A stretch of DNA of 64,000 bases, from the NCBI GenBank assembly GCA_016783905.1, contig JADHVQ010000001.1, forward strand, positions 51,670 through 115,669, read 5' to 3'. Below the pieces are notes generated by a model. It did not search any database. It was not told the DNA's origin and saw nothing but the letters and a program-made list of their open reading frames with translations. Made by a program: the position numbers and the translations under genes. Within the stretch, counting starts at the first letter, position 1; the number at the start of each line of letters is the position of its first letter. This DNA comes from Bacteroidales bacterium (GTDB taxonomy: Bacteria > Bacteroidota > Bacteroidia > Bacteroidales > FEN-979). This document shows, in pieces, positions 1 to 64,000 of the stretch.

Positions 1-342
1 CTTGATGCCCTGAACAAACCTGATAAAAATTTTTACAAAACCATTGCCATGACCTCTGCCAATATCATCGGGGACCTGATTGCAGTATTTGTGGTTCATG
101 CGCTGTTCCCCGAACTAAGTGTCGTATTCATCCTGATTTGTGTATCCATCGTCACCATTGGTTTCGAGATCGTCGGGATGATGCTCGGGATGTATTTTCT
201 GAATAAGGAGATCACCGTGAAATATGCTCCCATTTTCAAGGAAGGATTCCTTTTTTATAGAGATTTATATCTTAAAACATTTCGAAAAAAACAATATCTT
301 TATAACCAGATAAAATCAGGATCTAAAAATCGGATCAAATGA
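1..342 (+). CDS. C-terminal end of a multi-pass membrane protein (partial, continues left of window; possibly the exporter/flippase of the adjacent glycan locus)
   Basis: Frame is open from nt 1 (LDALNKPDKNFYKTIAMTSANIIG...). Hydrophobic helices. ATGA overlap with the next GT gene at 339-342. Confidence 0.4.
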   Translation, partial: LDALNKPDKNFYKTIAMTSANIIGDLIAVFVVHALFPELSVVFILICVSIVTIGFEIVGMMLGMYFLNKEITVKYAPIFKEGFLFYRDLYLKTFRKKQYLYNQIKSGSKNRIK

Positions 343-1205
343 TTCCATCAATTACAGTCCCTGACTGGGTAAAAAGGAATATCATCTCATTTCAGAATAT
401 CGAGGATATCCCAGACGAGGTATTCGAAAGAATCAAACAGGGCCTCGCCTCGAAGAAGGCTGAGGATGCCTTTGTAACGATCGGTGTCATTGCATATAAC
501 GAGCAAGAAAACATTCTTAGCTGCCTGGCCTCCCTTGCTGAACAAGAGACACCCTTCCCTCTTCGCATTGTTGTCTCCAATAATAACTCTACCGATCAAA
601 CCCAGTATCTTCTGGATAAATGTGGAGCATTCTCCGTGTTCCAGCCACAACAGGGAATTGGATATGCCCGGCAGGCTGCAATGGATGTAGCCAGGGGGAA
701 GTATTTTCTTTGCGCGGATGCCGATTGTATGTATCCCCCAACCTGGGCTGAGGAGTTTGCAAAAACAATGGATACACCAGGAGTTTCTGCAGTATATAGC
801 GTTGACTCGTATATTCCTTCATCCAAAAACAGGATTACCCTTGCACTATATGAGTTCATCAGAGATATCTCCCTGGTTCTCAGGCGAATTAACCGGCCCG
901 AACTGAGTGTGGGAGGGGGTAGTTTTGGTATTCCGATGAAAGAGGGAAACGAGATCGGATGGTACACCCGGATTAAAAGGGGCGAAGATGGATCCATGGC
1001 ATTTGCCTTGAAGCAACATGGAAAAATCAAATTCATCAATTCTTCCAGATCCCGGATCTGGACCACCTCCCGATCGCTTGACCACCAGCAGAGTCTCTTT
1101 GCCATGGTCACTGAAAAGTTCCGGAAAGAATTCAAACGGATACACGTATATTTGTTTCCCACCAGGAAAGGCTATAAGGACAGAGAGGAAAATATCATTA
1201 AATAA
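339..1205 (+). CDS. family 2 glycosyltransferase
   Basis: 288 aa. N-terminal GT-A signature VTIGVIAYNEQENILSCLASL, NNNSTDQT, and DxD-like CADADCMYP. Confidence 0.85.
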   Translation: MIPSITVPDWVKRNIISFQNIEDIPDEVFERIKQGLASKKAEDAFVTIGVIAYNEQENILSCLASLAEQETPFPLRIVVSNNNSTDQTQYLLDKCGAFSVFQPQQGIGYARQAAMDVARGKYFLCADADCMYPPTWAEEFAKTMDTPGVSAVYSVDSYIPSSKNRITLALYEFIRDISLVLRRINRPELSVGGGSFGIPMKEGNEIGWYTRIKRGEDGSMAFALKQHGKIKFINSSRSRIWTTSRSLDHQQSLFAMVTEKFRKEFKRIHVYLFPTRKGYKDREENIIK

Positions 1206-1213
1206 TTTGTATT

Positions 1214-1816
1214 ATGATAGTTACTATACATCAACCGGAACACTTCCCATACCTGGGCTTTTTTCAGAAAATGAAAAAAGCGGAGCTGTTTGTTATCCTG
1301 GATAATGTACATTACCGAAAGAACTACTGGGTGAACAGGAACTGGTTCATTGATGAAAACCAGAATAAGAGTTTTTTTACGGTTATCGTGGAATCCAAGG
1401 CCACTCATAAGAATATTAATGAAGTCATGGTGGCCCCGGAGGCCATGTGGAAAAGAAAATTACTGACCAAACTCAAATCCCGTTACAAATATGATTTCTC
1501 CTCGTTCTACGAAAGCGAGAAGCTGATCGATATCAACATGAAGGGACTGGAGTTCTGCCGCGAAAAATTGAATATAACCGTCCCTATGGTATATGCCTCT
1601 GCCCTGGGAGTAGATGGCGCGAAATCTGATCTGCTGGTTGACATCCTGAAGGAAGTCAATGCAACACGCTATATATCAGGTTCTTTTGGGAAAGATTACC
1701 TGGATCTTGAACTTTTCAAAGATCATGGGATTGAAGTTGAGTTTTTTGAATCCAACGTAACTAATTATCACACCATCCTGGAATATATTTTCGGGTATGA
1801 TGATTTGATTCTTTAA
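1214..1816 (+). CDS. WbqC-like family protein (polysaccharide biosynthesis accessory)
   Basis: 200 aa. N-terminus MIVTIHQPEHFPYLGFFQKM matches the characteristic WbqC-family start (HQP..FPY.G.F). Confidence 0.75.
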   Translation: MIVTIHQPEHFPYLGFFQKMKKAELFVILDNVHYRKNYWVNRNWFIDENQNKSFFTVIVESKATHKNINEVMVAPEAMWKRKLLTKLKSRYKYDFSSFYESEKLIDINMKGLEFCREKLNITVPMVYASALGVDGAKSDLLVDILKEVNATRYISGSFGKDYLDLELFKDHGIEVEFFESNVTNYHTILEYIFGYDDLIL

Positions 1817-1827
1817 ATCTCGAACCT

Positions 1828-2469
1828 ATGAAGAATGTACTGGCCATTGGCGCACACCCGGATGATGTTGAATTTGGGTGTGCCGGAACACTGGCAAAGC
1901 ACGTGCATGACGGGGACAAGGTCACCATTGTCCACATGACCTGCAGCGACAGTATGAACATTTATCATGAGATCGTTGACACCAAGGAACTAAGGAAAAG
2001 CGAGGCAGAGTCTGCTGCAAAGATCATTGGGGCAGATCTGATCATCCTGGATTTTCTGGATCAGCTTGTCCCGTTTGACCGGGAGAGTATTTTTGCCATC
2101 GAGCGATTGCTAAAAGAGCTGCAGATAGATACGATCTATTCCCACTGGAACGGGGACGCACACCAGGATCATATCAATACGTTAAAGACTGTCTTTGCTG
2201 CCGGACGTTATGTCGACAGCATCTTCCTCTTTGAACAGGTCCCCTATCCCAGAGTAGGGAAGATCTTCTCTGAGGTCAACTATTATGTCGATGTATCTGA
2301 ATACTATCTCCTCAAAGAGCAATCATTGATAGCCCACAAGTCCCAGGTTGTAGGGAGATATGCCAATAAAATCCTGACCGGGATGAGATCTCTGGCTGAA
2401 TTCAGGGGCAGCCAATGCAACTGCAAGTATGCAGAAGCATTTGAAGCAGTCAAACAAATTATCCGGTAA
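1828..2469 (+). CDS. PIG-L / LmbE family N-acetyl-sugar deacetylase
   Basis: 213 aa. AIGAHPDDVEFGCAGT metal-binding motif and downstream HQDH. Confidence 0.85.
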   Translation: MKNVLAIGAHPDDVEFGCAGTLAKHVHDGDKVTIVHMTCSDSMNIYHEIVDTKELRKSEAESAAKIIGADLIILDFLDQLVPFDRESIFAIERLLKELQIDTIYSHWNGDAHQDHINTLKTVFAAGRYVDSIFLFEQVPYPRVGKIFSEVNYYVDVSEYYLLKEQSLIAHKSQVVGRYANKILTGMRSLAEFRGSQCNCKYAEAFEAVKQIIR

Positions 2470-2480
2470 CCTGACCGGTT

Positions 2481-3956
2481 TCAGCGCATAAGGGGGATTC
2501 CGGCTGCTCTCTTTTCAGCGATCTCACGGTCATACATCGGTGAGAGGAAAATAAATGCCATGGAGCTGTACATGAGCAATCCCGTGGGCATCTGACCAAA
2601 TACCCCGTTTCCAAAGCTGGAAACCATGATGCCGAATATTCCGCTGATGATCGCTATCATTTTCCCTTTCAACTCCGGATCCCTGATCCTGTGCATAATG
2701 ATATAAGAACCCTTGATCAGGATAAAAGCCATTAATCCCAGGTGCAAAGCCAATCCTACCACCCCTTGTTCTGCCCAGATTTCCACATACCAGCTATCGG
2801 TTGGTGTATTTGCCAGAAATGTATTCGGTGCAAACCGTTGCGCCTTCGCCCCGGCATTTCCAATGCCTCCACCAAACGGCCGGAGGGCGAGGTAGGGGCG
2901 AAGCTTGGCCTGGTTCTCTAACCGGACAAGAAGGGATGGGTTGTTCGGATCAAAGGCACCACGCATCCGTTGAACAAAGTAATAAGCCTGACCGATATAG
3001 GTATATCGGAAAAAATAAAACACTGTAGCTGCGATAGCCACACCAATAAAGAATAGTTTAAAATTCCTGTTCAGGAGGAGCCAGAAGACACCTGTACCGG
3101 CCAGCACACCCCAGATCCCTCTGGTACCTGAAATAAACATGCCCCAGAAACAAAATAATGCGACAATAATATAAATCACCCGTTGTTTGTAACTCTTCGT
3201 CGTAAGAGCAAAGATGGAGGCAATCATCGCGGTATGACCCTGCGAAGCGCCGAACTGCCCTGCATCAGTAAAGAATGAAAATACCCTAAGCTTTCCAAAG
3301 AGAATATGAGTGGAACGCCCAACCACGTCCAGCCAGCGTACTTCATATGGGTCAAGACCAACATATAATTGTACCATACCCTTCATCGACCCAAGTACTT
3401 CAAAGAAAAACCATAAGTAAATGAACCACATAAAGTACTTGTACTTATCCATCAGGATAAACACCAGGATAACTGTCATAAGCATATACAAGCTGACACC
3501 TCTTACATGATAAACCCAGGCTACCCGGCTAACAACCGTGGGATTGACAAATTCAAAAAGAGAGTAGCCAAACCAGATCAAGGCCACAAAAACAACCTGA
3601 TTATTTAACCTGGACCAATCAAATTTTTCGTAGAAATATTTGAAAAATACAGCAATAAATGTCAGAACCAGGAATCCATCCACCAGCAATCCGAAGGGGG
3701 CCTGCAAGACATACCTGGCAAGACCCAGAGCAATAAAATTCACTACGTAAACGGAGAAAAAACCCACCAGAGGATTCTCAAAGACTTTGATCAGAAAAAA
3801 AACCGCAAATGGCAAAACCAGCAATGCTGCCACAGCAAGCAGCCCTTGATCAGCAATAAAATAACCCACCCCAAACAGGCTGATAAATAACAGGGAAAGG
3901 ACCAACGGGTTGTTCATCCTGTAGGCTCCTGTTTTCATAATGAATTGGTCTTCCAT
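2481..3956 (-). CDS. O-antigen ligase / Wzy-like polysaccharide polymerase family membrane protein
   Basis: 491 aa, at least 10 hydrophobic helices with one larger loop near the C-terminal third. Sits inside the glycan locus. Start could also be an internal Met (MKTGAY.. / MNNPLV..). Confidence 0.6.
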   Translation of the reverse strand: MEDQFIMKTGAYRMNNPLVLSLLFISLFGVGYFIADQGLLAVAALLVLPFAVFFLIKVFENPLVGFFSVYVVNFIALGLARYVLQAPFGLLVDGFLVLTFIAVFFKYFYEKFDWSRLNNQVVFVALIWFGYSLFEFVNPTVVSRVAWVYHVRGVSLYMLMTVILVFILMDKYKYFMWFIYLWFFFEVLGSMKGMVQLYVGLDPYEVRWLDVVGRSTHILFGKLRVFSFFTDAGQFGASQGHTAMIASIFALTTKSYKQRVIYIIVALFCFWGMFISGTRGIWGVLAGTGVFWLLLNRNFKLFFIGVAIAATVFYFFRYTYIGQAYYFVQRMRGAFDPNNPSLLVRLENQAKLRPYLALRPFGGGIGNAGAKAQRFAPNTFLANTPTDSWYVEIWAEQGVVGLALHLGLMAFILIKGSYIIMHRIRDPELKGKMIAIISGIFGIMVSSFGNGVFGQMPTGLLMYSSMAFIFLSPMYDREIAEKRAAGIPLMR

Positions 3957-3990
3957 GTATGGAAAGAAAAAACAGTTCTCTTTAAAAAAT

Positions 3991-3998
3991 CAAATTTA
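3991..3998 (-). promoter_or_regulatory. candidate Bacteroidota -7 box (TAAATTTG) for the Wzy-like gene
   Basis: Minus-strand TAAATTTG matches TAnnTTTG, about 35 nt upstream of ATG 3956. Confidence 0.4.
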
Positions 3999-4038
3999 AT
4001 AAAATCTCACTAAAAATGTTTAGTAATTATTGTAAATT

Positions 4039-4046
4039 TACTTTTG
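4039..4046 (+). promoter_or_regulatory. candidate -7 box (TACTTTTG) for the plus-strand glycosyltransferase run
   Basis: TACTTTTG matches TAnnTTTG. It lies only 10 nt before ATG 4057, so ATG 4078 (MLDMSNH..) may be the real start. Confidence 0.4.
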
Positions 4047-4056
4047 TTAATAACTG

Positions 4057-5025
4057 ATGCATTCTGAGGATTCTAATATGTTGGACATGAGTAATCATCA
4101 GCAGATTCACAGTAAATATCCGCTGGTTTCCATTATCACCATCAACTATAATCACGCGGATGTAACCTGCCAGATGCTGGAGTCGTTATACCAGATCACC
4201 TATCCTGACTACGAGGTAATTGTCATTGACAATGGTTCTCCGGACGACAATCCAAAGATCATTCACGAGAAATTTCCCCGGGCAACGTATATCGAAACCG
4301 GTGAGAATCTTGGATTTGCCGGGGCTAACAATCTGGGGATCTGCATGTCAAAGGGAAAATACATCCTGCTTATCAATAACGATACCGTTGTCACTCCCGG
4401 ATTCCTTGAACCCCTCGTCGATAAAATGGAGTCAGACCCGGAAATCGGAGCTGTCAGCCCCAAAATTCTTTATTATTACCTTTCCAATACCCTTCAATAT
4501 GCAGGAATGACGCACATCAACTCGTTCACGGTGAGAAGTCATTCATACGGTTACATGGAGAAGGATACCGGTCAGCATGATCAGGACAGGATCTCTGCAT
4601 ACGCCCATGGTGCTGCCATGATGATTTCCCGGGAGGTTGTGGAGAAAGTTGGCCTGATGTCTCTCGCCTTTTTCCTTTATTATGAAGAACTGGACTGGGG
4701 ATTCAGGATCCGGAAAGCAGGTTACAAGATCTATTATGTGCACAACTCAAAGATTTACCACCTGGAATCAGTGGCCACCGGAAAACAGAGCCCCCTCAAG
4801 ACCTATTATCTGAATCGAAGCCGAATCCTCTATATGCGAAGAAATGTCAGAGGCGCGAAATCGATCATTCCCATCCTCTTCCTGTTGCTGGTTACCATCC
4901 CAAAAAACATGGCCCTCTATCTGATCAAAGGAAAATTTGACCTGTTCAGAGCCTATGCAAGAGCCGTTGGATGGCATATTCGAACGGTTCTCCAGAAATT
5001 CATTCACGAACACCCTACATGCTGA
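4057..5025 (+). CDS. family 2 glycosyltransferase (rhamnosyl/WbbL-like architecture)
   Basis: VSIITINYNHADVTCQMLESL, EVIVIDNGSPDD, NLGFAGANNLG, LLINNDTVV. Alternative start at 4078. Confidence 0.85.
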   Translation: MHSEDSNMLDMSNHQQIHSKYPLVSIITINYNHADVTCQMLESLYQITYPDYEVIVIDNGSPDDNPKIIHEKFPRATYIETGENLGFAGANNLGICMSKGKYILLINNDTVVTPGFLEPLVDKMESDPEIGAVSPKILYYYLSNTLQYAGMTHINSFTVRSHSYGYMEKDTGQHDQDRISAYAHGAAMMISREVVEKVGLMSLAFFLYYEELDWGFRIRKAGYKIYYVHNSKIYHLESVATGKQSPLKTYYLNRSRILYMRRNVRGAKSIIPILFLLLVTIPKNMALYLIKGKFDLFRAYARAVGWHIRTVLQKFIHEHPTC

Positions 5026-5954
5026 TCCGTAAAAAACTTGTCCGGTATCCACTTGTTTCGATCGTAGCTGTCAACTTTGATCACCCGAAGGTAACCTGTG
5101 ATTTCATTGAATCGCTGCACAAAATAACCTACCCGAATTTCGAGGTGATCATTGTCGACAACAAATCCCCGAACGATGATCCCGCTATCATCAAAGAGCG
5201 TTACCCCAATGTGATCCTATACGAAAGTCATGTAAACTGGGGCTTTGCCGGAGGCAACAACCAGGGGATTATGCGTGCAAAGGGAGAGTACGTGCTGCTC
5301 CTGAACAACGATACCATTGTGGATCAAGATTTCCTGGAGCCTCTGGTAGAAAAGCTCGAGACCAATCCGCGAATCGGGGCTGTCAGTCCGAAGATCAGGT
5401 TCTACTACGACCCGGAGATCATCCAGTATGCCGGTTTCCACCTGATCAACAGGTACACGGTGAGGAACTCATCCGTCGGATTCCGGGAAAAGGACAAAGG
5501 CCAATATGATGAAGACAGGGAGACTGCCTATGCCCATGGCGCTGCCATGATGGTCCCCATGCGGGTGATCAAGGAGATCGGCCTGATGTCCTATATCTTC
5601 TTTCTCTATTACGAGGAAGCTGACTGGAGTTACCGCATTATGAAAGCCGGGTACCAAATATGGTACGTCCATCATTCACTGGTCTACCATAAAGAGTCTG
5701 TATCCACCGGGAAGCTAAGCACCCTGAAAACCTATTACCTGAACCGGAACAGGCTCGTCTTTATGCGCAGAAATATTGAGGGAAAGGATTTTTACATCGG
5801 CATCATTTATCAGCTATTTGTTGCGATCCCGAAAAATATGTTGGTGCTTCTGCTGAAATTTAAACTTGGGTATGTATATGCTTATATGAGAGCGCTGGGG
5901 TGGCATCTAAAGAATGCATTCAACAAAGATATCTATAACAATCCGGCGTTGTAG
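5019..5954 (+). CDS. family 2 glycosyltransferase, tandem paralog of the preceding gene
   Basis: Same motif set (VSIVAVNFDH.., EVIIVDNKSPND, NWGFAGGNNQG, LLLNNDTIV). Start trimmed to ATG 5019, which overlaps the upstream stop as ATGCTGA. Confidence 0.85.
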   Translation: MLIRKKLVRYPLVSIVAVNFDHPKVTCDFIESLHKITYPNFEVIIVDNKSPNDDPAIIKERYPNVILYESHVNWGFAGGNNQGIMRAKGEYVLLLNNDTIVDQDFLEPLVEKLETNPRIGAVSPKIRFYYDPEIIQYAGFHLINRYTVRNSSVGFREKDKGQYDEDRETAYAHGAAMMVPMRVIKEIGLMSYIFFLYYEEADWSYRIMKAGYQIWYVHHSLVYHKESVSTGKLSTLKTYYLNRNRLVFMRRNIEGKDFYIGIIYQLFVAIPKNMLVLLLKFKLGYVYAYMRALGWHLKNAFNKDIYNNPAL

Positions 5955-5971
5955 CAGAGGTAAAAATTGAC

Positions 5972-5979
5972 TATATTTG
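5972..5979 (+). promoter_or_regulatory. candidate internal -7 box (TATATTTG)
   Basis: Exact TAnnTTTG match in the 33-nt gap before the next GT gene. Implies that the gene may start at Met 6015 (MAVDIILF..). Confidence 0.35.
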
Positions 5980-5987
5980 TGATATGA

Positions 5988-7208
5988 ATGCCTGACCTGT
6001 TTAACCCTTGCTTTATGGCAGTGGATATAATCTTGTTCATGTTGATGATCATCCAGTGGATTATCCTGGTCTACCTGGCATTCGGAACGCTCTATATATT
6101 CGTATTTGCAACTGCCTCCCTTTTTCATTACCAACCCGGAAAAGCCGGAAAGGAAGATCTCAACAGGATCGCTGTCATGATCCCGGGATATAAAGAAGAT
6201 GCTGTGATACTGGAAGTTGCCAAGGATGCATTTCAGCAGAATTATCCGAAGGAAAAATACGAGGTCATTGTGATTGCAGATTCTTTTCAACCGCAAACGA
6301 TTGAGAAACTTAAGGAATTACCCATCAAGGTGATTGAAGTTTCCTTTGAACAAAGCACCAAATCCAAAGCCTTGAATAAAACGATGTCCCTGATCCCTGA
6401 TGATCTGTTTGATCTTGTCGTCATTCTGGATGCCGATAACCTGATGGAACAGGATTTTCTGACCAGGATCAATGATGCATACAATTCCGGATATATTGCC
6501 ATCCAGGGGCACCGGATCGCGAAAAACACCAACACTTCATTTGCTGTTCTGGATGCTGTCAGTGAAGAGATCAATAATTCGATCTTCAGGAAGGGGCACC
6601 GCAGGTTAGGATTTTCCTCCAGTTTGATCGGTTCGGGAATGGCATTTGACTACCCGTTTTTTAAAACCCTGATGCTGAGTGTAAAGGCTGTTGGAGGCTT
6701 TGATAAAGAGATCGAATTGAAAATGCTGAAGAAGGGTGTCAAAATTGAATACCTGGATTACGCAATGGTTTACGACGAGAAAGTTCAGAAAGAAGAGGTG
6801 TTTGTCAGGCAACGCCGCCGCTGGCTCTCGGCCCAGATTCACTATGCCGCATTTTTCGGAGATGCCATCCAAACGTTTTTTACCAAATGGAACATCGATT
6901 ACCTCGATAAAGCCGGACAGATGCTACTTCCTCCACGCATCTTATTGATCGGGTTATTGCCCCTCTTCACCTTGCTCTCCATATTCGTTAATCCAATGAT
7001 ATATACGATAGTTTGGACCGGACTCCTGACGATGCTGATCTTTACTTTTCTCTTTGCTATCCCCCGGAAGTTCTACAACGGTCAAACACTGGTAGCAATT
7101 TTATCCATCCCGCGAGGAATATTTCTGATGTTGATCTCCCTTATTTCTACCAAAGGGGCGAATAAGAAATTCATTCATACTGAACATACATCATCAACCG
7201 GAACGTAA
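5988..7208 (+). CDS. membrane-embedded family 2 glycosyltransferase, synthase-like
   Basis: 406 aa. N- and C-terminal TM helices, VVILDADN (DxD), and QRRRW (QxxRW) followed by several TM helices. Confidence 0.8.
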   Translation: MPDLFNPCFMAVDIILFMLMIIQWIILVYLAFGTLYIFVFATASLFHYQPGKAGKEDLNRIAVMIPGYKEDAVILEVAKDAFQQNYPKEKYEVIVIADSFQPQTIEKLKELPIKVIEVSFEQSTKSKALNKTMSLIPDDLFDLVVILDADNLMEQDFLTRINDAYNSGYIAIQGHRIAKNTNTSFAVLDAVSEEINNSIFRKGHRRLGFSSSLIGSGMAFDYPFFKTLMLSVKAVGGFDKEIELKMLKKGVKIEYLDYAMVYDEKVQKEEVFVRQRRRWLSAQIHYAAFFGDAIQTFFTKWNIDYLDKAGQMLLPPRILLIGLLPLFTLLSIFVNPMIYTIVWTGLLTMLIFTFLFAIPRKFYNGQTLVAILSIPRGIFLMLISLISTKGANKKFIHTEHTSSTGT

Positions 7209-7218
7209 AATAAAACAA

Positions 7219-8370
7219 ATGAGAATAGGAATTGAGGGACAAAGGCTATTCAGACCAAAGAAACACGGGATGGATTTCGTGACCCTGGAACTCGTGAAGA
7301 ATATCCAGCTTCTGGACCAGGAAAATGAATACGTAGTTTTCATAAAACCGGATGAGGATGTTTGCCTCCAATCAACAGGGAATATGAACATCATCGAGCT
7401 TGGCGGAGGTCCCTATCCGACATGGGAGCAGAACGCTTTGCCGCATGCGGTGAAAAAATACAAATGTGACCTTCTCCATTGTACAAGCAATACCGCCCCT
7501 TTGTATAATCCGGTTCCCATGATCGTTACGCTTCATGACATCTTTTACATGGAGAATGTCAGCCTTTTCAATAAAGGTTTTTCAGCTTATCAGAAATTCG
7601 GGAACATGTACCGCAGGTACATCGTCCCTGGCGTCGTGAAAAAAGCCAAACGGGTCATCACTGTTTCCAGATCGGAAAAAAACCGGATCCTTCATTTCTT
7701 CCATCTGAAAGACGAACAAGTTTCGGTAGTTTATAATGGTGTAAGTCTGAATTTCAAGCCGGTAACAGACAAAGAAACCCTGGAAGAGATCCGGTTGAAG
7801 TATCAACTCCCTGAACATTTCATATTCTTCCTGGGAAATACCGATCCGAAGAAAAACACCCCGGGAGTGCTGACAGCCTTCGCCAAGTATATCCGGGAGA
7901 CAAACGGCCAGATCCCGCTTGTGATCGCCGATTACCCGCAAATCGATCTGGAGAGAACCCTGCTGGAAATTCATGAACCAGACATCCTGCAATATATCCA
8001 CCGGCTTGATTACATCAAAAACGCCGACCTGCCGGGAATCTACACCATGGCAGCCCTATTCCTGTACCCCTCTTTCCGGGAGAGTTTTGGGATCCCGATA
8101 CTGGAAGCAATGTCGTGCGGCACTCCGGTAATTACCTCCAACGTATTTTCTATGCCAGAAGTTGCCGGGGAGGCGGCTGTGCTGGTGGATCCGACGAATC
8201 CGTATGACCTGGCGCGCGCCATACACAGGGTTCTGACCGAGCCTGAATTCAGCAAAAGCTTATCAGAAAAAGGATTTGTTCAAGCAACCCGCTTCTCCTG
8301 GGCCAAAATGGCAAAGGAGTACATAGATATCTATAAGGAAATTGTGGAGAAAACCTCACGTCAAACGTAA
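7219..8370 (+). CDS. GT4 (GT-B fold, family 1-type) glycosyltransferase
   Basis: 383 aa. C-terminal E-x7-E region RESFGIPILEAMSCGTPVITSN. Confidence 0.85.
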   Translation: MRIGIEGQRLFRPKKHGMDFVTLELVKNIQLLDQENEYVVFIKPDEDVCLQSTGNMNIIELGGGPYPTWEQNALPHAVKKYKCDLLHCTSNTAPLYNPVPMIVTLHDIFYMENVSLFNKGFSAYQKFGNMYRRYIVPGVVKKAKRVITVSRSEKNRILHFFHLKDEQVSVVYNGVSLNFKPVTDKETLEEIRLKYQLPEHFIFFLGNTDPKKNTPGVLTAFAKYIRETNGQIPLVIADYPQIDLERTLLEIHEPDILQYIHRLDYIKNADLPGIYTMAALFLYPSFRESFGIPILEAMSCGTPVITSNVFSMPEVAGEAAVLVDPTNPYDLARAIHRVLTEPEFSKSLSEKGFVQATRFSWAKMAKEYIDIYKEIVEKTSRQT

Positions 8371-8378
8371 CCCATTTT

Positions 8379-10793
8379 ATGATGGAAAACAGGGATTTTA
8401 TCATCATCGGACTCCCAGCCTGGGATCTTCCCATCGCCACTACCCGCAAATATACAGCTTTTGAGATCTCCCGTAAAAACCGGGTGCTCTTCGTAAATCT
8501 GCCCGAGACACGCAATTCATATTTGAAAAATAAGGACAAGCCACAGATTCAAAAAAGAAAAAGGATTCTGGAGGGGAAGGAACCCGATCTGGTTCAGGTT
8601 TCCCCTACCATGTGGGTGTTGTACCCCAAAATGATGAGTGAATCCATCAACTGGATCCCGGTTCATCCTCTCTTCTTTATTCTTAACTACCTGAACGAGC
8701 GGGCATTTGCATCAAAAATTAAAAAAGCCGTCAATGAACTTGGATTTCATGATTACATCATCCTCAACGACAATTCGATGCTGACAGGTTACTTCCTGAA
8801 GGAGATGCTGAAACCAAGCCTCTATATTTACCTGCTCCGGGATGCCGTTACACTGGTTCCTTACCACAGAAAGCATGGGTCGTGGCTGGAACCTAAACTG
8901 ATTGCCAAATCCGATCTTGTAGTGACGAATTCAAGCTATTTTGGCAATTATGCCAAACAGCATAATCCCAATTCACACACAATCGGCCAGGGCTGCGATG
9001 TGTCCATGTATAACGACCAGGATGGTACACTCCCTCTCCCGGATGATGTACAAGGAATTCAGCGGCCGATCATCGGGTACACCGGTGCCCTGACTACCAT
9101 CAGACTGGATCCGGGAATCCTCGAATTTGTTGCGAAGGTTCGTCCTGACTGGAGCCTTGTCCTGGTCGGTCCCGAAGATGAAGGATTTAAGAAAAGTAAC
9201 CTCCATCAGTTTCCTAATGTCCATTTCCTGGGCAGAAAAGACCCGGATAGCCTTCCCGCGTATGTGAAATCGTTTGATGTGGCTATCAATCCTCAACTCC
9301 ATAATCCCATTACAGATGTAAACTATCCGTTGAAAATTGATGAGTACCTGGCCATGGGAAAACCCGTTGTGGCTACAAAAACTGCCTTTATGGATTACTT
9401 TAAAGACCATACTCACCTGGCATCCAGCTATGAAGAATGGGTTAGCCATATTGAACAGGCCTTACAGGAAAATACAGCTCCATGGATTGTCAAGCGGAAG
9501 GCCCTGGCCGCCGAACATAGCTGGGAAAACTTTGTTGGAAAAATTTATACATTAGCGATGGATATAGAAAACAAAAGAGAACAACCGATAAGTCCGGATT
9601 GCGACATCGTGATAACAGGACTTCAATCGTGGTACATGTCAATGGGTGGAAATGCCGTTAACATGGCCAAAGAGCTGTCAAAGCATCATCGGGTTTTATA
9701 TGTCAACTATGCCGTTGACAGACTTGCCCTGCTCCTGAAACACAACACGCTGGCCGTAATAAAATACAAGGAATCCAAAGCCAATCCCTATGCTATGATT
9801 GAACTGGTCTCCGATAACCTGTGGGTGTATACCCCCGACGTGGTGATGGAATCCGTTGGCCGGATCAAACCCCGGTGGATTTTTGATCGGTTAAATGCGA
9901 TTAACGCAAAGAGGTTTGGAAAAAAGGTAAAACAGGCTGTGATGAAACTTGGATTCCGGGATTTTATCGTTCTGACCGATAATGATTTTTACCGCAGCAG
10001 CAAATTAAAAGAGATCCTCCATCCCGCGTTTTTTATCTATTATGTCAGGGATTATATGATTGATACAGATTTTTATTGCACGCATGGTCCAAGGATGGAA
10101 GAAGCCATCATGCGGAAGGCGGATATGGTAGCAGCAAATTCAGAATTCCTGGCCGCTTATGCCCGAAAGTATAATCCCAATTCATTCTACGTAGGGCAAG
10201 GATGCGATTCGGAACTGTTTAATTCGGAGAGATCGTATAAAGTCCCTGAAGACATGAAGGAGATCAGGGAGAAGTTCAAACTTATTGTTGGATACGTAGG
10301 CGCTCTGAGAGTTCTGCGGATCGATGTCAAGTTACTGGAGTTTATTGCAGCTAACCGTCCCGAATGGGCACTTGTCCTGGTAGGGTGGGAAGATGAAATC
10401 TTTCAGAAAAGCAAACTCCATGAGATGCCCAATGTATTTTTTCTTGGCTCCAAGAAAGAGCCTGAATTACCTGTTTACATTAACGCCTTTGATGTAGCCA
10501 TTAATCCCCAGGTGTACAATGCGGTCACCAAGGGGAATTACCCGCGGAAAATCGATGAATACCTGGCCATGGGGAAACCCGTTGTGGCTACCAGAACGGA
10601 AGCGATGGAGATGTTCAGAGACTACTGTTTCCTGGGGAGTACGCCTGAGGAATATTGCAGCTTGATTAAAGAGGCATTCGAGACCGATACTCCGGAACTT
10701 CACGAAAAGAGAATCCGTTTGGGAAGACTCCATAACTGGGCGAATAACATCCAGGAGATATTCAAAGACATTGAAAAAATCAGACCATCATAA
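8379..10793 (+). CDS. fused tandem-duplicated GT-B type glycosyltransferase (two homologous ~400-aa halves)
   Basis: The halves align: NPNSHTIGQGCDVSMYN / NPNSFYVGQGCDSELFN, and AFDVAINPQLHNPITDVNYPLKIDEYLAMGKPVVATKT / AFDVAINPQVYNAVTKGNYPRKIDEYLAMGKPVVATRT. Confidence 0.75.
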   Translation: MMENRDFIIIGLPAWDLPIATTRKYTAFEISRKNRVLFVNLPETRNSYLKNKDKPQIQKRKRILEGKEPDLVQVSPTMWVLYPKMMSESINWIPVHPLFFILNYLNERAFASKIKKAVNELGFHDYIILNDNSMLTGYFLKEMLKPSLYIYLLRDAVTLVPYHRKHGSWLEPKLIAKSDLVVTNSSYFGNYAKQHNPNSHTIGQGCDVSMYNDQDGTLPLPDDVQGIQRPIIGYTGALTTIRLDPGILEFVAKVRPDWSLVLVGPEDEGFKKSNLHQFPNVHFLGRKDPDSLPAYVKSFDVAINPQLHNPITDVNYPLKIDEYLAMGKPVVATKTAFMDYFKDHTHLASSYEEWVSHIEQALQENTAPWIVKRKALAAEHSWENFVGKIYTLAMDIENKREQPISPDCDIVITGLQSWYMSMGGNAVNMAKELSKHHRVLYVNYAVDRLALLLKHNTLAVIKYKESKANPYAMIELVSDNLWVYTPDVVMESVGRIKPRWIFDRLNAINAKRFGKKVKQAVMKLGFRDFIVLTDNDFYRSSKLKEILHPAFFIYYVRDYMIDTDFYCTHGPRMEEAIMRKADMVAANSEFLAAYARKYNPNSFYVGQGCDSELFNSERSYKVPEDMKEIREKFKLIVGYVGALRVLRIDVKLLEFIAANRPEWALVLVGWEDEIFQKSKLHEMPNVFFLGSKKEPELPVYINAFDVAINPQVYNAVTKGNYPRKIDEYLAMGKPVVATRTEAMEMFRDYCFLGSTPEEYCSLIKEAFETDTPELHEKRIRLGRLHNWANNIQEIFKDIEKIRPS

Positions 10794-10802
10794 ACCAAGC
10801 CT

Positions 10803-11420
10803 ATGTTATTTACCGAGACAATAAAAACCAATCCCAGGTTGAAAAAGCTGGCATCCTGGGCATTGATCCCCCGAAACCAGGCAAGGCCCAGGAGGTGGGT
10901 CAAGTGGTTTCTGAATCCCTTCATCCATCATAAAGGAAAGAATTCACTGATACGCAAGCGAACACGGATGGACATCCTCCCTTTCAACAAGTTTTATATG
11001 GGAGATAATTCGACCATAGAAGATTTTTCTACCATTAACAACGGGGTGGGTGACATATACATCGGCGACCGTACCAGGATCGGGCTGGGTTGTACGTTGA
11101 TAGGTCCTGTTAAGATTGGAAATGATATCCGTCTTGCACAAAACATCGTGATGTCAGGCCTCAACCATAATTACGAAGATGTGACCATCCCCATCTCCGA
11201 TCAGGGGGTCTCTACAGCCCCCATTGTCATTGAAGATGAAACATGGTTAGGATCAAACTGCGTGGTACTTCCCGGTGTTACGATTGGTAAGCATTGTGTC
11301 ATCGCTGCTGGCAGCATCGTTACCAAAGACATCCCTCCCTTTTCGGTAGCTGCCGGAAATCCGGCCAGGGTTTTGAAACAATACAATGAGAAGACAAAAA
11401 TATGGGAGAGGAAGGGATAA
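10803..11420 (+). CDS. hexapeptide-repeat (LbH) acyl/acetyltransferase
   Basis: 205 aa. Left-handed beta-helix repeats IGDRTRIGLGCTLIGPVKIGNDIRL and WLGSNCVVLPGVTIGKHCVIAAGSIVTKDIPP. Confidence 0.8.
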   Translation: MLFTETIKTNPRLKKLASWALIPRNQARPRRWVKWFLNPFIHHKGKNSLIRKRTRMDILPFNKFYMGDNSTIEDFSTINNGVGDIYIGDRTRIGLGCTLIGPVKIGNDIRLAQNIVMSGLNHNYEDVTIPISDQGVSTAPIVIEDETWLGSNCVVLPGVTIGKHCVIAAGSIVTKDIPPFSVAAGNPARVLKQYNEKTKIWERKG

Positions 11421-11450
11421 TTGACCTGTAAAACCAATAAACCCTGAGCT

Positions 11451-12632
11451 ATGCTCACAGTCAAACTTATTTTCTGGTGCTTTCTGTTCATCATCTTCTA
11501 TACCTACCTGGGCTATGGGATCCTTCTTTTTTTCCTTATCCGCCTGAAACGACTCCTGAAAGGCAATATCAAACCCGTAACGGAAGAGCTGTATGAGCCG
11601 GAGGTCACCCTTTTCGTTGCCGCTTACAATGAGAAAGATTTTCTGGCCAAAAAGATAGAAAACTCCAGGTCACTTGATTATCCGCAAGAGAAGGTATATC
11701 AGATCTGGATCACAGATGGTTCGGACGACGGAACTCCTGACCTATTGCAGAAGTATGAGGGTGTTGAGGTGTATCATAAACCGGAGCGGGCCGGAAAAAT
11801 TGCAGCAATGAACCGGGGTATGGAGTTCGTGAAAACCCCCATCGTCATCTTCTCCGATGGCAATACCATGCTGGGAAAGGAGTCGATCCGGCGGATCGTC
11901 CACCTCTTCAGTGATCCGAAGGTGGGGTGTGTCTCAGGGGAAAAACGTGTTGCCATTACCGGCTCAACGGCTGCTACAGAAGGCATCTACTGGAAATATG
12001 AGAGCACCCTGAAAAAGTGGGATGCTGAACTGAATACCGTGGTGGGAGCTGCAGGTGAGCTGTTTGCTGTACGTACCGAATTGCACGAACCGGTTGAACC
12101 CGATACCTTACTGGATGACTTTATCATATCGCTGCGGATTGCCGAAAAGGGATATAAAATCCAGTACGACCCGGAAGCGTATGCGCTGGAGAACCCATCG
12201 GCCAACGTCAGGGAAGAGCTGAAGCGAAAGATCCGGATCTCTGCGGGGGGAATCCAGTCCATTGTCAGACTCAAAGAGTTGCTGAATCCTTTCCGTTACG
12301 GACTTCTCTCCTTTCAGTATATCTCTCACCGGGTCCTTCGCTGGACCCTGGCTCCTGCCGGACTCCTCGTGATTCTTTTCTGCAACTTTTTCCTTGCTTT
12401 GCACACCGGCTTTTTTAACTTCTGGAGCATCTACCCATGGCTTTTCTGGGGCCAGGTGTTGTTTTACATCGCTGCCCTCACGGGATGGTTGCTGGAAGAT
12501 AAGAATATCAAGGTCAAACTTCTCTATATCCCTTTCTATTTTTTCATCATGAACCTGGCTGTCTATCTGGGATTCTTCCGATATATCAAAAGAGAACAAT
12601 CGGTAAACTGGGAACGGGCAAAAAGAGGATAA
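11451..12632 (+). CDS. membrane-embedded family 2 glycosyltransferase (COG1215-like)
   Basis: 393 aa. N-terminal TM helix, VAAYNEKDF, ITDGSDDGT, FSDGNT, RVLRW in place of QxxRW, and C-terminal TM helices. Confidence 0.8.
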   Translation: MLTVKLIFWCFLFIIFYTYLGYGILLFFLIRLKRLLKGNIKPVTEELYEPEVTLFVAAYNEKDFLAKKIENSRSLDYPQEKVYQIWITDGSDDGTPDLLQKYEGVEVYHKPERAGKIAAMNRGMEFVKTPIVIFSDGNTMLGKESIRRIVHLFSDPKVGCVSGEKRVAITGSTAATEGIYWKYESTLKKWDAELNTVVGAAGELFAVRTELHEPVEPDTLLDDFIISLRIAEKGYKIQYDPEAYALENPSANVREELKRKIRISAGGIQSIVRLKELLNPFRYGLLSFQYISHRVLRWTLAPAGLLVILFCNFFLALHTGFFNFWSIYPWLFWGQVLFYIAALTGWLLEDKNIKVKLLYIPFYFFIMNLAVYLGFFRYIKREQSVNWERAKRG

Positions 12633-12652
12633 CAGGTTAAAAAACAAAGGTT

Positions 12653-14293
12653 ATGCAAAAAAGGTTTATACATTTCATCGGACTGATTCCGGTCATCGGG
12701 TTGTCTCTGCTCTCCTCTTTTTCAACTCCGGGACAAACACCAAACTGCAAATTGCTCATTCCGGCATCGGAAGGCACCGTTGACGGTCGTTCCAACGCTT
12801 CAGGAATTCAACCAGGGGATACCATCTGTCTGTTACCCGGCCAGAAACCTTACCTCCTGATCACTCACCTGCAGGGAACCCCTGAAGCGCCGATTGTGAT
12901 TATCAATACCATTGGGATGGTTGCGATCACCCAGTTTTACTACGGCATCAGTATCGACTCCTGTTCGTTCATCAAACTATCGGGGAAAGGAGTCAGTGCT
13001 TTCCCATACGGCATCAGAGCCTATGATATTGACGGTGCAGGGATGGGCATCGAAGGGCTGAGTACCGACATTGAGATCGAAGGGATTGAGATCTCCAATA
13101 CCCTCTATGCGGGCCTCATCTGTAAAAGTGAGCCTAACTGCCTCTTCAACTCTACCCGGGATAAATATGTAATGAGAAACATCTCCATCCATGATAATTA
13201 CATCCACGATACGGGGACAGAGGGATTTTACATTGGAAGTTCCTTTTATAATGGCTACCCGATTCAGTGTGGCGGGGTGGATACGATCCTTCTCCCACAC
13301 CTGATCCGTGGGCTTTACGTATATAATAACCGGCTTACGCGAACCGGATGGGACGGAATCCAGGCCTCCTCCGCAGATTCAGGATGTGTGATCTTTGGGA
13401 ACGAAATTACCTACGACAGCGAGGAGGCGGAACTGAACCAGATGAGCGGAATCATCATCGGCGAAGGCAGCGGTTGCGACTGTTATAATAACCAGATCCT
13501 CAACGGGAAAGGAAGCGGGATCCAGATCCATGGGCTGGGGGGGAATAAAGTCTACAACAACCTGATCCTCAATGCAGGAAGAACCTACCTCCAGGAGTAT
13601 CCATACATGAATGCCTTCTATGTTGGGGATCAATCCACTACACCCGGAAGCAGTTTCCTGTTTGCCTACAATACAATCATCTCACCGAAAGATTATGCCA
13701 TCGACTTCCGGAACCTCTCCACTGCAGGGAACCTCTTCATCAACAACATCGTGATAAACTGTGGAAGAGATCTCTCTTTGGGAAGCAATATCTCTTTCCA
13801 GAATAATTGTACCAATCCTACCCTCGATTTGTCATGGTTTGTCGATCCCACAAATGGGAATTTTGATCTGAAACCTTCCTCTCCTTGTGTTAATGCTGCC
13901 ATAACGGTCAGTCAATTGAATCTAAGCTTTGATATTCTGGACCGCAACAGGCCCTTTGCCCTGGTGAATGACATTGGAGCATACGAATGCCACGACTCCT
14001 CCCTGATCGCTGTTCCTGAACTGATCAGCAATCCTTTGATCCGGTTCACCATCGAATCGACTGACCGGCCTGACCTCCTGGTGATCCGGTATACCGTTTC
14101 GGATCCTGATTATGTCCGGATCGGATTGTATGATCTTACAGGCCGGCTCACCGGGATGGTGGTAGATGCCTGGCTCACCCCGGGTGATTATGAACAACAG
14201 GTTGACGTAAGCAGCCTCCCTGCAGGGATGTATATCTTCAGGATGACTGCCGGGAAGGAGAATGTTGCGAAAAAATTTCAGGTATGCAGGTAA
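12653..14293 (+). CDS. secreted right-handed parallel beta-helix repeat protein with T9SS C-terminal sorting domain
   Basis: Signal peptide. Repeated G.xIxxxxxNxI coils (NISIHDNYIHDTGTEGFYIG, GCDCYNNQILNGKGSGIQIHGLGGNKVYNNLILN). C-terminus ..IGLYDLTGRL..LPAGMYIFRMTAGKENVAKKFQV. Confidence 0.75.
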   Translation: MQKRFIHFIGLIPVIGLSLLSSFSTPGQTPNCKLLIPASEGTVDGRSNASGIQPGDTICLLPGQKPYLLITHLQGTPEAPIVIINTIGMVAITQFYYGISIDSCSFIKLSGKGVSAFPYGIRAYDIDGAGMGIEGLSTDIEIEGIEISNTLYAGLICKSEPNCLFNSTRDKYVMRNISIHDNYIHDTGTEGFYIGSSFYNGYPIQCGGVDTILLPHLIRGLYVYNNRLTRTGWDGIQASSADSGCVIFGNEITYDSEEAELNQMSGIIIGEGSGCDCYNNQILNGKGSGIQIHGLGGNKVYNNLILNAGRTYLQEYPYMNAFYVGDQSTTPGSSFLFAYNTIISPKDYAIDFRNLSTAGNLFINNIVINCGRDLSLGSNISFQNNCTNPTLDLSWFVDPTNGNFDLKPSSPCVNAAITVSQLNLSFDILDRNRPFALVNDIGAYECHDSSLIAVPELISNPLIRFTIESTDRPDLLVIRYTVSDPDYVRIGLYDLTGRLTGMVVDAWLTPGDYEQQVDVSSLPAGMYIFRMTAGKENVAKKFQVCR

Positions 14294-14347
14294 CTTAGCT
14301 CTGACATATGCTTACATTTACCGTGATTAAATGGAAAAGACGCTGAT

Positions 14348-15157
14348 ATGAAGATCCCGGGTAAACGATTAATTCCTTTCTGGCTTGGGAAAAAGCTGAG
14401 AGGAGCATGGCAAAAATATTTATCATTCAGGTACAGGGGTACTGAATATTATTGTCCTTATTGCGGGTATCACTTCCGGGAACTCCTGCCTGGAGGAACT
14501 GATCTGCCCGTGCTGACAGAGAAACAGATCATTGGAGGAGGCTACCGTGCTAACCTGGTTTGCCCCAGATGTTTTTCCGTCGACCGTGACAGGCTGATCT
14601 ATCTTTACCTGAAAAAGAAAACCAATCTTTTCTCAGCCCCGTTGAAAGTATTGCACATCGCTCCCGAAGGGTGTATCCGTGCCCTCCTGATGTCGCTCCC
14701 CAATATCGAATACCGGTCCGGTGTAAAGTATTACGAAGGTTACTATTATGACCGGAAGGTTAATCTGATAGATGTCACCTCCATGCCGTTCGAATCAGCG
14801 TCGTTTGATGTGGTTCTCTGCAACCACGTCCTGGAGCATATCGAAGACGACCAGAAAGCGCTGGAAGAGATCCACCGGGTCTTGAAGCCAGGCTCCTGGG
14901 CCATTCTTCAGGTCCCTATCTCGCTGACACTGCAAGAGACCTTTTATGATCCTTCGGTAAAAACCCCTGAAGAACGCGAAAAGGTTTATGGACAATTCGA
15001 TCATGTACGGATCTATGGACAGGACTATCCCAGGATTCTTGAACGGAAGGGATTCATTGTCAAACAATACTCACCTTCTGAAGATGCCAAGGAAGAAGAA
15101 TTAAAAAGATACGCCCTGAATCCCGACGAACTACTTTATGTCGCATATAAAAAATAA
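14348..15157 (+). CDS. class I SAM-dependent methyltransferase with N-terminal Cys4 zinc-ribbon
   Basis: CPYCGYHF...CPRCFS, then VLHIAPEG, FDVVLCNHVLEHI, LKPGSWAILQVP. Confidence 0.8.
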   Translation: MKIPGKRLIPFWLGKKLRGAWQKYLSFRYRGTEYYCPYCGYHFRELLPGGTDLPVLTEKQIIGGGYRANLVCPRCFSVDRDRLIYLYLKKKTNLFSAPLKVLHIAPEGCIRALLMSLPNIEYRSGVKYYEGYYYDRKVNLIDVTSMPFESASFDVVLCNHVLEHIEDDQKALEEIHRVLKPGSWAILQVPISLTLQETFYDPSVKTPEEREKVYGQFDHVRIYGQDYPRILERKGFIVKQYSPSEDAKEEELKRYALNPDELLYVAYKK

Positions 15158-15159
15158 TT

Positions 15160-16596
15160 ATGAATTCGCTCATCATGATCATCGTATCGATCCTCCTTGC
15201 CGTCTCTCTCATCATTGCTGTTGTAGTTCTCCTCCTTCAGTATAAAAAGGGTAAAAACCTTCACCATCAGATTGGTGAAAAAGATGCAGAATTGAAGCGG
15301 TTAACCAGTGAGGTGAACTCCCTGCAGGAGCAGGTTACATTGCTGGCATCGAAAGAGGATGGGGAGAAAGAGTCGGAACGGTTAAAAACCGGCATTGAGC
15401 TTACGCTGAAAAAGGCCCTGAAGAGAGCTGAGGAGGAGAACTTTCAAAAGAATACCTTCCTCTCAAACCTTAGCTCTGAGATCCGGACTCCCCTGAATAA
15501 CATCATCGGGTTTGCCAGTTTACTGGAAACCGAAACCTCCCTGATCGAAAATAAGGAGTTATTTGAATATGCCCGGGGAATCTCTGAGAGTGGTGACAGG
15601 CTGATCAACCTGCTGAACAACATCATCGATATCAGCCGCATTGAATCACACGATGTAGATATTGTGATCAAAACCTGCTCGGTATCCACCATCATCTTCA
15701 GTGTGGCTCAGCTTTATGTTTTTAAAGCCAACGACCAGAAGATCAAGTTCAACATCATCAGCAAAGAGATCCCTGATGCTCTTGTCGATGACAAGGTGCT
15801 GACGAAAGTGCTCGGAGGGATCGTAGATAATGCCATTAAATACACAGAAAAGGGATTCGTCAATATCTCTACCGGATACCAGCCTAAAACCAATGAGATC
15901 ACCATCCGCGTGAAAGATTCGGGAAGTGGAATTGATCCTACCTACCTCAAAGAGATCTTCAATGCCTTCAGGCCGGAAAGTCCGGGATACAGCAAAGAGC
16001 TCCAGGGAACCCGCCTGGGATTACCTATTGCCAAGCGTTATGTAGAGATGATGAACGGGGATATCGAGATCGATTCAAAAAAGGGAGAGGGAACCACGGT
16101 TACTATTTTTTTAAAAGCAGCGGTAAAACAAGTTGAAGAAGCTGTTCCGGAGGTACTGGAAAAACCGGAAGAGGAAGAGGTTACTCCGAGGAAAACGAAG
16201 GTCCTGCAGGATCTGGATATTTTTATCGTTGAGGATGATCTGATGAACTCCATGGTACTGGTTCAGATGACCAAATCCCTTGGAAAGGTTACCACAGCAG
16301 TGAACGGAGAGGCTACCCTCAAGATCATTGCCGACAAAGCCTCCAAAGAGGAAAGTTTCGACATCATGTTATTTGACATCAACCTTCCTCCTCCCTACGA
16401 TGGTGTGAAACTGATGCACACCATCAAAAAACAATTTCCGGTCTATCAGCGGATCCCATTTATTGCCCAGACTGCCTATGCCATGACCGGCGACCGTGAG
16501 AAGCTGCTTGAAGCCGGATTTGACGATTACATCCCCAAACCAATCAACAAGAATGAACTTTACACCATCATGAAGAACCAACTGGAGATACGTTGA
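15160..16596 (+). CDS. membrane-anchored hybrid histidine-kinase-like protein (HisKA-like + HATPase_c + receiver) lacking the conserved H-box histidine
   Basis: One N-terminal TM helix and a coiled coil. H-box reads FLSNLSSEIRTPLN (tct Ser where His is expected). N box DNAIKYT, G1 DSGSGID, G2 GTRLGLPI. Receiver has FDINLPP and KP. Confidence 0.8.
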   Translation: MNSLIMIIVSILLAVSLIIAVVVLLLQYKKGKNLHHQIGEKDAELKRLTSEVNSLQEQVTLLASKEDGEKESERLKTGIELTLKKALKRAEEENFQKNTFLSNLSSEIRTPLNNIIGFASLLETETSLIENKELFEYARGISESGDRLINLLNNIIDISRIESHDVDIVIKTCSVSTIIFSVAQLYVFKANDQKIKFNIISKEIPDALVDDKVLTKVLGGIVDNAIKYTEKGFVNISTGYQPKTNEITIRVKDSGSGIDPTYLKEIFNAFRPESPGYSKELQGTRLGLPIAKRYVEMMNGDIEIDSKKGEGTTVTIFLKAAVKQVEEAVPEVLEKPEEEEVTPRKTKVLQDLDIFIVEDDLMNSMVLVQMTKSLGKVTTAVNGEATLKIIADKASKEESFDIMLFDINLPPPYDGVKLMHTIKKQFPVYQRIPFIAQTAYAMTGDREKLLEAGFDDYIPKPINKNELYTIMKNQLEIR

Positions 16597-17981
16597 TCAT
16601 GACTACCGGAAAGCAACAAGAGGAGAGGAATCACGAGATCAGAGGGGAACTGGAAAGTCGGATCAGGGAACTGGAAAGCAGGGTCAGGGAGTTGGAGAGC
16701 CGGATCAGAGAGCAAACGAACGAACTGACGCAGGCGAAGATAGAATCTCACAATGCCAACCAGAAAAAGACCATGTTTCTGGCCAACATGAGTCATGAGA
16801 TCAGGACCCCGATGAACAGTATCCTGGGGATCTATAATCTCCTTAAACAGACAAATCTCAATGAGGAACAGCAGGAGTTTCTGGAGATCATCCACATTGC
16901 CAGCCAGAACCTTCTGATCATCATCAACGACATCCTGGATCTGTCGAAAATTGAAGCAGGTGAATTGCAACTGGAGAAGAAGCCCTACTCCCTGCACGAA
17001 GAGATCCAGCAGGTGATCAAGTTGCTCTCCCTGAAAGCCAGAGGAAAAGGAATTGATCTCTATTCGCGGATTGATGCTGGCATACCGGTCTGCTTGATCG
17101 GGGATGCTATAAGGCTGAAGCAGATCATGATCAACCTGGCGAATAATGCCATCAAATTCACTAACGAAGGGGAGGTCCAGATCGCCATTGAAACGATCGA
17201 TCCTAAATCCCCTGAGTTCGAGAATCAGAAAGAGTTTATTCCAGAGTGGATCAACCCGGATAAATTGAATCCCAAACAGCAGATCCTGAAGTTTGAAGTC
17301 ATCGACACAGGCATCGGAATTTCGGATGAGGATCAGGAGACCCTCTTTTATGAATTCGCACAACTTGAGAATCCGTTGGTACGCCGGTTTGAGGGGAGCG
17401 GCCTGGGGCTTTCCATCTCCCGTAACCTCACACGACTGATGAAGGGGAAGATGGGCGTTGTCAGCCAGGAAGGGAAAGGTTCAGTTTTCTGGTTTACCCT
17501 GCTTGTGGAGGCAGGTGATGAAGCCCTGCTTAAAAAGGAGCAGGAAGAGATTGCAGCCTTACCAGGGAAAACCAGGAAACTGGACGTGCTTCTGGTCGAA
17601 GATAATCTATTGAACCAGAAGTTTGCCATGACCACGATGACGAGGGAGGGTCATCGCGTAGATCTGGCTGAGAACGGGAAGATCGCCCTGGATAAATTCC
17701 GTAACAATCATTACGACCTCATCCTTATGGATATTGCGATGCCGGTCATGGATGGGATGGAGGCTTCACGGATGATCCGTGAGATCGAGCAAAAGAAGTT
17801 GAAAAGCATGAGTAAAAAAGAGGCGGAAGCCTTTGCACCGGTGAAAATTGTTGCCATCACGGCTCACATCATGATGACGGATAAAAAGCAATGCCTTAAC
17901 GTTGGGATGAATGATTTCCTGGCCAAACCTTACCGCCCGAATGATCTCCTCAAGATTATTGAGAAGCTTGAAATCCACTGA
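16593..17981 (+). CDS. soluble hybrid sensor histidine kinase (HisKA + HATPase_c + receiver)
   Basis: Canonical H-box FLANMSHEIRTPMN, NNAIKFT, DTGIGIS, GSGLGLSI. Receiver VLLVEDN..LILMDIAMPVMDG..KPY. ATGA overlap with the upstream gene. Confidence 0.85.
   Translation: MIMTTGKQQEERNHEIRGELESRIRELESRVRELESRIREQTNELTQAKIESHNANQKKTMFLANMSHEIRTPMNSILGIYNLLKQTNLNEEQQEFLEIIHIASQNLLIIINDILDLSKIEAGELQLEKKPYSLHEEIQQVIKLLSLKARGKGIDLYSRIDAGIPVCLIGDAIRLKQIMINLANNAIKFTNEGEVQIAIETIDPKSPEFENQKEFIPEWINPDKLNPKQQILKFEVIDTGIGISDEDQETLFYEFAQLENPLVRRFEGSGLGLSISRNLTRLMKGKMGVVSQEGKGSVFWFTLLVEAGDEALLKKEQEEIAALPGKTRKLDVLLVEDNLLNQKFAMTTMTREGHRVDLAENGKIALDKFRNNHYDLILMDIAMPVMDGMEASRMIREIEQKKLKSMSKKEAEAFAPVKIVAITAHIMMTDKKQCLNVGMNDFLAKPYRPNDLLKIIEKLEIH
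16647..16709 (+). repeat. 3 x 21-nt in-frame tandem repeat (ELESRIR/ELESRVR/ELESRIR heptads)
   Basis: gaactggaaagtcggatcagg / gaactggaaagcagggtcagg / gagttggagagccggatcaga, read directly. Encodes a coiled-coil heptad at the kinase N-terminus. Confidence 0.85.
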
Positions 17982-17987
17982 CAATGA

Positions 17988-20900
17988 TTACTGCCTGATC
18001 ATCCGGAAACGGTAGACGGCTGTTTCTCCATTGATCTGCAGCAGGTAAAGACCGGAGGGAATTCCGTTCAGGTTCACCCTGGTTTTGCCCTTGTGGTCTG
18101 ATGTGCGCATCAGGACCTCTCCTCTCAGATCCAGAACCTCAATCGAATAAGGATCCTCTTCAGGATTCATGCTTTCTATGACGACATATTCACCGGCAGG
18201 ATTTGGATAGATACGATAAGCCTGGTTTGGAGTGTGTTCCCCGATCCCGATGTGACAATCAATGAAGTTGATGAATGCAGTGTCCATGTTCACGCAACCA
18301 TCCTTTGTGACGTAGACCCATATCATGTAATCTCCGAGTCCCACACCGATGGTATCCACCACCACCACCGAGTCGGCAACTCCATTGGACCACAGGTAAG
18401 AGGAATTACCCGGACCCGCCCGAAGGATGATGAATTTATCCTCACAAACAGAAGTATCTTTGGGTTGGGGCAGGACAGATGGTCTGGGATAGACATGCAC
18501 CCTGACCGTGTCAGAGTTGGAACAACCGAATAAATCTGAATAATAGTAGGTGATCACATTCAGCCCGAGGTTGGCGCTATCAGGGTAAAAAAGATCGCCA
18601 ACCAATCCCGGTCCGGTGAGTATTCCTCCTTCCGGTTCAACGAACACCGTGGATGCAATATCATAGACGCAATAGGCAGGCCATAATCCGAAAATCCGGA
18701 CATCGGGTACCGGGCGGACAAAGATCTGTGTGGAAGCTGTAGCCGAGCAGCCGTATTCATTGCTGACAATCACGCTAAAGAGGGTAGAGTCCTGCGGAGC
18801 AACCCGGATGGAAGCGGTTGTATCCCCGGTACTCCAGAGGTAGTATAGTCCTCCTGAAGCGGTCAGGATTACCGAATCACCACGACAGATCGTGGTATTG
18901 GGTGTAAGGGAAGGTTGCGGAACCGGATACCTGACCACCAGAAGGCTATCGTGATGGATAGGGCCCTGGGGATTGATCGCTGTCACTTTATAGAGGGTGG
19001 TAACAGATGGATTGGCTGTTGGGTTGTAACTAGTTGAATCAGACAAAGTAGAGTCAAACGGGATGGAGGTCCACTGGATAAAGTCATTCTCCAGGGTATC
19101 GAGGAGAGTGATGGTAATCGGCAAACCCGGGCAGGCCCCTTCCAGGGGCACGGAGGTAAAACTTAACCGGCAACTGTCTCTCAATCCATCCGGGCTCATC
19201 GCCATCAGCCAGGCGGTATCGGAACCAATCCAGAACGACCGGGGCTTTAACGGCAGCATATGTTGGGATGTGAGATCTCTGAAACTCATGGTATCAGCAT
19301 CTTCCACCCACCAGGTGATGGTTGTTGGATCATATATGGTATCGATCACCAGCTGGTAAAGATCGATACGGTCAAATTGCTCATTCTGAATCACCGTCTG
19401 ATGAGGGTAGGCAGACCGGTACAGGAATCCGGCCGAACGGAACCCCATGCCACTGATTTTCAGGGTATCGGGCATCGTATCATTCCGGGTGATCAGTACG
19501 TTCATGAAGGAGACCGATCCGGGCACGGTCACCATTCCGGTGTGCCCGGTCCAGATCCCTGTATCGGCAGTAAAATCCAACTCCTGTACATTCCCGGTCT
19601 CCGGGAAGCTGAATCTGGCCCTTACCATGGAGGAGTCTGGTCCGATGTTTTTTGTCCAGATGGTAAAGAAGTTATCCCCCTTTTCAATCCCTCCAAGGTG
19701 GGTGATCTGGCAGAGGATTCCCTGTTCTGCAAGCATAAAACTACTGCCCCCACTTACAGGTACCCCGTCGGTGGTATCGTACTGACTGATGATCGAACTA
19801 TCCTGATTAAAGCCATCCGGGTAATTATCCCCGTCCAGGTCGACATCCAGCCGGGGAAAGACATCGATCACCCGGTATGGGATGCTGTCATACAGCCAGG
19901 TTTTCCATTGAGAATAGGTTCCAATCGGAATATCATTTATACTACACCAGTTCAGGAGGCTGTCGAGGCGCATCAGGTAATTGGTCCAGCCTCCCAGGGT
20001 ACCCTCCAGCGTGGTGATGTCAATGCTCAGATAATGCCTGGCTACAGCACTGGCGATACGGTGTTTATTCCATGCGAACGTATGGTTGGAGATGGAGACC
20101 ACATCATGTTGCATGCCAAACTGACGGATCCCATATGGATTGTATTCATTATAACAGAGGTACGATTTATTGATGTAGTTTGATCCCGCCTGGTACAGCA
20201 GTGAATCCCCGAGGTTGGCTTTGATCTGGTAACCGTCGAGCATGGGCATCTGGCCAGACGGGTGGATCCAGCTGACGGGACGGGGAATGTTGTGTTGTTC
20301 AAAAAGATCCAGTGAACGCTCACCCAGCAGGCGGATTGCCTCCGGTTGCATGAGCACGTTTACCTGTGTCAGTTTGTGGTATCGCAGGTTCAGCTGGTTC
20401 CCGAAATTGACCGGTTCTTCCCACAACGACTGCACATAGACGGTATCCGGATCAAGGGGATTAAACGCAGAGCGATTGTACCACAGGCACACCCTGTTTA
20501 TCGTATTCAGGTAGAGGGCAAAAAAGTACGGATTTCCGGTCAGGTCCCCAAACTCACCAGGATCATGGCTAATGACCATGTTCCCAAACACATTCACCAG
20601 TCCCTCATTGTGGGGATGCAATGTGTCCACAGCGCTGTAAGCAAGACTAACCCTGTTCACCGTCACATGGTGGACCCCTGGTTTTCCAATAAAAAGAGCC
20701 GTATCCGCCGGATTCAGCAGGTTAAAAAACTGGGTCTGGTGGGTGGGTGAGTTGTCCATCACCTCATATCCTTTCGCACTATAGGTGATCAGGGTATCAA
20801 CATAATTAGGAGCCAATGGGAAGATCCAGGAGGTCATTGCCATGCTGAATTTCTGATCGTACAGGGAGAAGAGTGAATCCAGCTGATGCAGCTTTGAAAG

Positions 20901-21056
20901 CACTGGATTGTTATCCACCCGGAACGTAATCCCCCCCTTTTTTGTAAGGAATGGTTGTGCTGTTACCTTTTCCGATACCGCAATAAAAAGGAGAACAACC
21001 AGCATTACAATGAGGTTCGGGATAGGGGGATGAGTTGATCGGTGTACCTGCTTCAT
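17988..21056 (-). CDS. large secreted protein with Ig-like repeat domains and type-A T9SS C-terminal sorting domain
   Basis: 1022 aa. Signal/anchor helix. Repeats such as CRGDSVILTASGGLYYLWSTGDTTASI. C-terminus YRIYPNPAGEYVVIES...GLYLLQINGETAVYRFRMIRQ. Confidence 0.75.
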   Translation of the reverse strand: MKQVHRSTHPPIPNLIVMLVVLLFIAVSEKVTAQPFLTKKGGITFRVDNNPVLSKLHQLDSLFSLYDQKFSMAMTSWIFPLAPNYVDTLITYSAKGYEVMDNSPTHQTQFFNLLNPADTALFIGKPGVHHVTVNRVSLAYSAVDTLHPHNEGLVNVFGNMVISHDPGEFGDLTGNPYFFALYLNTINRVCLWYNRSAFNPLDPDTVYVQSLWEEPVNFGNQLNLRYHKLTQVNVLMQPEAIRLLGERSLDLFEQHNIPRPVSWIHPSGQMPMLDGYQIKANLGDSLLYQAGSNYINKSYLCYNEYNPYGIRQFGMQHDVVSISNHTFAWNKHRIASAVARHYLSIDITTLEGTLGGWTNYLMRLDSLLNWCSINDIPIGTYSQWKTWLYDSIPYRVIDVFPRLDVDLDGDNYPDGFNQDSSIISQYDTTDGVPVSGGSSFMLAEQGILCQITHLGGIEKGDNFFTIWTKNIGPDSSMVRARFSFPETGNVQELDFTADTGIWTGHTGMVTVPGSVSFMNVLITRNDTMPDTLKISGMGFRSAGFLYRSAYPHQTVIQNEQFDRIDLYQLVIDTIYDPTTITWWVEDADTMSFRDLTSQHMLPLKPRSFWIGSDTAWLMAMSPDGLRDSCRLSFTSVPLEGACPGLPITITLLDTLENDFIQWTSIPFDSTLSDSTSYNPTANPSVTTLYKVTAINPQGPIHHDSLLVVRYPVPQPSLTPNTTICRGDSVILTASGGLYYLWSTGDTTASIRVAPQDSTLFSVIVSNEYGCSATASTQIFVRPVPDVRIFGLWPAYCVYDIASTVFVEPEGGILTGPGLVGDLFYPDSANLGLNVITYYYSDLFGCSNSDTVRVHVYPRPSVLPQPKDTSVCEDKFIILRAGPGNSSYLWSNGVADSVVVVDTIGVGLGDYMIWVYVTKDGCVNMDTAFINFIDCHIGIGEHTPNQAYRIYPNPAGEYVVIESMNPEEDPYSIEVLDLRGEVLMRTSDHKGKTRVNLNGIPSGLYLLQINGETAVYRFRMIRQ

Positions 21057-22006
21057 TTGATATAATCCTTCATAGAGGGTTTTACACTCTTCGGAACAAT
21101 TCTGTAACCCAGCGTAATCTCGTGGGTTCCGCTTGATTTTCCCATCATCGCTGTGGGCGAATATTCATAGGTATAGTTGAATTTCAGCCCCTTGGCTATC
21201 GTCAGTCCACCGGTGATACCAATTGTATTATTTTTCCTGTAGATCAAGCCAAACCAAACCATATCCTGGTAAATTGCCCGTACGGCCACATCAAATGACC
21301 AGGGAGTGTATTGCGTTTGACGATACAGGAATGTAAAGTGGGCTCCCCAGTCCCCTTTAGGCTGCAACAGGTATCCCAGGTAGACCATAAAATTGCGGTC
21401 AAGTGTAAGGACATGGGAGTAGATCTTGTCGCTATTGTAGAATGTTTTGTTGTTGAATAACAGGGGAAACGACACGCAGGCGTCAAGCGTTCTCCAGGAG
21501 TAAAGAAGACTGACTCCCATATTGAAATAGGATTCGGAGATGGAGCTTCTTCCGGCGAGAACAGGATCATCGGGATTAGCGAGTACCGCATTGGCCAGGT
21601 CCAGTACATTCTGGTAGTAGGAGCCATTGATACCAAAACTGAGCGTATGATCTGCTGCCAATTTCAGGTGATAAGCATAACTGAGGTTGATGGTCAGATT
21701 CTCGAGCGGGCCCGCAACATTATACATGATGTTCCCTCCCAAACCCATGTTCTTTGGAAGTGCTCCGGCCAGGTTAAGGGATCCGATAAAGGGATGGCCG
21801 GCGATGGAGGTCCATTCAATACGGCTGGTCAGAAAGACCTCAAAAGGAGACTCCTTCCCCACAAAGGCAGGAGAGATGCTCGATGGGGCAACGAGGTATT
21901 GGTCCATGATCGGGAACTGCTGGGAGTAGGCCGGTCCGGAGATAGAAATCAGCAGAATCAGAGCCGGTATTCCTGATTTAAACATCCTGATCATATCCGA
22001 TATCAA
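21053..22006 (-). CDS. PorP/SprF family type IX secretion system membrane protein
   Basis: 317 aa. Signal peptide, then QQFPIMDQYLVAPSSISPAFVGK (typical PorP/SprF N-terminus). Beta-barrel-like alternating pattern. Lies directly downstream of a type-B CTD gene. Confidence 0.8.
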   Translation of the reverse strand: MISDMIRMFKSGIPALILLISISGPAYSQQFPIMDQYLVAPSSISPAFVGKESPFEVFLTSRIEWTSIAGHPFIGSLNLAGALPKNMGLGGNIMYNVAGPLENLTINLSYAYHLKLAADHTLSFGINGSYYQNVLDLANAVLANPDDPVLAGRSSISESYFNMGVSLLYSWRTLDACVSFPLLFNNKTFYNSDKIYSHVLTLDRNFMVYLGYLLQPKGDWGAHFTFLYRQTQYTPWSFDVAVRAIYQDMVWFGLIYRKNNTIGITGGLTIAKGLKFNYTYEYSPTAMMGKSSGTHEITLGYRIVPKSVKPSMKDYIK

Positions 22007-22027
22007 CTGGTTGATTTCCGTTCCCTT

Positions 22028-23065
22028 CTATTTCACAATATTGATGGTCCCTTTCTGCAGATTTCCATCCTTGCAGCGAAGGAAATAATAATATGTATCG
22101 TTTGAAAGTGGTCTCCCGTTGTCGGTGCCGTCCCACTCGTTGTTATATGGAGAAGCCGAGAAAACCTTCTGCCCCCACCGGTTATATATCTCCACCTGGC
22201 AAGGTTCCAGCTCATCGAGGTTAAAGATCTCCCACCGGTCGTTAAAGCCATCCGCGTTGGGTGTGATCACCGTCATGATCCTGACAGTGTGATCTTCTAC
22301 AGCCGATATAGTAAAATATTTTTCACCATAGCAATCAGCCAGGTAACCCTGAACGAAATAGTGCCCTGATTCACGAATGATGATCGAGTTGGTTCGCTCA
22401 CCGGTACTCCAGAAGACGCTGTCATAGGATCCGACAATGGTAGCGATGACGCTGTCGCCCAGAGGGAAGACAGTATCACCGGAAAAAGTGATATCTACGA
22501 TGGGGGGATTCTGAATCGAGATGGTCGTTTTGGCAGAATCGATGCATCCGAACGATGTGACGACGGTCAGGCGCACCGTATACCCTCCTGCTGCACTGTA
22601 ATTGTGGGTTGGATTGGGTTGCAAACTCCCGGATGTTCCATCCCCGAAATCCCAGACGTACTGCAAAGCGACGTCCTCCTGGATGATCGACTCATTGAAA
22701 AAATGAACCGGCAGGTTCCAGCAGGAGTAATCCAGAGAAAATGCAACCTGCAGGGAGGCTACAGGCACTGGCTTATACACGGCATCCTGTCCCCCATTGA
22801 AGGAGATGACCTTTATCCCGATATTGTATGCACCAGCGGTAGGAAAAGCCACGAACACCGTATCCCCTACTTCATCATTGAACACCCCATCGCCGTTCAG
22901 ATCCCACACCACCTTGTAGATGCTGTCGTAAGGGGTGGAAGTATTGAACAGCATGGTTTCAGATCCCACACAAACCTTGGTAAACTTAAAGTCGGCCTTG
23001 AGAGCCAATAAAGAGATTGGCAGGAGCGTAAGTATAATGAGTATGACAATGGCGGTTTTCTTCAA
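22028..23065 (-). CDS. PKD-repeat protein with gliding-motility-associated (type-B) T9SS C-terminal domain
   Basis: VWDLNGDG / VWDFGDGT PKD cores. C-terminus ITPNADGFNDRWEIFNLDE..VEIYNRWGQKVF..WDGT..YYYFL...KGTINIVK. Confidence 0.8.
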   Translation of the reverse strand: MKKTAIVILIILTLLPISLLALKADFKFTKVCVGSETMLFNTSTPYDSIYKVVWDLNGDGVFNDEVGDTVFVAFPTAGAYNIGIKVISFNGGQDAVYKPVPVASLQVAFSLDYSCWNLPVHFFNESIIQEDVALQYVWDFGDGTSGSLQPNPTHNYSAAGGYTVRLTVVTSFGCIDSAKTTISIQNPPIVDITFSGDTVFPLGDSVIATIVGSYDSVFWSTGERTNSIIIRESGHYFVQGYLADCYGEKYFTISAVEDHTVRIMTVITPNADGFNDRWEIFNLDELEPCQVEIYNRWGQKVFSASPYNNEWDGTDNGRPLSNDTYYYFLRCKDGNLQKGTINIVK

Positions 23066-23080
23066 CGGCAGGCCTTTTTG

Positions 23081-24385
23081 TTATTCCACGTCGATTAATT
23101 CCACTTCAAACACAAGCGTACTGTATGGTTTGATCACACCCATATCCCGGTTATGGTAAGCAAGGGAGGAAGGGATGATCAGGGTAGCTTTTCCGCCTGC
23201 ATTCATCAGGGCGATTCCTTCGTCCCATCCCTTGATCACCTGTCCCTTTCCAAGGATAAAGGAGAAGGGGGCATCTCTGTCGACGGAGGAGTCAAACTTC
23301 GTTCCATCAAGTAAGGTACCCGTGTAATGGACGTTCACCCTCTTTCCGGGTTCAGCCCTGGCCCCGGTCCCTTTCTTGGTTTCGATATAGTACAAGCCGC
23401 TTGCCGTAGGTTTTACGGTGATGTTATTCTCCTTCAGGTAGGCGTTCAGTTTACCGGCCTCCTCCTGTTTTGTTAATCCTTGTTGCATCTCCAGTTGTTT
23501 TTTCTGATCTGCCTGCATCTTCTCAAACTCACTCTTGGTCATCACATCGACCACCTCAACATCATAAATGAGTGTGGAATAGGGCGGTATAATGGCTCCC
23601 CTGCCGGCTGCCCCAAAAGCGATCTCACTGGGGACAATGAACTTCGCTTTGCCCCCTTTTTTCATCATTCCGATCCCCTGGTCAAAGCCAGGTGTGTCGA
23701 AGGGCTTCCCGTAAGTCAGCTGCATAGTTTCTCCCCTTTCCAAGGAGGAGAATACCTGGGAACCATCTGTCAGGGAGAGGTTAAAGTGGAATGTAACCAT
23801 ATACCCGGAATCAATCTTCCTGCCACTGCCAGTCACCGATTCGATGAAGTATAGCCCTGATTCAAGCGGTTCAGTGGTAATCCCGTTTGCCTCCATGTAT
23901 TGGTTCAGTAACTCCTTTTCCTTCGACTGCAAGGCTTCCATCGACTCGGCTGAAAGAAGGGTAACATAAAACTTCACGAAAGAATTGCTGTCAATGAAAT
24001 CAGGCCGCTTCGGCGCTTTGAAGGTAATCGTGAAAAGGGAGTCGGCATTGATCAGGAATTCGGCACTATCGCCTGGGGAGAGCATGCGAATCCCTTCGTA
24101 GAGATCTCCGTCGAAATCAGAAGGCGGTAACTGGAAACGGATGGGTTGTCCTTCCATCCCTGTTTTGCTGTCAAACAATACCGAATCGTCTGCGGTGGTA
24201 TATTTCATATCCAGCGAAACAAAATCACCCGTCTTAGCCTTCACAGTATCTTCACTAACACTGTATACCTTGTAATATAATCCAGATTCTGTCTTGTCAA
24301 ATCCCGAAAATTTTGACGAACATGCAAACGAGGTCAAAGCAACCATCACCACAATGGAGAATGGATTGATCAGTAATTTTTTCAT
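23081..24385 (-). CDS. multi-domain FKBP-type peptidyl-prolyl cis-trans isomerase lipoprotein
   Basis: Lipobox LTSFAC. FKBP_C cores GFDQGIGMMKKGGKAKFIVPSEIAFG and VIKGWDEGIALMNAGGKATLIIPSSLAY. Ends STLVFEVELIDVE. Confidence 0.85.
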   Translation of the reverse strand: MKKLLINPFSIVVMVALTSFACSSKFSGFDKTESGLYYKVYSVSEDTVKAKTGDFVSLDMKYTTADDSVLFDSKTGMEGQPIRFQLPPSDFDGDLYEGIRMLSPGDSAEFLINADSLFTITFKAPKRPDFIDSNSFVKFYVTLLSAESMEALQSKEKELLNQYMEANGITTEPLESGLYFIESVTGSGRKIDSGYMVTFHFNLSLTDGSQVFSSLERGETMQLTYGKPFDTPGFDQGIGMMKKGGKAKFIVPSEIAFGAAGRGAIIPPYSTLIYDVEVVDVMTKSEFEKMQADQKKQLEMQQGLTKQEEAGKLNAYLKENNITVKPTASGLYYIETKKGTGARAEPGKRVNVHYTGTLLDGTKFDSSVDRDAPFSFILGKGQVIKGWDEGIALMNAGGKATLIIPSSLAYHNRDMGVIKPYSTLVFEVELIDVE

Positions 24386-24415
24386 AATCGATTCAATTTC
24401 AATACTTGTTTATAT

Positions 24416-25360
24416 TTATTTTACTTCTAAAACTTCAACTTCATAAATCAAAGGAGCAAAAGGTGGAATGTATCCTTCAACACCTTCTTCCCCGTATGCC
24501 AGAATGGACGGAACGACCAGGAGCGCTCGCCCACCCTGTTTCATATATGACAACCCCTCATTCCAGCCCACAATCATGAGGGTATCGCCTTGCAGGTACT
24601 GAAAAGGCTGATACCTCATTACCGAGTCAAATATATCATATTTCATAGCGATATCCTGTTTCGTCGTCTCAAAGATTTCACCATTTATGAACATTGCAGA
24701 ATAATCCACTTTCACTGTTTTTCCTGGCTCTACAGCAGGCCCATTGCCCCTTTCCAATTCAATATAATAAAGCCCTGATTCCGTTGGATTTATACGAATA
24801 TTGTTTTGTTCCAGGTAGGAACGGATATCATCCTCCTCCCGTTCCTTCAGTTCGGTCAACAATTGATCTACCCGATCCTTATAGGTCTCCTTTTCTTGCA
24901 GGAATTCTTTCCGGGGCAGGACATCAAGCAATTTCACATCCATGTATACCTTTGTGGTAGGACCAATAAACTCTGGAAACTCCTGAATTTCAAAATCGAG
25001 AAGAAAGAGGGAATCTCCATCAATGATGAAGGTGGCGCTATCTTCCACCGCCATAAGGAGAAATGCATCGTATATATCTCCGGGGAACCTGGGTTCCAGA
25101 ATCTCAAACTGGTAGGGTACCGTCAGATCCCTTGAACTGACAAAGAAGACGGTATCCATGGTCCTGAATACTACATTGGCAGTCACCTTGTCTCCGATCA
25201 GAACCCCTATTCCCGCCTTGTTCTGTTTATGAAATTTATAGGACAGGCCCTCCGGGGTTGTCAGGAATCCATCCTGATCGGATTGACATCCCCCTCCAGG
25301 GAAAAGTGAGAGGATCACAAGCAGGGTCAACAGCTTTTTAATTGTTCGGTTGTTGTTCAT
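24416..25360 (-). CDS. FKBP-type peptidyl-prolyl isomerase lipoprotein
   Basis: Lipobox FPGGGC. IVGWNEGLSYMKQGGRALLVVPSILAYG. Ends APLIYEVEVLEVK. Confidence 0.8.
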   Translation of the reverse strand: MNNNRTIKKLLTLLVILSLFPGGGCQSDQDGFLTTPEGLSYKFHKQNKAGIGVLIGDKVTANVVFRTMDTVFFVSSRDLTVPYQFEILEPRFPGDIYDAFLLMAVEDSATFIIDGDSLFLLDFEIQEFPEFIGPTTKVYMDVKLLDVLPRKEFLQEKETYKDRVDQLLTELKEREEDDIRSYLEQNNIRINPTESGLYYIELERGNGPAVEPGKTVKVDYSAMFINGEIFETTKQDIAMKYDIFDSVMRYQPFQYLQGDTLMIVGWNEGLSYMKQGGRALLVVPSILAYGEEGVEGYIPPFAPLIYEVEVLEVK

Positions 25361-25366
25361 AACAAT

Positions 25367-25921
25367 CTAGTTGATGGTTTTTAATTCGATAAGCTCTATA
25401 TCATACACCAGCGTAGCCCCCGGCGGGATCTTTCGCTGGTCTCCCAGTAATCCGTATGCCAGGTAAGAGGGTATGATAAACTTGGCCCGGTCCCCTTCCC
25501 GGAGTAAAAGCATGCCCTCCTCCAGTCCTGTTTCAACTCCTCCATGCCCAAGAATAAACGCTTTCTCTCCCAGCGAATCCGAAGAGTAGACCAATTTTCC
25601 GTTGAGCAACCTGACCGAATAATGGAAGCGGGCCCTCATCCCTGTTCCAGCCTGCCTGCCATTCCCTCTCCGGTAGATGAGGTACCGTAATCCGGTGGAG
25701 CTTTGCTTTACATCCCACCGGTACCTGGCCAGGAAATCTTCAATTTCCTGCTCCTCGGTCTTGATAATACCCCGGTTGTAGGCCATCAAATTTTCGTCGG
25801 TAAGCCGGATATGTGAGGTGGCTGTCACGGGACGTGGAGACTCTCTGCAGGAGCCGGAAAGTAACATGATAACAGAGAGTCCCACGAATATGAGTTCCCT
25901 GGCCTTTTTACGTATGATCAT
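25367..25921 (-). CDS. FKBP-type peptidyl-prolyl isomerase lipoprotein (GldI-sized)
   Basis: 184 aa. Lipobox LLSGSC. GLEEGMLLLREGDRAKFIIPSYLAYG. Ends ATLVYDIELIELK. Confidence 0.8.
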   Translation of the reverse strand: MIIRKKARELIFVGLSVIMLLSGSCRESPRPVTATSHIRLTDENLMAYNRGIIKTEEQEIEDFLARYRWDVKQSSTGLRYLIYRRGNGRQAGTGMRARFHYSVRLLNGKLVYSSDSLGEKAFILGHGGVETGLEEGMLLLREGDRAKFIIPSYLAYGLLGDQRKIPPGATLVYDIELIELKTIN

Positions 25922-25932
25922 CTCGAATAGAC

Positions 25933-26943
25933 CTATGATAAATCCTCCCGGTATTGAGGAAGCAGTTCCCGGAATTTTTGCACCGTCTCTTCCATAGAAA
26001 TATAACTGGTTGCTCCAGAAGCGTTTGCATGTCCTCCTCCATTGAAATGGTCGCGAGCGAACCGGTCCACAGAAAAGTTACCTTTCGACCGGAATGAAAT
26101 CCGGATGGAATGATCACGTTCGCTAAAGAGTGCGGCCAGGTTGATTCCTTCAATGGAGAGTGCATAATTGACCACCCCTTCTGTATCGCCTATCTGGTAT
26201 TGAAACCGCTCCAGGTCATCAGCAGAGAGGTAGATGTAAGCCGTATGGAACTCCGGTAATACAACCAGTTTGTCACTCAGGGAATATCCCAGCAAGCGCA
26301 GACGGTACTCTGAGTAAGTGCCGTATATCAACCGGTGAATATGCTCTCCGTCGATACCACACTTGAACAGGGCAGCCGTTACTTCATACGTCTTGACATA
26401 GTTGCAGGAGTAGCTGAACGATCCGGTATCGGTCACTATACCTGTATATAATGATTCGGCAATGGTTCTGTCAATCAACTTTTCATCACCCATCGCCCGG
26501 ATGAAGTCGAAAATCAGTTCACACGTGGAGGAGGTATCTACCACCGAAATCGCCATGTCATAATCGTTAGCCGGATAGAGGTGATGATCCAGAATGATTT
26601 TGATAGCTTTGGATTGCTGAACCGGCTCACAGGCATCCCGGAGCCTGTCGAGGCCGTTGTAATCGAGCGAGAAGATGACTGTAGCTTCCGCAATCGCACG
26701 GAGGCATTGCTCTTTCTCCCGGGAGAAGACAAGGATCTTCTCCGCCCCGGGCAACCAGGCCAGGAATGAGGGAAACGGGTCTGGAACCATCATAAATACA
26801 GTATGTCCTTTCCGGGAAAGGTACCAGAAAAAGGCGAGGGATGATCCAATCGCATCCCCGTCGGGATTGGTATGGGTGGTCAGCAGAATGGTCTGGGGTG
26901 AAGCCAGCAGTTCTAGTACCTTCGAAAAATCCGTATTTTCCAA
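25933..26943 (-). CDS. nrnA: DHH/DHHA1 phosphoesterase (NrnA-type oligoribonuclease/pAp phosphatase)
   Basis: HTNPDGDAIGSSLA, ILDHH and GGGHANASGA motifs. Only TTG is available as a start at 26943. Confidence 0.8.
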   Translation of the reverse strand: MENTDFSKVLELLASPQTILLTTHTNPDGDAIGSSLAFFWYLSRKGHTVFMMVPDPFPSFLAWLPGAEKILVFSREKEQCLRAIAEATVIFSLDYNGLDRLRDACEPVQQSKAIKIILDHHLYPANDYDMAISVVDTSSTCELIFDFIRAMGDEKLIDRTIAESLYTGIVTDTGSFSYSCNYVKTYEVTAALFKCGIDGEHIHRLIYGTYSEYRLRLLGYSLSDKLVVLPEFHTAYIYLSADDLERFQYQIGDTEGVVNYALSIEGINLAALFSERDHSIRISFRSKGNFSVDRFARDHFNGGGHANASGATSYISMEETVQKFRELLPQYREDLS

Positions 26944-26972
26944 GCGAATGATAATTGGTGAGTAGCAGGGTG

Positions 26973-26980
26973 CAAAATTA
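26973..26980 (-). promoter_or_regulatory. candidate -7 box (TAATTTTG) for nrnA
   Basis: Minus-strand TAATTTTG, about 30 nt upstream of the TTG start. Confidence 0.4.
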
Positions 26981-27000
26981 AGATAAATTAAAATTATCTG

Positions 27001-27008
27001 TAATTTTG
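27001..27008 (+). promoter_or_regulatory. candidate -7 box (TAATTTTG) for ndk
   Basis: Plus-strand TAATTTTG, 19 nt before ATG 27027. Forms a divergent pair with the nrnA box. Confidence 0.45.
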
Positions 27009-27026
27009 CGGCAAATCAACTAATCC

Positions 27027-27455
27027 ATGATTGGAAATAAGACATTTACGATGATAAAGCCCCTTGCCGTTGAACGGGGACATGCAGGGAAGATCCTCGA
27101 CAGGATCCTGGAAGAGGGGTACCTGATCATCTCCCTGAAGATGGTTCACCTCTGCAAACGGGAAGCTGAAGCCTTCTATATTGTTCATAAAGACCGGCCA
27201 TTTTTTGATACCCTTACCGATTACATGTCCTCCGGTCCTATTGTTGCGGCCATCCTGAAAAAAGAGAATGCCGTTTTGGACTACCGCACCCTGATAGGAG
27301 TTACCAATCCGGCGGAAGCGGCCGAAGGGACCATGCGCAAACAGTTTGGCACCGACCTCACCAGGAACGCTGTGCACGGATCTGACAGTGATGAAAATGC
27401 CGAAGTCGAATGTCGCTTTTTCTTCTCAGAAATGGAAAAGATGAAGTGGCAGTAA
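27027..27455 (+). CDS. ndk: nucleoside diphosphate kinase
   Basis: 142 aa. NKTFTMIKP.., and active-site His in NAVHGSDS. Confidence 0.95.
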   Translation: MIGNKTFTMIKPLAVERGHAGKILDRILEEGYLIISLKMVHLCKREAEAFYIVHKDRPFFDTLTDYMSSGPIVAAILKKENAVLDYRTLIGVTNPAEAAEGTMRKQFGTDLTRNAVHGSDSDENAEVECRFFFSEMEKMKWQ

Positions 27456-27460
27456 ACTAG

Positions 27461-27482
27461 TTGGCAGTGGGCAGTCAGCAGT
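27461..27482. repeat. heptamer array TNGGCAG x3 between convergent ndk and protease genes
   Basis: ttggcag tgggcag tcagcag. The 13-mer ttggcagtgggca recurs at 33085-33097. Confidence 0.8.
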
Positions 27483-29182
27483 TACTGTTCCAGCCTCTGG
27501 ATTATTTTTGTTTCAACGAATGCCGGGCCATCCTGGTTCTGGATTTTCAGGATATAGATTCCCTGTTTCAGGAATGAAAGGGAGTTGAGGGTGATGAGGT
27601 TTTCACCAGCCGCACATCGGATATCATTCCGTGTAAAGAGTTGTTTGCCTGTCATATCCACAAGCTGAACCTGCATGGTTTGCGCAACCGGAATAATCAC
27701 TCTCAGGTGGATCGGTTCCTTTCCAATGGAAGGGTTGGGGTATATTACCAGTGAACCGTCTGAAATCCCGGGATCGGATCCGGTGAGCCGTTCATACGCC
27801 TGGAAGAGATTCGGAATGCCATATCCAAGATAGATATCGGGATTGGTAAACAGGGAGGCTGACTCTTCGATCGCCATCTTTACCGTTGCATTTGAATAGG
27901 CTGGGAAAGCCTGCCACAGACAGGCAGCCGAGCCGGCCATAACCGGAGATGAGAAGGAGGTTCCGCTGCCCCGTGTGATGGTTCCGTCAGAAGAGGAGAT
28001 GACAGTGAGTCGCCCCATAGCTGCCACATTGGGTTTTACGTAGGATCCATTCACCACTCCTTTGGAACTGAATGAGGCATATTGCCCCAGTGAATCTACT
28101 GCGGCAACAGCGAGTACATCTGTTCCGTCGGAAGGAGCACTCACACACTGCCAGTTCGGGTTATTCCCTTCATTCCCGGCACTGTTGACCACCAGGATTC
28201 CTTTGGTGAAGGCGATGTTCGCCCCCCGGGTTACCGGTGTTGTATTGCCTGTCATATCATCACAATGGTGGTTTTGCGTCGAGTCATTGAAGACGGTATA
28301 GCCCAGGGAGGAGTTGATGATAGCGGCACCCACACTGTCGGCAAACTCAGCTGCACTCACCCAATTGTATTCTTCCACCAGGTATTCCGAATCAGTATCT
28401 TCCGATCGCAGCAACCAATAATCGGCCTTGGGAGCGGTTCCAATCAGCTGACCCGGAACATATCCCCCCATGATAGAGAGCACGTGCATGCCATGGTTAT
28501 GCCCAATGAAGACGTTTCCTCCCGGGGTAACAAAGTCTCGGGTACCCAGGATCTGGTTGTTCGCCCATAGACTATCAAAAGGAGCTAGTTGGTCAACGAG
28601 ATTAAATCCTGCATCCAGCACAGCAATCACCATCCCCTGGCCCCGGAGTCCAAAGTCGTGCAGCAGGTCGGTACGAACCATGTGAACCTGGTCATAAGAG
28701 ATCCCATAATCAGTTGAATCAGATAGCTTCAAAGGAATACCCTGCAAGGAATTCAACGGGATAATCGAAGCTTGTTCAACTGCGAATTTATCGTGAGTAA
28801 AATCCGTTTCAGAATTCCTTAATCCATTTTTCACCACCTGTTTTACAAATGGGAGTTGTTCGATTTCAGCGATCTTGAACGTATCTGTGGTATAGATGGT
28901 AATCCCGTTAAACCATTTGGATCGTGTGATCACATCTACCCCGATCAAACTGACCTCCTCGACATAATCGGGAGTGACCGGCAGATCATTTAACTCAATT
29001 TCAATTCCTGAGATGGCCCGGCGATCCAATGCCCGTTGGGAGAGGAACTCCCAGGGACGGTCGATGGAGAAAGGGGAGTTGCTCTTATTGGTGAATTCTA
29101 CAAAGTATTTGTTGGGCGCTATTTGCGCTGTGACGGCCAGAAACAGCAAAAAGAATACAAGGGTAGCGGTTACTCTTCTCAT
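27482..29182 (-). CDS. subtilisin-like S8 serine peptidase with T9SS C-terminal sorting domain
   Basis: Triad motifs VIAVLDAGF (Asp), HGMHVLSIMGG (His) and GTSFSSPVMAG (Ser). Signal peptide. C-terminus VIYPNPS..GIYILKIQNQDG. Confidence 0.9.
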   Translation of the reverse strand: MRRVTATLVFFLLFLAVTAQIAPNKYFVEFTNKSNSPFSIDRPWEFLSQRALDRRAISGIEIELNDLPVTPDYVEEVSLIGVDVITRSKWFNGITIYTTDTFKIAEIEQLPFVKQVVKNGLRNSETDFTHDKFAVEQASIIPLNSLQGIPLKLSDSTDYGISYDQVHMVRTDLLHDFGLRGQGMVIAVLDAGFNLVDQLAPFDSLWANNQILGTRDFVTPGGNVFIGHNHGMHVLSIMGGYVPGQLIGTAPKADYWLLRSEDTDSEYLVEEYNWVSAAEFADSVGAAIINSSLGYTVFNDSTQNHHCDDMTGNTTPVTRGANIAFTKGILVVNSAGNEGNNPNWQCVSAPSDGTDVLAVAAVDSLGQYASFSSKGVVNGSYVKPNVAAMGRLTVISSSDGTITRGSGTSFSSPVMAGSAACLWQAFPAYSNATVKMAIEESASLFTNPDIYLGYGIPNLFQAYERLTGSDPGISDGSLVIYPNPSIGKEPIHLRVIIPVAQTMQVQLVDMTGKQLFTRNDIRCAAGENLITLNSLSFLKQGIYILKIQNQDGPAFVETKIIQRLEQ

Positions 29183-29191
29183 TTTTTCAGA

Positions 29192-29199
29192 TATATTTG
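29192..29199 (+). promoter_or_regulatory. candidate -7 box (TATATTTG)
   Basis: Exact TAnnTTTG in the 45-nt divergent gap, 29 nt before ATG 29228. Confidence 0.35.
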
Positions 29200-29227
29200 T
29201 GCGTGTAAAAATACTAAAAATCCGGGT

Positions 29228-30781
29228 ATGTTCACTGAAGAGGATCTGAAACAGATAGAAAGAAAAGCGATCGGACTTTCCGTCATTGACAGACAGATTG
29301 AGAATTTCAGGCGCGGATTTCCTTTCATTAACCTGGTCAGACCGGCCACTGCCGGAGATGGGATCTTTTCATCCTCTGATGATGAGCTCTCCTACTTTAT
29401 CAATTACTTCAACGATCATCTGAAGGAGCTCAGGGTCGTGAAATTTGTTCCGGCATCGGGAGCCGCTACCCGGATGTTCAAGCACCTCTTTGAGTTTCAG
29501 GAATCTTTTCATAACATACAGCGGGAGCGTGAGGCATTTCTGAAAGAGAAGGATTTCAACTCGGTATCCTACCTGGTATCACATCTGCCTGAAATTGCCT
29601 TTTATACCAGGCTGCAGGAGATCCTTTCCCGGTGCGGACTCGATACAACGAGCCTGGTGGATTCATGGCGGCTTGATCTCCTGGTCAGCTTTATCCTGGA
29701 GGAGAAGGGGTTGAATTATGCCAATCTGCCCAAAGGGTTGATCCTCTTTCATAACTACCCTGAAGGGGCGCGAACCGCTGCCGAAGAGCACCTGGTGGAG
29801 GCAGCCACCTATGCCAGGAACAGCGATGGAACAGCCCGGATCCATTTTACCATCTCTCCCGAGCACCACGAAAAGTTTCAGGCTCTTTTTAACCAGGTCA
29901 GCGAGATGTATGAATCCCGGTTCGAAGTCACTTACTCCATCGGTTTTTCAGAACAGCTTCCCTCCACGGATACCCTTGCCGTAGATGAAGAGAACAGGCC
30001 ATTCCGGAATCCCGATGGCTCCCTGTTGTTCCGGCCGGCCGGACACGGTGCCCTGTTGAAGAACCTGAATGCGTTAGATGCTGACATCATCTTTGTCAAA
30101 AATATCGACAACATTGTCCCCGACCGGCTCAAACCTGCCACCTACAGGTATAAAAAGCTGATCGGAGGTTATCTGCTCTACCTCCGTGACCATATCAACC
30201 TCTTTCTTGCCGGGGCCGACCATAAGGAGCTTTCCGAGAAGGAGATCACCAAGATGGTCAGGTTTATGGATAACCACTTGAGTATGAACCTCTCCGGCAA
30301 CTTTACCCGGCTCTCCCCGAAGGCAAAACAGAAGAAACTGATGGAACTCCTGAACCGGCCAATCCGGATTTGTGGAATGGTAAAAAATGAGGGAGAGCCG
30401 GGTGGAGGCCCATTCTGGGTAAAACGACGCGACGGAACAGTCTCTCTCCAGATCGTTGAATCATCCCAGATAGAGCTGAAGAATCCGGAACAACAAGCCA
30501 TTGTTGATAAAGCAACTCACTTCAACCCCGTTGACCTGGTTTGCTCTATCCGGAATTTCCGCGGAGAACGCTTCAACCTGGATGAGTTTGTGGATGAGGA
30601 AGCCGGATTCATCTCCCTGAAATCAAGCGGAGGCCGGATATTAAAAGCGCAAGAGCTGCCTGGACTGTGGAACGGAGCGATGGCAAACTGGATCACGATA
30701 TTTGTGGAGGTGCCAATTGTTACATTCAATCCTGTGAAGACAGTCAATGATCTGTTGCGGAAGGAACACCTGGAAGAGTAA
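29228..30781 (+). CDS. DUF4301-like protein (function unknown)
   Basis: 517 aa from MFTEEDLKQIERK... The longer tracked ORF (29036) overlaps the divergent protease start and was trimmed. Family assignment is from recollection of Bacteroidota DUF4301 N-termini, with no catalytic motif verified. Confidence 0.6.
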   Translation: MFTEEDLKQIERKAIGLSVIDRQIENFRRGFPFINLVRPATAGDGIFSSSDDELSYFINYFNDHLKELRVVKFVPASGAATRMFKHLFEFQESFHNIQREREAFLKEKDFNSVSYLVSHLPEIAFYTRLQEILSRCGLDTTSLVDSWRLDLLVSFILEEKGLNYANLPKGLILFHNYPEGARTAAEEHLVEAATYARNSDGTARIHFTISPEHHEKFQALFNQVSEMYESRFEVTYSIGFSEQLPSTDTLAVDEENRPFRNPDGSLLFRPAGHGALLKNLNALDADIIFVKNIDNIVPDRLKPATYRYKKLIGGYLLYLRDHINLFLAGADHKELSEKEITKMVRFMDNHLSMNLSGNFTRLSPKAKQKKLMELLNRPIRICGMVKNEGEPGGGPFWVKRRDGTVSLQIVESSQIELKNPEQQAIVDKATHFNPVDLVCSIRNFRGERFNLDEFVDEEAGFISLKSSGGRILKAQELPGLWNGAMANWITIFVEVPIVTFNPVKTVNDLLRKEHLEE

Positions 30782-30809
30782 TTACGAATTACGAATTACG
30801 AGAAACGAC
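30781..30809. repeat. heptamer array ATTACGA x3 + GAAACGA
   Basis: attacga attacga attacga gaaacga, starting at the last base of the stop codon. Confidence 0.8.
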
Positions 30810-30837
30810 TTAAAGGCTTTAGAGGAAACAGACAAGT

Positions 30838-31590
30838 ATGAGAGAAAGGGCGGTAAAACATTTTGGGGTTGTCAGTAAGCGGAACCGGTGGGGGCTGACG
30901 GTCTGGGGGTGGTTATCAATCCTCCTGATCATCGTTCTTGCGGTTTTCCTGTTCTTAGCCCAGGCTTATAGCTTTCTGGCCCCAATTCACCGGGAAAAGA
31001 CGGATATACTGGTGCTGGAGGGAGCAGTTCCCGATTATGTTCTCGAATCAGCAGTCAAAGAGTTTGAAGAGAATCAATACAGACTCCTGATTACTACAGG
31101 CACACCGCTTGAATGGGGCCATCTGCTCATTGAATTTGGGAATACAGCTTCTTTGGCGGCTAACTCATTAATAAAGATGGGATTTGATTCAACTGTACTT
31201 GTGACTGTAGCAACTGATGAGATCAGGAATGATCGTACCTTTAACTCTGCTCTTGAATTAGCAAGTTACCTGCGGCAATATCATCCTGAAGTGAAAGCAA
31301 TAAACCTGATGAGCTATGGCCCTCATAGCCGGAGAAGCCAGATGCTGTTTCAAGCTGCACTTGGAAAGGAGATCAAGGTTGGAATTATTGCCATCAAAAG
31401 CTATTATTACGGTCCCAACGATTGGTGGAGATCCGGCAAAGGCTTCAGAGAAGTTATGAATGAAGTACTGGGCTATATTTTTGTGAAGTTCTTTTTCGTT
31501 CCCTATCAATTACCCCCCGGGCCCCCTAAAGGGGGAGTAAGTCCCGCACGTGCGGGATTTAGGGGTAAAAATGACTTTTTGACTCAATGA
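30838..31590 (+). CDS. DUF218 / YdcF-ElyC family membrane-anchored protein with repeat-encoded C-terminal tail
   Basis: N-terminal TM helix, ILVLEGAVPDY, YGPHSRRSQMLF. The last ~25 aa (PPGPPKGGVSPARAGFRGKNDFLTQ) are encoded by the GC-hairpin element. Confidence 0.65.
   Translation: MRERAVKHFGVVSKRNRWGLTVWGWLSILLIIVLAVFLFLAQAYSFLAPIHREKTDILVLEGAVPDYVLESAVKEFEENQYRLLITTGTPLEWGHLLIEFGNTASLAANSLIKMGFDSTVLVTVATDEIRNDRTFNSALELASYLRQYHPEVKAINLMSYGPHSRRSQMLFQAALGKEIKVGIIAIKSYYYGPNDWWRSGKGFREVMNEVLGYIFVKFFFVPYQLPPGPPKGGVSPARAGFRGKNDFLTQ
31513..31565. repeat. GC-rich nested hairpin element (family member)
   Basis: ccccctaaaggggg and tcccgcacgtgcggga hairpins, flanked by cccccc...tttagggg. Confidence 0.8.
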
Positions 31591-31622
31591 CAATATGACC
31601 ATATGACCGTATGACGTATGAC
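31570..31622. repeat. octamer array NNNATGAC x6-7 containing the next gene's start codon
   Basis: tttttgac tcaatgac aatatgac catatgac cgtatgac gtatgac. The last ATG (31618) is the start of the TlpA-like gene. Confidence 0.8.
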
Positions 31623-33072
31623 TAAAACTCTTACCATCATAGCACTTCTTCTACTCGCTCTTCCCTTTTCCATGTTTGCCGGTCCGGATGGGTATACGGT
31701 GAAGTTCCGGATCCACGGTCTGAAGGATACGATCTGCCTGGTGGCCAACTACTACGGGAGTGGCACCTACGTTACTGATACGCTCGAAGTGGACGGGCAG
31801 GGCAGATGCATCTTCACCGCTCCGTCCGATCAACCCAGGGGAGTCTATATCCTGGTGATCTCAGATAACAACTATTTTGACTTTATAGTGAACAACGACC
31901 AGAAATTCACCATGGAGACCGATAAGGATGACCCTGTCAGACAGATGAAAGTCTCCGGCTCTCTCGATAACGAAGAGTTTTACGCCTACATGCAATTCAA
32001 CCAGGAGAAGTTCAAAGCCATCCAGGCACTTCAGGCGCAGCTGAAGTCCTATGAATCCAATGAGGATTCGCTCCAGGCGATCAACCAGAGGATCATCACC
32101 ATAAACGACGAGATCATCGACTACAAACTCAACATTGTGAAAGAACGGCCATTCTCCTTCCTGGCCATGCTGATCAATGCCATGAAAGAGCCGGTGATCA
32201 AAGAGATTCCCATACTGCCCAATGGGCGGAAGGATTCAACCTATAGGTACCGCTACTTCAAAGGACACTACTGGGATGACATGGATCTGGCTGACAACAG
32301 GCTGATCCGAACCCCGGTATTCCATAATAAACTGAAGAAATATTTTGACCAGCTGGTGGTGCAGCATCCCGATTCGATTTTCAAGGAGGCAGTGATCCTG
32401 ATCGAGAAGGCTCGTCCTGATCCCGAGATGTTTAAATACCTCGTGTGGTTTATCACCTATCACTACGAAAACTCGGAGATCATGGGCTTCGACAAAGTTT
32501 TTGTCGACATCGTGGATCAATACTATGTGACCGGAGAGGCTGCCTGGGTCTCCGGACCGGTACTTGAGAAGATCCTCAAAAAAGCGAGTCGGATCCGACC
32601 GTTACTGCTTGGCAAACAGGCACCCAACATGATCATGATGGATACCAGCAATCAGCTCGTTTCCCTTTACAGCATCAATGACTTCGTTACAATACTGCTC
32701 TTCTGGGATCCGGATTGCGGGCATTGTGAAAAGGAGGTCCCGCAATTGAAGGAATTTTATGAGAATTACAAAGAGAAGTATGATCTGGAGATCTTTTCTG
32801 TTTGCTCCGATACTTCGATGGCGAAGATGAAGGAATACATCCAGAAAAAGAAGATGACGTGGATCAATGTCAACGGGCCCCGGACGCTGACGGGTGACTA
32901 TCATGAGCTTTATGATATCCAAACCACCCCGGTGATCTACATCCTCGACAGGGACAAGAGGATCCTGGCAAAACGGCTACAGGCCGATCAGGTGGAGAAA
33001 TTCATCACCAACTATGTGAAGCGGGAGATCGGGTTGGACGGGTTTGACAAGTTGGATAGGTTGGACAAGTGA
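31618..33072 (+). CDS. TlpA-like thioredoxin-fold thiol:disulfide oxidoreductase with N-terminal extra domain
   Basis: 484 aa. Signal peptide. C-terminal thioredoxin motif FWDPDCGHCEKEVPQL. The last residues GLDGFDKLDRLDK are repeat-encoded. Confidence 0.8.
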   Translation: MTKTLTIIALLLLALPFSMFAGPDGYTVKFRIHGLKDTICLVANYYGSGTYVTDTLEVDGQGRCIFTAPSDQPRGVYILVISDNNYFDFIVNNDQKFTMETDKDDPVRQMKVSGSLDNEEFYAYMQFNQEKFKAIQALQAQLKSYESNEDSLQAINQRIITINDEIIDYKLNIVKERPFSFLAMLINAMKEPVIKEIPILPNGRKDSTYRYRYFKGHYWDDMDLADNRLIRTPVFHNKLKKYFDQLVVQHPDSIFKEAVILIEKARPDPEMFKYLVWFITYHYENSEIMGFDKVFVDIVDQYYVTGEAAWVSGPVLEKILKKASRIRPLLLGKQAPNMIMMDTSNQLVSLYSINDFVTILLFWDPDCGHCEKEVPQLKEFYENYKEKYDLEIFSVCSDTSMAKMKEYIQKKKMTWINVNGPRTLTGDYHELYDIQTTPVIYILDRDKRILAKRLQADQVEKFITNYVKREIGLDGFDKLDRLDK

Positions 33073-33151
33073 GACAGGCGGCAGTTGGCAGTGGGCAAAA
33101 AACTCACCAGTTCACCAGCTCACCAGCTCACCAGTTCACCAGCTCGCCAGC
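33031..33151. repeat. composite short-period array: 9-mers (GGTTGGAC-type x5), heptamers (NNGGCAG x3), octamers (CACCAGYT x6)
   Basis: gggttggac gggtttgac aagttggat aggttggac aagtgagac / gcggcag ttggcag tgggca / caccagtt caccagct caccagct caccagtt caccagct cgccagct. Fills the gap between two convergent genes. Confidence 0.85.
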
Positions 33152-33498
33152 TATTTTGCGGATTCTTCCAGCACAGCTTTAAAGGCTTCAGGGTGGTTCA
33201 TGGCCAGGTCGGCCAGGGTTTTCCTGTTGATGGCAATGTTTTTCTCGGCCAGATTCCCAATCAGTACGGAATAGGACATTCCATACCCGCGGGCGCCTGC
33301 ATTGATTCTGGTGATCCAGAGGCTGCGGAAGTTCCGCTTTTTCGTCCTGCGATCACGGTAAGCATATGAGAGGCCCTTCTCCACTGCATTTTTGGCCACG
33401 GAATGGACATTTTTTCTCCTTCCGAACTGTCCTTTGGCCTGTTTCAGGACCTTTTTTCTTCTCGCTTTTGAAGCGACTGTATTTACTGATCTTGGCAT
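33151..33498 (-). CDS. rplT: 50S ribosomal protein L20
   Basis: 115 aa. [41 protein letters not shown]. Confidence 0.95.
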
Positions 33499-33515
33499 GT
33501 GAATTGATTTTTGTC

Positions 33516-33710
33516 TTAGCTTTGAAGCATCTTGCGTACGTTGGCTGCATCTGCTTTGTCAACCGTGGTGGAGTAGGTCAGATTCCTCTTCCGCTTGGTC
33601 GACTTCTTTGTCAGGATATGGCTTTTGTACGCATGCTTCCGCTTGATCTTTCCAGTGCCCGTCAGGGTAAATCTTTTCTTGGCACCGGATTTTGATTTCA
33701 TTTTTGGCAT
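33516..33710 (-). CDS. rpmI: 50S ribosomal protein L35
   Basis: 64 aa. [36 protein letters not shown]. Confidence 0.95.
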
Positions 33711-33735
33711 TTGTATACGATATTTGATTTGTTTG

Positions 33736-33786
33736 CGACCCCTCCCCTGCCCCTCCCCTGAAGGGGAGGGATTAAGGGTGGGGTCA
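33736..33786. repeat. GC-rich hairpin / G-quadruplex-motif element filling the infC-rpmI spacer
   Basis: cccctcccctgcccctcccc tgaa ggggaggg attaa gggtggggtca. 8-bp GC hairpin plus outer gacccc/ggggtc pairing. Four C4 tracts (G4 tracts on the mRNA strand). The infC stop codon lies inside the right end. Confidence 0.8.
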
Positions 33787-34344
33787 TTTCTTTGGGGCGA
33801 TGATCATGATCATCCGTTTGCCTTCGAGGCGGGGCATCTGTTCGATTTTACCGTAGTCCACTGCACCCTGGGCAAATTTCAGAAGCATGAGCTCTCCCTG
33901 GTCTTTATAGATGATGGATCGTCCTTTAAAAAAGACATCCACTTTTACTTTTGCACCATCTTTCAAGAACTTGATCGCGTGGTTCAGCTTGAAGTTGAAA
34001 TCGTGATCATCTGTGTTGGGTCCCAATCTGATCTCCTTCACCACTACCTTGGCCGTCTTGGCCTTCATCTCCTTCTGTTTTTTCTTCAGTTCATAAAGGA
34101 ACTTCTTGTAATCTATCACTTTACAGACAGGCGGATTGGCAGTCGGAGAGATCTCTACCAGGTCTAATCCCTGGCTTTCTGCTATGGCCAGAGCTTCTCT
34201 CAGCGTATAGATATCCGCTCTGACATTGTCGCCTACCACACGAACAACAGGCGATTTTATTCTCTCATTGATAAAGTGAAGATCTTCTTTTTTCTGCGGC
34301 CTGCTATAGCGCCGCCTGGCTCCATGATATGGCTTTTTTGCTAT
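33784..34344 (-). CDS. infC: translation initiation factor IF-3, probable non-canonical ATA start
   Basis: The conserved N-terminal region ([19 protein letters not shown]) lies upstream of the tracked GTG start. The frame is closed by TAA two codons above ATA 34344, and AGGAGG lies 8 nt upstream of that ATA. Confidence 0.85.
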
Positions 34345-34362
34345 TGTTTAAACCTCCTATAT

Positions 34363-34394
34363 TTTGATTTACGATTGATACGATTTACGATTTA
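34363..34394. repeat. heptamer array (CGATTTA-type) between thrS and infC
   Basis: ttgattta cgattgata cgattta cgatttag. The same unit family occurs inside the queE insert (58310-58358). Confidence 0.8.
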
Positions 34395-36332
34395 GAGTCC
34401 TCCGAGTTCTTCTTCCATTTCGTTTTTTACGCGGTTGATGAAGGTTTCTACTTTTTCAGGTCCCAGGTCGCCCTGGCCATGTTTCCTTACAGAGACGGTG
34501 CTCCCGGTCGCTTCTCTCTCTCCAACCACCAGCATGTAAGGGATTTTCATTAACTCTGCATCGCGTATCTTCTTCCCGGTCTTTTCATTCCGTTCGTCAA
34601 CGAGGGCGCGAATTTCGGAATTATTCAGCAAATTTAAAACTTTTTTTGCATAGTCGTGATATTTTTCACTGATAGGCAGCACGATAGCCTGATCGGGAGC
34701 CAGCCACAAAGGGAAGTTTCCTCCGGTATGTTCGAGCAGCACGGCCACGAACCGTTCCATCGATCCAAAGGGGGCCCGGTGGATCATGACAGGCCTGTGC
34801 TTCTGATTATCCGCACCAATGTACTCCATCTCGAAACGATCCGGCAGGTTGTAATCAACCTGGATGGTCCCAAGCTGCCACTTCCGGCCAATGGCATCCT
34901 TCACCATGAAATCCATCTTCGGGCCATAAAAAGCGGCTTCACCGGGAACGATCTCAATATCCAGTCCACTCTCCTCTCCTACCTCCAGGATTGCCTGCTC
35001 CGCTTTGTCCCAGTTTTCATCGGATCCGATATATTTATCCTTGTTCTCTTTATCGCGCAATGAGATCTGGACAATGAAATCCTTGAAGCTCAATGCCTTA
35101 AAGATCAGCATCACGATATCAATTACCCCTTTGAACTCCTCTTTCACCTGGTCGGGCGTACAGAATATATGGGCATCATCCTGGGTGAATCCCCGCACAC
35201 GGGTTAATCCATGCAGCTCTCCGCTTTGCTCATACCGATATACAGTACCAAATTCAGCCATTCGGATCGGCAGATCCTTGTAGGAGTGGGGCTGGGAGTT
35301 GTAGATTTCGCAGTGGTGCGGACAGTTCATCGGTTTCAGGAAAAACTCTTCGCCCGGAATGGGCGTGGTGATCGGCCTGAATGAGCTCTCTCTATACTTG
35401 TGATAGTGGCCGGATTTTTTGTATAACTCTACATCGCCGATATGGGGACAGATCACCTGCACGTATCCCGTTTTTTTCTGGGTCCGTTTTAAAAAGCCCT
35501 CCAGCAGTTCCCTGAGCTGAGCTCCCCGGGGCAGCCATAACGGGAGTCCCTGCCCTACCCGTTGGGAAAAGGTGAATAATTCCAGCTCTTTCCCCAGTTT
35601 CCGGTGGTCGCGTTTCTTTGCCTCCTCCAGCATCACCAGGTACTCATCCAACTCTTTCTGTTTCGGGAAGGTGATGCCGTAGATGCGGGTCAGCTGCTTG
35701 CGTGTCTCATCGCCCCGCCAGTAAGCTCCGGCAGTAGCGAGAAGTTTTACCGCTTTGATCACACTGGTATCCGGCAGATGTGGACCCCGGCAAAGGTCGG
35801 TAAAGTGTCCCGATTCGTAGAAAGTGATCTCGCCATCGTCCAGTTCGTTGATCAGCTCTACCTTGTACTCATCTCCCTTTTTGGAGAAATAATCGAGCGC
35901 TTCGCTTTTGGTTTTTTCCTTCCGGATAAATTGCTGTTTCTCACGCGCCAACTCCTGGATTTTCTTTTCAATTTTCGGAAAATCGTCGGATGAGATCGGA
36001 TGGTCTTCGAAATCGATGTCATAGTAAAATCCATTCTCAATATCCGGGCCAATCCCGAACTTGACACCTGGATAAAGCAATTCGATGGCTTCAGCCATCA
36101 GGTGAGCGGAAGAGTGCCACATTGTGGCTTTCCCTTCGGGGTCGTTCCAGGTTAGCAGTTTAATCGAAGTATCTTTCGTAATCGGGCGGGTAGCATCCCA
36201 TACTTCCCCATCTACCATGATGGATAAAACGTTCCGCGCCAGTCCTTCACTGATGCTTTTAGCTATTTCAAGCCCTGTAATCCCTTCCCGGTATTGTCTG
36301 ACAGAATTGTCTGGTAAAGTGATCTTTATCAT
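34392..36332 (-). CDS. thrS: threonine--tRNA ligase
   Basis: 646 aa. TGS-domain start [14 protein letters not shown], class II motifs (FRCGPHLP-like [27 protein letters not shown]). Upstream of infC as in the conserved operon. Confidence 0.95.
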
Positions 36333-36359
36333 CGCTTAGTACGAGTCGATTTTGGCCGG

Positions 36360-36367
36360 CAAAGGTA
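36360..36367 (-). promoter_or_regulatory. candidate -7 box (TACCTTTG) for thrS operon
   Basis: Minus-strand TACCTTTG, 28 nt upstream of ATG 36332. Confidence 0.3.
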
Positions 36368-36429
36368 GGAAGAATCCCCGGTTTCACAAAACTTTTCTAC
36401 CTTTACAACCTATTCCAGAAATCTTTCAA

Positions 36430-36957
36430 ATGAAAAATCTATCTCTTGAACTTATTGTATTGTTTCTATCAGCAATCCTATTATTCCTATTCATGGTTTT
36501 TACACAAGCTTCTGATTCAGTCGCCTGTACAAGAGTTGTCTACCAGGGGCCAAACGGGACGATAATCACAGCGAGATCCATGGATTGGAAAGATGATATC
36601 CTGAGTAATATGTGGCTGTTCCCGAGGGGAATGGAGCGCAGCGGTGAAGCTGGCCCGAATTCCCTGAAATGGAAATCCAAATACGGAAGTGTGATCCTAT
36701 CCGGCTATGGTATCTCCACTCCCGGCCAACCAAATATTTCAAGTACGAGATGGAGAACCGTAGCCGACCAGAAAAACAAAACCTACTATTTTGAAAGTGC
36801 ATTGGCACCCAATGTATTCTGGGTTGACCTGAATGACTTGGATTTTTCAGAAAATGCTCCCACGAAGAAATTGTCCATTGCCCATGGGGAAGTTTATGCC
36901 GGCAATGTTGACAAAGACTTCCAGGATGCTCAACCATTTACATTTCAAGGGCTTTAA
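36430..36957 (+). pseudogene. choloylglycine-hydrolase (linear amide C-N hydrolase, Ntn) family gene with large in-frame internal deletion
   Basis: Signal peptide then the nucleophile Cys (SDSVACTRVVYQGPNG..SMDWKD), joined near nt 36727 directly to the extreme C-terminal family block (RWRTVADQKNKTYYFESALAPNVFWVDLNDLDFS). 175 aa, versus the ~330-350 aa I expect for the family. Confidence 0.6.
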
Positions 36958-36967
36958 AACAACCCTC

Positions 36968-37825
36968 ATGAAAACCCTCGATTATATTCTTTTTCTCGCC
37001 GGATGCCAGTCTGGTGAAGATGATTAAAATTACAACTCCCACCCCACGGTGGTCTGTAGCACATAGTCGTTATCTGATGCGTCCTGCACGGATTGGTTGT
37101 CGTAATTCAGCGTAAAACCGAGGTTGATGAAGAAATCCGGCGAATTTGCCGACATTAACTGGTTTGTCCGCTCCAGTCGGGTCTCTAACTCCAATTGGAG
37201 TAATACGAAGAAACTGGCCAGGATGGATAAAGGATCGAAAACCGAAGGAGAAACGCTGTTCAATTAGCTCTGCAAAACCTGCCATGGCCCTGATGCCAAA
37301 GGGTATCTGGCTATCGGATTGAATAACCCGGATTTCTTCCTTGCAGCCTCATTGGAATATGTTTACTATACCCTGTTCAGAGGACGTATGAACACCGCGA
37401 TGCCTTCGTGGTCGATGCTGAGTGATTGGGAGGTGGCGGATTTGTTGGCGTTCATTAGTAGGATGGGAGATTTGTCAACAAAGCATGAGGCATTAGCCAT
37501 GAGGCATTACCCCTCCCCCGGCCCTACCCTGGGGAGTAAAGAGCGTGGGAAGGAGCTCTTTGGCACCTTGTGTGCCGAGTGTCATCGCACACATGGAACC
37601 GGTCTGAAAGCACCTTCTCTGAACGACCAGGTATTCCTCAATGCGGCTACCAACAGCTTCCTGCTTGCCACCATCACCCTGGGGCGGCCGGGGACAGCTA
37701 TGCCGGTGTGGGTGGATTCGACTGCACACCACAGGGCACTGACAGCTCAGCAGCGGAAAGACTTGGTTGCATTTATCAGGTCATGGCAACTGGTTCATTT
37801 TAAACAGAGTTTCGACTCGCATTGA
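36968..37825 (+). pseudogene. decayed di-haem c-type cytochrome lipoprotein gene (four in-frame stops)
   Basis: One frame carries the lipoprotein signal MKTLDYILFLAGCQ, then stops at 37025 TAA, 37064 TAG, 37103 TAA and 37265 TAG. The last stop interrupts GETLFN*LCKTCHG. A second CAECH haem motif lies downstream. The 3' end overlaps ppc. Confidence 0.6.
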
Positions 37826-40346
37826 TATTCCCATATAAAGATCGTGTCACTATTTTCTCGTATACCTTTTTATTTCTTGTATTCTGACTGATTTTTTGTA
37901 GAGCATACTGCTGGATAACCAATAAGGGTAATACGATTTTCTCCCTGATTTTAATCGATTCCCTGGATATGGGTTCTTCTTCCATCAAAATGCCGAAATC
38001 TGAAATACGTAACAACATCTCCTTAGATAGTTTGTATTCTTCATGAAGTACATTCCAGAAATCTTTGTATTCAATATCTTCTCGCATGTACGCAGTCAAC
38101 TCAAAATTAGATTTGGATAACGACATCATGCTGTTGAGAACAAGGGCTTTAAAGAATGGGATTTCCTCGAACAGGTTCTTTAACTCTTCTAGTTTGCCTT
38201 TTTTTATCAGGGCTTGTATTGCCGTTCCGGTGCCGAAATAACCAGGGACATTTTGTTTCAACTGACTCCATGCACCAACAAAGGAAATAGCCCTCAAGTC
38301 TATCATATCCAGTTTTTTACTGTTGCCTCTTTTGCCGGGTCTACTCCCTATATTAGCCCTGTCATAGTACTTGAGTGTACTTTTGTTTTCAAGATATGGA
38401 ATGAACATTTTATGGATTTTCAGGTCATTATATTTTTCAAAACTAATGGTAGCCAGCTCTTCTATTAATTGCCTTGATTCTGCAGAGATGACATTTCCCT
38501 TCCCTAAAAAATTCCTGGATAATCCTGCTGTAAGAAGTTGCTCACAATTATGAATGAATTGTTCTTTAGTTCCATATTTACTTGTAATCGTTTGCCCCTG
38601 GATGGTCAATTGGATTTCATGATTTGCAATGTCATTGCTTTGTGCGGCGTAGAAGCGATGGGATTTACCACCACCACGGGCAGGAGGTCCGCCTCGTCCA
38701 TCAAAGAAAATGGCCTTGATATTATATTCTTCACAAACGGCAGATAAATTTTCTTTCGTTTTAAATATTGACCAGTTTGCTTTTAAATATCCCCCATCCT
38801 TGGTTCCGTCAGAAAAACCCAACATAATGGTTTGTTTATCGTTACGTTGAAAAATGTGGGATCTGTATTCCGGAAGATCAAATAGCTCTCGCATGGTCGA
38901 CTCAGAACTACTCATACCCTTCATCGTCTCAAAAAGCGGGATAATATCAAAGGTTATTTTTCTATCCTCCCAGCCACACCACCTGAATAAACCATAAACA
39001 AATAGAACTGAAAATACATCCTCAGAATTACTAATAATGTATCGATTACAACCCTCTTCTCCGTTTTTACTTTGAATGGTTTTTAGTTGGGAAATATTCC
39101 TGATCGTATCCTTAATGATCTCTTCCTTAAAGCTGTGCGCATTGGCACGAATATTTTTATGTAGCAGAATATGGATCAATTCATCTTTTCCAAGTTCATT
39201 TAAACTCTCTGAGATAAGCCTTTCTTTTTTAAATATAGCTTCTATCACTTTCTTGTGTATGCAATGGTCCTGCCTGATATCAAGTGTCGCAAAATGTGTC
39301 CTAAATAGTTTGACTTTATCTATAAAATCATCAAGATCTTTCAGATACAGGTTATGGTATTTATCTACTAATAATCTTCTGACAGCATAAAGCGGATTTT
39401 TGATCTCTTCATAGAGAATGAATTTGTCTGGATTAAACATCATATCGTATAACCTGTCTCTAAGATCATTGAGGGTATCTTCTACCTCCCTGAAGGTGAG
39501 TTTTTGTTGTAAACTCTTCACATCATCGTAATAACATTTCATCAACGTCATTCGTAATTCATCTGCCACAGCCATAGTGATTTCGGAGGTAACAAAAGGA
39601 TTACCATCCCTGTCTCCTCCAGGCCAAAATCCCAGCTTAATAATGTTGGGATTATCAAAATCATTATTTCTGATATTCTCTTTGATATAGGAATATAGAT
39701 CGCCTACCGCATGATAGTAAACATCTCTAAGAAAGTAGATAATATTCTTTGCTTCATCAAGGGGTGTAGGTTTTTTTGAGTTAATCAATGAAGTTAATCC
39801 CAGTTGCTGTAACTTCAAGTCTATCTCATCTATTTGGTTACCGGCAATAAGCGATCTCAAAGCAGTGATGATATCTAAAACTGAAGGTGGATAGAACTGT
39901 GTAGGATGAGCTGTAAATACGATTCGAGCACTGAAGGTGGATAATTTCTCTGATATACTGTCCCAACTCTTTTTACTATCTAATAATTGAAAGAAATCTT
40001 TGATAGATAGATTATTGCCAAGTTCCTGAATATTCGTATATGCAGCATCTTCTACACTGTCATAGAGTACAACTTGCCGTTCAACGTACTGAATGACTCT
40101 GAACATGAAATCAATTTTATCTTGTTCCAGCCCAATGTTTGCATTGTTGCGAAAAAAGGAATCAAGAATTTCCTGAGGAGTTTGTCCTGATTCAAGCCCT
40201 TGTTTACATAGATGATAAAGCACCGGAATAAGCATTCCAACCTTACTTTCTCTATTGTACGGCAGGTTTAGGAACAAGCTATTATAAATATCGAACTTGT
40301 TTTTAACCAATTTCCCAAACTCTTCAACTCTTTTTGATTGATACAT
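37800..40346 (-). CDS. ppc: phosphoenolpyruvate carboxylase
   Basis: 848 aa. VFTAHPTQ, GFSDGTKDGGY and FFDGRGGPPARGGG motifs. Much lower GC than the flanks. Confidence 0.9.
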   Translation of the reverse strand: MYQSKRVEEFGKLVKNKFDIYNSLFLNLPYNRESKVGMLIPVLYHLCKQGLESGQTPQEILDSFFRNNANIGLEQDKIDFMFRVIQYVERQVVLYDSVEDAAYTNIQELGNNLSIKDFFQLLDSKKSWDSISEKLSTFSARIVFTAHPTQFYPPSVLDIITALRSLIAGNQIDEIDLKLQQLGLTSLINSKKPTPLDEAKNIIYFLRDVYYHAVGDLYSYIKENIRNNDFDNPNIIKLGFWPGGDRDGNPFVTSEITMAVADELRMTLMKCYYDDVKSLQQKLTFREVEDTLNDLRDRLYDMMFNPDKFILYEEIKNPLYAVRRLLVDKYHNLYLKDLDDFIDKVKLFRTHFATLDIRQDHCIHKKVIEAIFKKERLISESLNELGKDELIHILLHKNIRANAHSFKEEIIKDTIRNISQLKTIQSKNGEEGCNRYIISNSEDVFSVLFVYGLFRWCGWEDRKITFDIIPLFETMKGMSSSESTMRELFDLPEYRSHIFQRNDKQTIMLGFSDGTKDGGYLKANWSIFKTKENLSAVCEEYNIKAIFFDGRGGPPARGGGKSHRFYAAQSNDIANHEIQLTIQGQTITSKYGTKEQFIHNCEQLLTAGLSRNFLGKGNVISAESRQLIEELATISFEKYNDLKIHKMFIPYLENKSTLKYYDRANIGSRPGKRGNSKKLDMIDLRAISFVGAWSQLKQNVPGYFGTGTAIQALIKKGKLEELKNLFEEIPFFKALVLNSMMSLSKSNFELTAYMREDIEYKDFWNVLHEEYKLSKEMLLRISDFGILMEEEPISRESIKIREKIVLPLLVIQQYALQKISQNTRNKKVYEKIVTRSLYGNINASRNSV

Positions 40347-40461
40347 ATATGGTCAGTTCTAATGTTCTTGATTGCCACTTACTATTCTATAAATGCAACA
40401 GATTTATTTAGGCAGAGGATAGTTCCAGGCACGGAACGCGAATGGCAGTTCAGTCCGTGGC

Positions 40462-41862
40462 TCAAATCGTTGAGAGGTACGCATGCATTGACCGGGCGGA
40501 TATTCGTCCGGCGCCCATGGCAAGGATGACGGTGGCTGCTCCGGTAACGATATCGCCTCCAGCCCAGACCCTGTCCAATGAGGTTTTACCGGTGCTTTCA
40601 TCCACCACAATGGTTCCATTTTTGGAAACTTCAAGTTCGGGAGTCGTTTGTGGGATGATGGGATTGGGACTATTCCCGATAGCTACAATGCATGCATCCA
40701 TCGGCATGATAAATTCTGAACCGTCAATCCGGATCGGCCGGCGGCGTCCTGACTGATCAGGTTCACCCAGTTTCATTCTTGAGCACTCGATCTCTTTCAG
40801 CCACCCGTTCTCATCGCCGATCAATTTTTCGGGGAGGGTTAGAAAGTGAAAAATCACCCCCTCCTCTTCCGCATTTTCAAATTCCTCGAGCCGCGCAGGT
40901 AACTCCTGCTGTGATCTCCGGTAGACAATATAGACCTCTTCGGCACCCAACCGGAGTGCAGTCCGGGCACAGTCCATCGCTACGTTCCCCCCTCCTACTA
41001 CAGCGACTCTTTTATGTCTTTTCACCGGTGTATAGGACTTCGGGTATTCAAATCCTCTCATCAGGTTCACCCGTGTAAGGTATTCATTGGCGGAATAAAC
41101 GCCATTCAGGTTCTCACCCGGTATCTCCATGAACCAGGGTAATCCTGCCCCCGTGCCGAGAAATACGGCATCGTACTCTTCCAGTATCTTCTTCAGTGAC
41201 CTGGTCTTTCCGACCACATAATTGCAGACGAGCTTCACACCGAGTTGTTGAAGATAGTTGATCTCTCTGCTCACTACCTTCCCGGGCAGACGAAACTCCG
41301 GGATGCCATAGGTAAGCACCCCCCCGGGCTCGTGCAAGGCCTCGACCATCGTTACATCATGTCCAGCCAGGATCAGATCGCCGGCCACGGTGATTCCGGC
41401 CGGACCGGATCCAATCACCAGCACCTTTTTGCCGGTATTCAGTTTAATCTCCGGCAACTCAATCTTACCCTGTGAGGCTTCCCATTCCGCTGCAAACCGT
41501 TCCAGGCGGCCGATGGCAACCGGTGTCCCTTTCTTCCCCAGGATACATTTGATCTCGCACTGCTCCTCCTGAGGACAAACCCTTCCGCAAACCGCCGGCA
41601 GACAGTTTTTCTCTTTTAAAATCTTGATCGACCCGGAAAAATCCTCAGCAGCAATGCAGCGGATGAAGCCGGGAATGTCAATTTCAACGGGACAGCCATC
41701 GATGCAGACAGGCTTCTTACAATCAATGCATCTCTTTGCCTCTTTCACAGCCATCTCTGGTGTATATCCCAGAGCTACTTCCGCAAAGTTTCTACGCCTG
41801 ATGTAGGGCGGCTGTTTGGGCATTTCAACCCGTTCGAATCTCGAGGTTTTCTTTTCTGCCAT
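40462..41862 (-). CDS. nfnB: GltD-like NADPH-dependent oxidoreductase, NfnB-type large subunit
   Basis: Start trimmed to MAEKKTSRFERVEMPKQPP (ATG 41862, GGAGGA 7 nt upstream). N-terminal 2x[4Fe-4S] Cys motifs (CIDCKKPVCIDGCP, CGRVCPQEEQCE). GSGPAG and GGGNVAMD dinucleotide folds. Confidence 0.85.
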   Translation of the reverse strand: MAEKKTSRFERVEMPKQPPYIRRRNFAEVALGYTPEMAVKEAKRCIDCKKPVCIDGCPVEIDIPGFIRCIAAEDFSGSIKILKEKNCLPAVCGRVCPQEEQCEIKCILGKKGTPVAIGRLERFAAEWEASQGKIELPEIKLNTGKKVLVIGSGPAGITVAGDLILAGHDVTMVEALHEPGGVLTYGIPEFRLPGKVVSREINYLQQLGVKLVCNYVVGKTRSLKKILEEYDAVFLGTGAGLPWFMEIPGENLNGVYSANEYLTRVNLMRGFEYPKSYTPVKRHKRVAVVGGGNVAMDCARTALRLGAEEVYIVYRRSQQELPARLEEFENAEEEGVIFHFLTLPEKLIGDENGWLKEIECSRMKLGEPDQSGRRRPIRIDGSEFIMPMDACIVAIGNSPNPIIPQTTPELEVSKNGTIVVDESTGKTSLDRVWAGGDIVTGAATVILAMGAGRISARSMHAYLSTI

Positions 41863-41863
41863 G

Positions 41864-42694
41864 TTATATTCCTCCACATCCAGAATGATGAACAAGAAAC
41901 GCTTCTTCACCAACATATTGTTGTCTTCTCTTTGCAAGCTCTTCCCAATCGACCAATCTTCCGTCGAACTCGGGACCGTCGACACAGGCAAACTTCATCT
42001 CCCCGTTAACTGTACAGCGGCATACACCACACATCCCTGTTCCGTCGATCATGATCGTATTCAGGGTAACCATCACAGGGACATCGAAATGGGCATACTC
42101 CTGTGTGGTTTTGTACGACAGGGTCATGCATCCGTTAGCAATCACCCGGTTGGGTTTGATCCCTGTCTCCCTGATGATATCATCGCCTTTTTTAATGTGT
42201 CCTTTATAACCGTAACTGCCGTCTCGGGTCAGTTTGATCACCCGATCACTGTATCGTGCCAGTTTCTCTTCCCAGTAAAGCAAATTTTTACTACGCCCCT
42301 CCATGATGGTGATCACCTTATTGCCTTTTTCTTTTAATGCCCTGACGACAGGAAAGATCGATCCCATTCCGAAACAACCGCCGATGCAGATCACGGTCCC
42401 GAAATGGTCTATCTCCGTAGGCTTACCAAGCGGGCCGACAACAGTGGGTATTGCATCCCCCGGTTCCAGCAAAGCCAGTCTACCCGTGGAAGTGCCCACT
42501 TCCATGAAAACAATGGACAATGTTCCCGTTTCATGGTCCCAGTCGGCCGCTGAAAGGGGGATCCGTTCCGAACCTTCCCCGGCATGGACGATTACAAATT
42601 GTCCCGGCTGAATCTCTTCCACCACATCCGGTGCATGAACCACCAGCAGGTGAAGGTTCGGGACGATCATTTTCCGTTCAACAATTTCAAACAT
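41864..42694 (-). CDS. nfnA: PyrK-like FAD/[2Fe-2S] subunit, NfnA-type small subunit
   Basis: 276 aa. Ferredoxin-reductase fold with C-terminal Cys cluster GMCGVCRCTV...FACVDGPEF. Lies 1 nt from nfnB. Confidence 0.85.
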   Translation of the reverse strand: MFEIVERKMIVPNLHLLVVHAPDVVEEIQPGQFVIVHAGEGSERIPLSAADWDHETGTLSIVFMEVGTSTGRLALLEPGDAIPTVVGPLGKPTEIDHFGTVICIGGCFGMGSIFPVVRALKEKGNKVITIMEGRSKNLLYWEEKLARYSDRVIKLTRDGSYGYKGHIKKGDDIIRETGIKPNRVIANGCMTLSYKTTQEYAHFDVPVMVTLNTIMIDGTGMCGVCRCTVNGEMKFACVDGPEFDGRLVDWEELAKRRQQYVGEEAFLVHHSGCGGI

Positions 42695-45017
42695 GATCCC
42701 GCTTTAAGTTTACGTAACAAGGATTACTATCGAATTCCAGTTCACCGTTTATTTTAGATAGATATACATATCCAGGAAGGACGTTTTTACGGATGGCCGC
42801 TTTGAATTTCATCTTCTTCCCCGGAGCATGTAACTGGATAAGTTCCCCGGATTTCAGCTCTAATTTCCCGGCATCATAGGGATTGAGAATGAGATGACCG
42901 GGCAACGTCAGCTCCCCGAGGGCGGGTATCTCCCTTCCAAGGTTCGAATTGCAGAATGCATGTGGATTTTTCTCCTGGATCAGGATATAGGGGAATCTTT
43001 TACCCGGAGAAGATGGCTTTCCCCCGGCAGATGAAACTGGTTTCTTTGAACCCATCACCGGAATGTGGAAGTTATTGGAAAGGGATTCTTTGATCGATTT
43101 CTGTGAAAATCCGCTCCTTTTTATCTTCGCTGAGCCTGCTATGCCTGAGAATATTTCGATATGGGAACGGGCATAACCATGTGGAACTGCAACCGCTTTA
43201 TATTTTTTAATTCTTCCGTTGTCAGTCAAAAGAGAGCCGCCCGTTTCCCCCCATAAAGACGAAGGTAAAATCAGATCCGGATTTAATCCTGCCGGGGATG
43301 GAAATGCGTTCTGATAAATCACATGTTTTACCTTGGGTCTTTTCGTGAATGGGGCATCTCCAACCAAATAGAGCAGGTCGATCTTCCCCTCTTTGATTTG
43401 TTGCAGGATCTCCTCAACCGGTTTCATCCTGATGAGCGATAACATGCCGTAAAGGTTGCCATACGGGTTGGGCATAAAGAGCCCGGATCCGGTGAGGTCG
43501 GCAATCTGCCTGATTTTATCCAGCATCGTGATGCAGCCACTCAACGAGACAATCTGGGGACCCACGACAAGGATGCCGTTCTTTGATTTTTTCATCGATC
43601 CGGCCAGTTCATGGATCTCAGGTGTGTTACACTGGCCGTTTTTCAGACAGGTGATTATGTCGTTCAGATACGCTATCTCCTCACCCGGAGCCGGAACGAA
43701 CCGGTGGCGGGCAAAACGTGAAGTGGTATCCGTGATCCATCCCAGCTGATAATATGGGACACCCTTCTCTGCTGCAGATTTGATTGCAAGTGTCAACGGG
43801 GCATAATTATAATTCCCGTTCAGGTATGCTGAAAAAATGGCACCGGACTGATCCAGGTCCTGCAAAGAGACTGAATCCTGGGCCAGCTTCAGGTATGCCG
43901 TCATTTTTTCATCCAGGCACGATGAAGTAACCACACCGCCCTTTAAGATGTGTTCGCTAAAATATCCTGCTGTGTAAATCTCTTCCAGCGTCAGGGATGG
44001 AGAGATAAATAGGGCCGTACGTTTGGGTGAAATACCCGCTGTAATCTCCCTGGCTTTTTCCATGGCAAAGTCCCATGAAACAATCCCATAGCCTTCAGGA
44101 TACCAGTACTCGGGTTCGAGGATCCGATCTGTTCTGTTAACAAGTTCGCTCAAACAGAAGCGGCCTTTTACACAAAGATCTCCTCCGGATTCATGTGCTT
44201 TGCCCGGTGGGATCGTGCCAACAATCTTATCTTTCAGGGTCAGCACCTGGATGTCGCAATTCAGGCTGCAAAGCGGGCAAACGGAAGGTTCAATCTTTTC
44301 AGGATCCCCCCACCATTTCCTGCTTTTTTCCGACATGGCACCGGTAGGGCAAACGGAAACGCATGCACCACAGAACTCACAGTTCGCGTGGATATGGGTT
44401 TCGTCGAAGGCAGGGCCAATTGCGGTCTGCTTTCCCCGTTGTTTCAGGGAAAGCACGGAGCTCTTTCGGTACTCATTGCAGATCCTTACACACCGGCCGC
44501 AATAGATGCACAGGTTATAATCTCTGTCAAAGAACGGATCATACTTCTCCAGAGGCAGATCCCGGTACAGTCCGGGCAGTGTGAGATCATCGATTCCAAA
44601 TTGTTCTACGATCCTCTGCAGTTCACAGTCGTTATCCTTCGGGCACCATCGGCACCCGGTTGTGATCCCTACTTTTCTGATCGTACCCTGAAAGACTTTA
44701 CACCCTTCAACATCATCACACATCATACAGGCGGCCGGATGTTCGCTTAAGATTAACTGGATCATCTCGCGGCGGATCTCCTGCAACACGTTTGTATCGG
44801 TGCGGACGATCATACCCTCTTCAGCCATGGTGGTGCACGAGGTCGGGTACCCGTCTCTTCCTTCAATTTCGACGACACACAACCGGCACCCTCCATAGGG
44901 CGTCAGTTCCGGATGTGCACAGAGAGAAGGAATGTCGATGCCGTGCTTTGTCGCGACATCAAGTACAGTGGCGGGTTTGCCAATGGTAATTTTCCGGTTG
45001 TCAATGGTCAGGTTCAT
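42687..45017 (-). CDS. NuoG / formate-dehydrogenase-alpha-fold iron-sulfur subunit without recognisable catalytic Cys/Sec-His motif
   Basis: N-terminal 2Fe-2S (CAHPELTPYGGCRLC..SC), HPAACMMCDDVEGC (HxxxCxxCx5C), extra GCRWCPKDNDC, two ferredoxin-type motifs, CPLCSLNCD...C molybdopterin-type 4Fe-4S, and a long Mo-oxidoreductase-like body with a C-terminal barrel. The position of the FdhA C/U-H motif reads VTSSCLDEK. Confidence 0.75.
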   Translation of the reverse strand: MNLTIDNRKITIGKPATVLDVATKHGIDIPSLCAHPELTPYGGCRLCVVEIEGRDGYPTSCTTMAEEGMIVRTDTNVLQEIRREMIQLILSEHPAACMMCDDVEGCKVFQGTIRKVGITTGCRWCPKDNDCELQRIVEQFGIDDLTLPGLYRDLPLEKYDPFFDRDYNLCIYCGRCVRICNEYRKSSVLSLKQRGKQTAIGPAFDETHIHANCEFCGACVSVCPTGAMSEKSRKWWGDPEKIEPSVCPLCSLNCDIQVLTLKDKIVGTIPPGKAHESGGDLCVKGRFCLSELVNRTDRILEPEYWYPEGYGIVSWDFAMEKAREITAGISPKRTALFISPSLTLEEIYTAGYFSEHILKGGVVTSSCLDEKMTAYLKLAQDSVSLQDLDQSGAIFSAYLNGNYNYAPLTLAIKSAAEKGVPYYQLGWITDTTSRFARHRFVPAPGEEIAYLNDIITCLKNGQCNTPEIHELAGSMKKSKNGILVVGPQIVSLSGCITMLDKIRQIADLTGSGLFMPNPYGNLYGMLSLIRMKPVEEILQQIKEGKIDLLYLVGDAPFTKRPKVKHVIYQNAFPSPAGLNPDLILPSSLWGETGGSLLTDNGRIKKYKAVAVPHGYARSHIEIFSGIAGSAKIKRSGFSQKSIKESLSNNFHIPVMGSKKPVSSAGGKPSSPGKRFPYILIQEKNPHAFCNSNLGREIPALGELTLPGHLILNPYDAGKLELKSGELIQLHAPGKKMKFKAAIRKNVLPGYVYLSKINGELEFDSNPCYVNLKRDHV

Positions 45018-46891
45018 TCTTCCTTCCTTGAAGTGATTACAATAGCATTTCCTGCAATGGCATCATACCTGCACACATCATAGCAGGCGCGGCATTTGAT
45101 GCATTTTTCTTTATCCAGGTTGTGTGGTTCGGAGCGGGGTCCGATGATGGCTCCCGTCGGACAAACGCTTACACATAACTGGCATCCGGTACATTTCTCC
45201 CGGATCACCGAATATTCTATCAGAGAACTGCAAACCAGCGCCGGGCAGTAATATTCGTTCAGGTGCTCCACATATTCCGATCTGAAGTAACGAAGTGTGG
45301 TAAGAACAGGATTCGGGGCGGTTTGCCCCAGGCCGCACAGCGAGGTTGATTTAACGAGTTTTGCCAGGGATTCAAGTTTATCCAGGAATTCCGGTTCTGC
45401 ATCCCCGCGGCAAATTTTTTCCAGTATTTCGACCATATGGCGGGTACCGACCCTGCATGGCGTACATTTCCCACACGACTCTTTCTGAATGAAATCGAGA
45501 AAATACCTCGCTATATCAACGACACAGGTATCCCGGTCCATGACGATCAATCCGCCTGAACCCATGATGGAGCCAACCGATGCTAGTGTTTCGTATGTCA
45601 CCGGCGTATCCAGAAGTTCCTCCGGGATGCATCCGCCTGAAGGGCCTCCGGTCTGAACTGCCTTAAATTCTTTTTGTGGTCCACCACCGATGTCAAAAAT
45701 AATTTTCCGCAACGAAGTTCCGAGCGGAACTTCAATCAGTCCGGATCGCCTTATCTTGCCGACGAGTGAAAAGGTTTTGGTTCCGAAGTTGCCTTCCACA
45801 CCAAATTGCCTGTACCATTGTGATCCGTTTCTCAGGATGTGAGGAACGGTACTAAGGGTTTCCACATTATTGATGATGGTTGGGTTTTGATGCAATCCCG
45901 AAACAGCAGGAAACGGTGGCCGGGTTCGGGGCATTCCCCGCTTCCCTTCTACCGAGTGAATGAGTGAGGTCTCTTCCCCGCAAACAAAGGCACCCGCACC
46001 CTCTTTGATCCGGATGTCAAACGAAAAATCAGAACCGAGGATTTTTTCCCCGAGCAGGCCGTATTGATCCATTTGGCTTAATGCATGCCTCAACCGGATG
46101 ATGGCCAGTGGATATTCTGCGCGAATGTAGATGATGCCGTGAGAAGCACCAATGGCATATCCGGCGATCAGCATCCCTTCCAGCACGGCATGCGGATCAC
46201 TTTCAATCAACAGACGATTCATAAAGGCGCCCGGATCACCTTCATCCGCATTGCAGATCAGGTATTTTTCATCGGACACTGTATTCCGGCATGTACGCCA
46301 CTTTATCCCGGTGGGGAATCCTGCTCCTCCTCTTCCGCGAAGACCTGCATCCGTGATCTCATCGATGATCGCGTCAGGAGTTTTCTGCAACGCTTTTGAA
46401 AGGCCCTCATACCCACCATTGGCAATGTAATGATGAATATTTTCAGGATCTATCAGACCACAGTTCTTTGTGACTATCCTCACCTGTGATTGCAGCATCG
46501 GCTGATCAAAGAATCTGGGTACACCATCGAAAGAGTTTGTCCCGAAATGACCAAGCACCTTTCCTTTATGGCACTCTTTTTCAAGCAGATACTTGCGGAG
46601 AATTGCTTCGGCCGACTTCTCATCCACGTTTCCGAAAGAGACACGGGGATTGCCGAATGCACTGATGTCCATAATGGGTTCGAGGTAACAGGTCCCTATA
46701 CACCCAACCTCAACCAGCTTTGCCGAAAGATGATACTTCTTTAGTGTCGCTTTTACAGCTTCCCTGACCTTGTCCGCTCCTGCAGCTTTCCCACATGAAG
46801 CCATCCCCAGATAAATGACAGGCTCCTTCCTGGTGATGAGTGCATTCCATTCGGCGGCACTTTTCTTTTTGAGTTTCGTGAAGTTATTCAT
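45014..46891 (-). CDS. NuoF-like NADH/FMN subunit of HydB/Bfu type (with extra N-terminal 2Fe-2S and C-terminal 2x[4Fe-4S] domains)
   Basis: GRGGAGFPTGIKW, NADEGDPGAF, ESCGKCTPCRVG. N-terminal thioredoxin-like SCGKAAG..GCIGTCYLEP. C-terminal CTGCQLCVSVCP and CIKCRACYDVC. Confidence 0.9.
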   Translation of the reverse strand: MNNFTKLKKKSAAEWNALITRKEPVIYLGMASCGKAAGADKVREAVKATLKKYHLSAKLVEVGCIGTCYLEPIMDISAFGNPRVSFGNVDEKSAEAILRKYLLEKECHKGKVLGHFGTNSFDGVPRFFDQPMLQSQVRIVTKNCGLIDPENIHHYIANGGYEGLSKALQKTPDAIIDEITDAGLRGRGGAGFPTGIKWRTCRNTVSDEKYLICNADEGDPGAFMNRLLIESDPHAVLEGMLIAGYAIGASHGIIYIRAEYPLAIIRLRHALSQMDQYGLLGEKILGSDFSFDIRIKEGAGAFVCGEETSLIHSVEGKRGMPRTRPPFPAVSGLHQNPTIINNVETLSTVPHILRNGSQWYRQFGVEGNFGTKTFSLVGKIRRSGLIEVPLGTSLRKIIFDIGGGPQKEFKAVQTGGPSGGCIPEELLDTPVTYETLASVGSIMGSGGLIVMDRDTCVVDIARYFLDFIQKESCGKCTPCRVGTRHMVEILEKICRGDAEPEFLDKLESLAKLVKSTSLCGLGQTAPNPVLTTLRYFRSEYVEHLNEYYCPALVCSSLIEYSVIREKCTGCQLCVSVCPTGAIIGPRSEPHNLDKEKCIKCRACYDVCRYDAIAGNAIVITSRKEE

Positions 46892-47342
46892 AGTTGCTCC
46901 ACATTTCCTTAAGTTTAATAATGTTTACCTTGCTGTGAATGTCCTCGTCGATCTTCACAACGGGCGCTAGTGCGCAGCATCCGAGGCAGGCGACCCTGTT
47001 CAGGTCGAACCGCATATCGGAAGTACACTCGCCCGATTTGACCTCCAGATCCCGCTCACAGGTCTCCAGCAGGATTTCACCTCCTACAACATGACAGGCA
47101 GTACCCAGGCATATGCTGATGGAGTGTCTGCCCGGTTCACTGAACCGGAATTGGGAGTAAAAAGAAGCTACACCAAAAACCTGACTTTCAGTCAATTGTA
47201 AATAGTCAGCCACCGTTTCAACGATCTCAGGTGAGATATATCCGAGTTCTCCCTGGGCTTTCTGGAGAAGAGGGATCAAACTGCCCTCTTCCTTCGGATA
47301 GGTACACATATATTCTGTAAAACAGGTGATACGTTCTTTCAT
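46884..47342 (-). CDS. NuoE-like thioredoxin-fold [2Fe-2S] subunit (HydC type)
   Basis: 152 aa. CLGTACHVVGG and CLGCCALAPVV Cys pairs. Confidence 0.9.
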   Translation of the reverse strand: MKERITCFTEYMCTYPKEEGSLIPLLQKAQGELGYISPEIVETVADYLQLTESQVFGVASFYSQFRFSEPGRHSISICLGTACHVVGGEILLETCERDLEVKSGECTSDMRFDLNRVACLGCCALAPVVKIDEDIHSKVNIIKLKEMWSNYE

Positions 47343-47353
47343 TGTCTCTCTTT

Positions 47354-48613
47354 TTAATGGGTACTCAACTTGAAAAATATACAGTCCGATAAATCAGCTT
47401 CCCCGCGGGCACAATCCTGTGCAAATGTCTCGCAGGATGGCGCCCCGCACAAGCCACAATCTTTTTTGGGAAGCTTAACTAAGATCCTCTCCTTCTGGAT
47501 CATCCGTTTGATGGAGGTGCCAATATCTGAAGCCAGCGCTCTTGTGGGACGCGGAAGAACATGCCTTCCCAGGAAATAGTATTGCTCTTTGTATTTTTTC
47601 AGAACCTCCTGTTCGTTAAACGATTTCGGTTCTCCGAAATTTTTTTCGAGTATGATGGCAGTATGCCGGGCGATGTATGGATTCTCAACGCAAAAGATAC
47701 CTCCCATACACCCCTGGGTACAGGTAAATGCTTCGATGTAATCGATGTTTCTCAGTTTTTCGGTTTCAATGTCGTTGAGGACATTCATGATGTTCTCAAT
47801 ACCCACGACCGTAAGGTGTCTTTCAGCATCCAGGTACTGTGATACATGGCCTATCTCTCCCCAGCCTCTGCCATAATAAAAATAGTCATCCGTGCTTTTC
47901 GGTTTCTGGCCCTTATTCACCATCATTAACTCCGGAAGTATCATGTTGTAGATATCTTTAATCGCGATAGCGCCATCAAACCAGGATTTCTCTTTCTCAG
48001 CCGGCTGCTTGATGGAGACTACCATAGCAGGGCAGGATGTAATGTATATAGCGCCGATTTTGCTCATACTAATACCCAGTTTCTCTGCATATTCATGTTT
48101 TGCCTCCTTGGCCGTGATCTCGCGGGGGACATCAAAGGTGGAGATCAGCTCCATTAAATTTGGGTAATTAACCTGTATCAGTCTGATCAAGGCAGGGCAA
48201 AATGAGCTGATGATCGGTCTCTCTTTTGGATTGGTTTTTATATGCTCAGAGATAGCAAACATCAGTTCATGGCAAACCCTGGAACTATCAACAACGGCAT
48301 CGAAACCAATATTTTTCAATGCCTGATGAACCAGACTGGGATGAATAGCTGATCCGAATTGGGTGTAAAGTGTTCGGGAGGGAATGGCAAGTTTGAATTC
48401 AAATTTCTCGAAGTCACTGATTTCGTCAATCATGGGAACAAACACATGCTCAGGACAAACATTGATGCATGCACCACAATCAACACAAAGGTCGTCGTAA
48501 TAGGTGATCGTCCCGTGTCTTAATCTGATGGCCTCGGTTGGACATGCTCTGAGGCACTTCATCCTCCCGGTGCACTTTTCGGGAATAATCACATGTGAAT
48601 GATAATACTTCAT
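47354..48613 (-). CDS. [FeFe]-hydrogenase H-domain-like iron-sulfur protein with variant H-cluster motifs (putative sensory/regulatory, not a canonical HydA)
   Basis: 419 aa. N-terminal CLRACP / CVDCGACINVCP. L1-like SSFCP, L2-like TSCPAMVVS, L3-like EAFTCTQGCMGG. C-terminal CGLCGAPSCETFAQDC Fe-S motif. Confidence 0.75.
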   Translation of the reverse strand: MKYYHSHVIIPEKCTGRMKCLRACPTEAIRLRHGTITYYDDLCVDCGACINVCPEHVFVPMIDEISDFEKFEFKLAIPSRTLYTQFGSAIHPSLVHQALKNIGFDAVVDSSRVCHELMFAISEHIKTNPKERPIISSFCPALIRLIQVNYPNLMELISTFDVPREITAKEAKHEYAEKLGISMSKIGAIYITSCPAMVVSIKQPAEKEKSWFDGAIAIKDIYNMILPELMMVNKGQKPKSTDDYFYYGRGWGEIGHVSQYLDAERHLTVVGIENIMNVLNDIETEKLRNIDYIEAFTCTQGCMGGIFCVENPYIARHTAIILEKNFGEPKSFNEQEVLKKYKEQYYFLGRHVLPRPTRALASDIGTSIKRMIQKERILVKLPKKDCGLCGAPSCETFAQDCARGEADLSDCIFFKLSTH

Positions 48614-49431
48614 TTCACATAAAACATGGTTTCGATTCTCGTCCCCTCATTGACCATACTTTCAATATTCATTTTATCAGAATTCTTCCTGATATTTGGC
48701 AGCCCCATTCCAGCTCCGAAACCCATCGCTCTTTGTTCCTCTGTAGCAGTTGAATACCCCTCCTGCATCGCCAGTTCAATGTCCTCAATGCCTTTCCCCT
48801 CATCCGCAATGATGATGTATATTTCCTGATCACTCGCTTTTAATGTCACCTTTGCCCTTTTCGCGTGCATGACCACATTCATTTCAGCTTCATAGGTCGA
48901 AATGGCTACCCTTCTGATAATCAAAGGATCATACCCGATCGATTTCAGAATGGTTTTGATCTGGGTGGAGACCATCCCTGCACTGGCAAAGTCCTGACCG
49001 TCAATAGAGAACGTATAGGTTGTAATGTTTTCTGCCCGTTTCGGCAATTCAGAAATATCTTTGGTAATTTGGATTTCTCCTTCGATAGAGGCTATCTTTA
49101 CGCATGTTTCATACATGTCTGTATCCGTGGTCAGGATAACCAATCCTTTCTCTTCTGCAAATTTTCGGATATCATTAGCGGGGATTTTACTTCTGATAAA
49201 GACAATCCCCTTGAATTCGGCCATATAGGCAGAAATGGCTGCCTGTACTGAATTCAACCCTGTTACGAGGATAGAACCAGACTTACCGTATGCCAGCACG
49301 TCACTCATCAGGTCTGAGGCGTAGATGCCCGAAACATACTGTCCGGTCTTACAGTTTCCAGCAATGACGTTGGCCTGTAATGCCTCTTTGATCTTTGTTA
49401 TTTCAATACTATGGTTTCTATCCTCTTGCAT
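48610..49431 (-). CDS. DRTGG-domain + GHKL (RsbW/SpoIIAB-like) ATPase/kinase
   Basis: 273 aa. N-terminal DRTGG-like half (SILVTGLNSVQAA). C-terminal half has an N box (EAEMNVVMHA), G1 (ADEGKGIED) and G2 (GFGAGMGLPN). Confidence 0.75.
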   Translation of the reverse strand: MQEDRNHSIEITKIKEALQANVIAGNCKTGQYVSGIYASDLMSDVLAYGKSGSILVTGLNSVQAAISAYMAEFKGIVFIRSKIPANDIRKFAEEKGLVILTTDTDMYETCVKIASIEGEIQITKDISELPKRAENITTYTFSIDGQDFASAGMVSTQIKTILKSIGYDPLIIRRVAISTYEAEMNVVMHAKRAKVTLKASDQEIYIIIADEGKGIEDIELAMQEGYSTATEEQRAMGFGAGMGLPNIRKNSDKMNIESMVNEGTRIETMFYVK

Positions 49432-49446
49432 GGTTCAGGGTTCCTG

Positions 49447-49776
49447 TCATTCCAATCCGACTTCCACCAGCTTGCCTGCTAATTGGAAGCTGGATAACGG
49501 ACTACTCAAAATAATTACATGAAACCGGTTTGCAAGTTCAATAGTCCCTTCCGGAACCTCTTTCCCATTCGTAACAATGACCGCTGCGATATCAATCAGG
49601 TTGGCAGCTGATACGACGTTTTTATGTGTCTGAACAGTGAGCCAGATATTACCCATCTCTGCACTGCTCATGACATCTGAAAGCATATCAGAAATAAATA
49701 CACCTGATACCTCTTTGTCTTCTACGTTTGTAAGTATGACAAGCGAGAGTTTTTCAATGATTTCCTTTAGCTTCAT
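49447..49776 (-). CDS. stand-alone DRTGG-domain protein
   Basis: 109 aa, paralogous to the N-terminal half of the downstream gene (SGVFISDMLSDVM / SGIYASDLMSDVL). Confidence 0.65.
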   Translation of the reverse strand: MKLKEIIEKLSLVILTNVEDKEVSGVFISDMLSDVMSSAEMGNIWLTVQTHKNVVSAANLIDIAAVIVTNGKEVPEGTIELANRFHVIILSSPLSSFQLAGKLVEVGLE

Positions 49777-49813
49777 AGTTGATCTCTTTATTTAGTGATT
49801 TTTCTTTTTGAAG

Positions 49814-50368
49814 TTATTCGTTTTCAGGCGGTGATAGCGATAACATGCCTACATCCCTGATCATCTCAGCAAAACACACAGCTATGTCATCAATCATGTC
49901 AGAAGAGACAATTTTGATCCTGGAAATGGAAGATTTTCGCCGCTGATTAAAGTACTCCTCAAGGATGGTGATCTTTTCGGGACTCAGTTGCTTCCTTTCA
50001 TCAACCGGGAAAAATCCGAACGCCACGTAGACCCATGTACGGCTTTTCTCCAGTTCTTTCATCAGGCTATCCACCTTGCATTTCTCATCGCAGCCGGTAC
50101 ACATCATTAAACCAGCCAGTTCACTGAACTGAACTACTTCCCCGCAAACCTTACATTTCAGATTAAAACGGATCGATTGAGCCACCTCCATGATATTCCA
50201 GAAATGTTCACCTTCACGATACTCTTCCAGGGGCGGCCATTCTCCAACGGAAAAATAGGTATTTGTTTTGCGGCATCTGAAACAGTTCTCGGTAACGATA
50301 TACCCTTGTTGGACATTGATCATTTCCCAGTTATGGCTGCATAGTTCTTCCTTCATAGATACTTTCAA
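49814..50368 (-). CDS. Cys-rich (zinc-ribbon-like) hypothetical protein, first gene of the redox operon
   Basis: 184 aa. CFRCRK, CKVCGE and CTGCDEKC pairs. No family recognised. Confidence 0.5.
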   Translation of the reverse strand: MKVSMKEELCSHNWEMINVQQGYIVTENCFRCRKTNTYFSVGEWPPLEEYREGEHFWNIMEVAQSIRFNLKCKVCGEVVQFSELAGLMMCTGCDEKCKVDSLMKELEKSRTWVYVAFGFFPVDERKQLSPEKITILEEYFNQRRKSSISRIKIVSSDMIDDIAVCFAEMIRDVGMLSLSPPENE

Positions 50369-50472
50369 TTAGAAGATTGAAAAAAGGGTTATCGAGAGAT
50401 TCCCCGTTGATTAGGGTAGGGATATAATTGATCCGCATCTGGTTATCTGGTAGAATTTGTGAGTTACATGTA

Positions 50473-50480
50473 CAAATATA
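50473..50480 (-). promoter_or_regulatory. candidate -7 box (TATATTTG) for the nine-gene redox operon
   Basis: Minus-strand TATATTTG ~105 nt upstream of ATG 50368. A TTTG lies 13 nt further upstream, which is shorter than the usual spacing. Confidence 0.3.
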
Positions 50481-50539
50481 ATTCAAGATCGGACAAATCC
50501 AGCTCCGGGAGGAAGTTTTTTTATCCTGAAGCAGGATTT

Positions 50540-50650
50540 TCAATATTCCGTTTTATCCATCTTCTGCTCCAACAGCCTGAGGAGAGTCCATGCATCTTCA
50601 TGGCCGATCCGGCTCTGTTTTCTTAAGAATCCAACCTCCTTCAACATGAT
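50540..50650 (-). pseudogene. orphan 3'-terminal fragment of a guanine-deaminase paralog
   Basis: Minus-strand frame reads ..KQSRIGHEDAWTLLRLLEQKMDKTEY*, versus the guaD C-terminus ..IKLSRIHHEDAWTLFRQWKQKMDKTEY*. About 80 nt of nucleotide similarity to 52256-52340. Confidence 0.6.
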
Positions 50651-50702
50651 ACCCGGCCACAGCAAGGATGGGAAACTGTTTCTCGATGGGTGTGATCCGC
50701 TC

Positions 50703-51770
50703 TTATCTCTTCACAAATTTCCCGGAGTAAATGGAACTACTGTTTGAACCCCTGACGGTATAGAGGTAAATGCCTGAAGGCAGGTCATACAGGGCAATGC
50801 GCTGTTGTCCGGACCCATTACAGACCATGGTTTTACACGTTTTTCCCAGCATGGTGCGGATCTCAATCCTCCCGGTAAAGCCGGATCCAGTCTCTATGAT
50901 AACATACGATTCAGCCGGGTTGGGATATACCGTGATGGCATTGGTTTCGGCCTCTTCTGCTACTCCTTGAGTTGGCTTGGCTTTCAGGAAGATCACATTG
51001 TCGACAATCCCTTTCAGGTCACTTCTCATCTCCATCTCCGCCAGGTAGAACCCCGCTTCATCATCATTCGACCACCATGTGTACATGTCTGTAGTATCTA
51101 TCTCCACCTCCTGGAAGTTCCATTGACCAACGATATAAAGGAATGTACAATCCAGTTGCACCTGGTGTTCATGAACCCTTAATGCTTCATAGGTCCCGAT
51201 TGGAATAGTGATCGAGCCCCAGGCATCCACCTCTATATCAGCAATGGTGGTGAATTGCATGCGAACTGAATCAACCGGTGGTGTGGGGCCGGGAATTGTG
51301 AATTTAAATGTGCTTGTGTCTGACCTGATATCCCCGTACGCTACCGGAAATTCTGCAACCTTCATTTTTGGATTCACACGGATGATGATCGTAGTATCAG
51401 ACAATTCTTCCATTTTCCAGACCATTCCTATCACGGATAATTCGGAATTATCGCGGTAAAACATCACATACATACTGTCTAAACCCAGTTGTAATAAAGC
51501 AAAGTTGGCATCAGGAAACAGGGAGCCATAGGGGGTCCAGTCCGGTTGGAGGAACTTAATCGTGTCGACCCAGTCTTCATGGAGGGTGGAAAAATCCCAC
51601 ACCTGGTTAGGGCCGGCAAGGCCAGGTCCGATGGTTCCTGCAGGAAGGGTATCTACGGCCTGGATGACCGTCGACCCCGAACCGAGAATGTCGTTGTTTG
51701 TAATCACGATCTGGGCCTGGAGGATGCCTGACCCCAGAATAATTACCAGTGCAAGTAAAAGCTTTTTCAT
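50703..51770 (-). CDS. secreted protein with T9SS C-terminal sorting domain (function unknown)
   Basis: 355 aa. Signal peptide MKKLLLALVIILGSGILQA. C-terminus ITVYPNPAESYVIIE...LPSGIYLYTVRG. Confidence 0.7.
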   Translation of the reverse strand: MKKLLLALVIILGSGILQAQIVITNNDILGSGSTVIQAVDTLPAGTIGPGLAGPNQVWDFSTLHEDWVDTIKFLQPDWTPYGSLFPDANFALLQLGLDSMYVMFYRDNSELSVIGMVWKMEELSDTTIIIRVNPKMKVAEFPVAYGDIRSDTSTFKFTIPGPTPPVDSVRMQFTTIADIEVDAWGSITIPIGTYEALRVHEHQVQLDCTFLYIVGQWNFQEVEIDTTDMYTWWSNDDEAGFYLAEMEMRSDLKGIVDNVIFLKAKPTQGVAEEAETNAITVYPNPAESYVIIETGSGFTGRIEIRTMLGKTCKTMVCNGSGQQRIALYDLPSGIYLYTVRGSNSSSIYSGKFVKR

Positions 51771-51810
51771 GGGATTTGGATTTTGGTTGTCTATAGATAT
51801 ATGGGCTTTT

Positions 51811-51842
51811 CAAATATACTGCATTTGGGACAATTTTGCAAA
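51811..51842 (-). promoter_or_regulatory. candidate Bacteroidota promoter (-33 TTTG, 20-nt spacer, -7 TATATTTG)
   Basis: Minus strand: TTTG caaaattgtcccaaatgcag TATATTTG. The -7 box is ~40 nt upstream of ATG 51770. Confidence 0.45.
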
Positions 51843-52015
51843 TAGAGGTATATTTTATTTTTTTCCATATCCTTAAGGGCTCTATTTATTCAGGCAGAAA
51901 AGAACCTTTCTCACTAGTTCAACCGATTACTGCCATCCATATGAACTATTCAAAGCTCCCGGATCAAACCACCTGAAGGTGCCGGCTTCCGTTAGCCGGG
52001 AGGCCAACAACAATT

Positions 52016-52255
52016 TTGTATTCATCGATTCTCCCCTGGACGGGACCCATACCCTCAACGGGCTATGATGTCAGTCAGGCAATTACTATCTACCTCATAA
52101 ATAGCCTTGGAATTCAACTTGATGAAAGGAAAGTGATGCCTGTACTTGGATCAGCCAGGGTAGAGATGGACCTGACCGGCTATGAGCCAGGGATCTACTT
52201 TGTGAAGATCTCTAACGGGGATTCGGTATGCATGGAGAAGATTGTGATCCACTGA
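52016..52255 (+). pseudogene. remnant of a T9SS C-terminal sorting domain (upstream cargo body missing)
   Basis: ..ITIYLINSLGIQL...DLTGYEPGIYFVKISNGDSVCMEKIVIH resembles a CTD tail. No cargo ORF precedes it, and the upstream sequence reads only in another frame. Confidence 0.45.
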
Positions 52256-52729
52256 TCAATACTCCGTTTTATCCATTTTCTGTTTCCACTGTCTGAAGAG
52301 GGTCCATGCATCTTCATGGTGTATCCGGCTGAGTTTTATTTTCCGTATCTCCTTATCCCGCAGTAACTCCTCATGGATAAAATGATCATCAAAACCTGCT
52401 TCTGCCGCCTCTTCACGAGTGGAGGCATAATAGATCGCTTCCGGCCGCGCCCAGTAGATGGCGCCCAGGCACATGGGGCAGGGCTCACAGGAGGAGTAAA
52501 TGACACATTCGTCTAACTGATGGGTATTGAGATTCTTACAGGCATCTCTGATCGCCTGGATCTCTGCATGGGCAGTGGGATCGTTAGTGGATAACACCTG
52601 ATTATATCCCTCCCCAACGATCTCTCCGTACTTCACCACAACTGCTCCGAAAGGCCCGCCGTGGTTCGATTCCATGGCATGTCTGGCTAGCTCAACAGCG
52701 CGATGAATATACTTCAGATGGTGTTTCAT
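52256..52729 (-). CDS. guaD: guanine deaminase (CDA-fold, GuaD type)
   Basis: 157 aa. GGPFGAVVV, HAEIQAIRDAC, PCPMCLGAIYWARP, FDDHFI. Close to my recollection of Bacillus subtilis GuaD throughout. Confidence 0.85.
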   Translation of the reverse strand: MKHHLKYIHRAVELARHAMESNHGGPFGAVVVKYGEIVGEGYNQVLSTNDPTAHAEIQAIRDACKNLNTHQLDECVIYSSCEPCPMCLGAIYWARPEAIYYASTREEAAEAGFDDHFIHEELLRDKEIRKIKLSRIHHEDAWTLFRQWKQKMDKTEY

Positions 52730-52740
52730 ACATCGGTTTT

Positions 52741-52905
52741 AAATTCCAAATAATACGCACCAAATAATAAGTATCAAATAACAAATAATAACCAAGTTCT
52801 AATGTTCAAAGTTCCAAACATTTCAGAATGATTTAAGTTTTGATCATTGATAATTGAGATTTGTAATTTATTTGAATTTTGTTTTTTGTTATTTGTTGCT
52901 TATCT
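52741..52905. repeat. AT-rich dyad element: CAAATAA-type A-rich arm followed by TTATTTG-type T-rich arm (copy 1)
   Basis: tccaaataata..ccaaataataagtatcaaataacaaataataaccaag ... tttgtaatttatttgaattttgttttttgttatttgttg. About 47 nt (from ~52774) aligns at ~75-80% by eye with 59813-59860. Confidence 0.65.
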
Positions 52906-53082
52906 TCTCCATTGCATACTCCGCCAGTGCAGTGATTGTAAAACTGGGATTGACCCCCAGCCTTCTCTGCATAGCGGTTCATCTCCTCCTGCCACCACCA
53001 GGCCCCGGGACTTGTAGATCCTGGATCCTGCAGCTTCGCTCCGCTCGCTGTGACGATGATGATGTAATCGTAGATCTCTGAC

Positions 53083-53910
53083 ATGGGAGCAAGTTACATT
53101 TTTTTTTTATGCTCGTTGATAACTACCCATTCCCCAAGCGCATCTACCCCATCCCCCGGCCCCTTCACCAAAGAGGGTCCTGTTTACGCGATTGCTATCA
53201 GGGGCACAAGTGTTAAATCCATCGGAGATATTCTTGAGGATCTGATTGCTTTTTCACTGGTTCATTTCCCTTTTGGTGAAACCAGCGATTCAGTCGCAAA
53301 AGGAATGATGGAAGGGTTTACTGCTCTCTTACTCACAAAGGATCCTGTGAAGGGAACTACCCTCGAAAAGTTTCTGCTATCTACTAACGCGAACGAAAAG
53401 ATTCCGCTTTTTATCACCGGACACAGTCAGGGTGGTGGTCTGGCTCCATTGATGGCCTACTGGCTGATGACAAATGTAAATCTCAAGGATAAATTTGTAT
53501 TCAACACCTATGCCTTTGCAGGCCCTGGCATCGTAAATAAGAGTTTCAGAGATAATTTCATGAATGCTCTTCCTCCGGATGCCTCGTTTCAGATGCTGGT
53601 GAATCCCATCGATGTGATTCCCTGGTTCTGGACCGATCTGCCAGGCATCACCGCCAACAATATCCCTGTTGCTGTTCCATGGCCATACCGGTTTCTTCTT
53701 TCAGTCGCCGAGGGTGCGCTGCAGGTCGCCGGGATAACCTACTATCATATCACAGAGGCAGATACCATTGGACGCATTCCTATCACAGATGATGTTCCCG
53801 GCATACACCCTTCCGATACCCTGAACTGGTACAACTACTGGTGGAAGATGGAGCACAAGCACGACAGCTACCTGAAAATCCTTGGCGTGAAGCCGTTGAA
53901 ACCTGTATAG
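53083..53910 (+). CDS. class 3 (alpha/beta-hydrolase) lipase family protein; 5' end uncertain
   Basis: Nucleophile elbow ITGHSQGGG. AIAIRGT upstream strand typical of Lipase_3. No signal peptide at the tracked start. Confidence 0.65.
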   Translation: MGASYIFFLCSLITTHSPSASTPSPGPFTKEGPVYAIAIRGTSVKSIGDILEDLIAFSLVHFPFGETSDSVAKGMMEGFTALLLTKDPVKGTTLEKFLLSTNANEKIPLFITGHSQGGGLAPLMAYWLMTNVNLKDKFVFNTYAFAGPGIVNKSFRDNFMNALPPDASFQMLVNPIDVIPWFWTDLPGITANNIPVAVPWPYRFLLSVAEGALQVAGITYYHITEADTIGRIPITDDVPGIHPSDTLNWYNYWWKMEHKHDSYLKILGVKPLKPV

Positions 53911-53925
53911 ATGCTGGGCCCCCTA

Positions 53926-55890
53926 TTACTTCACAACCGTAATCTTCGCCACCTTCAATCCCTGCCTGGTTACCACTTTGACGAGGTACATACCAGGTAA
54001 GAGGTTAGATACATCAATTTCCGTTTTTAAGGCGTTGATTTCCTGGATAGCCAGCTCCTGTTGACCCAGGTAAGTGGAGATTTCAATATGGTCTATTGGG
54101 CAATCACTGATCACCTTCAACATATCTGTTGCCGGATTGGGAAACACGGACAACGTTGAATGTTGAGGTTCAGGGATGGAGGTGATCACGATTTCCACCG
54201 TATCAGATGGAATGGACTCACAAAGAAAAAAAGAATAAATATCATAATTAAATATCGCGGTTATGTAATATTGAACCGCTGGAATGCTCAACGGAGGATC
54301 ACTGTCAATATATACCGTATCGGTCACCGGCTCGGGGGTTAGCAGGGCAAATGACATCATATTATCAACACTACGATACACATTGTATCCTATAAGCTCT
54401 CGATTTTCTGACTCTTGTGAGACAAGAAGCTCTTCTCCTCTTTTCGTTGTATCAGGAATCAGGATCCGGAGGGTGATCAGGTAGTCGCCGGTTGTAGTAG
54501 GAGTAAGCGCAGAATAATTGGGAAATGAACCAAAAAGGGATACTCCCTGCGGACCGGAATTGTCGGAGGAAATACGGGGATAGGCATCATCTGGGGTGTT
54601 TCCCATGGGTTGGATAAAGATCGCGACCGTTCCGCCACTCAGTCCGCTGATGCTGTCGAGGGGAACTTCCGTCTCCCATTGATCATCTCCGGTGGTATAG
54701 AATGGTCCGACAGTGGCAACCTCAGTATGGGTCAGCCAGTCTACCACATGGATCCTGTATTTCCAGATGCCGTAGTTGGCTAAAGAAGCATGGTGAAAGT
54801 CGATGGATTGCAACAGGGCATACTGATAGGCAGATAAGTCAAATAATATTCCATACACCCAATCGAAATATTGCAGAGTTGTTACAACCGGATTTCCATC
54901 ATGATAGGCGATCTCTTCCTGAATCCATGACTGAGGAGAACCCTGGTCACAGATTGGTGGGTGCCATGAAAGGATAACATCTTGACCGTTATAAATCCCG
55001 GATGGGGAGAGGGGAGGATTGCATATAGGTACCACACAAATATTGTCAAGATACCAGTTGGCGATATCCTCACTGTTCTCCCCAAATGCCCGGAACCGGA
55101 TTTTCATGATCCCTCCCCCGGCATCCGGAATCTCATAGTGGTAACTTTCCCACCCAAACGATCCGGTGTTGTCAAATAGGTCAATCAGGTGCCACATCTC
55201 ATTATAAAAAAGTTCCACTGCCAGTTTCTCTGTGCCTGTTGAATTGATGTCATCCAACCTGATATCGAAATCAACATGGAATGTGGCACAAGTAAAAGGC
55301 CATGACATGATTTGAATATTCATCATGATATACGTGTAATTGGTATCGGCAGGGATGCCCGTAAAAGTGGCAGCAGGAGCTGGATACCCTTCAACGGTCG
55401 TGATAGACCAGTTTCCCTGACCGGGATGGAAACTCCAGTCATGGTATGCAAATGATGCCTGATCCCAATATTCACAAAATATCGGAGGGATACTGCACAT
55501 AATGGTAATCTCTGCTGGACCTTCCTGATCTGATTCATCAAAAAAACCGGGATAACCGTACATGGTCAGGTCGTAATAAGCCGATACGGAATAGGTGTGG
55601 TCCCCGTGTATGACCGTAAAATCGTAAGCCCAGGTAGTATCGTGCCCTGATATGTATGCCAGGTAAGCGCCATCCCGGTAAATCCGGTATCCGATAAGTC
55701 CGGGAGGTGTCACAGGTTGTGGTTCGTCCCAGGCAAGGTAAACGGAACATTCTACCCCTGCAACTTGCAGGTTCGTTGGAGGATATAAGGTGTACAAAGG
55801 GGTCTGAGCCTGAAGCGCTATACCCATTAACATGAGAAGGATTAATAACGGCCCTCTCACAGGTGCTGATATGGATGGTATATAAAACAT
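53926..55890 (-). CDS. secreted protein with T9SS C-terminal sorting domain (function unknown)
   Basis: Start trimmed to MFYIPSISAPVRGPLLILLMLMGIALQAQ (ATG 55890), because the longer ORF overlaps the OmpA-like gene. C-terminus LSVFPNPATDMLKV...LPGMYLVKVVT. Confidence 0.7.
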   Translation of the reverse strand: MFYIPSISAPVRGPLLILLMLMGIALQAQTPLYTLYPPTNLQVAGVECSVYLAWDEPQPVTPPGLIGYRIYRDGAYLAYISGHDTTWAYDFTVIHGDHTYSVSAYYDLTMYGYPGFFDESDQEGPAEITIMCSIPPIFCEYWDQASFAYHDWSFHPGQGNWSITTVEGYPAPAATFTGIPADTNYTYIMMNIQIMSWPFTCATFHVDFDIRLDDINSTGTEKLAVELFYNEMWHLIDLFDNTGSFGWESYHYEIPDAGGGIMKIRFRAFGENSEDIANWYLDNICVVPICNPPLSPSGIYNGQDVILSWHPPICDQGSPQSWIQEEIAYHDGNPVVTTLQYFDWVYGILFDLSAYQYALLQSIDFHHASLANYGIWKYRIHVVDWLTHTEVATVGPFYTTGDDQWETEVPLDSISGLSGGTVAIFIQPMGNTPDDAYPRISSDNSGPQGVSLFGSFPNYSALTPTTTGDYLITLRILIPDTTKRGEELLVSQESENRELIGYNVYRSVDNMMSFALLTPEPVTDTVYIDSDPPLSIPAVQYYITAIFNYDIYSFFLCESIPSDTVEIVITSIPEPQHSTLSVFPNPATDMLKVISDCPIDHIEISTYLGQQELAIQEINALKTEIDVSNLLPGMYLVKVVTRQGLKVAKITVVK

Positions 55891-55948
55891 ATGGGAATAT
55901 AATTTGGATGAAAAAAAGTATGAACTACAGGCATATACTTGCCCGATA

Positions 55949-55956
55949 CAAATATA
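55949..55956 (-). promoter_or_regulatory. candidate -7 box (TATATTTG)
   Basis: Minus-strand TATATTTG, ~58 nt upstream of ATG 55890. Confidence 0.35.
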
Positions 55957-56002
55957 TAAAAATAACCTAATAGATGCAAGAAAAAAATATCGTAGATTCC
56001 GC

Positions 56003-58000
56003 CTACCTCCCCACAATCCTGAACTCTGTCCGCCGGTTGTTGGCCCGGCCGGCTTCGGTGTCGTTGGTGTCGATGGGATTGTCAAATCCATAGCCGGAAT
56101 AGGTCATGCGGTCATATGAAATACCCTGGTCGACAAGGTAGTTGAATACTGCCTTCGCCCTGTTTTCAGACAATTCCAGGTTGTGCTCCTCAGAGCCTAT
56201 GATGTCGGTATGGCCGCTGATCTCGATTTTCAGTGATGGATTAGTCCTTAGGAGATGTACTAGTTTCTCTAGTTCGATGTAAGATATAGGTTTTAAGTCG
56301 TACTTATCCGTATCAAAAAAAATGTTTTTCAGCACCACGGTTTCTCCTACCCTGATGGGTTGGAGGGGGATATTTTTCAGAAAAGGTTTCGCCTGATCAC
56401 GGATGCCGGTCAATGCAAAATTATCTGAATAAAACAGATACCCTTCACGGGAAACATTCAGCGCATAATCCCGGTCGGCAGGTAAACAAACCAGAAAAGA
56501 TCCATCAACCGGGTCGGAGATAGATTGAACGGCAACCTCGTTGCGTTCCAGGTCAGTTAGCTCAAAATGGGCTTGCAGGAGATTTCCGGTCTCTTTATCG
56601 AAGACAATCCCTTTCAGGTAGGTGACCGGATTGGGCTGTGCCTCTTTGTATAGCGGAAAAGAGTAAATATCCTGCCTCCCTTTTCCCCCAAACTTATCGG
56701 AAGAGATGTACGCAACATCTCCGGTGGAGTTTACGACCAGGGTAATTTCATCGGCGTAGGTGTTGATCGGATAGCCCAGGTTTTCAGGCGTCTGCCAGGC
56801 GCCATCCAGCTTCCTGCGGGTATAGAAGAGGTCGAGACCTCCCATCCCCTCATGTCCTTTTGAAGCAAAATATAACGTTTGATCATCAGGATGGATGAAG
56901 GGATTTTGTTCCTCTCCGGCGGTATTCACCGAGTCGCCCAGGTTGACGGGAGGGGTCCAGTCACCCGTGGGCAATAACTCGCTCTTCCAGATGTCGCTGC
57001 TCCCCTTTCCACCGGATCGTTTGCTTGCAAAATAAAGCGTTTTGCCGTCAGAGGAGAAAGAGGGCTGTGAATCCCAGGTCATAGAATTGACCACCGGTCC
57101 CAGGTTCCGGGGTGCCGACCACCGGTTACCCATCTTCCACGACCAGTAAATATCGCAACTCCCGAAGCCATCTTCACGCTGACAGGCAGCAAAAAACAGC
57201 AACTGTCCATCAGGAGAGATGGAGATCGCCCCTTCGTTCCCACGTGTGTTGATGGGCGGCCCCAGGTTATAAGCCCTGAGCCAGGCAGAATCGCCGGAGA
57301 GGGAGGAAAGGTAGAAATCCTCTTCAATGGCTTCTGATCTCACGTCGGTAATGGCTCTGGTAGGCAGGCGGCGGGTGAAATAGAGCGTCTGCTTATCGGA
57401 GGAGATGGCATTGATGTATTCGTCGTGCATGGTATTGATGCTATCGCCCAAATTAACAGGATTGAATGGCACCGGGTGGCTTACCATCTCTATCCCGAAG
57501 TCACACCTGTGGATGTTCTCCTCGGTTTGCCATCGCCGGTTGGAAGGCCCTTTATTAAAGGAGAGATACCTGATATAATCCCGTTTTGCCTCTTCGTACC
57601 GACCCGTAAGTAGTTTCAGGTTCCCCAGAATCACATAGAGGTTATAATCCAGGCCGGGAAGCAGCTGAACCGCCTGGCCGTAATTCGTAATCGCTCCCTC
57701 CATATCGTGTTGCTCTGCCGCCAGATCTCCTTTCAGGGCATAGGCTTCGGCAAAACCGGGGTCAGCCTCCAGCGCTTTCCCCAGGGAAGCAATAGCCTGA
57801 GAAAAATCCCTCCGCTGGTACTGCTCATAAGCCTGTTGATAAAATTTCTTTGCTTTTTTGGAAGAGCTAGAGAGGCTTTGTGAAGATTGAGCCAGTGACT
57901 CGTGACCGGTGACCAGTGACCAGTAACCAGTGAGTGGTGAGTAGTGAATAGTGAGTAGTGAGAAGCAAAAAAGGAGAGATATTTTTAGGAGTGTTTTCAT
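56003..58000 (-). CDS. OmpA-family peptidoglycan-binding protein with TPR, PD40/TolB-like beta-propeller repeats
   Basis: 665 aa. TPR region (AEAYALKGDLAAE..). Repeated TLYF(A/T)S(K/R)R propeller motifs. C-terminal OmpA_C (FDTDKYDL...SGHTD..G....N..LS..RA..V..YL). N-terminal region contains the heptamer array. Confidence 0.85.
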   Translation of the reverse strand: MKTLLKISLLFCFSLLTIHYSPLTGYWSLVTGHESLAQSSQSLSSSSKKAKKFYQQAYEQYQRRDFSQAIASLGKALEADPGFAEAYALKGDLAAEQHDMEGAITNYGQAVQLLPGLDYNLYVILGNLKLLTGRYEEAKRDYIRYLSFNKGPSNRRWQTEENIHRCDFGIEMVSHPVPFNPVNLGDSINTMHDEYINAISSDKQTLYFTRRLPTRAITDVRSEAIEEDFYLSSLSGDSAWLRAYNLGPPINTRGNEGAISISPDGQLLFFAACQREDGFGSCDIYWSWKMGNRWSAPRNLGPVVNSMTWDSQPSFSSDGKTLYFASKRSGGKGSSDIWKSELLPTGDWTPPVNLGDSVNTAGEEQNPFIHPDDQTLYFASKGHEGMGGLDLFYTRRKLDGAWQTPENLGYPINTYADEITLVVNSTGDVAYISSDKFGGKGRQDIYSFPLYKEAQPNPVTYLKGIVFDKETGNLLQAHFELTDLERNEVAVQSISDPVDGSFLVCLPADRDYALNVSREGYLFYSDNFALTGIRDQAKPFLKNIPLQPIRVGETVVLKNIFFDTDKYDLKPISYIELEKLVHLLRTNPSLKIEISGHTDIIGSEEHNLELSENRAKAVFNYLVDQGISYDRMTYSGYGFDNPIDTNDTEAGRANNRRTEFRIVGR
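57895..57964. repeat. two-block heptamer array (GTGACCN x5, GTGAGTA-type x5) inside the OmpA-like coding region
   Basis: gtgactc gtgaccg gtgacca gtgacca gtaacca gtgagtg gtgagta gtgaata gtgagta gtgagaa. Translated as LLTIHYSPLTGYWSLVTGH just after the signal-peptide core. Confidence 0.85.
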
Positions 58001-58782
58001 GGTATCCCAATGTACTTATGCATCTGCAGTGAGAGTTTCCAGGCAGGATTGGATTCGATGTAGCGAATGATGTTTGGCAACATGATTTCGCGTAGGCTCC
58101 ATTCAGGCTGAAGAAAGAGGTGTGCATGGGGGTTCATCCGGTCGGCCTGCTCTTCCGCCCACCCGAAATCCTCCTCTTCATGGATGATCACTTTGAGCTC
58201 ATGGCTGATGGTATAAAACTCCTCCCGGGGAGGCCAGTCACGTTTGGGAGAGAGGCAGATCCAGTTCCAGGAGCCGGAAAGAGGCTGTGAGCCGGAGGTC
58301 TCGAGAAAAGTCGTTACGATTTTAGATGTACGATTTACGATATTCGAAGTTCGATGATGCCCCCAAACCCCCTGAAGGGGGCTTACTCCCTCCCCTTCAG
58401 GGGAGGGTTGGGGTGGGGTAATCTCTTGAACCTTGAACCTTCCGCGAGCGCTGAAGCTACTCTGCGGAGTCGCTGAATTTTGAACCTGTAATTGTTCACA
58501 AAGATAGTCGAGGTTATATAGCAGGGGCTCACCGCCGGTGACAACGACCGCATTGGCCGGGCACTTCAGAGCCTTCGCAACCACTTTATCGGTTTCAACA
58601 GGAGGGAAAAGATCGGCGTCCCAGGATTCTTTAACATCGCACCATGTACAACCTACATCGCACCCGCCAATCCGGATGAACCACGCAGCCTCTCCCGTAT
58701 GATATCCCTCTCCCTGGAGGGAGTAGAACTCCTCCATCACTGGAAGCAACATACCAGATTCTAAAAGCTCTTGCTGGGTCAT
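57997..58782 (-). CDS. queE: 7-carboxy-7-deazaguanine synthase (radical SAM) carrying a 60-codon repeat-derived in-frame insertion
   Basis: FYSLQGEGYHTG, CDVGCTWCD (CxxxCxxC), VVTGGEPL, FLETSG, LSLQMHKYIGIP. Residues ~99-158 are encoded by repeat modules. ATGA overlap with the downstream gene. Confidence 0.8.
   Translation of the reverse strand: MTQQELLESGMLLPVMEEFYSLQGEGYHTGEAAWFIRIGGCDVGCTWCDVKESWDADLFPPVETDKVVAKALKCPANAVVVTGGEPLLYNLDYLCEQLQVQNSATPQSSFSARGRFKVQEITPPQPSPEGEGVSPLQGVWGHHRTSNIVNRTSKIVTTFLETSGSQPLSGSWNWICLSPKRDWPPREEFYTISHELKVIIHEEEDFGWAEEQADRMNPHAHLFLQPEWSLREIMLPNIIRYIESNPAWKLSLQMHKYIGIP
58309..58488. repeat. 180-nt composite repeat insertion: CGATNNN heptamers x7 + GC nested hairpins + CTTGAAC-type heptamers
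   Basis: 58310-58358 is cgatttt agatgta cgattta cgatatt cgaagtt cgatgat. 58360-58420 is cccccaaaccccctgaagggggcttactccctccccttcaggggagggttggggtgggg. 58425-58487 is cttgaac cttgaac .... Confidence 0.85.
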
Positions 58783-58793
58783 GATTCACTTAT

Positions 58794-58878
<85 letters not shown>

Positions 58879-58897
<19 letters not shown>

Positions 58898-59766
58898 TGT
58901 TTCGCCGCTTTCAGCGTATTCTGCAGCAGCGATACGATTGTCATCGGCCCCACGCCGCCGGGTACAGGGGTGATGTAGCTGCATTTTTTACTGACCTTGT
59001 CGAAGTCGACATCACCGGTCAGACGGAAGCCTGATTTTTTTGATTCGTCCGGTATCCTGTGCATACCTACATCAATCACAACTGCGTCCTTCTTTACCAT
59101 ATCACCGGTCACAAAATGTTGTCGCCCCATGGCGATAATCAGGATATCAGCTTCCCGCGTGTGTTTTGGAATATCCTTCGTAAAGCTGTGACAAAGTGTT
59201 ACCGTACAGTTTCCGGGAGTGGCTTTCCTGGAGAGCAGGATGCTGATCGGGGTTCCCACGATATGGCTTCGCCCGAGGACCACACAATTCTTCCCGGCAG
59301 TGTCAATGTCGTACCGCTCCAGCATCGTCATGATTCCCATCGGGGTAGCAGGTAATAGGGCAGGCAATCCAAGCATCATCCTGCCCAGGTTGACCGGATG
59401 GAACCCATCGATGTCTTTTACAGGAAGGATCCGTTCAATCACCTTCTGTTCATCTATGTGCCTGGGAAGTGGAAGTTGCACAATAAAACCGTCAATTTCA
59501 TCGTCGTTGTTCAGAAAGTCAACCACCTCCAGTAATTCCGGTTCACAGATGGTGTCGGGATACCGGTAGATGGATGACAGCATGCCAACGGCATGACTGT
59601 TTTTCTCTTTGGATGCTACGTAGGTCTGACTGGCAGGGTCTTCGCCCACCAGGACAGCTGCCAGGTGAGGAGCTCGTGCCCCCCCGTTGATCATCGAAGC
59701 CACCTCTTTGGCGATCTCCAGTTTTATTTTAGCAGCTAGTTCTTTACCATCTAAAAGTGTCACCAT
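58879..59766 (-). CDS. folD: bifunctional methylenetetrahydrofolate dehydrogenase/cyclohydrolase
   Basis: Start trimmed to MVTLLDGKELAAKIK (ATG 59766). GRSHIVGTPISILL and PVPGGVGPMT motifs. The last five codons and the stop are supplied by the repeat element. Confidence 0.9.
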
Positions 59767-59789
59767 GTCAGTACGTATTGATTGATAAC

Positions 59790-59950
59790 CAATTAAACTC
59801 CAAGAATCAAATACCAAATAACAAACAATAATCAAAGTCCAGTTTTCGAATATCCAAACAGTGAAACCTGCTGTATATCTTGATTCTGTTTTGGTCCTTT
59901 GAATTTGAATGTTGGAATTTATTTGTCATTTGGCATTTGGATATTGGTAA
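59790..59950. repeat. AT-rich dyad element (copy 2) between ffh and folD
   Basis: ccaagaatcaaataccaaataacaaacaataatcaaagtccagttttcgaatatccaaaca ... tttgaatttgaatgttggaatttatttgtcatttggcatttggatattgg. Confidence 0.65.
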
Positions 59951-61285
59951 TTAATTCCTCTTCATGTTCCTCATCATCTGTCCCATATTCCTCCCCTTAC
60001 CGGTGGTCATCATCCGCATCATTTTGCGGGTATCTTCGAACTGTTTCAGTACGCGGTTTACATCCTGGATGGTGGAGCCGGCGCCTTCCGCGATACGCCT
60101 TCTGCGGCTGCCGTTCATCACCGAGGGGTCAGATCGCTCCAGCGGCGTCATGGAATAGATGATGGCCTCAATCCCTTTGAAGGCATTGTCGTCGATATCG
60201 AGGTTACGGATCGCTTTCTCCATCCCGGGGATCATTCCCATCAGGTCCTTCACGTTCCCCATCTTCTTGATATGTTTGATCTGAGCCAGGAAGTCGTTGA
60301 AGTCGAACTGGTTCTTTGCGATCTTCTTCTGAAGCTGCTTTGCCTCCTCTTCGTTGTATTGTTCCTGAGCCTTCTCAACGAGAGAGACAATATCGCCCAT
60401 CCCCAGGATCCGGTCGGCCATCCGGGAGGGGTAAAAGACATCGATGGCATCCATCTTCTCACCGATCCCGACAAATTTGATCGGCTTATTAACCACCGCC
60501 TTAATGCTGAGGGCAGCTCCACCCCGGGTATCCCCGTCGAGCTTGGTGAGCACCACCCCATTAAAATCCAGCAGATCGTTGAAGGCTTTGGCTGTATTGA
60601 CCGCATCCTGACCGGTCATCGAGTCGACCACAAAAAGGGTCTCGTGCGGGCTTGTCGCCTGCTTGATGTCCGCGATCTCTTTCATCATCTCCTCATCGAT
60701 AGCCAGTCGTCCTGCAGTATCCACGATCACAGCCTGGTACCCGTACTCCCTGGCATACTTTACGGCACTCTTTGCAATCTTCACCGGTTCTTTACTCCCC
60801 TCCTCCGTGAATACCTCCACCCCTATCTGCTCACCCAGTACTTTAAGCTGATCGATAGCAGCCGGCCGGTATACGTCGCCGGCAACCAGGAGAACCTTCT
60901 TATTCCGTTTGGTTTTCAGATGGTTGGCCAGTTTGGCCGAAAAGGTTGTTTTGCCGGAGCCCTGCAGACCAGCGATCAGGACAATGGCCGGATCTCCCTT
61001 CAGATTGATCTCCGACTGCTCTCCTCCCATCAGTGCGGCCAGCTCGTCATGTACGATCTTCACCATCAACTGACCGGGGGATACTGCCGTTAACACATTC
61101 TGTCCCAGTGCTTTTTCTTTGATATCATCCGTAAACTGCTTGGCGATCTTATAGCTGACGTCGGCATCCAGGAGTGCTTTCCTGACATCTTTCAATGTTT
61201 CGGCCACATTGATCTCGGTAATGTGCCCATGTCCTTTGAGAACCTTAAACGCTTTGTCCAGTTTATCACTTAATCCTTCAAACAT
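59951..61285 (-). CDS. ffh: signal recognition particle protein Ffh
   Basis: 444 aa. GLQGSGKTT, DTAGR, TKLDGD, and a Met-rich C-terminal M domain. Confidence 0.95.
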   Translation of the reverse strand: MFEGLSDKLDKAFKVLKGHGHITEINVAETLKDVRKALLDADVSYKIAKQFTDDIKEKALGQNVLTAVSPGQLMVKIVHDELAALMGGEQSEINLKGDPAIVLIAGLQGSGKTTFSAKLANHLKTKRNKKVLLVAGDVYRPAAIDQLKVLGEQIGVEVFTEEGSKEPVKIAKSAVKYAREYGYQAVIVDTAGRLAIDEEMMKEIADIKQATSPHETLFVVDSMTGQDAVNTAKAFNDLLDFNGVVLTKLDGDTRGGAALSIKAVVNKPIKFVGIGEKMDAIDVFYPSRMADRILGMGDIVSLVEKAQEQYNEEEAKQLQKKIAKNQFDFNDFLAQIKHIKKMGNVKDLMGMIPGMEKAIRNLDIDDNAFKGIEAIIYSMTPLERSDPSVMNGSRRRRIAEGAGSTIQDVNRVLKQFEDTRKMMRMMTTGKGRNMGQMMRNMKRN

Positions 61286-61317
61286 AATTTGGTTTGCGCT
61301 AAATAATAAAAGAGGTG

Positions 61318-61325
61318 CAAAGTTA
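61318..61325 (-). promoter_or_regulatory. candidate -7 box (TAACTTTG) for ffh
   Basis: Minus-strand TAACTTTG, 33 nt upstream of ATG 61285. Confidence 0.4.
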
Positions 61326-61399
61326 TAAATTCCGGCAGATTTTTTTTCAGATCAAAATTTGAAGCCGTTACATCATTTACCCTTGGGGTGATTCTTCCG

Positions 61400-61549
61400 A
61401 TGGACCAGGATAAAGGCCCTTTACGTGAAAAAGCTCTCCGAACGGCCATGGATGAGATCAACACCATCACACCTTATGCCATTTTCAGGATCAGCGGAAA
61501 CCCGGGTGCCTATTATCTGGAGATCATCTCGATCGTTTATCCCGAATAA
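61400..61549 (+). CDS. possible small ORF (49 aa), unsupported by homology
   Basis: ATG..TAA frame MDQDKGPLREKALRTAMDEINTITPYAIFRISGNPGAYYLEIISIVYPE in a 360-nt gap. Below the ORF-track cutoff, no recognisable family. Confidence 0.2.
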   Translation: MDQDKGPLREKALRTAMDEINTITPYAIFRISGNPGAYYLEIISIVYPE

Positions 61550-61598
61550 TTTTCTCAAGATTTTGTCGATAAATTAGACGGAATATTTGATTTCTTTG

Positions 61599-61606
61599 TA
61601 AGTTTG
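61599..61606 (+). promoter_or_regulatory. candidate -7 box (TAAGTTTG)
   Basis: TAAGTTTG, 43 nt before ATG 61649. Confidence 0.35.
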
Positions 61607-61648
61607 TTGTGAAAAGCAAGCATTAATTATTCACAAAAATTGTATGCC

Positions 61649-63511
61649 ATGAAAAAAATCTATCTTTTATTGTTCTCCATGTTTATCGGTTTTGGCAGCT
61701 TTGCCCAAACCGTCCTTTTTGAAGACGACATGGAATCTTATGCTCTTGGGGACTACCTGGCCGTGGAGAATCCCGACTGGTATGAAACCTGGTCAAACAA
61801 TCCCGGATCAGGGGAAGATGCGATGGTGGTTGACGACTTTGCGTACTCTCCAGATCAATCAGCGCTGGCTGACGAAACCGGTGGCCAGACCGACCTCCTC
61901 CTGTTATGTGGAAATAAAACCACCGGTCAGTTTGAGCTCAGCTGGTATATGTATATTGAAACCGGCTTTGCCGGGTATTACAACATCCAGCATTACGAGG
62001 CGCCTGGTACCGAATGGGCTTTCAATTTTTATTTCAATGCAGATGGCACCATCTTAATGGATGTAGGTGGGGCCGGAGCTGCCACCGGAACCTACCCGAA
62101 GGATACCTGGTTTGAGGTCAAACACGAGATCGACCTGGATGCTGATTACTGTTGGCTATACATCGACGGCACTCTCTTCTATGAGTGGCCATTTAGCTAT
62201 ACGGCCTTTGGTACCGGAGGTACGTGTCAACTGGGAGCTGTGGACTTCTTCGCCGGAGCTCAATCCGGCTCCGGGGAGACTGCCAAGTTTTTCTTCGATG
62301 ATATCTATTATGCCCAGACCGGCGGCGCCGGTGATCCCGAGATCACCGTTACACCGATGGAACTTAACAACTGGGTAGTTGCCGGTGGTACTGCCAGCGA
62401 TGAACTAACCGTTCAGAATACCGGTGAATCGGATCTCAACTGGAATCTCAATATCATCTACGACATCGATGCCATGGAGACCATTCCGGTGACTCCCTCA
62501 GCCGTCCTCTCTTACTCCGCTAAGAATCCGGTTTCTGGTGCAACCGCTGATCCGAATCCGGTAGCCGGCGGCCCCGGCAACCCGGATGCAACCGCTGTTC
62601 TCCACTATGATGGCGACAATTATTCCGCCATTGGTTGGACTTCAGCGCCCGTAACCGTAACCGTTGCAGCCCGGTTCCCAAGCCCCATGACGGTTCCCTA
62701 TGCCGGAATGGAACTGGTTGCCGTGGAGATGTATCTCAACGATCAAAACCCGTCAGGCACAAATGAGAAGAAAATTATGATTTACGGAATGGGAACCTCC
62801 TATGAACCCGGTCCGCTTCTGTACGAGCAAACCTTCACTGCCCCACAGACCTCCTGGTCAACCATTGACCTGACCATTCCCGTAATGATCACGGGCGAAG
62901 ATATCTGGGTAGGTTACGAGTTTACACAGGAAGTCACTGGTATCTATATTCCCGGCACAGATGAAGGCCTCAACTACAATCCCAACGGAGACTTCCTGAG
63001 CACCGGTGTTGGCTGGTCACACCTGGGGAGCAATCCCTCGCTGATGTATAATTGGAATATCCGTGCCCACCTCGAAGGGGATCCGATCCCACAGTGGTTA
63101 TCCGCTACCCCCGTTTCAGGTTCCCTGCCCCCACTTGGCAGTATAATAATTGACGTGGAGTATGATGCCACCGATCTGGGTATCGGGATATACAATGCGC
63201 TTATCCGTTTCCTCAGTAACGACCCGGTTACACCAAGCCTGGATGTTCCTGTTGAACTGGTTGTAGCTGGTGTAGGTATTGACGAGGTTGGAAAGACCAA
63301 CGTGATGATCTATCCGAACCCAGCCCAGGATTACATCACCATCAAGGCGAACAGCGCTGTTACCTCTGTTCAGATCACTGACTTCAGTGGTAAGGTGTTG
63401 TACAACGGAACCGGAACAACTCTGGATATCCGGAACCTCTCCAGTGGAATTTACTTTGTCCGTACGGTAACGGATAAAGGGATCTCCAACGTGAAGTTTG
63501 TGAAGAAGTAA
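61649..63511 (+). CDS. secreted protein with T9SS C-terminal sorting domain (function unknown)
   Basis: Start taken at MKKIYLLLFSMFIGFGSFAQ. C-terminus VMIYPNPAQDYITIK...LSSGIYFVRTVTDKG. Confidence 0.75.
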   Translation: MKKIYLLLFSMFIGFGSFAQTVLFEDDMESYALGDYLAVENPDWYETWSNNPGSGEDAMVVDDFAYSPDQSALADETGGQTDLLLLCGNKTTGQFELSWYMYIETGFAGYYNIQHYEAPGTEWAFNFYFNADGTILMDVGGAGAATGTYPKDTWFEVKHEIDLDADYCWLYIDGTLFYEWPFSYTAFGTGGTCQLGAVDFFAGAQSGSGETAKFFFDDIYYAQTGGAGDPEITVTPMELNNWVVAGGTASDELTVQNTGESDLNWNLNIIYDIDAMETIPVTPSAVLSYSAKNPVSGATADPNPVAGGPGNPDATAVLHYDGDNYSAIGWTSAPVTVTVAARFPSPMTVPYAGMELVAVEMYLNDQNPSGTNEKKIMIYGMGTSYEPGPLLYEQTFTAPQTSWSTIDLTIPVMITGEDIWVGYEFTQEVTGIYIPGTDEGLNYNPNGDFLSTGVGWSHLGSNPSLMYNWNIRAHLEGDPIPQWLSATPVSGSLPPLGSIIIDVEYDATDLGIGIYNALIRFLSNDPVTPSLDVPVELVVAGVGIDEVGKTNVMIYPNPAQDYITIKANSAVTSVQITDFSGKVLYNGTGTTLDIRNLSSGIYFVRTVTDKGISNVKFVKK

Positions 63512-63528
63512 TCCACTTCTTGCAAATT

Positions 63529-63567
63529 AAAAGAGGCTCTCTCGTTACGGGGAGCCTCTTTTTTTTT
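63529..63567. terminator. bidirectional rho-independent terminator between convergent genes
   Basis: Stem agaggctc (63532-63539) / gagcctct (63552-63559), flanked by an A-run on the left and T9 on the right. Confidence 0.75.
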
Positions 63568-64000
63568 ACATCCGATCCGGTACAGAAATTCCCAGCAGCT
63601 CCATCCCTTTACGGATCACCTTGCCGGTAATGGCTGACAGCATCAGGCGCAGGCCGATAAGCTCCTTACGCTCTTCGCGTAAAACCGGGATCTCCTGGTA
63701 AAACTGGTTGTACTCCCGGGCGAGGTCGTAAATATAATTGGCTATCAATGCAGGACTGAGCTCTGCACCAGCCTGACTGACCACAGAGGGGTACTGGTAT
63801 AGAAGCTTCAGGATCTCGCGCTCCGGAGGGAGGAGGAACGAATTATGAGGGACGAGTGACGAAGGACGAGGGAGGAGGGACGAGGAATCGCGAATCGTGG
63901 ATCCCGTATCGCGCATCACATATCCCGCATCTGCCGCCTTCCTTAATAACGACTTTATCCGAGCATGCGTATATTGAATAAAGGGTCCGGTATTGCCGTT
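63566..64000 (-). CDS. argS: arginine--tRNA ligase, C-terminal part (partial, continues right of window) with repeat-derived in-frame insertion
   Basis: GNTGPFIQYTHARIKS and the anticodon-binding DALR region ..ANYIYDLAREYNQFYQ..RLMLSAITGKVIRKGMELLGISVPDRM. In frame to nt 64000. Confidence 0.9.
   Translation of the reverse strand, partial: NGNTGPFIQYTHARIKSLLRKAADAGYVMRDTGSTIRDSSSLLPRPSSLVPHNSFLLPPEREILKLLYQYPSVVSQAGAELSPALIANYIYDLAREYNQFYQEIPVLREERKELIGLRLMLSAITGKVIRKGMELLGISVPDRM
63826..63930. repeat. two-block heptamer array, 15 units = 105 nt, inside argS
   Basis: gagggag gaggaac gaattat gagggac gagtgac gaaggac gagggag gagggac gaggaat / cgcgaat cgtggat cccgtat cgcgcat cacatat cccgcat. 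Confidence 0.85.

Follow-up and report, generated by a model that had tools for sequence, protein, structure and literature searches.

Stop-anchored heptamer arrays and palindromic modules in the genome of an uncultured Bacteroidales lineage

Among LSSRs, heptamers are the most abundant class, and polymerase slippage has been given as their cause (Mrazek 2007, summarised in PMC4679880). In Xanthomonas and Nostoc, heptamer arrays lie 0–50 bp from stop codons on the coding strand (Rehm 2015, PMC4692102); the GGGNATC arrays are G4-forming, stop-proximal on the coding strand and turn over between species (PMC4692102). Arrays of TAACTGA and other heptamers have been described in five Bacteroidetes, Paludibacter of the Bacteroidales among them (MacGregor 2015, PMC4679880), so the statement in a first-pass annotation of the present locus that no equivalent was known for Bacteroidota is out of date. 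CspB, cited in the same paper, binds heptamer repeats with one protein per heptamer. The RPEs of Rickettsia illustrate that in-frame palindromic insertions do occur (PMC10969869). The arrays studied here had been likened to the STRR of cyanobacteria; the likeness holds in kind, but neither the STRR units CCCCAGT, TTGGTCA and CAACAGT nor TAACTGA formed a tandem pair in the window (the whole 64,000-nt stretch analysed) and the fetched loci, about 1.8 Mb in all, and the arrays are thus STRR-like, not STRR.

The degenerate 7–9 nt tandem arrays of the window are real and non-random. TRF or the sequence itself recovered every array read by eye, no more than a few bases from its stated position; 58425–58487 alone is weak (CTTGAAC x2.4 and one distant copy). 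Twelve period-7 arrays were observed against 1.23 ± 1.1 expected from 100 block-wise dinucleotide shuffles; at a score ≥ 40 there were four (none in shuffles), and for periods 7–9, 14 and 21 at the same score ten (0.34 in shuffles), periods 1–6 and 10–13 showing no excess over chance. The 13-mer TTGGCAGTGGGCA, said to be common to the arrays at 27461 and 33077, occurs twice in the window against 0.06 expected, and the joining of different unit types head to tail and the presence of unit families at more than one locus were both upheld.

Placement relative to genes was evaluated on 25 arrays of the window and four annotated relatives, with 2000 simulations of random placement in the same spacer. 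Sixteen of the 25 lie ≤ 4 nt from a stop codon, versus 6.6 ± 1.9 by random placement (0/2000 simulations reached 16), whereas start codons showed no anchoring (4 arrays versus 4.7 expected); the proposal that arrays abut stops or starts is therefore retained for stops only. Likewise, arrays are anchored at gene ends but do not sit exactly at gene boundaries as a rule: in the clade, 25 of 49 are intergenic or boundary-straddling, though just 5–12% of the sequence is non-coding, and about half fall within CDS, at a small number of tolerant sites (queE loop, argS linker, OmpA N-terminus). The coding strand is purine-rich in 14 of 17 stop-abutting arrays of the annotated set and in 14 versus 1 of an independent set (p about 0.001), a bias that may simply mirror the composition of stop codons, T plus purines, and could also mean a role at the RNA level.

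The array TTGGCAG-TGGGCAG-TCAGCAG (27461..27481, unstranded), read from the sequence, occupies the 26-nt spacer of the convergent ndk (stop 27455) and S8 peptidase (stop 27482) genes; its 13-mer is found again at 33085 and its 17-mer AGTTGGCAGTGGGCAGT at L120:15592, a non-orthologous site. At 30780..30812 (+), AATTACG x3.1 plus degenerate units (TRF; genes by Pfam) begin with a unit that takes in the TAA stop of the DUF4301 gene and end 25 nt upstream of the DUF218 gene start; this array is unstructured (MFE 0, z +1.7), and L081 and L082 have related GAAGTAC/AATTACG arrays. A period-8 (N3)ATGAC array of six units (31570..31622, +; TRF), similar in unit to the conserved gene start ATGACTAA, contains both the stop of the DUF218 ORF (31588–31590) and the start of a TlpA-like gene (31618); its orthologous counterpart is TGACTTAA x5.6 in L083/L084 and a single copy in L082. 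The TlpA-like protein (ORF 31618..33072) ends in an in-frame tail, LDGFDKLDRLDK up to the stop, made by the 9-mer GGTTGGACA x5 (33031..33078, +; TRF x5.2 at 33032–33078, translation), while relatives without this array terminate in ...NYVKRELGEILKED (L081) or ...NYVKQELGDILK (L083) and other arrays begin at the same codons in L082 and L085. A second copy of the TNGGCAG family, GCGGCAG-TTGGCAG-TGGGCA (33077..33097, +; sequence), stands where L081 holds GCAGCAGGCAGTT. Abutting the rplT stop (33151–33153) is CTGGTGAR x6 (33103..33152, −; CTCACCAG x6.2 on the + strand, TRF score 79–93), a unit present in 1–3 copies beside the rplT stop of L083 and L082, showing that the array expanded in place.

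In the thrS-infC spacer, the first of four TAAATCG-type heptamers (34363..34394, −; GATTTAC x3.9 by TRF at 34366–34394) is the TAA stop of thrS, and the array stops short of the conserved AGGAGG and ATA-start region, leaving the initiation region of infC intact. Arrays of relatives at this site, TAATTGA and TTCGTAA (L081, L083) or CGAAGGA (L082), all begin at the thrS stop, and none was present in L001–L012. Two regions hold inverted copies: AT-rich CAAATAA-type heptamers with inverted TTATTTG (52746..52903, unstranded; TRF) in a divergent intergenic region, the arms of which (52767–52791 and 52879–52903) are 84% complementary with a fold not above shuffles, and degenerate CAAATNN heptamers with an inverted copy in the ffh-folD spacer (59790..59950, −), the 46-nt arms of which are 74% complementary and pair into a long stem (fold z −3.0).

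Apart from that stem, the arrays lack RNA structure (fold z −1.4 to +1.7), which gives no structural support to the suggestion that they substitute for terminators. Location downstream of rplT is the one point in favour of the rplT-proximal array being the Bacteroidales-1 RNA, as the first-pass annotation proposed, or another structured ncRNA or an intrinsic terminator. No Rfam match reached the gathering score in the whole window, Bacteroidales-1 was absent even at E ≤ 10 in 32900–33900 (it had no match in seven relatives either, so that the search is without a positive control), and shuffles fold as well as the array does (z −0.29, rplT strand). The companion idea, that arrays are assembly artefacts, is contradicted by their reproduction in six independent assemblies, and we consider this whole group of explanations scarcely credible. 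That the arrays work as cis-elements at gene 3′ ends, through the transcript or through the non-template DNA strand, appears unlikely to us, although the stop-codon anchoring, the purine/G-rich coding strand, with a separate G-rich block for each gene in convergent spacers, and the persistence of array position from species to species in three spacers (thrS-infC, DUF218-TlpA and TlpA-rplT) would all fit it. Such elements could be G-rich/G-quadruplex-prone and serve pausing or stabilisation, could be C-rich and load Rho for the convergent transcript, or could offer an OB-fold or RRM RNA-binding protein multimeric sites with one heptamer per monomer, as in the CspB precedent cited in PMC4679880; some arrays could serve as unstructured leaders for Shine-Dalgarno-independent initiation. 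The arrays are indeed less structured than shuffles, and the G4-forming GGGNATC repeats follow the same placement rule (PMC4692102), but the arrays of the window carry GG, not GGG, tracts, the strand bias is explicable by the stop codons, and unit sequence is not kept at orthologous sites, some of which have no array in L081 and L085. Moreover, a canonical intrinsic terminator is in use elsewhere in the window (63530–63566), several convergent gene pairs of the window with spacers under 15 nt have no array, and a 3′-end role is senseless for the arrays within the queE and argS coding regions.

These last, together with the arrays near 57.9 kb, had been counted among the boundary arrays, but all are located inside ORFs and in frame. 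CCAGTGA x6 and AGTGAGT x4.9 (57892..57962, −; TRF, Pfam) follow the signal-peptide-like N-terminus of an OmpA/TPR/PD40 protein (ORF 56003..58000), orthologs of which carry other units, GTCACCG x6.6 (L120) and GGTCATT x5.3 (L121). In queE, alignment and DNA delimit a mosaic of 189 nt (63 codons, including a few native flanking codons; 58309..58497, −) between the conserved YNLDYLC and FLETSG motifs, composed of TTCAAGG units, a double-hairpin module and ATCGTAA-type heptamers (TTACGAT x4 at 58314–58355 by TRF). The insert is hypervariable in the alignment, outgroups having 0 extra residues and close relatives 7–66 aa of unrelated sequence, with unrelated arrays acquired repeatedly; it is predicted to be disordered (residues 106–150, AF2 pLDDT < 50). 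The argS arrays (63822..63937, −; TRF, translation) consist of CCTCGTC- and GATTCGC-type heptamers on the sense strand, with GAGGGAC and GAATCGC arrays at 63826–63917, and are translated in frame within the variable linker ahead of the DALR domain; L120 and L121 have the same unit family in the same place, and the length differences include one indel of exactly 7 aa, that is 21 nt or three heptamer units. Such in-frame length steps, and the lack of in-frame stops in the loop arrays (0 in the coding frame of the window queE mosaic versus 3 and 3 in the other sense frames, and 0 versus 1–5 in each other sense frame for the queE inserts of five genomes), indicate that these arrays are evidently translated. 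A period that is not a multiple of three and the position of some arrays in the 5′ portion of a gene for an outer-membrane protein recall contingency loci, in which hypermutable repeats switch genes on and off through copy number. We judge this very improbable: most arrays lie downstream of stops, where a change of length cannot shift a frame, the genes are mostly housekeeping (thrS, rplT, queE, argS, folD), and arrays are stable within the species, with zero indels in any array in four independent metagenome assemblies over 47997–64000 and 100% identity in two Logan read-set assemblies over 31520–33148, all from different samples.

Abundance of period 7–8 arrays is a trait of one uncultured Bacteroidales lineage, in which they proliferated. 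They are 3–20 times as dense as in other Bacteroidota loci, the highest values being inflated because the loci were selected around array-bearing genes; per 100 kb, period-7 arrays number 6.2 in the window, 18–34 in close relatives, 9.2 in the wider family and 1.3–1.9 in other Bacteroidota, and period 5–6 arrays are near zero in the same comparison. Orthologous spacers of genus-level relatives hold arrays with other units and copy numbers, or single-copy seeds in some.

The arrays are accompanied by, and often concatenated with, a CCCC-TNNA-GGGG hairpin module specific to the clade: no site was present in 1.65 Mb of other Bacteroidota, against 8 in the window and 7 in clade loci. In the DUF218 ORF, the 3′ tail is a GC-rich double hairpin (ACCCC..CCCCCTAAAGGGGG-AGTAAG-TCCCGCACGTGCGGGA-TTTAGGGGT; 31508..31568, +) folding into an outer stem and two hairpins (z −2.0), conserved in L082 with a different yet still paired second hairpin, half-conserved in L083 and absent from L081 and L085. 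A further module (GACCCC..CCCTCCCCTGAAGGGGAGGG..GGGGTC; 33737..33786, −) begins at the infC stop codon, upstream of rpmI (−33.1 kcal/mol, z −4.15; Rfam matches sub-threshold noise only), and two to three tandem modules lie between the queE start and folD (58790..58895, unstranded; −58.1 kcal/mol, z −4.41), the last overlapping the folD stop at 58879, with an orthologous palindromic element at L120:9895–9990. Arrays and modules might together make up very small mosaic elements, mobile but non-autonomous, akin to REP/BIME, the SDRs of cyanobacteria and the RPEs of Rickettsia, inserted after stops and in frame into protein loops by a putative enzyme and remodelled by slippage only afterwards. Identical unit families and the shared 17-mer do occur at non-orthologous sites of genomes with QueE only ~63–67% identical, which pure in-place slippage does not predict, and the joining of arrays to hairpin modules and the repeated unrelated queE arrays suggest insertion or a hotspot. 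In addition, L120:15587–15690 repeats the same grammar (stop codon, TNGGCAG x3, period-8 arrays, hairpin module), the L120 element carries terminal inverted repeats of about 29 nt, the queE module is found in either orientation (inverted in the window versus L120 and L123) at a site empty in outgroups, the hairpin motif is strictly clade-specific, and in-frame RPE insertions provide a precedent (PMC10969869). We nevertheless find this doubtful: neither target-site duplications nor defined termini of the arrays were seen, and at several sites the seed is local, native sequence. Copies of the module have diverged and are not near-identical, conspecific assemblies show no variation, and a scan of 19 window proteins turned up no transposase or RAYT-like gene. 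On the reading favoured below, the CCCC-TNNA-GGGG double hairpins form an element of their own, palindromic, REP/MITE-like and specific to the clade, which shares the tolerant sites with the arrays.

We favour, with a probability of about 0.55, slippage-born simple-sequence arrays of 7 (less often 8) nt that persist where constraint is low and for which function is not required. The sequence comparisons show that they grow in place from short local seeds (CTGGTGA by the rplT stop, the ATGACTAA gene start, GTGAA of conserved NYV codons, the thrS TAA), and that at orthologous sites unit sequence and copy number turn over among species while position and period remain constant. Their source would be slipped-strand replication or unequal recombination, mechanistically biased towards 7–8 nt, and ectopic recombination or some form of mobility may carry unit families to non-orthologous sites. 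Arrays survive only at low constraint: directly after stops, in N- or C-terminal tails that can be dispensed with, and in a small number of disordered loops (queE, argS linker, OmpA N-terminus). Stop rather than start anchoring would follow because the first post-stop base is the first unconstrained one, because the 20–60 nt before a start hold promoter and translation-initiation signals, and because an ORF entering an array terminates at its first in-frame stop. Copy number that is the same in all six assemblies is in keeping with this reading; slippage itself was not observed, and the lack of any polymorphism counts against it.

Heptamer repeats placed alike are already published as STRR, LSSR, GGGNATC and, in five Bacteroidetes, TAACTGA arrays. 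The window arrays are the same kind of object as the cyanobacterial STRR, the heptameric LSSRs of Mrazek and the GGGNATC and TAACTGA arrays.

The gene map of the window was built by hand and with Pfam scans; a greedy ORF-based map mis-called several genes. It places ndk convergent with an S8 peptidase gene, then DUF4301, DUF218 and TlpA-like thioredoxin protein genes facing rplT-rpmI-infC-thrS, and further along an OmpA/TPR/PD40 gene, queE, folD and ffh in leftward succession, a T9SS protein gene and a leftward argS. The host is an uncultured Bacteroidales, the top ThrS match among GTDB species representatives being UBA6229 (77%), followed by Lentimicrobiaceae MAGs. The phosphoenolpyruvate carboxylase gene (37800-40346) may have been horizontally acquired, since it lies in a stretch with a GC content of 0.366, the window as a whole having about 0.47. 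The ORF of the choloylglycine-hydrolase (CBAH) family at 36352-36957 encodes 201 amino acids, matches only the C-terminal part of the Pfam profile with an apparent internal deletion, and is possibly a pseudogene; its syntenic counterpart in the relative L121 encodes 350.

Direct reading of 27300-34600 and the other cited stretches, together with Tandem Repeats Finder, recovered all the degenerate 7-9 nt arrays listed in the first-pass annotation within a few bases, with the reservation that the one at 58425-58487 is weak, consisting of just CTTGAAC x2.4 and one far-off copy. The window holds 12 period-7 arrays, compared with 1.23 +/- 1.1 expected from 100 block-wise dinucleotide shuffles. At a score of at least 40, four period-7 arrays are seen against none in 100 shuffles, and periods 7-9, 14 and 21 together give 10 against 0.34. 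Since periods 1-6 and 10-13 show no excess over the dinucleotide shuffles in the window, the excess is specific to units of 7-8 nt. The repeated 13-mer TTGGCAGTGGGCA likewise occurs twice in the window, where 0.06 copies would be expected. Two repeats were left out of the family: a 21-nt repeat x3 at 16645-16708, which encodes RELESRI coiled-coil heptads in a histidine kinase gene, and the 9-mer CAGATCAAG in ffh, which is kept at the same protein position in the syntenic relatives L120, L122 and L123. Positions 1-27000 are occupied by tightly packed operons, most spacers being shorter than 30 nt, and contain no family array, Tandem Repeats Finder returning there only a chance-level score-30 row at 6387 and the histidine kinase heptad repeat. 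Arrays are found only where a spacer or a tolerant protein segment is available.

An assembly artefact can be dismissed, as six independent assemblies agree. Three ENA samples and one NCBI metagenome provided four assemblies that align to 47997-64000 at 99.2-99.96% identity with no indel within any array, their sole gaps and mismatch cluster lying inside one gene at 48.0-49.0 kb; a database search also found the queE product on seven contigs. Two Logan read-set assemblies reproduce 31520-33148 exactly. Their contigs (31520-33148 and 31539-33133), which carry the TlpA-like gene, end in a CCCC-TNNA-GGGG hairpin module and in the CACCAG array. Contig ends at repeats are typical of de Bruijn graph breaks, and these termini indicate that arrays and hairpins fragment the short-read assemblies of this organism. 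The arrays were also considered as phase-variable contingency repeats, a reading that we rejected because none shows an indel among the six assemblies at 99.2-100% identity, these being consensus assemblies in which minor variants could be masked.

At a score of at least 38, the window has 6.2 period-7 arrays per 100 kb, its close relatives have 18-34, a wider group recruited at 46-63% TlpA identity has 9.2 and other Bacteroidota loci (about 1.3 Mb) have 1.3-1.9; the clade densities are inflated by the choice of loci around array-bearing genes. Period-8 density follows a similar lineage pattern, and periods 5-6 are essentially absent. Heptamers dominate the window and clade loci (36 arrays of period 7, 21 of period 8, four of period 9, two of period 10 and none of periods 5-6).

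In the block at 27-34 kb every array contacts a stop codon. For DUF4301 and for thrS, the TAA stop is the first triplet of the array's first unit; the TGA of the DUF218 ORF lies within the ATGAC array; the CTGGTGA array adjoins the rplT stop; between ndk and the S8 peptidase gene, the whole 26-nt spacer is taken up by the TNGGCAG array; and the GGTTGGACA 9-mers are the translated C-terminal tail of the TlpA-like protein. The arrays had been described as placed exactly at gene boundaries, which applies to 25 of the 49 found in the window and L120-L123: these are intergenic or straddle a boundary, in loci where non-coding DNA makes up only 5-12%, while the others lie inside genes. Of these 25, sixteen have a stop codon no more than 4 nt away, where random placement in the same spacers gives 6.6 +/- 1.9 (0 of 2000 simulations reached sixteen). 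The suggested abutment of start codons did not hold, with four arrays against 4.7 expected.

The arrays may have a cis-regulatory role at gene 3' ends. On the coding strand of the abutted gene, 14 of 17 stop-abutting arrays are purine-rich, and an independent ORF-based set gave 14 against 1 (p about 0.001). G exceeds C on this strand in 11 of 16 arrays of one set and in 14 of 17 (14 against 3) of the ORF-based set, and convergent spacers carry a separate G-rich block for each gene. However, stop codons consist of T plus purines, so that an array containing or ending in TAA, TAG or TGA is enriched for purines and G by construction; we therefore downgraded this bias and do not count it as functional evidence. 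An intrinsic terminator or structured RNA was rejected, since the arrays fold no better than shuffled sequences (z -1.4 to +1.7, with an MFE of 0 for the AATTACG array) and a terminator scan returned only a weak 6-pair match at 27460. The organism does use ordinary terminators, as shown by a canonical bidirectional one at 63530-63566 (GAGGCTC..GAGCCTC followed by T9, with an A run before it) between the convergent T9SS protein gene and argS. The Bacteroidales-1 motif, proposed to lie downstream of rplT, gave no Rfam match at gathering score in the window and none even at E <= 10 in 32900-33900, a negative that lacks a positive control because seven relatives likewise gave no match. Other Rfam families had no match at gathering score in the window and no relevant one at E <= 10 around rplT. 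Separately, AT-rich CAAATAA/CAAATNN arrays at 59790-59950 and 52746-52903 each occur alongside an inverted copy of themselves; the former, in the ffh-folD spacer, forms a stem of about 21 bp (z -3.0), and the latter folds no better than shuffles.

Comparison with sister genomes had been proposed as a check. In metagenome relatives recruited with the TlpA-like protein (75-82% identity) synteny is kept and the arrays are not. The 3' end of the TlpA gene carries GGTTGGACA, TNGGCAG and CTCACCAG x6 in the window, GTGAACAA x7 starting inside the conserved NYV codons in L082, AGCGGACA, GTATTACT and CACCATNG x12 in L085, two or three CTCACCAG-like units in L083 and no such unit in L081. Beside the rplT stop, CTGGTGA is present as one copy in L083 and L082. 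The L083 counterpart of the ATGAC array 5' of the TlpA gene is TGACTTAA x5.6, and the two arrays are similar to the conserved gene start ATGACTAA. The single-copy CTGGTGA of the relatives and this likeness to the gene start suggest in-place expansion from local seeds. In the window, L081, L082 and L083 alike, the thrS stop is the exact starting point of the arrays of the thrS-infC spacer, which halt before the conserved AGGAGG-N(7-9)-ATA initiation region; the spacer of the more distant loci L001-L012 contains no array. The AGGAGG box itself (34340-34362), located 7-9 nt before the ATA start of infC, is kept in all relatives examined (thrS-infC spacers of 17 loci). The box is Shine-Dalgarno-like and stands out because such sequences are seldom used in this phylum; combined with an ATA start, it fits autoregulation of infC through its unusual start codon.

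Three sets of arrays initially taken as boundary arrays, at 57.9, 58.3-58.5 and 63.8 kb, lie instead inside ORFs and in frame. In the OmpA/TPR protein, the arrays at 57892-57962 come after a signal-peptide-like N-terminus; in argS, those at 63822-63937 belong to the translated linker; and in queE, an in-frame stretch of 189 nt (58309-58497) includes a few native flanking codons. A database search and a protein alignment showed that ordinary QueE proteins have no residue between LC..LK and IRTFLETSG, the site at which about 20 close relatives (63-79% identity) carry 7-66 amino acids of mutually unrelated sequence. At the DNA level, five of these inserts are composed of heptamer arrays and hairpin modules, with units TTCAAGG and ATCGTAA in the window, ATCCAGT and CATCCGG in L120, GCACAGA and ATCCGGC in L121, GGGTCGA, CCAAATC, ATCACGG and CTTCGAC in L122, and TGGGCAG-TCAGCAG-TTGGCAG in L123. 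GGGTCGA units open the L122 insert, and their reverse complement closes it. None of the five contains an in-frame stop, against one to five in each of the other sense frames. AlphaFold modelled the QueE core and left residues 106-150 at pLDDT < 50 without secondary structure. A CCTCGTC-type array occurs in argS of three genomes, where one length difference is exactly 7 amino acids, i.e. 21 nt or three heptamers. The open frames, the low pLDDT and the argS indel taken together, the inserts of both genes are evidently translated and tolerated as disordered loops, with the caveat that the cases were ascertained through intact predicted proteins. The frame is kept in unrelated conserved genes, namely queE, the argS linker and the tails of folD and DUF218. 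In annotation, arrays and hairpins lengthen or truncate predicted proteins and yield spurious "hypothetical" peptide tails, a practical concern added to the broken assemblies. The queE ORF of the window has 261 amino acids and the database-called product 246.

Several unit families (TNGGCAG, GGGTCGA, ATCCGGC, AATTACG/GAAGTAC and AAATCGT) recur at non-orthologous sites, in this clade only. For example, L120:15587-15690, in assembly GCA_014860625.1, consists, in order, of a TAG, TNGGCAG x3, ATCCAGTN x8 and a hairpin module, and has the 17-mer AGTTGGCAGTGGGCAGT in common with window position 27459. The hairpin modules form a second, GC-rich repeat family, in which an outer stem ACCCC(T)AAA/TTT(A)GGGGT encloses two CCCC-TNNA-GGGG-type hairpins. 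They are found in the window at 31508-31568, 33737-33786, 58358-58422 (in the queE insert) and 58790-58895, with fold z-scores of -2 to -4.4, and in relatives at L082:9915-9975, L120:9895-9990 and L123:6195-6260. The motif has eight sites in the window, seven in clade loci and none in 1.65 Mb of other Bacteroidota loci. Modules begin at or overlap the infC and folD stops, occupy the tail of the DUF218 ORF and sit in frame in queE. The DUF218 module is common to L082, where the second hairpin differs yet still pairs, and the queE module of the window is inverted relative to those of L120 and L123. These modules look like REP/MITE-type palindromic elements sharing array-tolerant sites; a literature search on the hairpin sequence returned nothing relevant.

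The simplest account covering everything combines slippage and tolerance. The arrays would be simple-sequence arrays born by slippage, with a mechanistic preference for 7-8 nt, abundant in this lineage and retained where selection permits: from the first base after a stop up to the initiation signals of the next gene, at dispensable ends of proteins, and in disordered loops that are selected for frame and against stops. This account explains stop anchoring without start anchoring, unit turnover at fixed positions, lack of structure and stability within the species. Alone, it leaves two observations unaccounted for, the spread of identical unit families and the link between arrays and hairpin modules, which makes a mobile mosaic a serious rival. 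Arrays and modules would then be a single undescribed class of very small mobile elements of this Bacteroidales lineage that integrate at stops and, keeping the reading frame, into essential enzymes at surface loops (QueE, ArgS, FolD tail), making hypervariable disordered segments, with a putative mobilising enzyme and a possible RNA-level role at 3' ends. L120:9895-9990 does have inverted ends of about 29 nt; module copies have diverged, no target duplications are definable and the arrays are without termini. No RAYT (IS200/IS605-like) transposase was found among 19 window proteins scanned, the source-genome sequence covered amounting to 64 kb plus about 5 kb. We consider this reading possible but rather unlikely; if true, it would give Bacteroidota a counterpart of the Rickettsia RPEs or of the cyanobacterial SDRs. 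Under slippage and tolerance, the stop-hugging of the arrays receives a simple geometric explanation that may apply to Xanthomonas and Nostoc repeats too. The spacers and the QueE loop offer clean comparative material, with repeated gain, unit turnover and frame-preserving evolution across genus-level relatives.

The first-pass annotation likened the arrays to STRR repeats. STRR comprise several tandem-heptamer families dispersed through heterocystous cyanobacterial genomes, mostly in intergenic positions (reportedly described by Mazel et al. in 1990). The likeness stands for the dispersal of tandem heptamers (at least 10 array sites in 64 kb) and fails for the units and the host, which belongs to a different phylum and is not a heterocystous cyanobacterium; here, arrays also lie in frame in housekeeping genes. 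Neither in the window nor in the fetched loci (about 1.8 Mb in all) do CCCCAGT, TTGGTCA or CAACAGT form a tandem pair, and the TAACTGA tandem TAACTGATAACTGA has no occurrence there, so that identity with either type of unit was rejected. The accompanying remark that no equivalent was known for Bacteroidota does not hold, since TAACTGA repeats were reported in Beggiatoaceae, cyanobacteria and five Bacteroidetes (MacGregor 2015, PMC4679880), with other heptamers in the same Bacteroidetes spacers and close relatives without repeats at the same site. Those repeats lie at gene boundaries, some overlapping stops and some translated at protein termini (PMC4679880); most are just 5' of start codons, whereas the arrays studied here are stop-anchored and without TAACTGA.

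REP/BIME elements of enterobacteria and pseudomonads are short GC-rich imperfect palindromes clustered just 3' of stops, in alternating orientation and in mosaics. The hairpin modules resemble them as GC-rich palindromes after stops that alternate in orientation and combine with other motifs, and differ in motif sequence, in their in-frame intragenic copies, atypical for REPs, and in the lack of a RAYT among the 19 proteins; REPINs are also of the REP/BIME type (PMC3116915). Rickettsia RPEs sit in frame in unrelated housekeeping genes and are translated as tolerated extra peptide (reviewed in PMC10969869). Our inserts share this setting, as well as palindromic hairpins, but RPEs measure 100-150 bp with a conserved family sequence, whereas here arrays and double hairpins of about 60 nt form hypervariable mosaics whose mobility is only putative.

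Quadruplex-forming GGGNATC and GGGGA(C/T)T heptamers of Xanthomonas and Nostoc (Rehm et al. 2015, PMC4692102) are in excess in non-coding DNA, lie mostly 0-50 bp from or overlapping a stop with the G-rich strand as the coding one, and are rare between divergent genes. Related species have their intergenic sites in common with varying length and sequence, and the repeats are not phase-variable and have no known function (PMC4692102). Our arrays agree in stop-proximal placement (overlapping the stop or no more than 50 bp from it), coding-strand G-richness, which may partly follow from stop-codon composition, and variability between species. In the published repeats a single G3 unit dominates and arrays of four units are preferred, whereas dozens of units occur here; those of the window are mostly without GGG and have no regular GGG tracts, so that no GGGNATC/GGGGAYT unit with four or more G3 tracts is present in it, and several clade arrays are of GGG type (TAGGGAT x11, GGGAAGTA x7, AGGGTGTG). 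The LSSR of Mrazek, Guo and Shah (2007), as summarised in PMC4679880, are tandem units of 5-11 nt above chance, dominated by heptamers, sporadic among lineages, in excess in non-coding DNA and attributed to polymerase slippage. The arrays share these properties, those of period 7 exceeding the expectation from composition and the arrays as a whole being non-coding or at boundaries in 25 of 49 cases in the window and L120-L123, and differ from that survey by their many concatenated unit families, the frequency of period 8 and a host lineage that was not surveyed. A literature search for Bacteroidales found neither this repertoire, nor the hairpin module, nor in-frame mosaics in queE and argS described. 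The arrays are a real, lineage-specific member of a known, functionally unexplained class, extending the phenomenon of STRR, LSSR, GGGNATC and TAACTGA repeats to an uncultured Bacteroidales clade, where what is of interest is the frame-preserving colonisation of housekeeping proteins.

Follow-up and report, generated by a model that had tools for sequence, protein, structure and literature searches.

How the 'sensory' [FeFe] hydrogenases of Groups C and D transmit their signals, and whether all of them sense H2, are open questions in the field. A gene in the Bacteroidales DNA analysed here (a stretch of 64 kb, hereafter the window) raises both. Its product, which we call the HydS-like protein, was described in a sequence-only reading as a HydA-like protein that retains the four cluster-ligating cysteines of the H-domain, lacks the proton-relay Cys and the conserved Lys, resembles sensory [FeFe] hydrogenases and has a DRTGG-GHKL protein as its apparent signalling partner. 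Is such a protein a hydrogenase, an H2 sensor or a sensor of something else?

The answer that we prefer, tentatively, is that the HydS-like protein is a divergent Group D (M2e) Fe-S protein that provides the input of a kinase module controlling a Bfu/Nfn-type bifurcating complex. Below, we describe the gene and its neighbours, the residues that have changed and the distribution of these changes among relatives, and then weigh this reading against three others.

RESULTS

A Group D-type protein encoded within a long operon

All genes of the locus lie on the reverse strand (Table 1). The stop codon of the DRTGG-GHKL gene overlaps the start of the HydS-like gene by 4 nt (ATGA), as had been noted. 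The tight 11-nt gap between the HydS-like gene and nuoE, a point against the reading that we prefer, would fit a structural subunit as well. The true start of the NfnL/GltD-like gene is probably the ATG at 41862, although the listed ORF begins at 41991.

Table 1. Features of the HydS-like locus, in positions of the window.
Feature	Position	Strand	Basis
Cys-rich protein, 184 aa, first gene of the conserved module	49814..50368	(-)	Syntenic in ~55/80 loci
Small stand-alone DRTGG protein, 109 aa	49447..49776	(-)	Pfam; syntenic in most loci
DRTGG domain fused to SpoIIAB/RsbW-like GHKL ATPase, 273 aa	48610..49431	(-)	Pfam DRTGG + HATPase_c/HATPase_c_2
HydS-like protein, 419 aa, divergent Group D / M2e-type H-domain Fe-S protein	47354..48613	(-)	ORF + Pfam domains
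HydS-like, N-terminal ferredoxin-like domain, residues 8-58	48440..48592	(-)	Pfam Fer4 dicluster
HydS-like, H-domain, residues 89-305	47699..48349	(-)	Pfam Fe_hyd_lg_C, E 8e-25
HydS-like, C-terminal FeS domain PF04060, residues 381-413	47375..47473	(-)	Pfam, E 5e-11
NuoE / BfuC-like [2Fe-2S] thioredoxin-like subunit	46884..47342	(-)	Pfam, NCBIfam; 11 nt past HydS-like stop
NuoF / BfuB-like FMN + NAD(H) subunit, C-terminal 2x[4Fe-4S] domain	45014..46891	(-)	Pfam, NCBIfam
NuoG / BfuA-like subunit, 776 aa, degenerate molybdopterin-type domain, no H-domain	42687..45017	(-)	Pfam
NfnS/SudB-like FAD/NAD(P) + [2Fe-2S] subunit	41864..42694	(-)	NCBIfam PRK06222, 327 bits vs cut-off 220
NfnL/GltD-like NADPH-binding Fe-S flavoprotein	40462..41862	(-)	NCBIfam gltA TIGR01316, 590 bits vs cut-off 472

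The AF2 model of the HydS-like protein has an [FeFe]-hydrogenase fold (pLDDT 88, with the lowest confidence in loop residues 231-260), and three to four Fe-S clusters are predicted from its motifs. Pfam detected no PAS domain in it at E <= 0.01. The protein scores below all NCBIfam [FeFe]-hydrogenase cut-offs (91.5 versus 450 for FeFe_hydrog_B1 and 71 versus 406 for FeFe_hydrog_A). The PDB copy searched yielded no solved Group C/D structure; the top matches were group A enzymes at E about 1e-16, with the best solved group A enzyme at 5.8e-16.

Membership of the Group D family was observed directly. BLASTP aligns residues 1-414 with residues 1-407 of TamHydS at 32% identity (E 3e-79), using a TamHydS sequence that was reconstructed from SI Table S1 of PMC13104023 and verified against 23 published residue numbers. 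TamHydS is the nearest characterised relative that we found, and its full-length alignment bears out the proposed kinship with putatively sensory [FeFe] hydrogenases. The accompanying claim that the domain composition differs from that of known sensory enzymes was mistaken, as Group D (M2e) proteins of the TamHydS type show the same layout, with a pair of cluster motifs at the N-terminus, then the H-domain, and Cx2Cx4Cx16C at the C-terminus (PMC8163306). The architecture itself is therefore already known, and what is new is an unstudied branch of Group D. The C-terminal motif, a Thr at the Met353 position, the absence of a PAS domain and a GHKL neighbour are all described as hallmarks of this group (PMC8163306).

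Cluster ligands are kept and the second sphere is altered

The residue changes are likewise directly observed: every motif string quoted in the earlier reading was located at codon-checked coordinates, and the gains and losses that it listed for the H-domain all hold. The three prototypical group A/B motifs (TSCCPxW, MPCxxKxxE and ExMxCxxGCxxGG) are each altered. L1 is ISSFCPALI, in which Phe (F138) has replaced the proton-relay Cys at the position of CpI Cys299, next to C139. L2 is YITSCPAMVVSIKQ, with T192 and S193 at the Met353 and Pro354 positions, then C194, and with Met (M197) in place of the conserved Lys at the Lys358 position; there is no Lys at +3 or +4. L3 is IEAFTCTQGCMGG, with E294, F296 (the Met497 position), C298 and C302. 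The four H-cluster cysteines (C139, C194, C298 and C302) are thus kept. The missing Lys, which anchors the distal cyanide, is reportedly also the group A residue, Lys358, that Knorzer et al. mutated in 2012. The Lys at +8 of L2 (K202) was considered as its replacement and rejected, because TamHydS has the same Lys too. The change from Pro to Ser in the 'MPC' triplet is found in the HydS-like protein only, and its closest relatives retain TPC.

A Group D-specific proton path, Glu252-Glu289-(Ser249)-Asp265, has been proposed for TamHydS, whose E252V/D variants have <0.01% of H2 oxidation activity left (PMC10407848). Only Glu289 of this path is kept, as E294; Glu252, Ser249 and Asp265 correspond to Val (V257), Ile and Val. 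Because both known proton relays (CpI Cys299 and TamHydS Glu252) are absent, the HydS-like protein is probably not a turnover hydrogenase.

The earlier statement that two ferredoxin-type clusters precede the H-domain calls for a correction. The second N-terminal motif is complete (C43xxC46xxC49xxxC53P), but the first, C14-x2-R17-x2-C20-x3-C24-P, lacks its second Cys and has only three, giving seven cysteines in total rather than eight. Since this ligand is missing, the N-terminal domain may carry one [4Fe-4S] cluster plus a [3Fe-4S] or three-Cys cluster. Cys308 was tried as a substitute for the lost Cys17 ligand and rejected, as approximately 48 sequences without Cys17 also lack Cys308; it co-occurs instead with Cys401, an extra cysteine within the C-terminal FeS domain. 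The four motif cysteines of that domain are present as predicted (C386-x2-C389-x4-C394-x16-C411), in the Cx2Cx4Cx16C pattern described for Group D/C (PMC8163306).

Variation within the clade and the superfamily

Among GTDB species genomes, 435 encode a relative. The HydS-like protein belongs to a clade from Bacteroidota, Aminicenantes, Zixibacteria and related phyla that is without both the proton-relay Glu252 of TamHydS and the second Cys of the first ferredoxin motif. Of 200 clade sequences, 185 carry Arg, His, Thr or Lys at position 17; TamHydS and 118 of 136 superfamily representatives have Cys there. Most clade members have a hydrophobic residue at position 252, where 97 of the 136 have Glu. 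Phe, Tyr or His occupies the position of CpI Cys299, and His or Tyr there could act as a proton relay in sister branches. Conserved in the clade are the four H-cluster cysteines, the L3 Glu and a hydroxyl residue (Thr/Ser) at the Met353 position; the cysteines are invariant in an alignment of 111 sequences and present in 133 of the 136 representatives.

Loss of the Lys is not a family-wide property, because TamHydS and ~75% of the clade retain it, as do 88 of the 136 superfamily representatives; the remaining 35% or so have Arg (14) or another residue (34). In a large, long-lived Bacteroidota subclade that includes the HydS-like protein, the Lys is replaced by Met, Leu, Val or Ile and the four cysteines are invariant. 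A search of this Lys-less subclade for a compensating basic residue found none. The strongest co-varying change in its pocket loop is at position 253 (to Glu, Gln or Gly), which, judging from an NJ tree, may simply reflect shared ancestry.

Two observations speak against loss of the diiron subsite. The conserved cysteines, L3 Glu and Met353-position hydroxyl, together with a Lys in ~75% of sequences, are what would be expected for a diiron pocket under selection, and the TamHydS scaffold binds [2Fe] without Cys299. 

A conserved module beside predicted bifurcating enzymes

Synteny and domain fusions were also observed directly. In ~50 of 80 related loci the same nine genes stand in the order Cys-rich, small DRTGG, DRTGG-GHKL, HydS-like, NuoE, NuoF, NuoG-like and NfnS/L-like. 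The DRTGG-GHKL gene lies directly upstream of the H-domain gene in nearly all 80 loci, from >10 phyla, and other superfamily members are fusions that carry DRTGG at either end of the H-domain protein or GHKL at its N-terminus. Both observations uphold the choice of the DRTGG-GHKL protein as the partner. This protein matches the NCBIfam anti-sigma F factor family TIGR01925 at 3.6e-15, below its cut-off, and its N, G1 and G2 ATP-binding boxes are conserved in 60 homologs. The Cys-rich protein has no Pfam match, and its CxH...CxxC...CxxC...CxxCxxxC pattern is conserved.

In variant loci, the module is placed after HdrA-like, MvhD and GltD-like flavoproteins. Two Aminicenantes loci (L015 and L018) encode, within one Bfu operon, both a protein of the HydS-like type and a canonical Group D paralog (with Cys17, Ala/Thr299, Lys and Glu252), each with its own DRTGG/GHKL genes.

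The NuoG-like subunit scores below the NCBIfam NuoG/Fdh cut-offs and has no Fe_hyd_lg_C domain by Pfam; among solved chains it is closest to FdsA, A. mobile NiFe-HydA (7t2r) and Stn/NfnA (8oh5 and 9bov). No ORF with TSCCP or MPCxxKxxE, as expected of a canonical HydA, occurs within ~9 kb in any of the 80 loci, and the only L3-like matches are the HydS-like proteins themselves. Pfam searches of the larger ORFs revealed no HydEFG maturase in the window, which says little about the whole genome. These searches took in all ORFs of 250 aa or longer beyond the operon, apart from two for secreted proteins (50703-51770 and 53926-56091), which were read as translations, and the sole radical-SAM match was a weak one in a 261-aa protein.

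DISCUSSION

A candidate redox input and its alternatives

In the preferred reading, the Cys-rich protein, the small DRTGG protein, the DRTGG-GHKL kinase and the H-domain protein would form a four-gene signalling module. The redox or ligand state of the HydS-like clusters would be passed to the co-translated, SpoIIAB-like DRTGG-GHKL ATPase/kinase, which would then act on the enzyme encoded directly downstream, through phosphorylation of Ser/Thr residues or through a partner switch involving the small DRTGG protein. That target would be a Bfu-type NADH/ferredoxin/NADPH oxidoreductase composed of NuoE, NuoF, an H-cluster-less NuoG-like subunit and NfnS/L-like subunits. As to the signal, we infer that with the diiron subsite lost the [4Fe-4S]-type clusters would report redox poise (reduced ferredoxin or NAD(P)H) and not H2. 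For the Lys-less branch, the balance tips slightly towards such a loss. That the clade is entirely without the subsite, and acts as a bacterial Nar1-like redox sensor whose Fe-S clusters signal ferredoxin/NAD(P)H poise to a DRTGG-GHKL Ser/Thr kinase switching an Nfn-type electron-bifurcating transhydrogenase, seems rather unlikely.

The protein could instead be a genuine H2 sensor, a possible but doubtful reading in which H2 would be bound and slowly split at an H-cluster whose second sphere (Phe, Thr/Ser, Met, Phe) is unusual. The DRTGG-GHKL protein would read out cluster reduction or a conformational change, as proposed for TamHydS, and so tune a bifurcating enzyme of the Nfn type that draws on the same ferredoxin/NADH pool as hydrogen metabolism. 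This reading is favoured by full-length homology to TamHydS, an enzyme known to bind [2Fe]adt and to react with H2 (PMC8163306), and by conservation of the four cysteines, of the L3 Glu and of Thr/Ser in place of Met353. Sensing does not need fast proton transfer, and the Lys may be dispensable in this scaffold, because so many of the 136 representatives lack it and almost all keep the four cysteines. However, there is no candidate for a proton relay, and no hydrogenase gene adjoins the module in any of the 80 loci. PMC11376134 further describes a group A variant in which mutation of the basic residue (there called an arginine) to Asn abolishes all [2Fe] signals, so that in group A loss of the cyanide-anchoring residue removes [2Fe]. 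The canonical paralog beside the HydS-like type in the two Aminicenantes operons also argues for a distinct input.

The same gene order admits a different role, that of a structural electron-transfer subunit, with the HydS-like protein serving as an extra Fe-S arm or ferredoxin-docking module on the NuoG-like subunit and not as a regulator. Its gene stands directly upstream of nuoE across phyla, its product carries three to four clusters, and Bfu enzymes have a modular build that accommodates extra subunits (PMC11829005). We nevertheless regard this role as improbable, since the protein is always accompanied by DRTGG/GHKL genes, is fused to those domains elsewhere, and keeps its kinase pairing in loci whose neighbouring enzyme is of another, Hdr/MvhD-like kind. 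HydABC and NfnABC complexes purified from Group D-encoding organisms are not known to contain such a subunit. Least probable by far is a catalytic role, in which the HydS-like protein would be the hydrogenase of the operon and the complex would work as an H2-dependent NAD(P)+/ferredoxin oxidoreductase. The H-domain fold is present, the NuoG-like subunit lacks a catalytic site, and HydDB recognizes a class A2 of putative glutamate-synthase-linked hydrogenases (PMC5037454). Yet the protein misses every NCBIfam [FeFe]-hydrogenase cut-off and has neither proton pathway nor Lys, the NfnS/L-like pair already supplies a third substrate site, and even TamHydS works about 1000-fold more slowly than group A enzymes do (PMC11803613).

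Implications

At the sites that biochemists target by mutagenesis (Cys299, TamHydS Glu252, Lys358 and a cluster cysteine), the branch provides natural loss-of-function variants, and it supplies a fixed set of partners in the DRTGG, GHKL and Cys-rich proteins. If Lys-less proteins still assemble an H-cluster, the accepted need for this Lys would require revision. If they do not, metagenomic surveys that score such genes as hydrogenases put H2 sensing and H2 metabolism too high. Should the reading as a diiron-less sensor prove true, the hydrogenase fold would have been re-used for non-H2 signalling, and flavin-based bifurcation would be under post-translational control. The association of the module with Nfn-type and Hdr-like bifurcating enzymes, and not with hydrogenases, suggests that it regulates low-potential electron flow in general among anaerobic members of Bacteroidota, Aminicenantes, Zixibacteria and related groups.

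Comparison with known systems

TamHydS of Thermoanaerobacter mathranii, a putative Group D (M2e) sensor, has the same length and three-part architecture as the HydS-like protein, with a C-terminal Cx2Cx4Cx16C motif and no PAS domain in either. Both lack Cys299 and carry a hydroxyl residue in place of Met353 (T192 here), they share Arg30, Arg32 and the Asp-Cys pairs that surround the C-terminal cluster, and both loci have an adjoining GHKL ATPase gene and NuoE/NuoF-type genes downstream. The two differ at Cys17, which is Arg in the HydS-like protein and leaves a three-Cys first cluster, and at Ala137, where a bulky Phe replaces the typical Ala; Lys and Pro have become Met and Ser, in addition to the three proton-path changes. 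The HydS-like protein also has an extra conserved QPAEKEKSW motif and the Cys308/Cys401 pair. Downstream of TamHydS lies HydABC, whereas an H-cluster-less enzyme with NfnS/L-like subunits is encoded here, and no PHP phosphatase or AraC-type regulator was identified in the module or directly beside it. In the literature, association of Group D with group A bifurcating HydABC is frequent, not universal.

TmHydS of Thermotoga maritima (Group C / M2f) similarly has clusters at the N-terminus, an H-domain that lacks Cys299 and a four-Cys cluster at the C-terminus, and a regulatory role near bifurcating enzymes has been proposed for it (PMC8163306), but it carries a C-terminal PAS domain that the HydS-like protein does not. 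HydDB class C1 comprises 'histidine kinase-linked' [FeFe] hydrogenases (PMC5037454), and we infer that the Group D (M2e) family, including the HydS-like protein, probably corresponds to it. Members of C1 are annotated as putative sensors that are oxygen-labile and have a link to GHKL-type proteins (PMC5037454, PMC7768429), and a study of Hydrogenedentota likewise did not find the P1-P3 motifs in C1 members (PMC11406978). One C1 example, ING2E5A_0849 of Petrimonas mucosa, is also from Bacteroidales; it sits next to hndABCD, and thus its neighbour is a true bifurcating hydrogenase (Hnd) rather than an H-cluster-less Nfn-type complex. Groups E, F and G were dismissed as archaeal minimal or hybrid enzymes (PMC11216029).

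For the downstream enzyme, the closest parallels are the Bfu-family transhydrogenases NfnABC and StnABC of Caldicellulosiruptor and Sporomusa, which share the NuoE/NuoF core, a NuoG/Fdh-like domain without pterin and a GltD/NfnL-like NADPH module (PMC11829005). In the complex predicted here, the NfnL-like part is a protein separate from the NuoG-like one, and there is an additional NfnS-like subunit.

Other precedents concern the logic of the module. The GHKL domain is of the SpoIIAB type, as in the partner-switching Ser kinases SpoIIAB and RsbW, but DRTGG domains are encoded here instead of a STAS-type antagonist or sigma factor. The eukaryotic CIA proteins Nar1/NARFL have an H-domain that keeps the four cysteines, and they carry only Fe-S clusters, with no diiron subsite. 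They provide a precedent for a [2Fe]-less H-domain, although they differ in having another N-terminal cluster motif and no C-terminal PF04060 domain, and the nearest relatives are probably those of Group D. Finally, the regulatory [NiFe] hydrogenase system HoxBC-HoxJ follows the same principle of coupling a hydrogenase-like sensor to a kinase, using in its case a [NiFe] sensor partner and a PAS-containing histidine kinase.

A Group D architecture with altered H-cluster motifs

The HydS-like protein combines a ferredoxin-type domain, an [FeFe]-hydrogenase H-domain and a small Fe-S domain. All motif strings quoted for it in a sequence-only reading are present at the mapped codons. L1 appears as SSF138-C139-P, L2 as T192-S193-C194-P-A-M197 (with Ser where the canonical MPC has Pro), L3 as E294-A-F296-T-C298-TQG-C302-MGG, and the C-terminal motif as C386x2C389x4C394x16C411. 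That reading also proposed two N-terminal ferredoxin-type clusters. A dicluster domain is indeed found, but the first motif (C14xxR17xxC20xxxC24P) is missing its second Cys, and the domain therefore has seven cysteines rather than eight. An AlphaFold2 model built with 111 homologs as input (mean pLDDT 88; lowest confidence at residues 231-260) resembles [FeFe] hydrogenases (TM-scores 0.60-0.67; 15-19% identity).

Features of the HydS-like locus and its surroundings (window positions unless residues are given)
Feature	Position	Strand	Remarks
HydS-like ORF	47354..48613	-	419 aa
4Fe-4S dicluster domain	residues 8-58		HydS-like protein; Pfam
Fe_hyd_lg_C, H-domain	residues 89-305		HydS-like protein; Pfam, E 8e-25
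PF04060 small FeS domain	residues 381-413		HydS-like protein; Pfam
Glu253 codon	47855-47857		
Cys308 codon	47690-47692		just past L3
Cys401 codon	47411-47413		within C-terminal FeS domain
DRTGG-GHKL gene	48610..49431		upstream of HydS-like gene; ATGA overlap
Cys-rich 184-aa protein	49814-50368	-	no Pfam or NCBIfam family
NfnL/GltD-like gene	40462-41991	-	mechanical ORF; TTG start; 128-nt overlap with preceding gene
PEP carboxylase gene	37800-40346	-	directly downstream of operon
Type IX sorting-domain or PorP/SprF genes	12653-14293, 17988-21056, 21053-22006, 22028-23065, 27482-29182, 61640-63511		

Among [FeFe] hydrogenases, the literature assigns this architecture to Group D (subclass M2e), which is distinguished by a pair of cluster motifs at the N-terminus, an H-domain lacking Cys299 (CpI numbering), Ser or Thr in place of Met353, a C-terminal Cx2Cx4Cx16C cluster and the absence of a PAS domain. 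The characterised reference is TamHydS, the putative sensory hydrogenase of Thermoanaerobacter mathranii, whose sequence we reconstructed from the coding sequence given in the PMC13104023 SI; it has the correct residue at 23 of the 23 positions numbered in papers. The HydS-like protein aligns with TamHydS end to end (32% identity, E 3e-79), which upholds the earlier comparison with sensory [FeFe] hydrogenases; the protein belongs to a sensory-type family. The accompanying claim that its domain composition is unlike that of known sensory enzymes fails, because precisely such an architecture is on record for Group D and TamHydS aligns over its whole length. The architecture is thus not new, and what remains of interest is a widespread, uncharacterised Group D variant whose active-site environment is eroded and whose putative target is not a hydrogenase.

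We take HydDB class C1, named ‘histidine kinase-linked (putative)’ (PMC5037454), to be the same family as Group D, because a Bacteroidales C1 protein adjoins a bifurcating Hnd hydrogenase (PMC7768429) and the Group D list (SI of PMC13104023) was taken from the same sequence set. A study of Hydrogenedentota reports HATPase fusions among C1 proteins and could not recognise H-cluster motifs in them (PMC11406978). The best solved-structure matches of the HydS-like protein are group A enzymes (E about 1e-16), and the protein falls short of the cut-off of every NCBIfam hydrogenase model. Groups E-G, also considered as a home, are archaeal and have no bearing on this case (PMC11216029).

A distinct clade around the HydS-like protein

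A word-indexed search returned 1231 relatives at E <= 1e-5, and the genome collection contains 435 relatives among GTDB species representatives. The best 80 of these 435 come from Bacteroidota, Aminicenantes/Acidobacteriota, Zixibacteria, Ignavibacteria, Calditrichota, KSB1, Latescibacterota, Eisenbacteria and kin of these phyla. We aligned 200 relatives with TamHydS and, separately, 136 superfamily-wide representatives (50% identity). Taken together, the alignments reveal a clade whose hallmark is a QPAEKEKSW motif past L2; in a neighbour-joining tree its bearers form one clade (30 of 158 tips), with TamHydS outside. Position 17 is Arg, His, Thr or Lys in this clade versus Cys in 118 of 136 superfamily representatives, and the Cys299 position holds Phe (125), Tyr (29) or His (23), where TamHydS has Ala. 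The position of TamHydS Glu252, which is Glu in 97 of the 136, is Ile, Leu, Phe, Val or Met. In TamHydS, Glu252 is the sole proton-relay candidate close to the azadithiolate, and E252V/D variants retain <0.01% of H2 oxidation activity (PMC10407848).

Two extra cysteines, Cys308 and Cys401, occur together in 131 of 192 clade sequences and are confined to the Arg17 branch; together they could provide a disulfide or a further metal site that connects the two domains. In 14 homologs, chiefly Zixibacteria and Ignavibacteria MAGs (loci including L034, L043, L047, L049-L051, L053-L055, L059, L060, L062 and L072), His replaces the cluster ligand Cys298 (CpI Cys499), and the wider branch holding them mostly has His at position 17 too.

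Loss of the L2 lysine equivalent to CpI Lys358 (M197 here) is not family-wide. This Lys is kept in TamHydS (SPCAAK), in 148 of 200 aligned relatives and in 88 of 136 superfamily representatives, and is replaced by Met, more rarely by Leu, Val or Ile, in about 50 sequences. The latter constitute a large Bacteroidota subclade that includes the window protein. Its members diverge to about 60% mutual identity with the four cluster cysteines invariant, and therefore have long been functional without the Lys. No compensating basic residue was found in this subclade. Among close relatives, position 253, which sits in the loop bearing Glu252 in TamHydS, tends to Glu, Gln or Gly in Met-for-Lys sequences versus Met, Ala or Val in Lys-containing ones, a covariation that may merely reflect shared ancestry. 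The basic residue mutated to Asn in group A is reportedly Lys358. The mutant protein is inactive and gives no [2Fe] signals, in an account that calls the residue arginine (PMC11376134).

A GHKL partner and double modules

The ATGA overlap reported between the DRTGG-GHKL and HydS-like genes is present. The nearest family of the GHKL domain is the SpoIIAB anti-sigma-factor kinase (3.6e-15 to TIGR01925, short of its cut-off), and the ATP-binding boxes N, G1 and G2 are kept across 60 homologs. Elsewhere in the superfamily, DRTGG is fused to the H-domain protein N-terminally (P0125, P0179) or C-terminally (P0128, P0173, P0211, P0217, P0138), and a GHKL domain is fused in P0192. Because of these fusions and the near-universal adjacency of the genes, the data support a direct functional link and, with it, the partnership proposed earlier.

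Operons in two Aminicenantes loci (L015, 1162-11346; L018, 7200-19093) each have a pair of complete sensor modules around a single NuoE/NuoF/NuoG-like enzyme. One module is of the window's type; the other has a canonical Group D protein (Cys17, Ala/Thr299, Lys, Glu252) together with DRTGG and GHKL genes of its own, a PHP phosphatase and one more HATPase protein. Such side-by-side paralogs suggest different inputs.

Possible functions of the HydS-like protein

Family placement, residue changes, synteny and fusions are direct observations, whereas the role of the protein is inferred: it would supply Fe-S input to a kinase module that regulates the adjacent bifurcating enzyme. Its residues rule out an efficient hydrogenase, since it has neither of the known proton relays and no cyanide-anchoring Lys. 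A catalytic role is very improbable, and one as a structural subunit seems unlikely.

The fate of the diiron subsite separates the other readings. A true H2 sensor would retain it; in favour of retention are the invariant four cysteines and L3 Glu, the hydroxyl side chain kept where Met353 would be, the Lys kept by most of the clade and the precedent of TamHydS. Loss is favoured by the stability of the subclade without the Lys, by an aromatic residue at position 299, by the lack of linked hydrogenase genes and by the canonical paralog alongside. Canonical group A/B motifs are absent from all ORFs within about 9 kb at each of the 80 loci. For this particular protein we place loss slightly ahead of retention: H2 sensing is somewhat doubtful, and a redox sensor devoid of [2Fe] is our tentative preference.

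The operon and its downstream enzyme

When proteins of the window's operon are compared with ORFs at the 80 loci, about 50 loci prove to retain a nine-gene order: a Cys-rich 184-aa protein, a small DRTGG protein, DRTGG-GHKL, the H-domain protein, NuoE, NuoF, and NuoG-like, NfnS-like and NfnL/GltD-like proteins. The Cys-rich protein opens the module in about 55 of the 80, and its conserved residues (C10, H12, C29, C32, C72, C75, C90, C93, C97) suggest zinc ribbons or an Fe-S site. The conserved NfnL/GltD-like protein probably has its first residue at ATG 41862. The PEP carboxylase gene lies in a GC trough (0.366 across 38-40 kb versus about 0.47 elsewhere). Type IX secretion sorting domains (Por_Secre_tail, CHU_C) occur in many of the neighbouring proteins, and there is one PorP/SprF gene, in keeping with a window of Bacteroidota origin. 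None of the scanned ORFs of the 64-kb window is a hydE, hydF or hydG gene. In a second set, the Eisenbacteria/Zixibacteria-type loci (L046, 619-10266; also L064, L067, L058, L048), HdrA-like, MvhD (FlpD) and GltD-like flavoprotein genes take the place of the NuoEFG-like ones and precede the genes for DRTGG, GHKL and the H-domain protein.

The NuoG-like protein lacks an H-domain and scores weakly against molybdopterin domains (Pfam, NCBIfam). Among solved proteins it comes closest to FdsA, to the HydA of A. mobile NiFe-HydABCSL, which has no H-cluster, and to the NfnA/StnC subunits found in Bfu-type transhydrogenases. The last two gene products exceed NCBIfam cut-offs as sulfide/dihydroorotate-dehydrogenase-like (NfnS-like) and NADPH-dependent GltA-type (NfnL/GltD-like) proteins. 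From these matches, the downstream enzyme is best read as a putative Bfu-family, Nfn-type NADH/ferredoxin/NADPH oxidoreductase with split subunits (compare PMC11829005, PMC9304861).

Follow-up and report, generated by a model that had tools for sequence, protein, structure and literature searches.

The queE gene of an uncultured Bacteroidales bacterium contains, within its open reading frame, a segment that is likely to be repeat DNA, selfish or neutral, which is tolerated in the gene, is translated into a disordered loop at the protein surface, has been rebuilt over time by slippage, duplication and replacement of repeat units, and was joined secondarily by a GC-rich hairpin. The phenomenon is real and general in the clade, and the turnover at an orthologous site and the occurrence of the hairpin in two orientations are its notable features. 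The gene was analysed within a 64,000-nt stretch of Bacteroidales DNA (hereafter the window), and all coordinates are positions in this window in plus-strand numbering.

The 261-aa open reading frame proposed in the first-pass annotation is present on the minus strand, and its residues 99-158 read as given there. The gene and the parts of its variable segment are:

57997..58782, minus strand: queE (7-carboxy-7-deazaguanine synthase, radical SAM), 261 aa including the insert
58309..58488, minus strand: variable segment of 60 codons (aa 99-158), corresponding to 7 residues in insert-free homologues
58314..58355, minus strand: heptamer block of six units, TTACGAT-type (plus) / ATCGTAA-type (coding), encoding ..SNIVNRTSKIV
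58359..58419, plus strand: GC-rich, REPIN-like hairpin core of 61 nt, encoding ITPPQPSPEGEGVSPLQGVWG
58425..58441, minus strand: heptamer block CTTGAAC x2.4 (coding GTTCAAG), encoding ..RFKVQ..
58442..58473, minus strand: small hairpin CCGCGAGCGCTGAAGCTACTCTGCGGAGTCGC nested in the CTTGAAC block, unique in the window
58474..58487, minus strand: degenerate CTTGAAC-type units (TGAATTT TGAACCT), merging into native L-Q-V-Q codons

The variable segment lies between the conserved leucine of LCEQL and the phenylalanine of FLETSGS, with indistinct edges, as the repeat units at either end continue into native codons. It was correctly described as an in-frame, stop-free segment between GGEPLLYNLDYLCEQL and FLETSGS, at a place that spans just 7 residues in QueE proteins free of the insert. 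The 60 codons given as the length of the insert are those of the whole variable segment, whereas the net insertion relative to insert-free homologues amounts to only ~53 codons (~160 nt). The six heptamers at 58314-58355 are grouped into two super-units of 21 nt (7 codons) with 81% identity, and the last heptamer merges into native I-x-T codons. In the hairpin at 58359-58419, read from 5' to 3', the left arm GCCCCCAAACCCCCTGAAGGGGGC is followed by a short linker, then by the palindrome CCCTCCCCTTCAGGGGAGGG and by TTGGGGTGGGGT. The arms of the hairpin pair perfectly over 12 nt (CCCCTGAAGGGG / CCCCTTCAGGGG), and its canonical orientation on the plus strand is antisense to queE. GTTCAAG-type units (FKVQG) are found at the equivalent edge in the orthologues L090, P0008 and P0013. 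Of the three-module anatomy suggested previously, the heptamers and the GC-rich hairpin lie where they had been placed, and the nested small hairpin at 58442-58473 had been overlooked.

Several lines of evidence identify the gene as queE. The five top models in an NCBIfam search of the 261-aa open reading frame are all QueE equivalogs, each match being interrupted at the insert and so divided between the N-terminal and C-terminal parts of the protein. The best score (91.8 bits) misses the curated cut-off of 200 bits (TIGR04322), as the insert splits the match and the subfamily is divergent. Pfam assigns the protein to Radical_SAM, and a PDB sequence search retrieved three solved QueE proteins (6nhl, 4njg and 5tgs), to which Foldseek also matched an AlphaFold2 model of the protein with a probability of 1.00, with no other family at E < 0.1. 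An identical 261-aa protein from a Bacteroidales MAG is named QueE in GenBank (MBL7137234.1), and the window encodes T9SS sorting domains and PorP/SprF, which fits Bacteroidota. All catalytic motifs are intact, including the 4Fe-4S cluster motif C41-x3-C45-x2-C48 (CX3CX2C) and the SAM-binding GGEP (G83-G84-E85-P86), both of which are invariant in the homologue alignment. Furthermore, dN/dS between lineages is 0.03-0.09 on both sides of the insert (240 and 309 nt of ungapped flank), with synonymous sites that are saturated (dS > 1.2). On these sequence comparisons, queE is a working gene under purifying selection, which contradicts the earlier proposal that it might be inactivated. The gene order ffh-folD-queE-TPR/PD40/OmpA is kept across the compared loci, and the queE loci are therefore orthologues. 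A megablast search of the queE gene against phage genomes yielded no match.

DNA was compared at eight orthologous queE loci. In all eight lineages (8/8), the queE frame is the sole stop-free sense frame across the insert, the other two carrying 1-5 stops, which argues for translation and against splicing out. Judging from this maintenance of the frame, the insert is presumably translated. In the AlphaFold2 model, the insert is flanked by a helix at residues 92-100 (LDYLCEQLQ) and a strand at residues 157-162 (TTFLET), and residues 101-156 show no secondary structure, with pLDDT < 50 at 104-152. The insert is thus predicted to form a disordered loop between the helix and the next strand. Radical-SAM partial barrels bind the cluster, SAM and the substrate at the C-terminal ends of their strands. 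As the invariant ETSG follows strand 157-162, the loop would be attached at the N-terminal end of this strand and, going by the general radical-SAM fold, would lie on the other side of the barrel from the Fe-S cluster and the substrate site, so that the enzyme would keep working.

The comparison with homologues was based on the best 120 of 8000 QueE proteins. The 21 closest clusters among these (P0002-P0022) carry 13-63 residues at the insert site, while the remaining homologues among the best 120 (193-224 aa) show a turn of invariably 7 residues that links LCxxL to F/YLETSG. The alignment therefore bears out the expectation that insert-free relatives lack a shared 60-aa segment: it is missing from the proteins P0024-P0120 and, among the matches listed, from the loci L002-L080. 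Across ~20 related lineages the site holds 6-56 extra residues, with no peptide that can be aligned between lineages. The DNA of the loci differs accordingly in its repeat units. Locus L084 contains GGGTCGA x4, CCAAATC, CACGGAT x4 and CCTCGAC, and L090 contains GGTTCAA x4, ATCCAAA and CCTCGAC. Locus L089 contains GCACAGA-type units followed by ATCCAGC and ATCCGGC, L086 the octamer AGTGATCC followed by ATCCGGC, and L001 the octamer GGCACAGG followed by ATCGTAA. As in the window, outer units blend into native codons, for example ATCCGGC ATCCGGC ATCCGAACT, which is read as ..IRHPASGIRT.

Because synonymous sites are saturated between lineages and arrays are near-perfect within a lineage, the arrays must be much younger than the splits between the lineages, and the queE insert site appears from these sequences to be continually rebuilt. 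Within clusters of 90% identity, on the other hand, insert length is constant and insert sequence nearly so on up to 29 contigs (equal length throughout P0122 on 18 contigs, P0130 on 29 and P0134 on 8), and turnover is therefore slow on the population scale. The insert-free P0024 falls inside the insert-bearing clade in a rough neighbour-joining tree of the flanks. The segment is not one single recent insertion, as the site is occupied in ~20 related lineages. The first-pass annotation had described a single 180-nt element inserted in this genome; instead, the site is filled with lineage-specific arrays in these lineages, and the hairpin is secondary.

The hairpin is present at the queE site in three lineages only (the window, P0003/L087 and P0010/L086). 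An ungapped alignment of 64 nt matches the plus strand of the window, non-coding with respect to queE, to the L087 coding strand (score 78, versus 29 for the other strand), and comparison of the window with L086 gave the same strand result. These alignments indicate that the hairpin of the window lies in the opposite orientation to the L086 and L087 copies. In addition, the three hairpin-bearing lineages belong to three different subclades of the rough neighbour-joining tree of the flanks, which together with the opposite orientation points to at least two independent hairpin insertions, or to an inversion. The hairpin is thus a separate, secondary insertion into the queE arrays. Both of its orientations are open in the queE frame, and the resulting peptides, SPEGEGVSPLQG and SPKGELLPSLQG, are related because the element is palindromic.

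The hairpin element is ~60 nt long, is similar to a REPIN or MITE, and has inverted arms of 21-23 nt (CCCCYAAAYCCCCTRAAGGGG), which begin with CCCC and are flanked by GATG, TTAA, TGTA or CCTG. The spacers of 19 inverted arm pairs range from 24 to 113 nt, and compensatory agreement between the arms was found in 11/19 of these pairs versus 40% by chance, which is not significant. The arm ends carry neither a GTAG nor a CGTC tag, a Pfam search of ~50 window open reading frames found no transposase or RAYT domain, and no consistent direct repeat that could represent a target-site duplication lies beside the four hairpin copies compared, which do have inverted arms. The hairpin arm is widespread in environmental metagenomes, where, among the matches listed, 11/155 copies of the 21-nt arm (~7%) lie deep inside open frames. 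These include in-frame arms in three paralogous histidine kinases of L112, in which an inverted arm pair brackets a native strand of HATPase_c. Metagenome loci with the arm also carry 7/8-nt arrays in 7/155 cases (4.5%) versus 31/2400 (1.3%), a weak enrichment among the matches listed, and the 'modular' pairing of hairpin and arrays may therefore be a feature of the clade and not of the element. A full-text literature search for the palindrome strings returned nothing relevant.

Both kinds of repeat are dispersed through the window, in agreement with the earlier claim that the segment is built from dispersed repeat modules of the genome, and the counts are far above chance. The sequence CCCCTNNAGGGG is present in 7 copies versus 0.04 expected, and TTACGAT doublets give 6 matches versus 0.46 expected, at three separate loci. 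Arrays with a period of 7 number 8 in the window versus 0.1 in shuffles, and other periods 0-2 (periods 4-6 and 9-12: 0-1). The arrays sit mainly in intergenic DNA or at gene ends; TTACGAT-type units, for example, are also found between genes at 30780-30812 and 34362-34394. The main copies outside queE are:

31509..31622, no strand: hairpin of the queE-hairpin family (CCCCCTAAAGGGGG...), with a 7/8-nt array (ATGACNN) directly after it
33739..33790, no strand: hairpin copy (CCCCTCCCCTGAAGGGGAGGG...GGGTGGGGT)
57889..57973, minus strand: heptamer array CCAGTGA / AGTGAGT (plus strand) in the N-terminal region of the TPR/PD40/OmpA gene, encoding SPLTGYWSLVTGH
58795..58897, no strand: composite hairpin in the folD-queE spacer, of the same family as the queE hairpin
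63826..63917, minus strand: in-frame heptamer arrays of argS, located in the linker that precedes the DALR domain and forming the window's second case of repeats within an ORF

Intergenic copies of the hairpin family occur at 31523, 33755 and 58795-58897 and in the folD-queE spacers of L084 and L086. The right arm of the 58795-58897 hairpin provides the TGA stop and the last five codons of folD. Matches to a relaxed pattern at 19136 and 55853 look like chance and were set aside. The array in the TPR/PD40/OmpA gene is of the GGTCACT type, and the encoded peptide SPVTGHWSL is conserved in orthologues. The argS open reading frame spans 63566..64000 (minus strand), and its heptamers add ~13 residues relative to solved ArgS. 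Its relatives P0140, P0143 and P0145 contain longer, IQHPASS-type inserts at the equivalent spot, which correspond to the ATCCAGC unit also found in the queE gene of L089. A contig scan, in which L001 was the one insert-bearing locus among the matches listed and the window's own genome was not among them, allowed a comparison with 79 insert-free Bacteroidota loci (L002-L080). In these, 7/8-nt arrays have a density of 0.07 per kb, ~6x lower than the 0.43 per kb of the loci that belong to the insert-bearing clade.

The insert could be removed before the protein functions, by way of an intron, an intein or a translational bypass, as the first-pass annotation had considered for RNA or protein. The fold of the mRNA in the insert region is indeed more stable than that of shuffled sequences (-65.5 kcal/mol for the sense strand, z = -3.7). 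An excised RNA would, however, need neither a length in multiples of three nor freedom from stops, in contrast to the queE frame that is open at 8/8 loci, and every lineage has its own length (6-56 extra residues) and sequence. No family was detected when the entire window was scanned with Rfam, and an intron or a known structured RNA was therefore rejected. At 60 aa the segment is also well below intein size and, unlike inteins and self-splicing introns, has no conserved splice-junction residues, so that removal is extremely improbable. As for a pseudogene or an assembly chimera, QueE scores below the curated NCBIfam cut-offs with a split match could be read in this way, and repeats are a classic cause of misassembly. 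Against this stand the dN/dS of 0.03-0.09 in both flanks, the intact catalytic motifs and the conserved ffh-folD-queE-TPR/OmpA order. Moreover, queE and its insert DNA are 100% identical in three independent assemblies (ERZ24794671, ERZ24794656 and GCA_014874595.1; 7 contigs in all). The check for a chimera thus came out in favour of the assembled sequence, a chimera is ruled out, and the probability of this explanation as a whole is practically negligible.

The remaining explanations attribute a function to the repeats. A slippage switch (phase variation), in which the gain or loss of one 7-nt unit would turn queE off or on within populations, is attractive in that 7- and 8-nt units are not multiples of three, so that a single-unit change shifts the frame, and in that near-perfect arrays exist (e.g. 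CACGGAT x4 and GGGTCGA x4 in L084). The arrays of the window's own insert are, however, degenerate, with 71-81% matches, and the clusters P0122, P0130 and P0134 contain no length variants, an observation that weighs little because a protein database omits frame-shifted alleles; such a switch is very improbable. An adaptive disordered loop, with the repeats as raw material for lineage-specific interaction or regulation, would fit the continued occupancy of the site in ~20 lineages despite long divergence, the open frame, and the near-constancy of the insert within 90%-identity clusters of up to 29 contigs. The peptides, on the contrary, are not conserved between lineages and vary from 6 to 56 extra residues, they directly reflect DNA units that are likewise present in intergenic DNA, and lineages differ in the orientation in which the hairpin is read. 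P0024 and hundreds of other homologues function with a 7-residue turn. Adaptation is consequently an improbable account of the loop, and the insert is most likely useless to the protein; neutrality is assumed here, and a role for a disordered loop is conceivable.

Tolerated repeat DNA, the reading we prefer, involves two kinds of repeat: tandem arrays of 7-nt units (8 nt in some relatives), which this clade has genome-wide and chiefly in intergenic DNA, and the GC-rich hairpin of ~60 nt. An array would have become established in the codons of the helix-strand turn in the common ancestor of ~20 species-level lineages and may have been rebuilt repeatedly through slippage, duplication and replacement of units; in a few lineages the hairpin would have entered it as a separate event. 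Variants that shift the frame or create a stop would be purged by selection on QueE, so that only net multiples of three would survive, such as three-unit blocks of 21 or 24 nt. As a result, ~53 extra low-complexity, disordered residues would be transcribed and translated. The arrays may have arisen in place by slippage or have been imported; the unit families recur elsewhere in the genome, for which slippage alone gives no account. It is also conceivable, if rather unlikely, that arrays and hairpins are placed or renewed by an active, site-preferring and coding-compatible process that is so far undescribed.

The closest known parallel is provided by the Rickettsia palindromic elements (RPEs), palindromic repeats found in frame in housekeeping genes (Ogata et al. 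2000, 2002, as presented in PMC10969869). Like RPEs, the repeats described here include a dispersed palindromic family of which some copies are intergenic and others lie in frame within unrelated housekeeping genes that stay functional, at positions where the fold tolerates an insert, as predicted here for QueE. The analogy drawn in the first-pass annotation thus holds for behaviour, i.e. a selfish repeat tolerated in a predicted surface loop of a working enzyme. The elements themselves differ, being of another phylum, unrelated in sequence and ~60 nt long versus 100-150 nt for RPEs, and because of this difference in phylum and size homology to the Rickettsia families is not expected. Furthermore, the queE hairpin is embedded in 7/8-nt tandem arrays, which do not accompany RPEs as described in that source, and the queE site has been rebuilt differently in ~20 lineages with the hairpin read both ways. 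Each RPE encodes a conserved peptide, whereas the heptamer-coded parts of queE show no such conservation from one lineage to the next.

Heptanucleotide tandem repeats (STRR / LSSR) have been described in cyanobacteria, in Beggiatoaceae and in some Bacteroidetes (PMC4679880, PMC4692102; Mrazek 2007 as cited there). They share with the arrays of the window the presence of several dispersed 7-nt families, mostly intergenic and near gene ends, and they undergo insertions and deletions in 7-nt steps, with a mechanism of spread that is unknown (PMC4679880, PMC4692102). Published examples are overwhelmingly intergenic, in-ORF cases being mentioned in passing for small hypothetical ORFs and an rpoC-like gene (PMC4679880, PMC4692102), in contrast to the arrays reported here, which lie deep in conserved enzymes (queE and argS) and persist at an orthologous site. 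The hairpin, in turn, resembles REPINs, which are REP doublets that form hairpins and are moved by RAYT transposases (PMC3116915, PMC3733652), in having two inverted palindromic arms of ~21 nt, here with spacers of 24-113 nt, and in being dispersed and mostly extragenic. It differs from them in the absence of the GTAG/CGTC tag (PMC3733652) and of a RAYT among the ~50 window ORFs. The concordance between its arms (11/19 versus 40% by chance) is likewise not significant. Very small hairpin-forming repeats of Nostoc, nested within each other and adjoining heptameric tandem repeats, were reportedly described by Elhai et al. 2008 (Genome Res 18:1484). Those repeats are cyanobacterial and of different sequence, and the likeness serves as a lead.

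Should active placement prove to be true, the CCCCYAAAYCCCCTRAAGGGG hairpin would be an uncharacterised and very widespread mobile element of Bacteroidota that routinely enters loop-coding DNA (queE and histidine kinases), and the 7/8-nt arrays would be its landing pads and a standing source of new loops for housekeeping enzymes (queE and argS). The biology is most likely that of tolerated junk rather than of a new mechanism. For annotation, inserts of this kind split HMM matches and push them below cut-offs (92 vs 200 bits for QueE), and genes of this clade are at risk of under-annotation. The phenomenon of selfish DNA in genes, best known in Rickettsia, is extended to free-living Bacteroidales and involves different elements, namely 7/8-nt tandem arrays and a REPIN-like hairpin. 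One enzyme loop rebuilt ~20 times represents a natural time series that shows repeat DNA becoming protein sequence, and the queE series can be used to gauge the insertion tolerance of the radical-SAM fold.

Heptamer arrays occur both N-terminally in the TPR/PD40/OmpA gene and in the linker preceding the DALR domain of the arginyl-tRNA synthetase gene argS.

57889-57973, minus strand: heptamer array with GGTCACT-type units (coding strand) in the TPR/PD40/OmpA gene (ORF 56003..58000), N-terminal region
63566-64000, minus strand: argS, partial, continuing past the window end
63826-63917, minus strand: in-frame heptamer arrays in argS, with GAGGGAC- and GAATCGC-type units

The TPR/PD40/OmpA array is read as the peptide SPLTGYWSLVTGH, and this SPVTGHWSL-type peptide is retained in the orthologues of four related lineages (L084, L086, L087 and L089) despite saturated synonymous sites, which reflects either selection on the peptide or homogenisation of the array. 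The argS heptamers add approximately 13 residues compared with solved ArgS, and in three protein relatives (P0140, P0143 and P0145) this position holds longer inserts of the IQHPASS type.

Arms of the hairpin family likewise contribute codons, both at the end of folD and within histidine kinases.

58874-58897: hairpin in the spacer between folD and queE, right arm, overlapping the folD 3' end
L112 (metagenome locus) 344-430, 3828-3947 and 6101-6187: in-frame arm pairs in histidine kinases, inside HATPase_c
about 17199-17222, plus strand: DPKSPE-coding stretch in a hybrid histidine kinase (ORF 16593..17981)

The final five codons of folD (YPQTP) and its TGA stop are formed by the right arm of the spacer hairpin, and the folD end of L084 is built likewise. 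Each of three paralogous histidine kinases on L112 contains two inverted 23-nt arms in frame, separated by a native coding stretch of 43 nt (APKSPEGD-FLFQPTVTVTTKRK-SPLGDLGAG); the arms bracket a native strand. In the hybrid histidine kinase of the window, the HATPase_c match is drawn out to 135 residues for 108 model positions, and DPKSPE is encoded by CCTAAATCCCCTGA, which appears to be a decayed in-frame hairpin arm in the same HATPase_c loop as in L112.

Units of other lengths were also identified.

33032-33152 and 31587-31622, and L084 3300-3430: arrays whose units are 8 or 9 nt long
16645-16708, plus strand: 21-nt tandem repeat (x3, GGGAACTGGAAAGCCGGATCA) within histidine kinase 16593..17981, N-terminal part

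The 8- and 9-nt arrays comprise CTCACCAG (x6), GGTTGGACA (x5) and ATGACCAT (x3.6) in the window and GGGAAGTA (x7) in L084, so the process behind the repeats is not confined to 7-nt units. A 9-mer array overlaps the 3' end of a thioredoxin-like gene (31618..33072). The 21-nt repeat, which encodes a 7-residue peptide repeat, has no obvious build from 7-nt units.

The window additionally encodes a putative hydrogenase-type cluster.

40462-48613, minus strand: NuoF- and NuoE-like subunits, a molybdopterin/Fe-S subunit and an Fe-only hydrogenase large-subunit domain

A DRTGG/HATPase protein follows the hydrogenase-type genes. The cluster resembles an electron-bifurcating hydrogenase-type operon, which is consistent with an anaerobic lifestyle.
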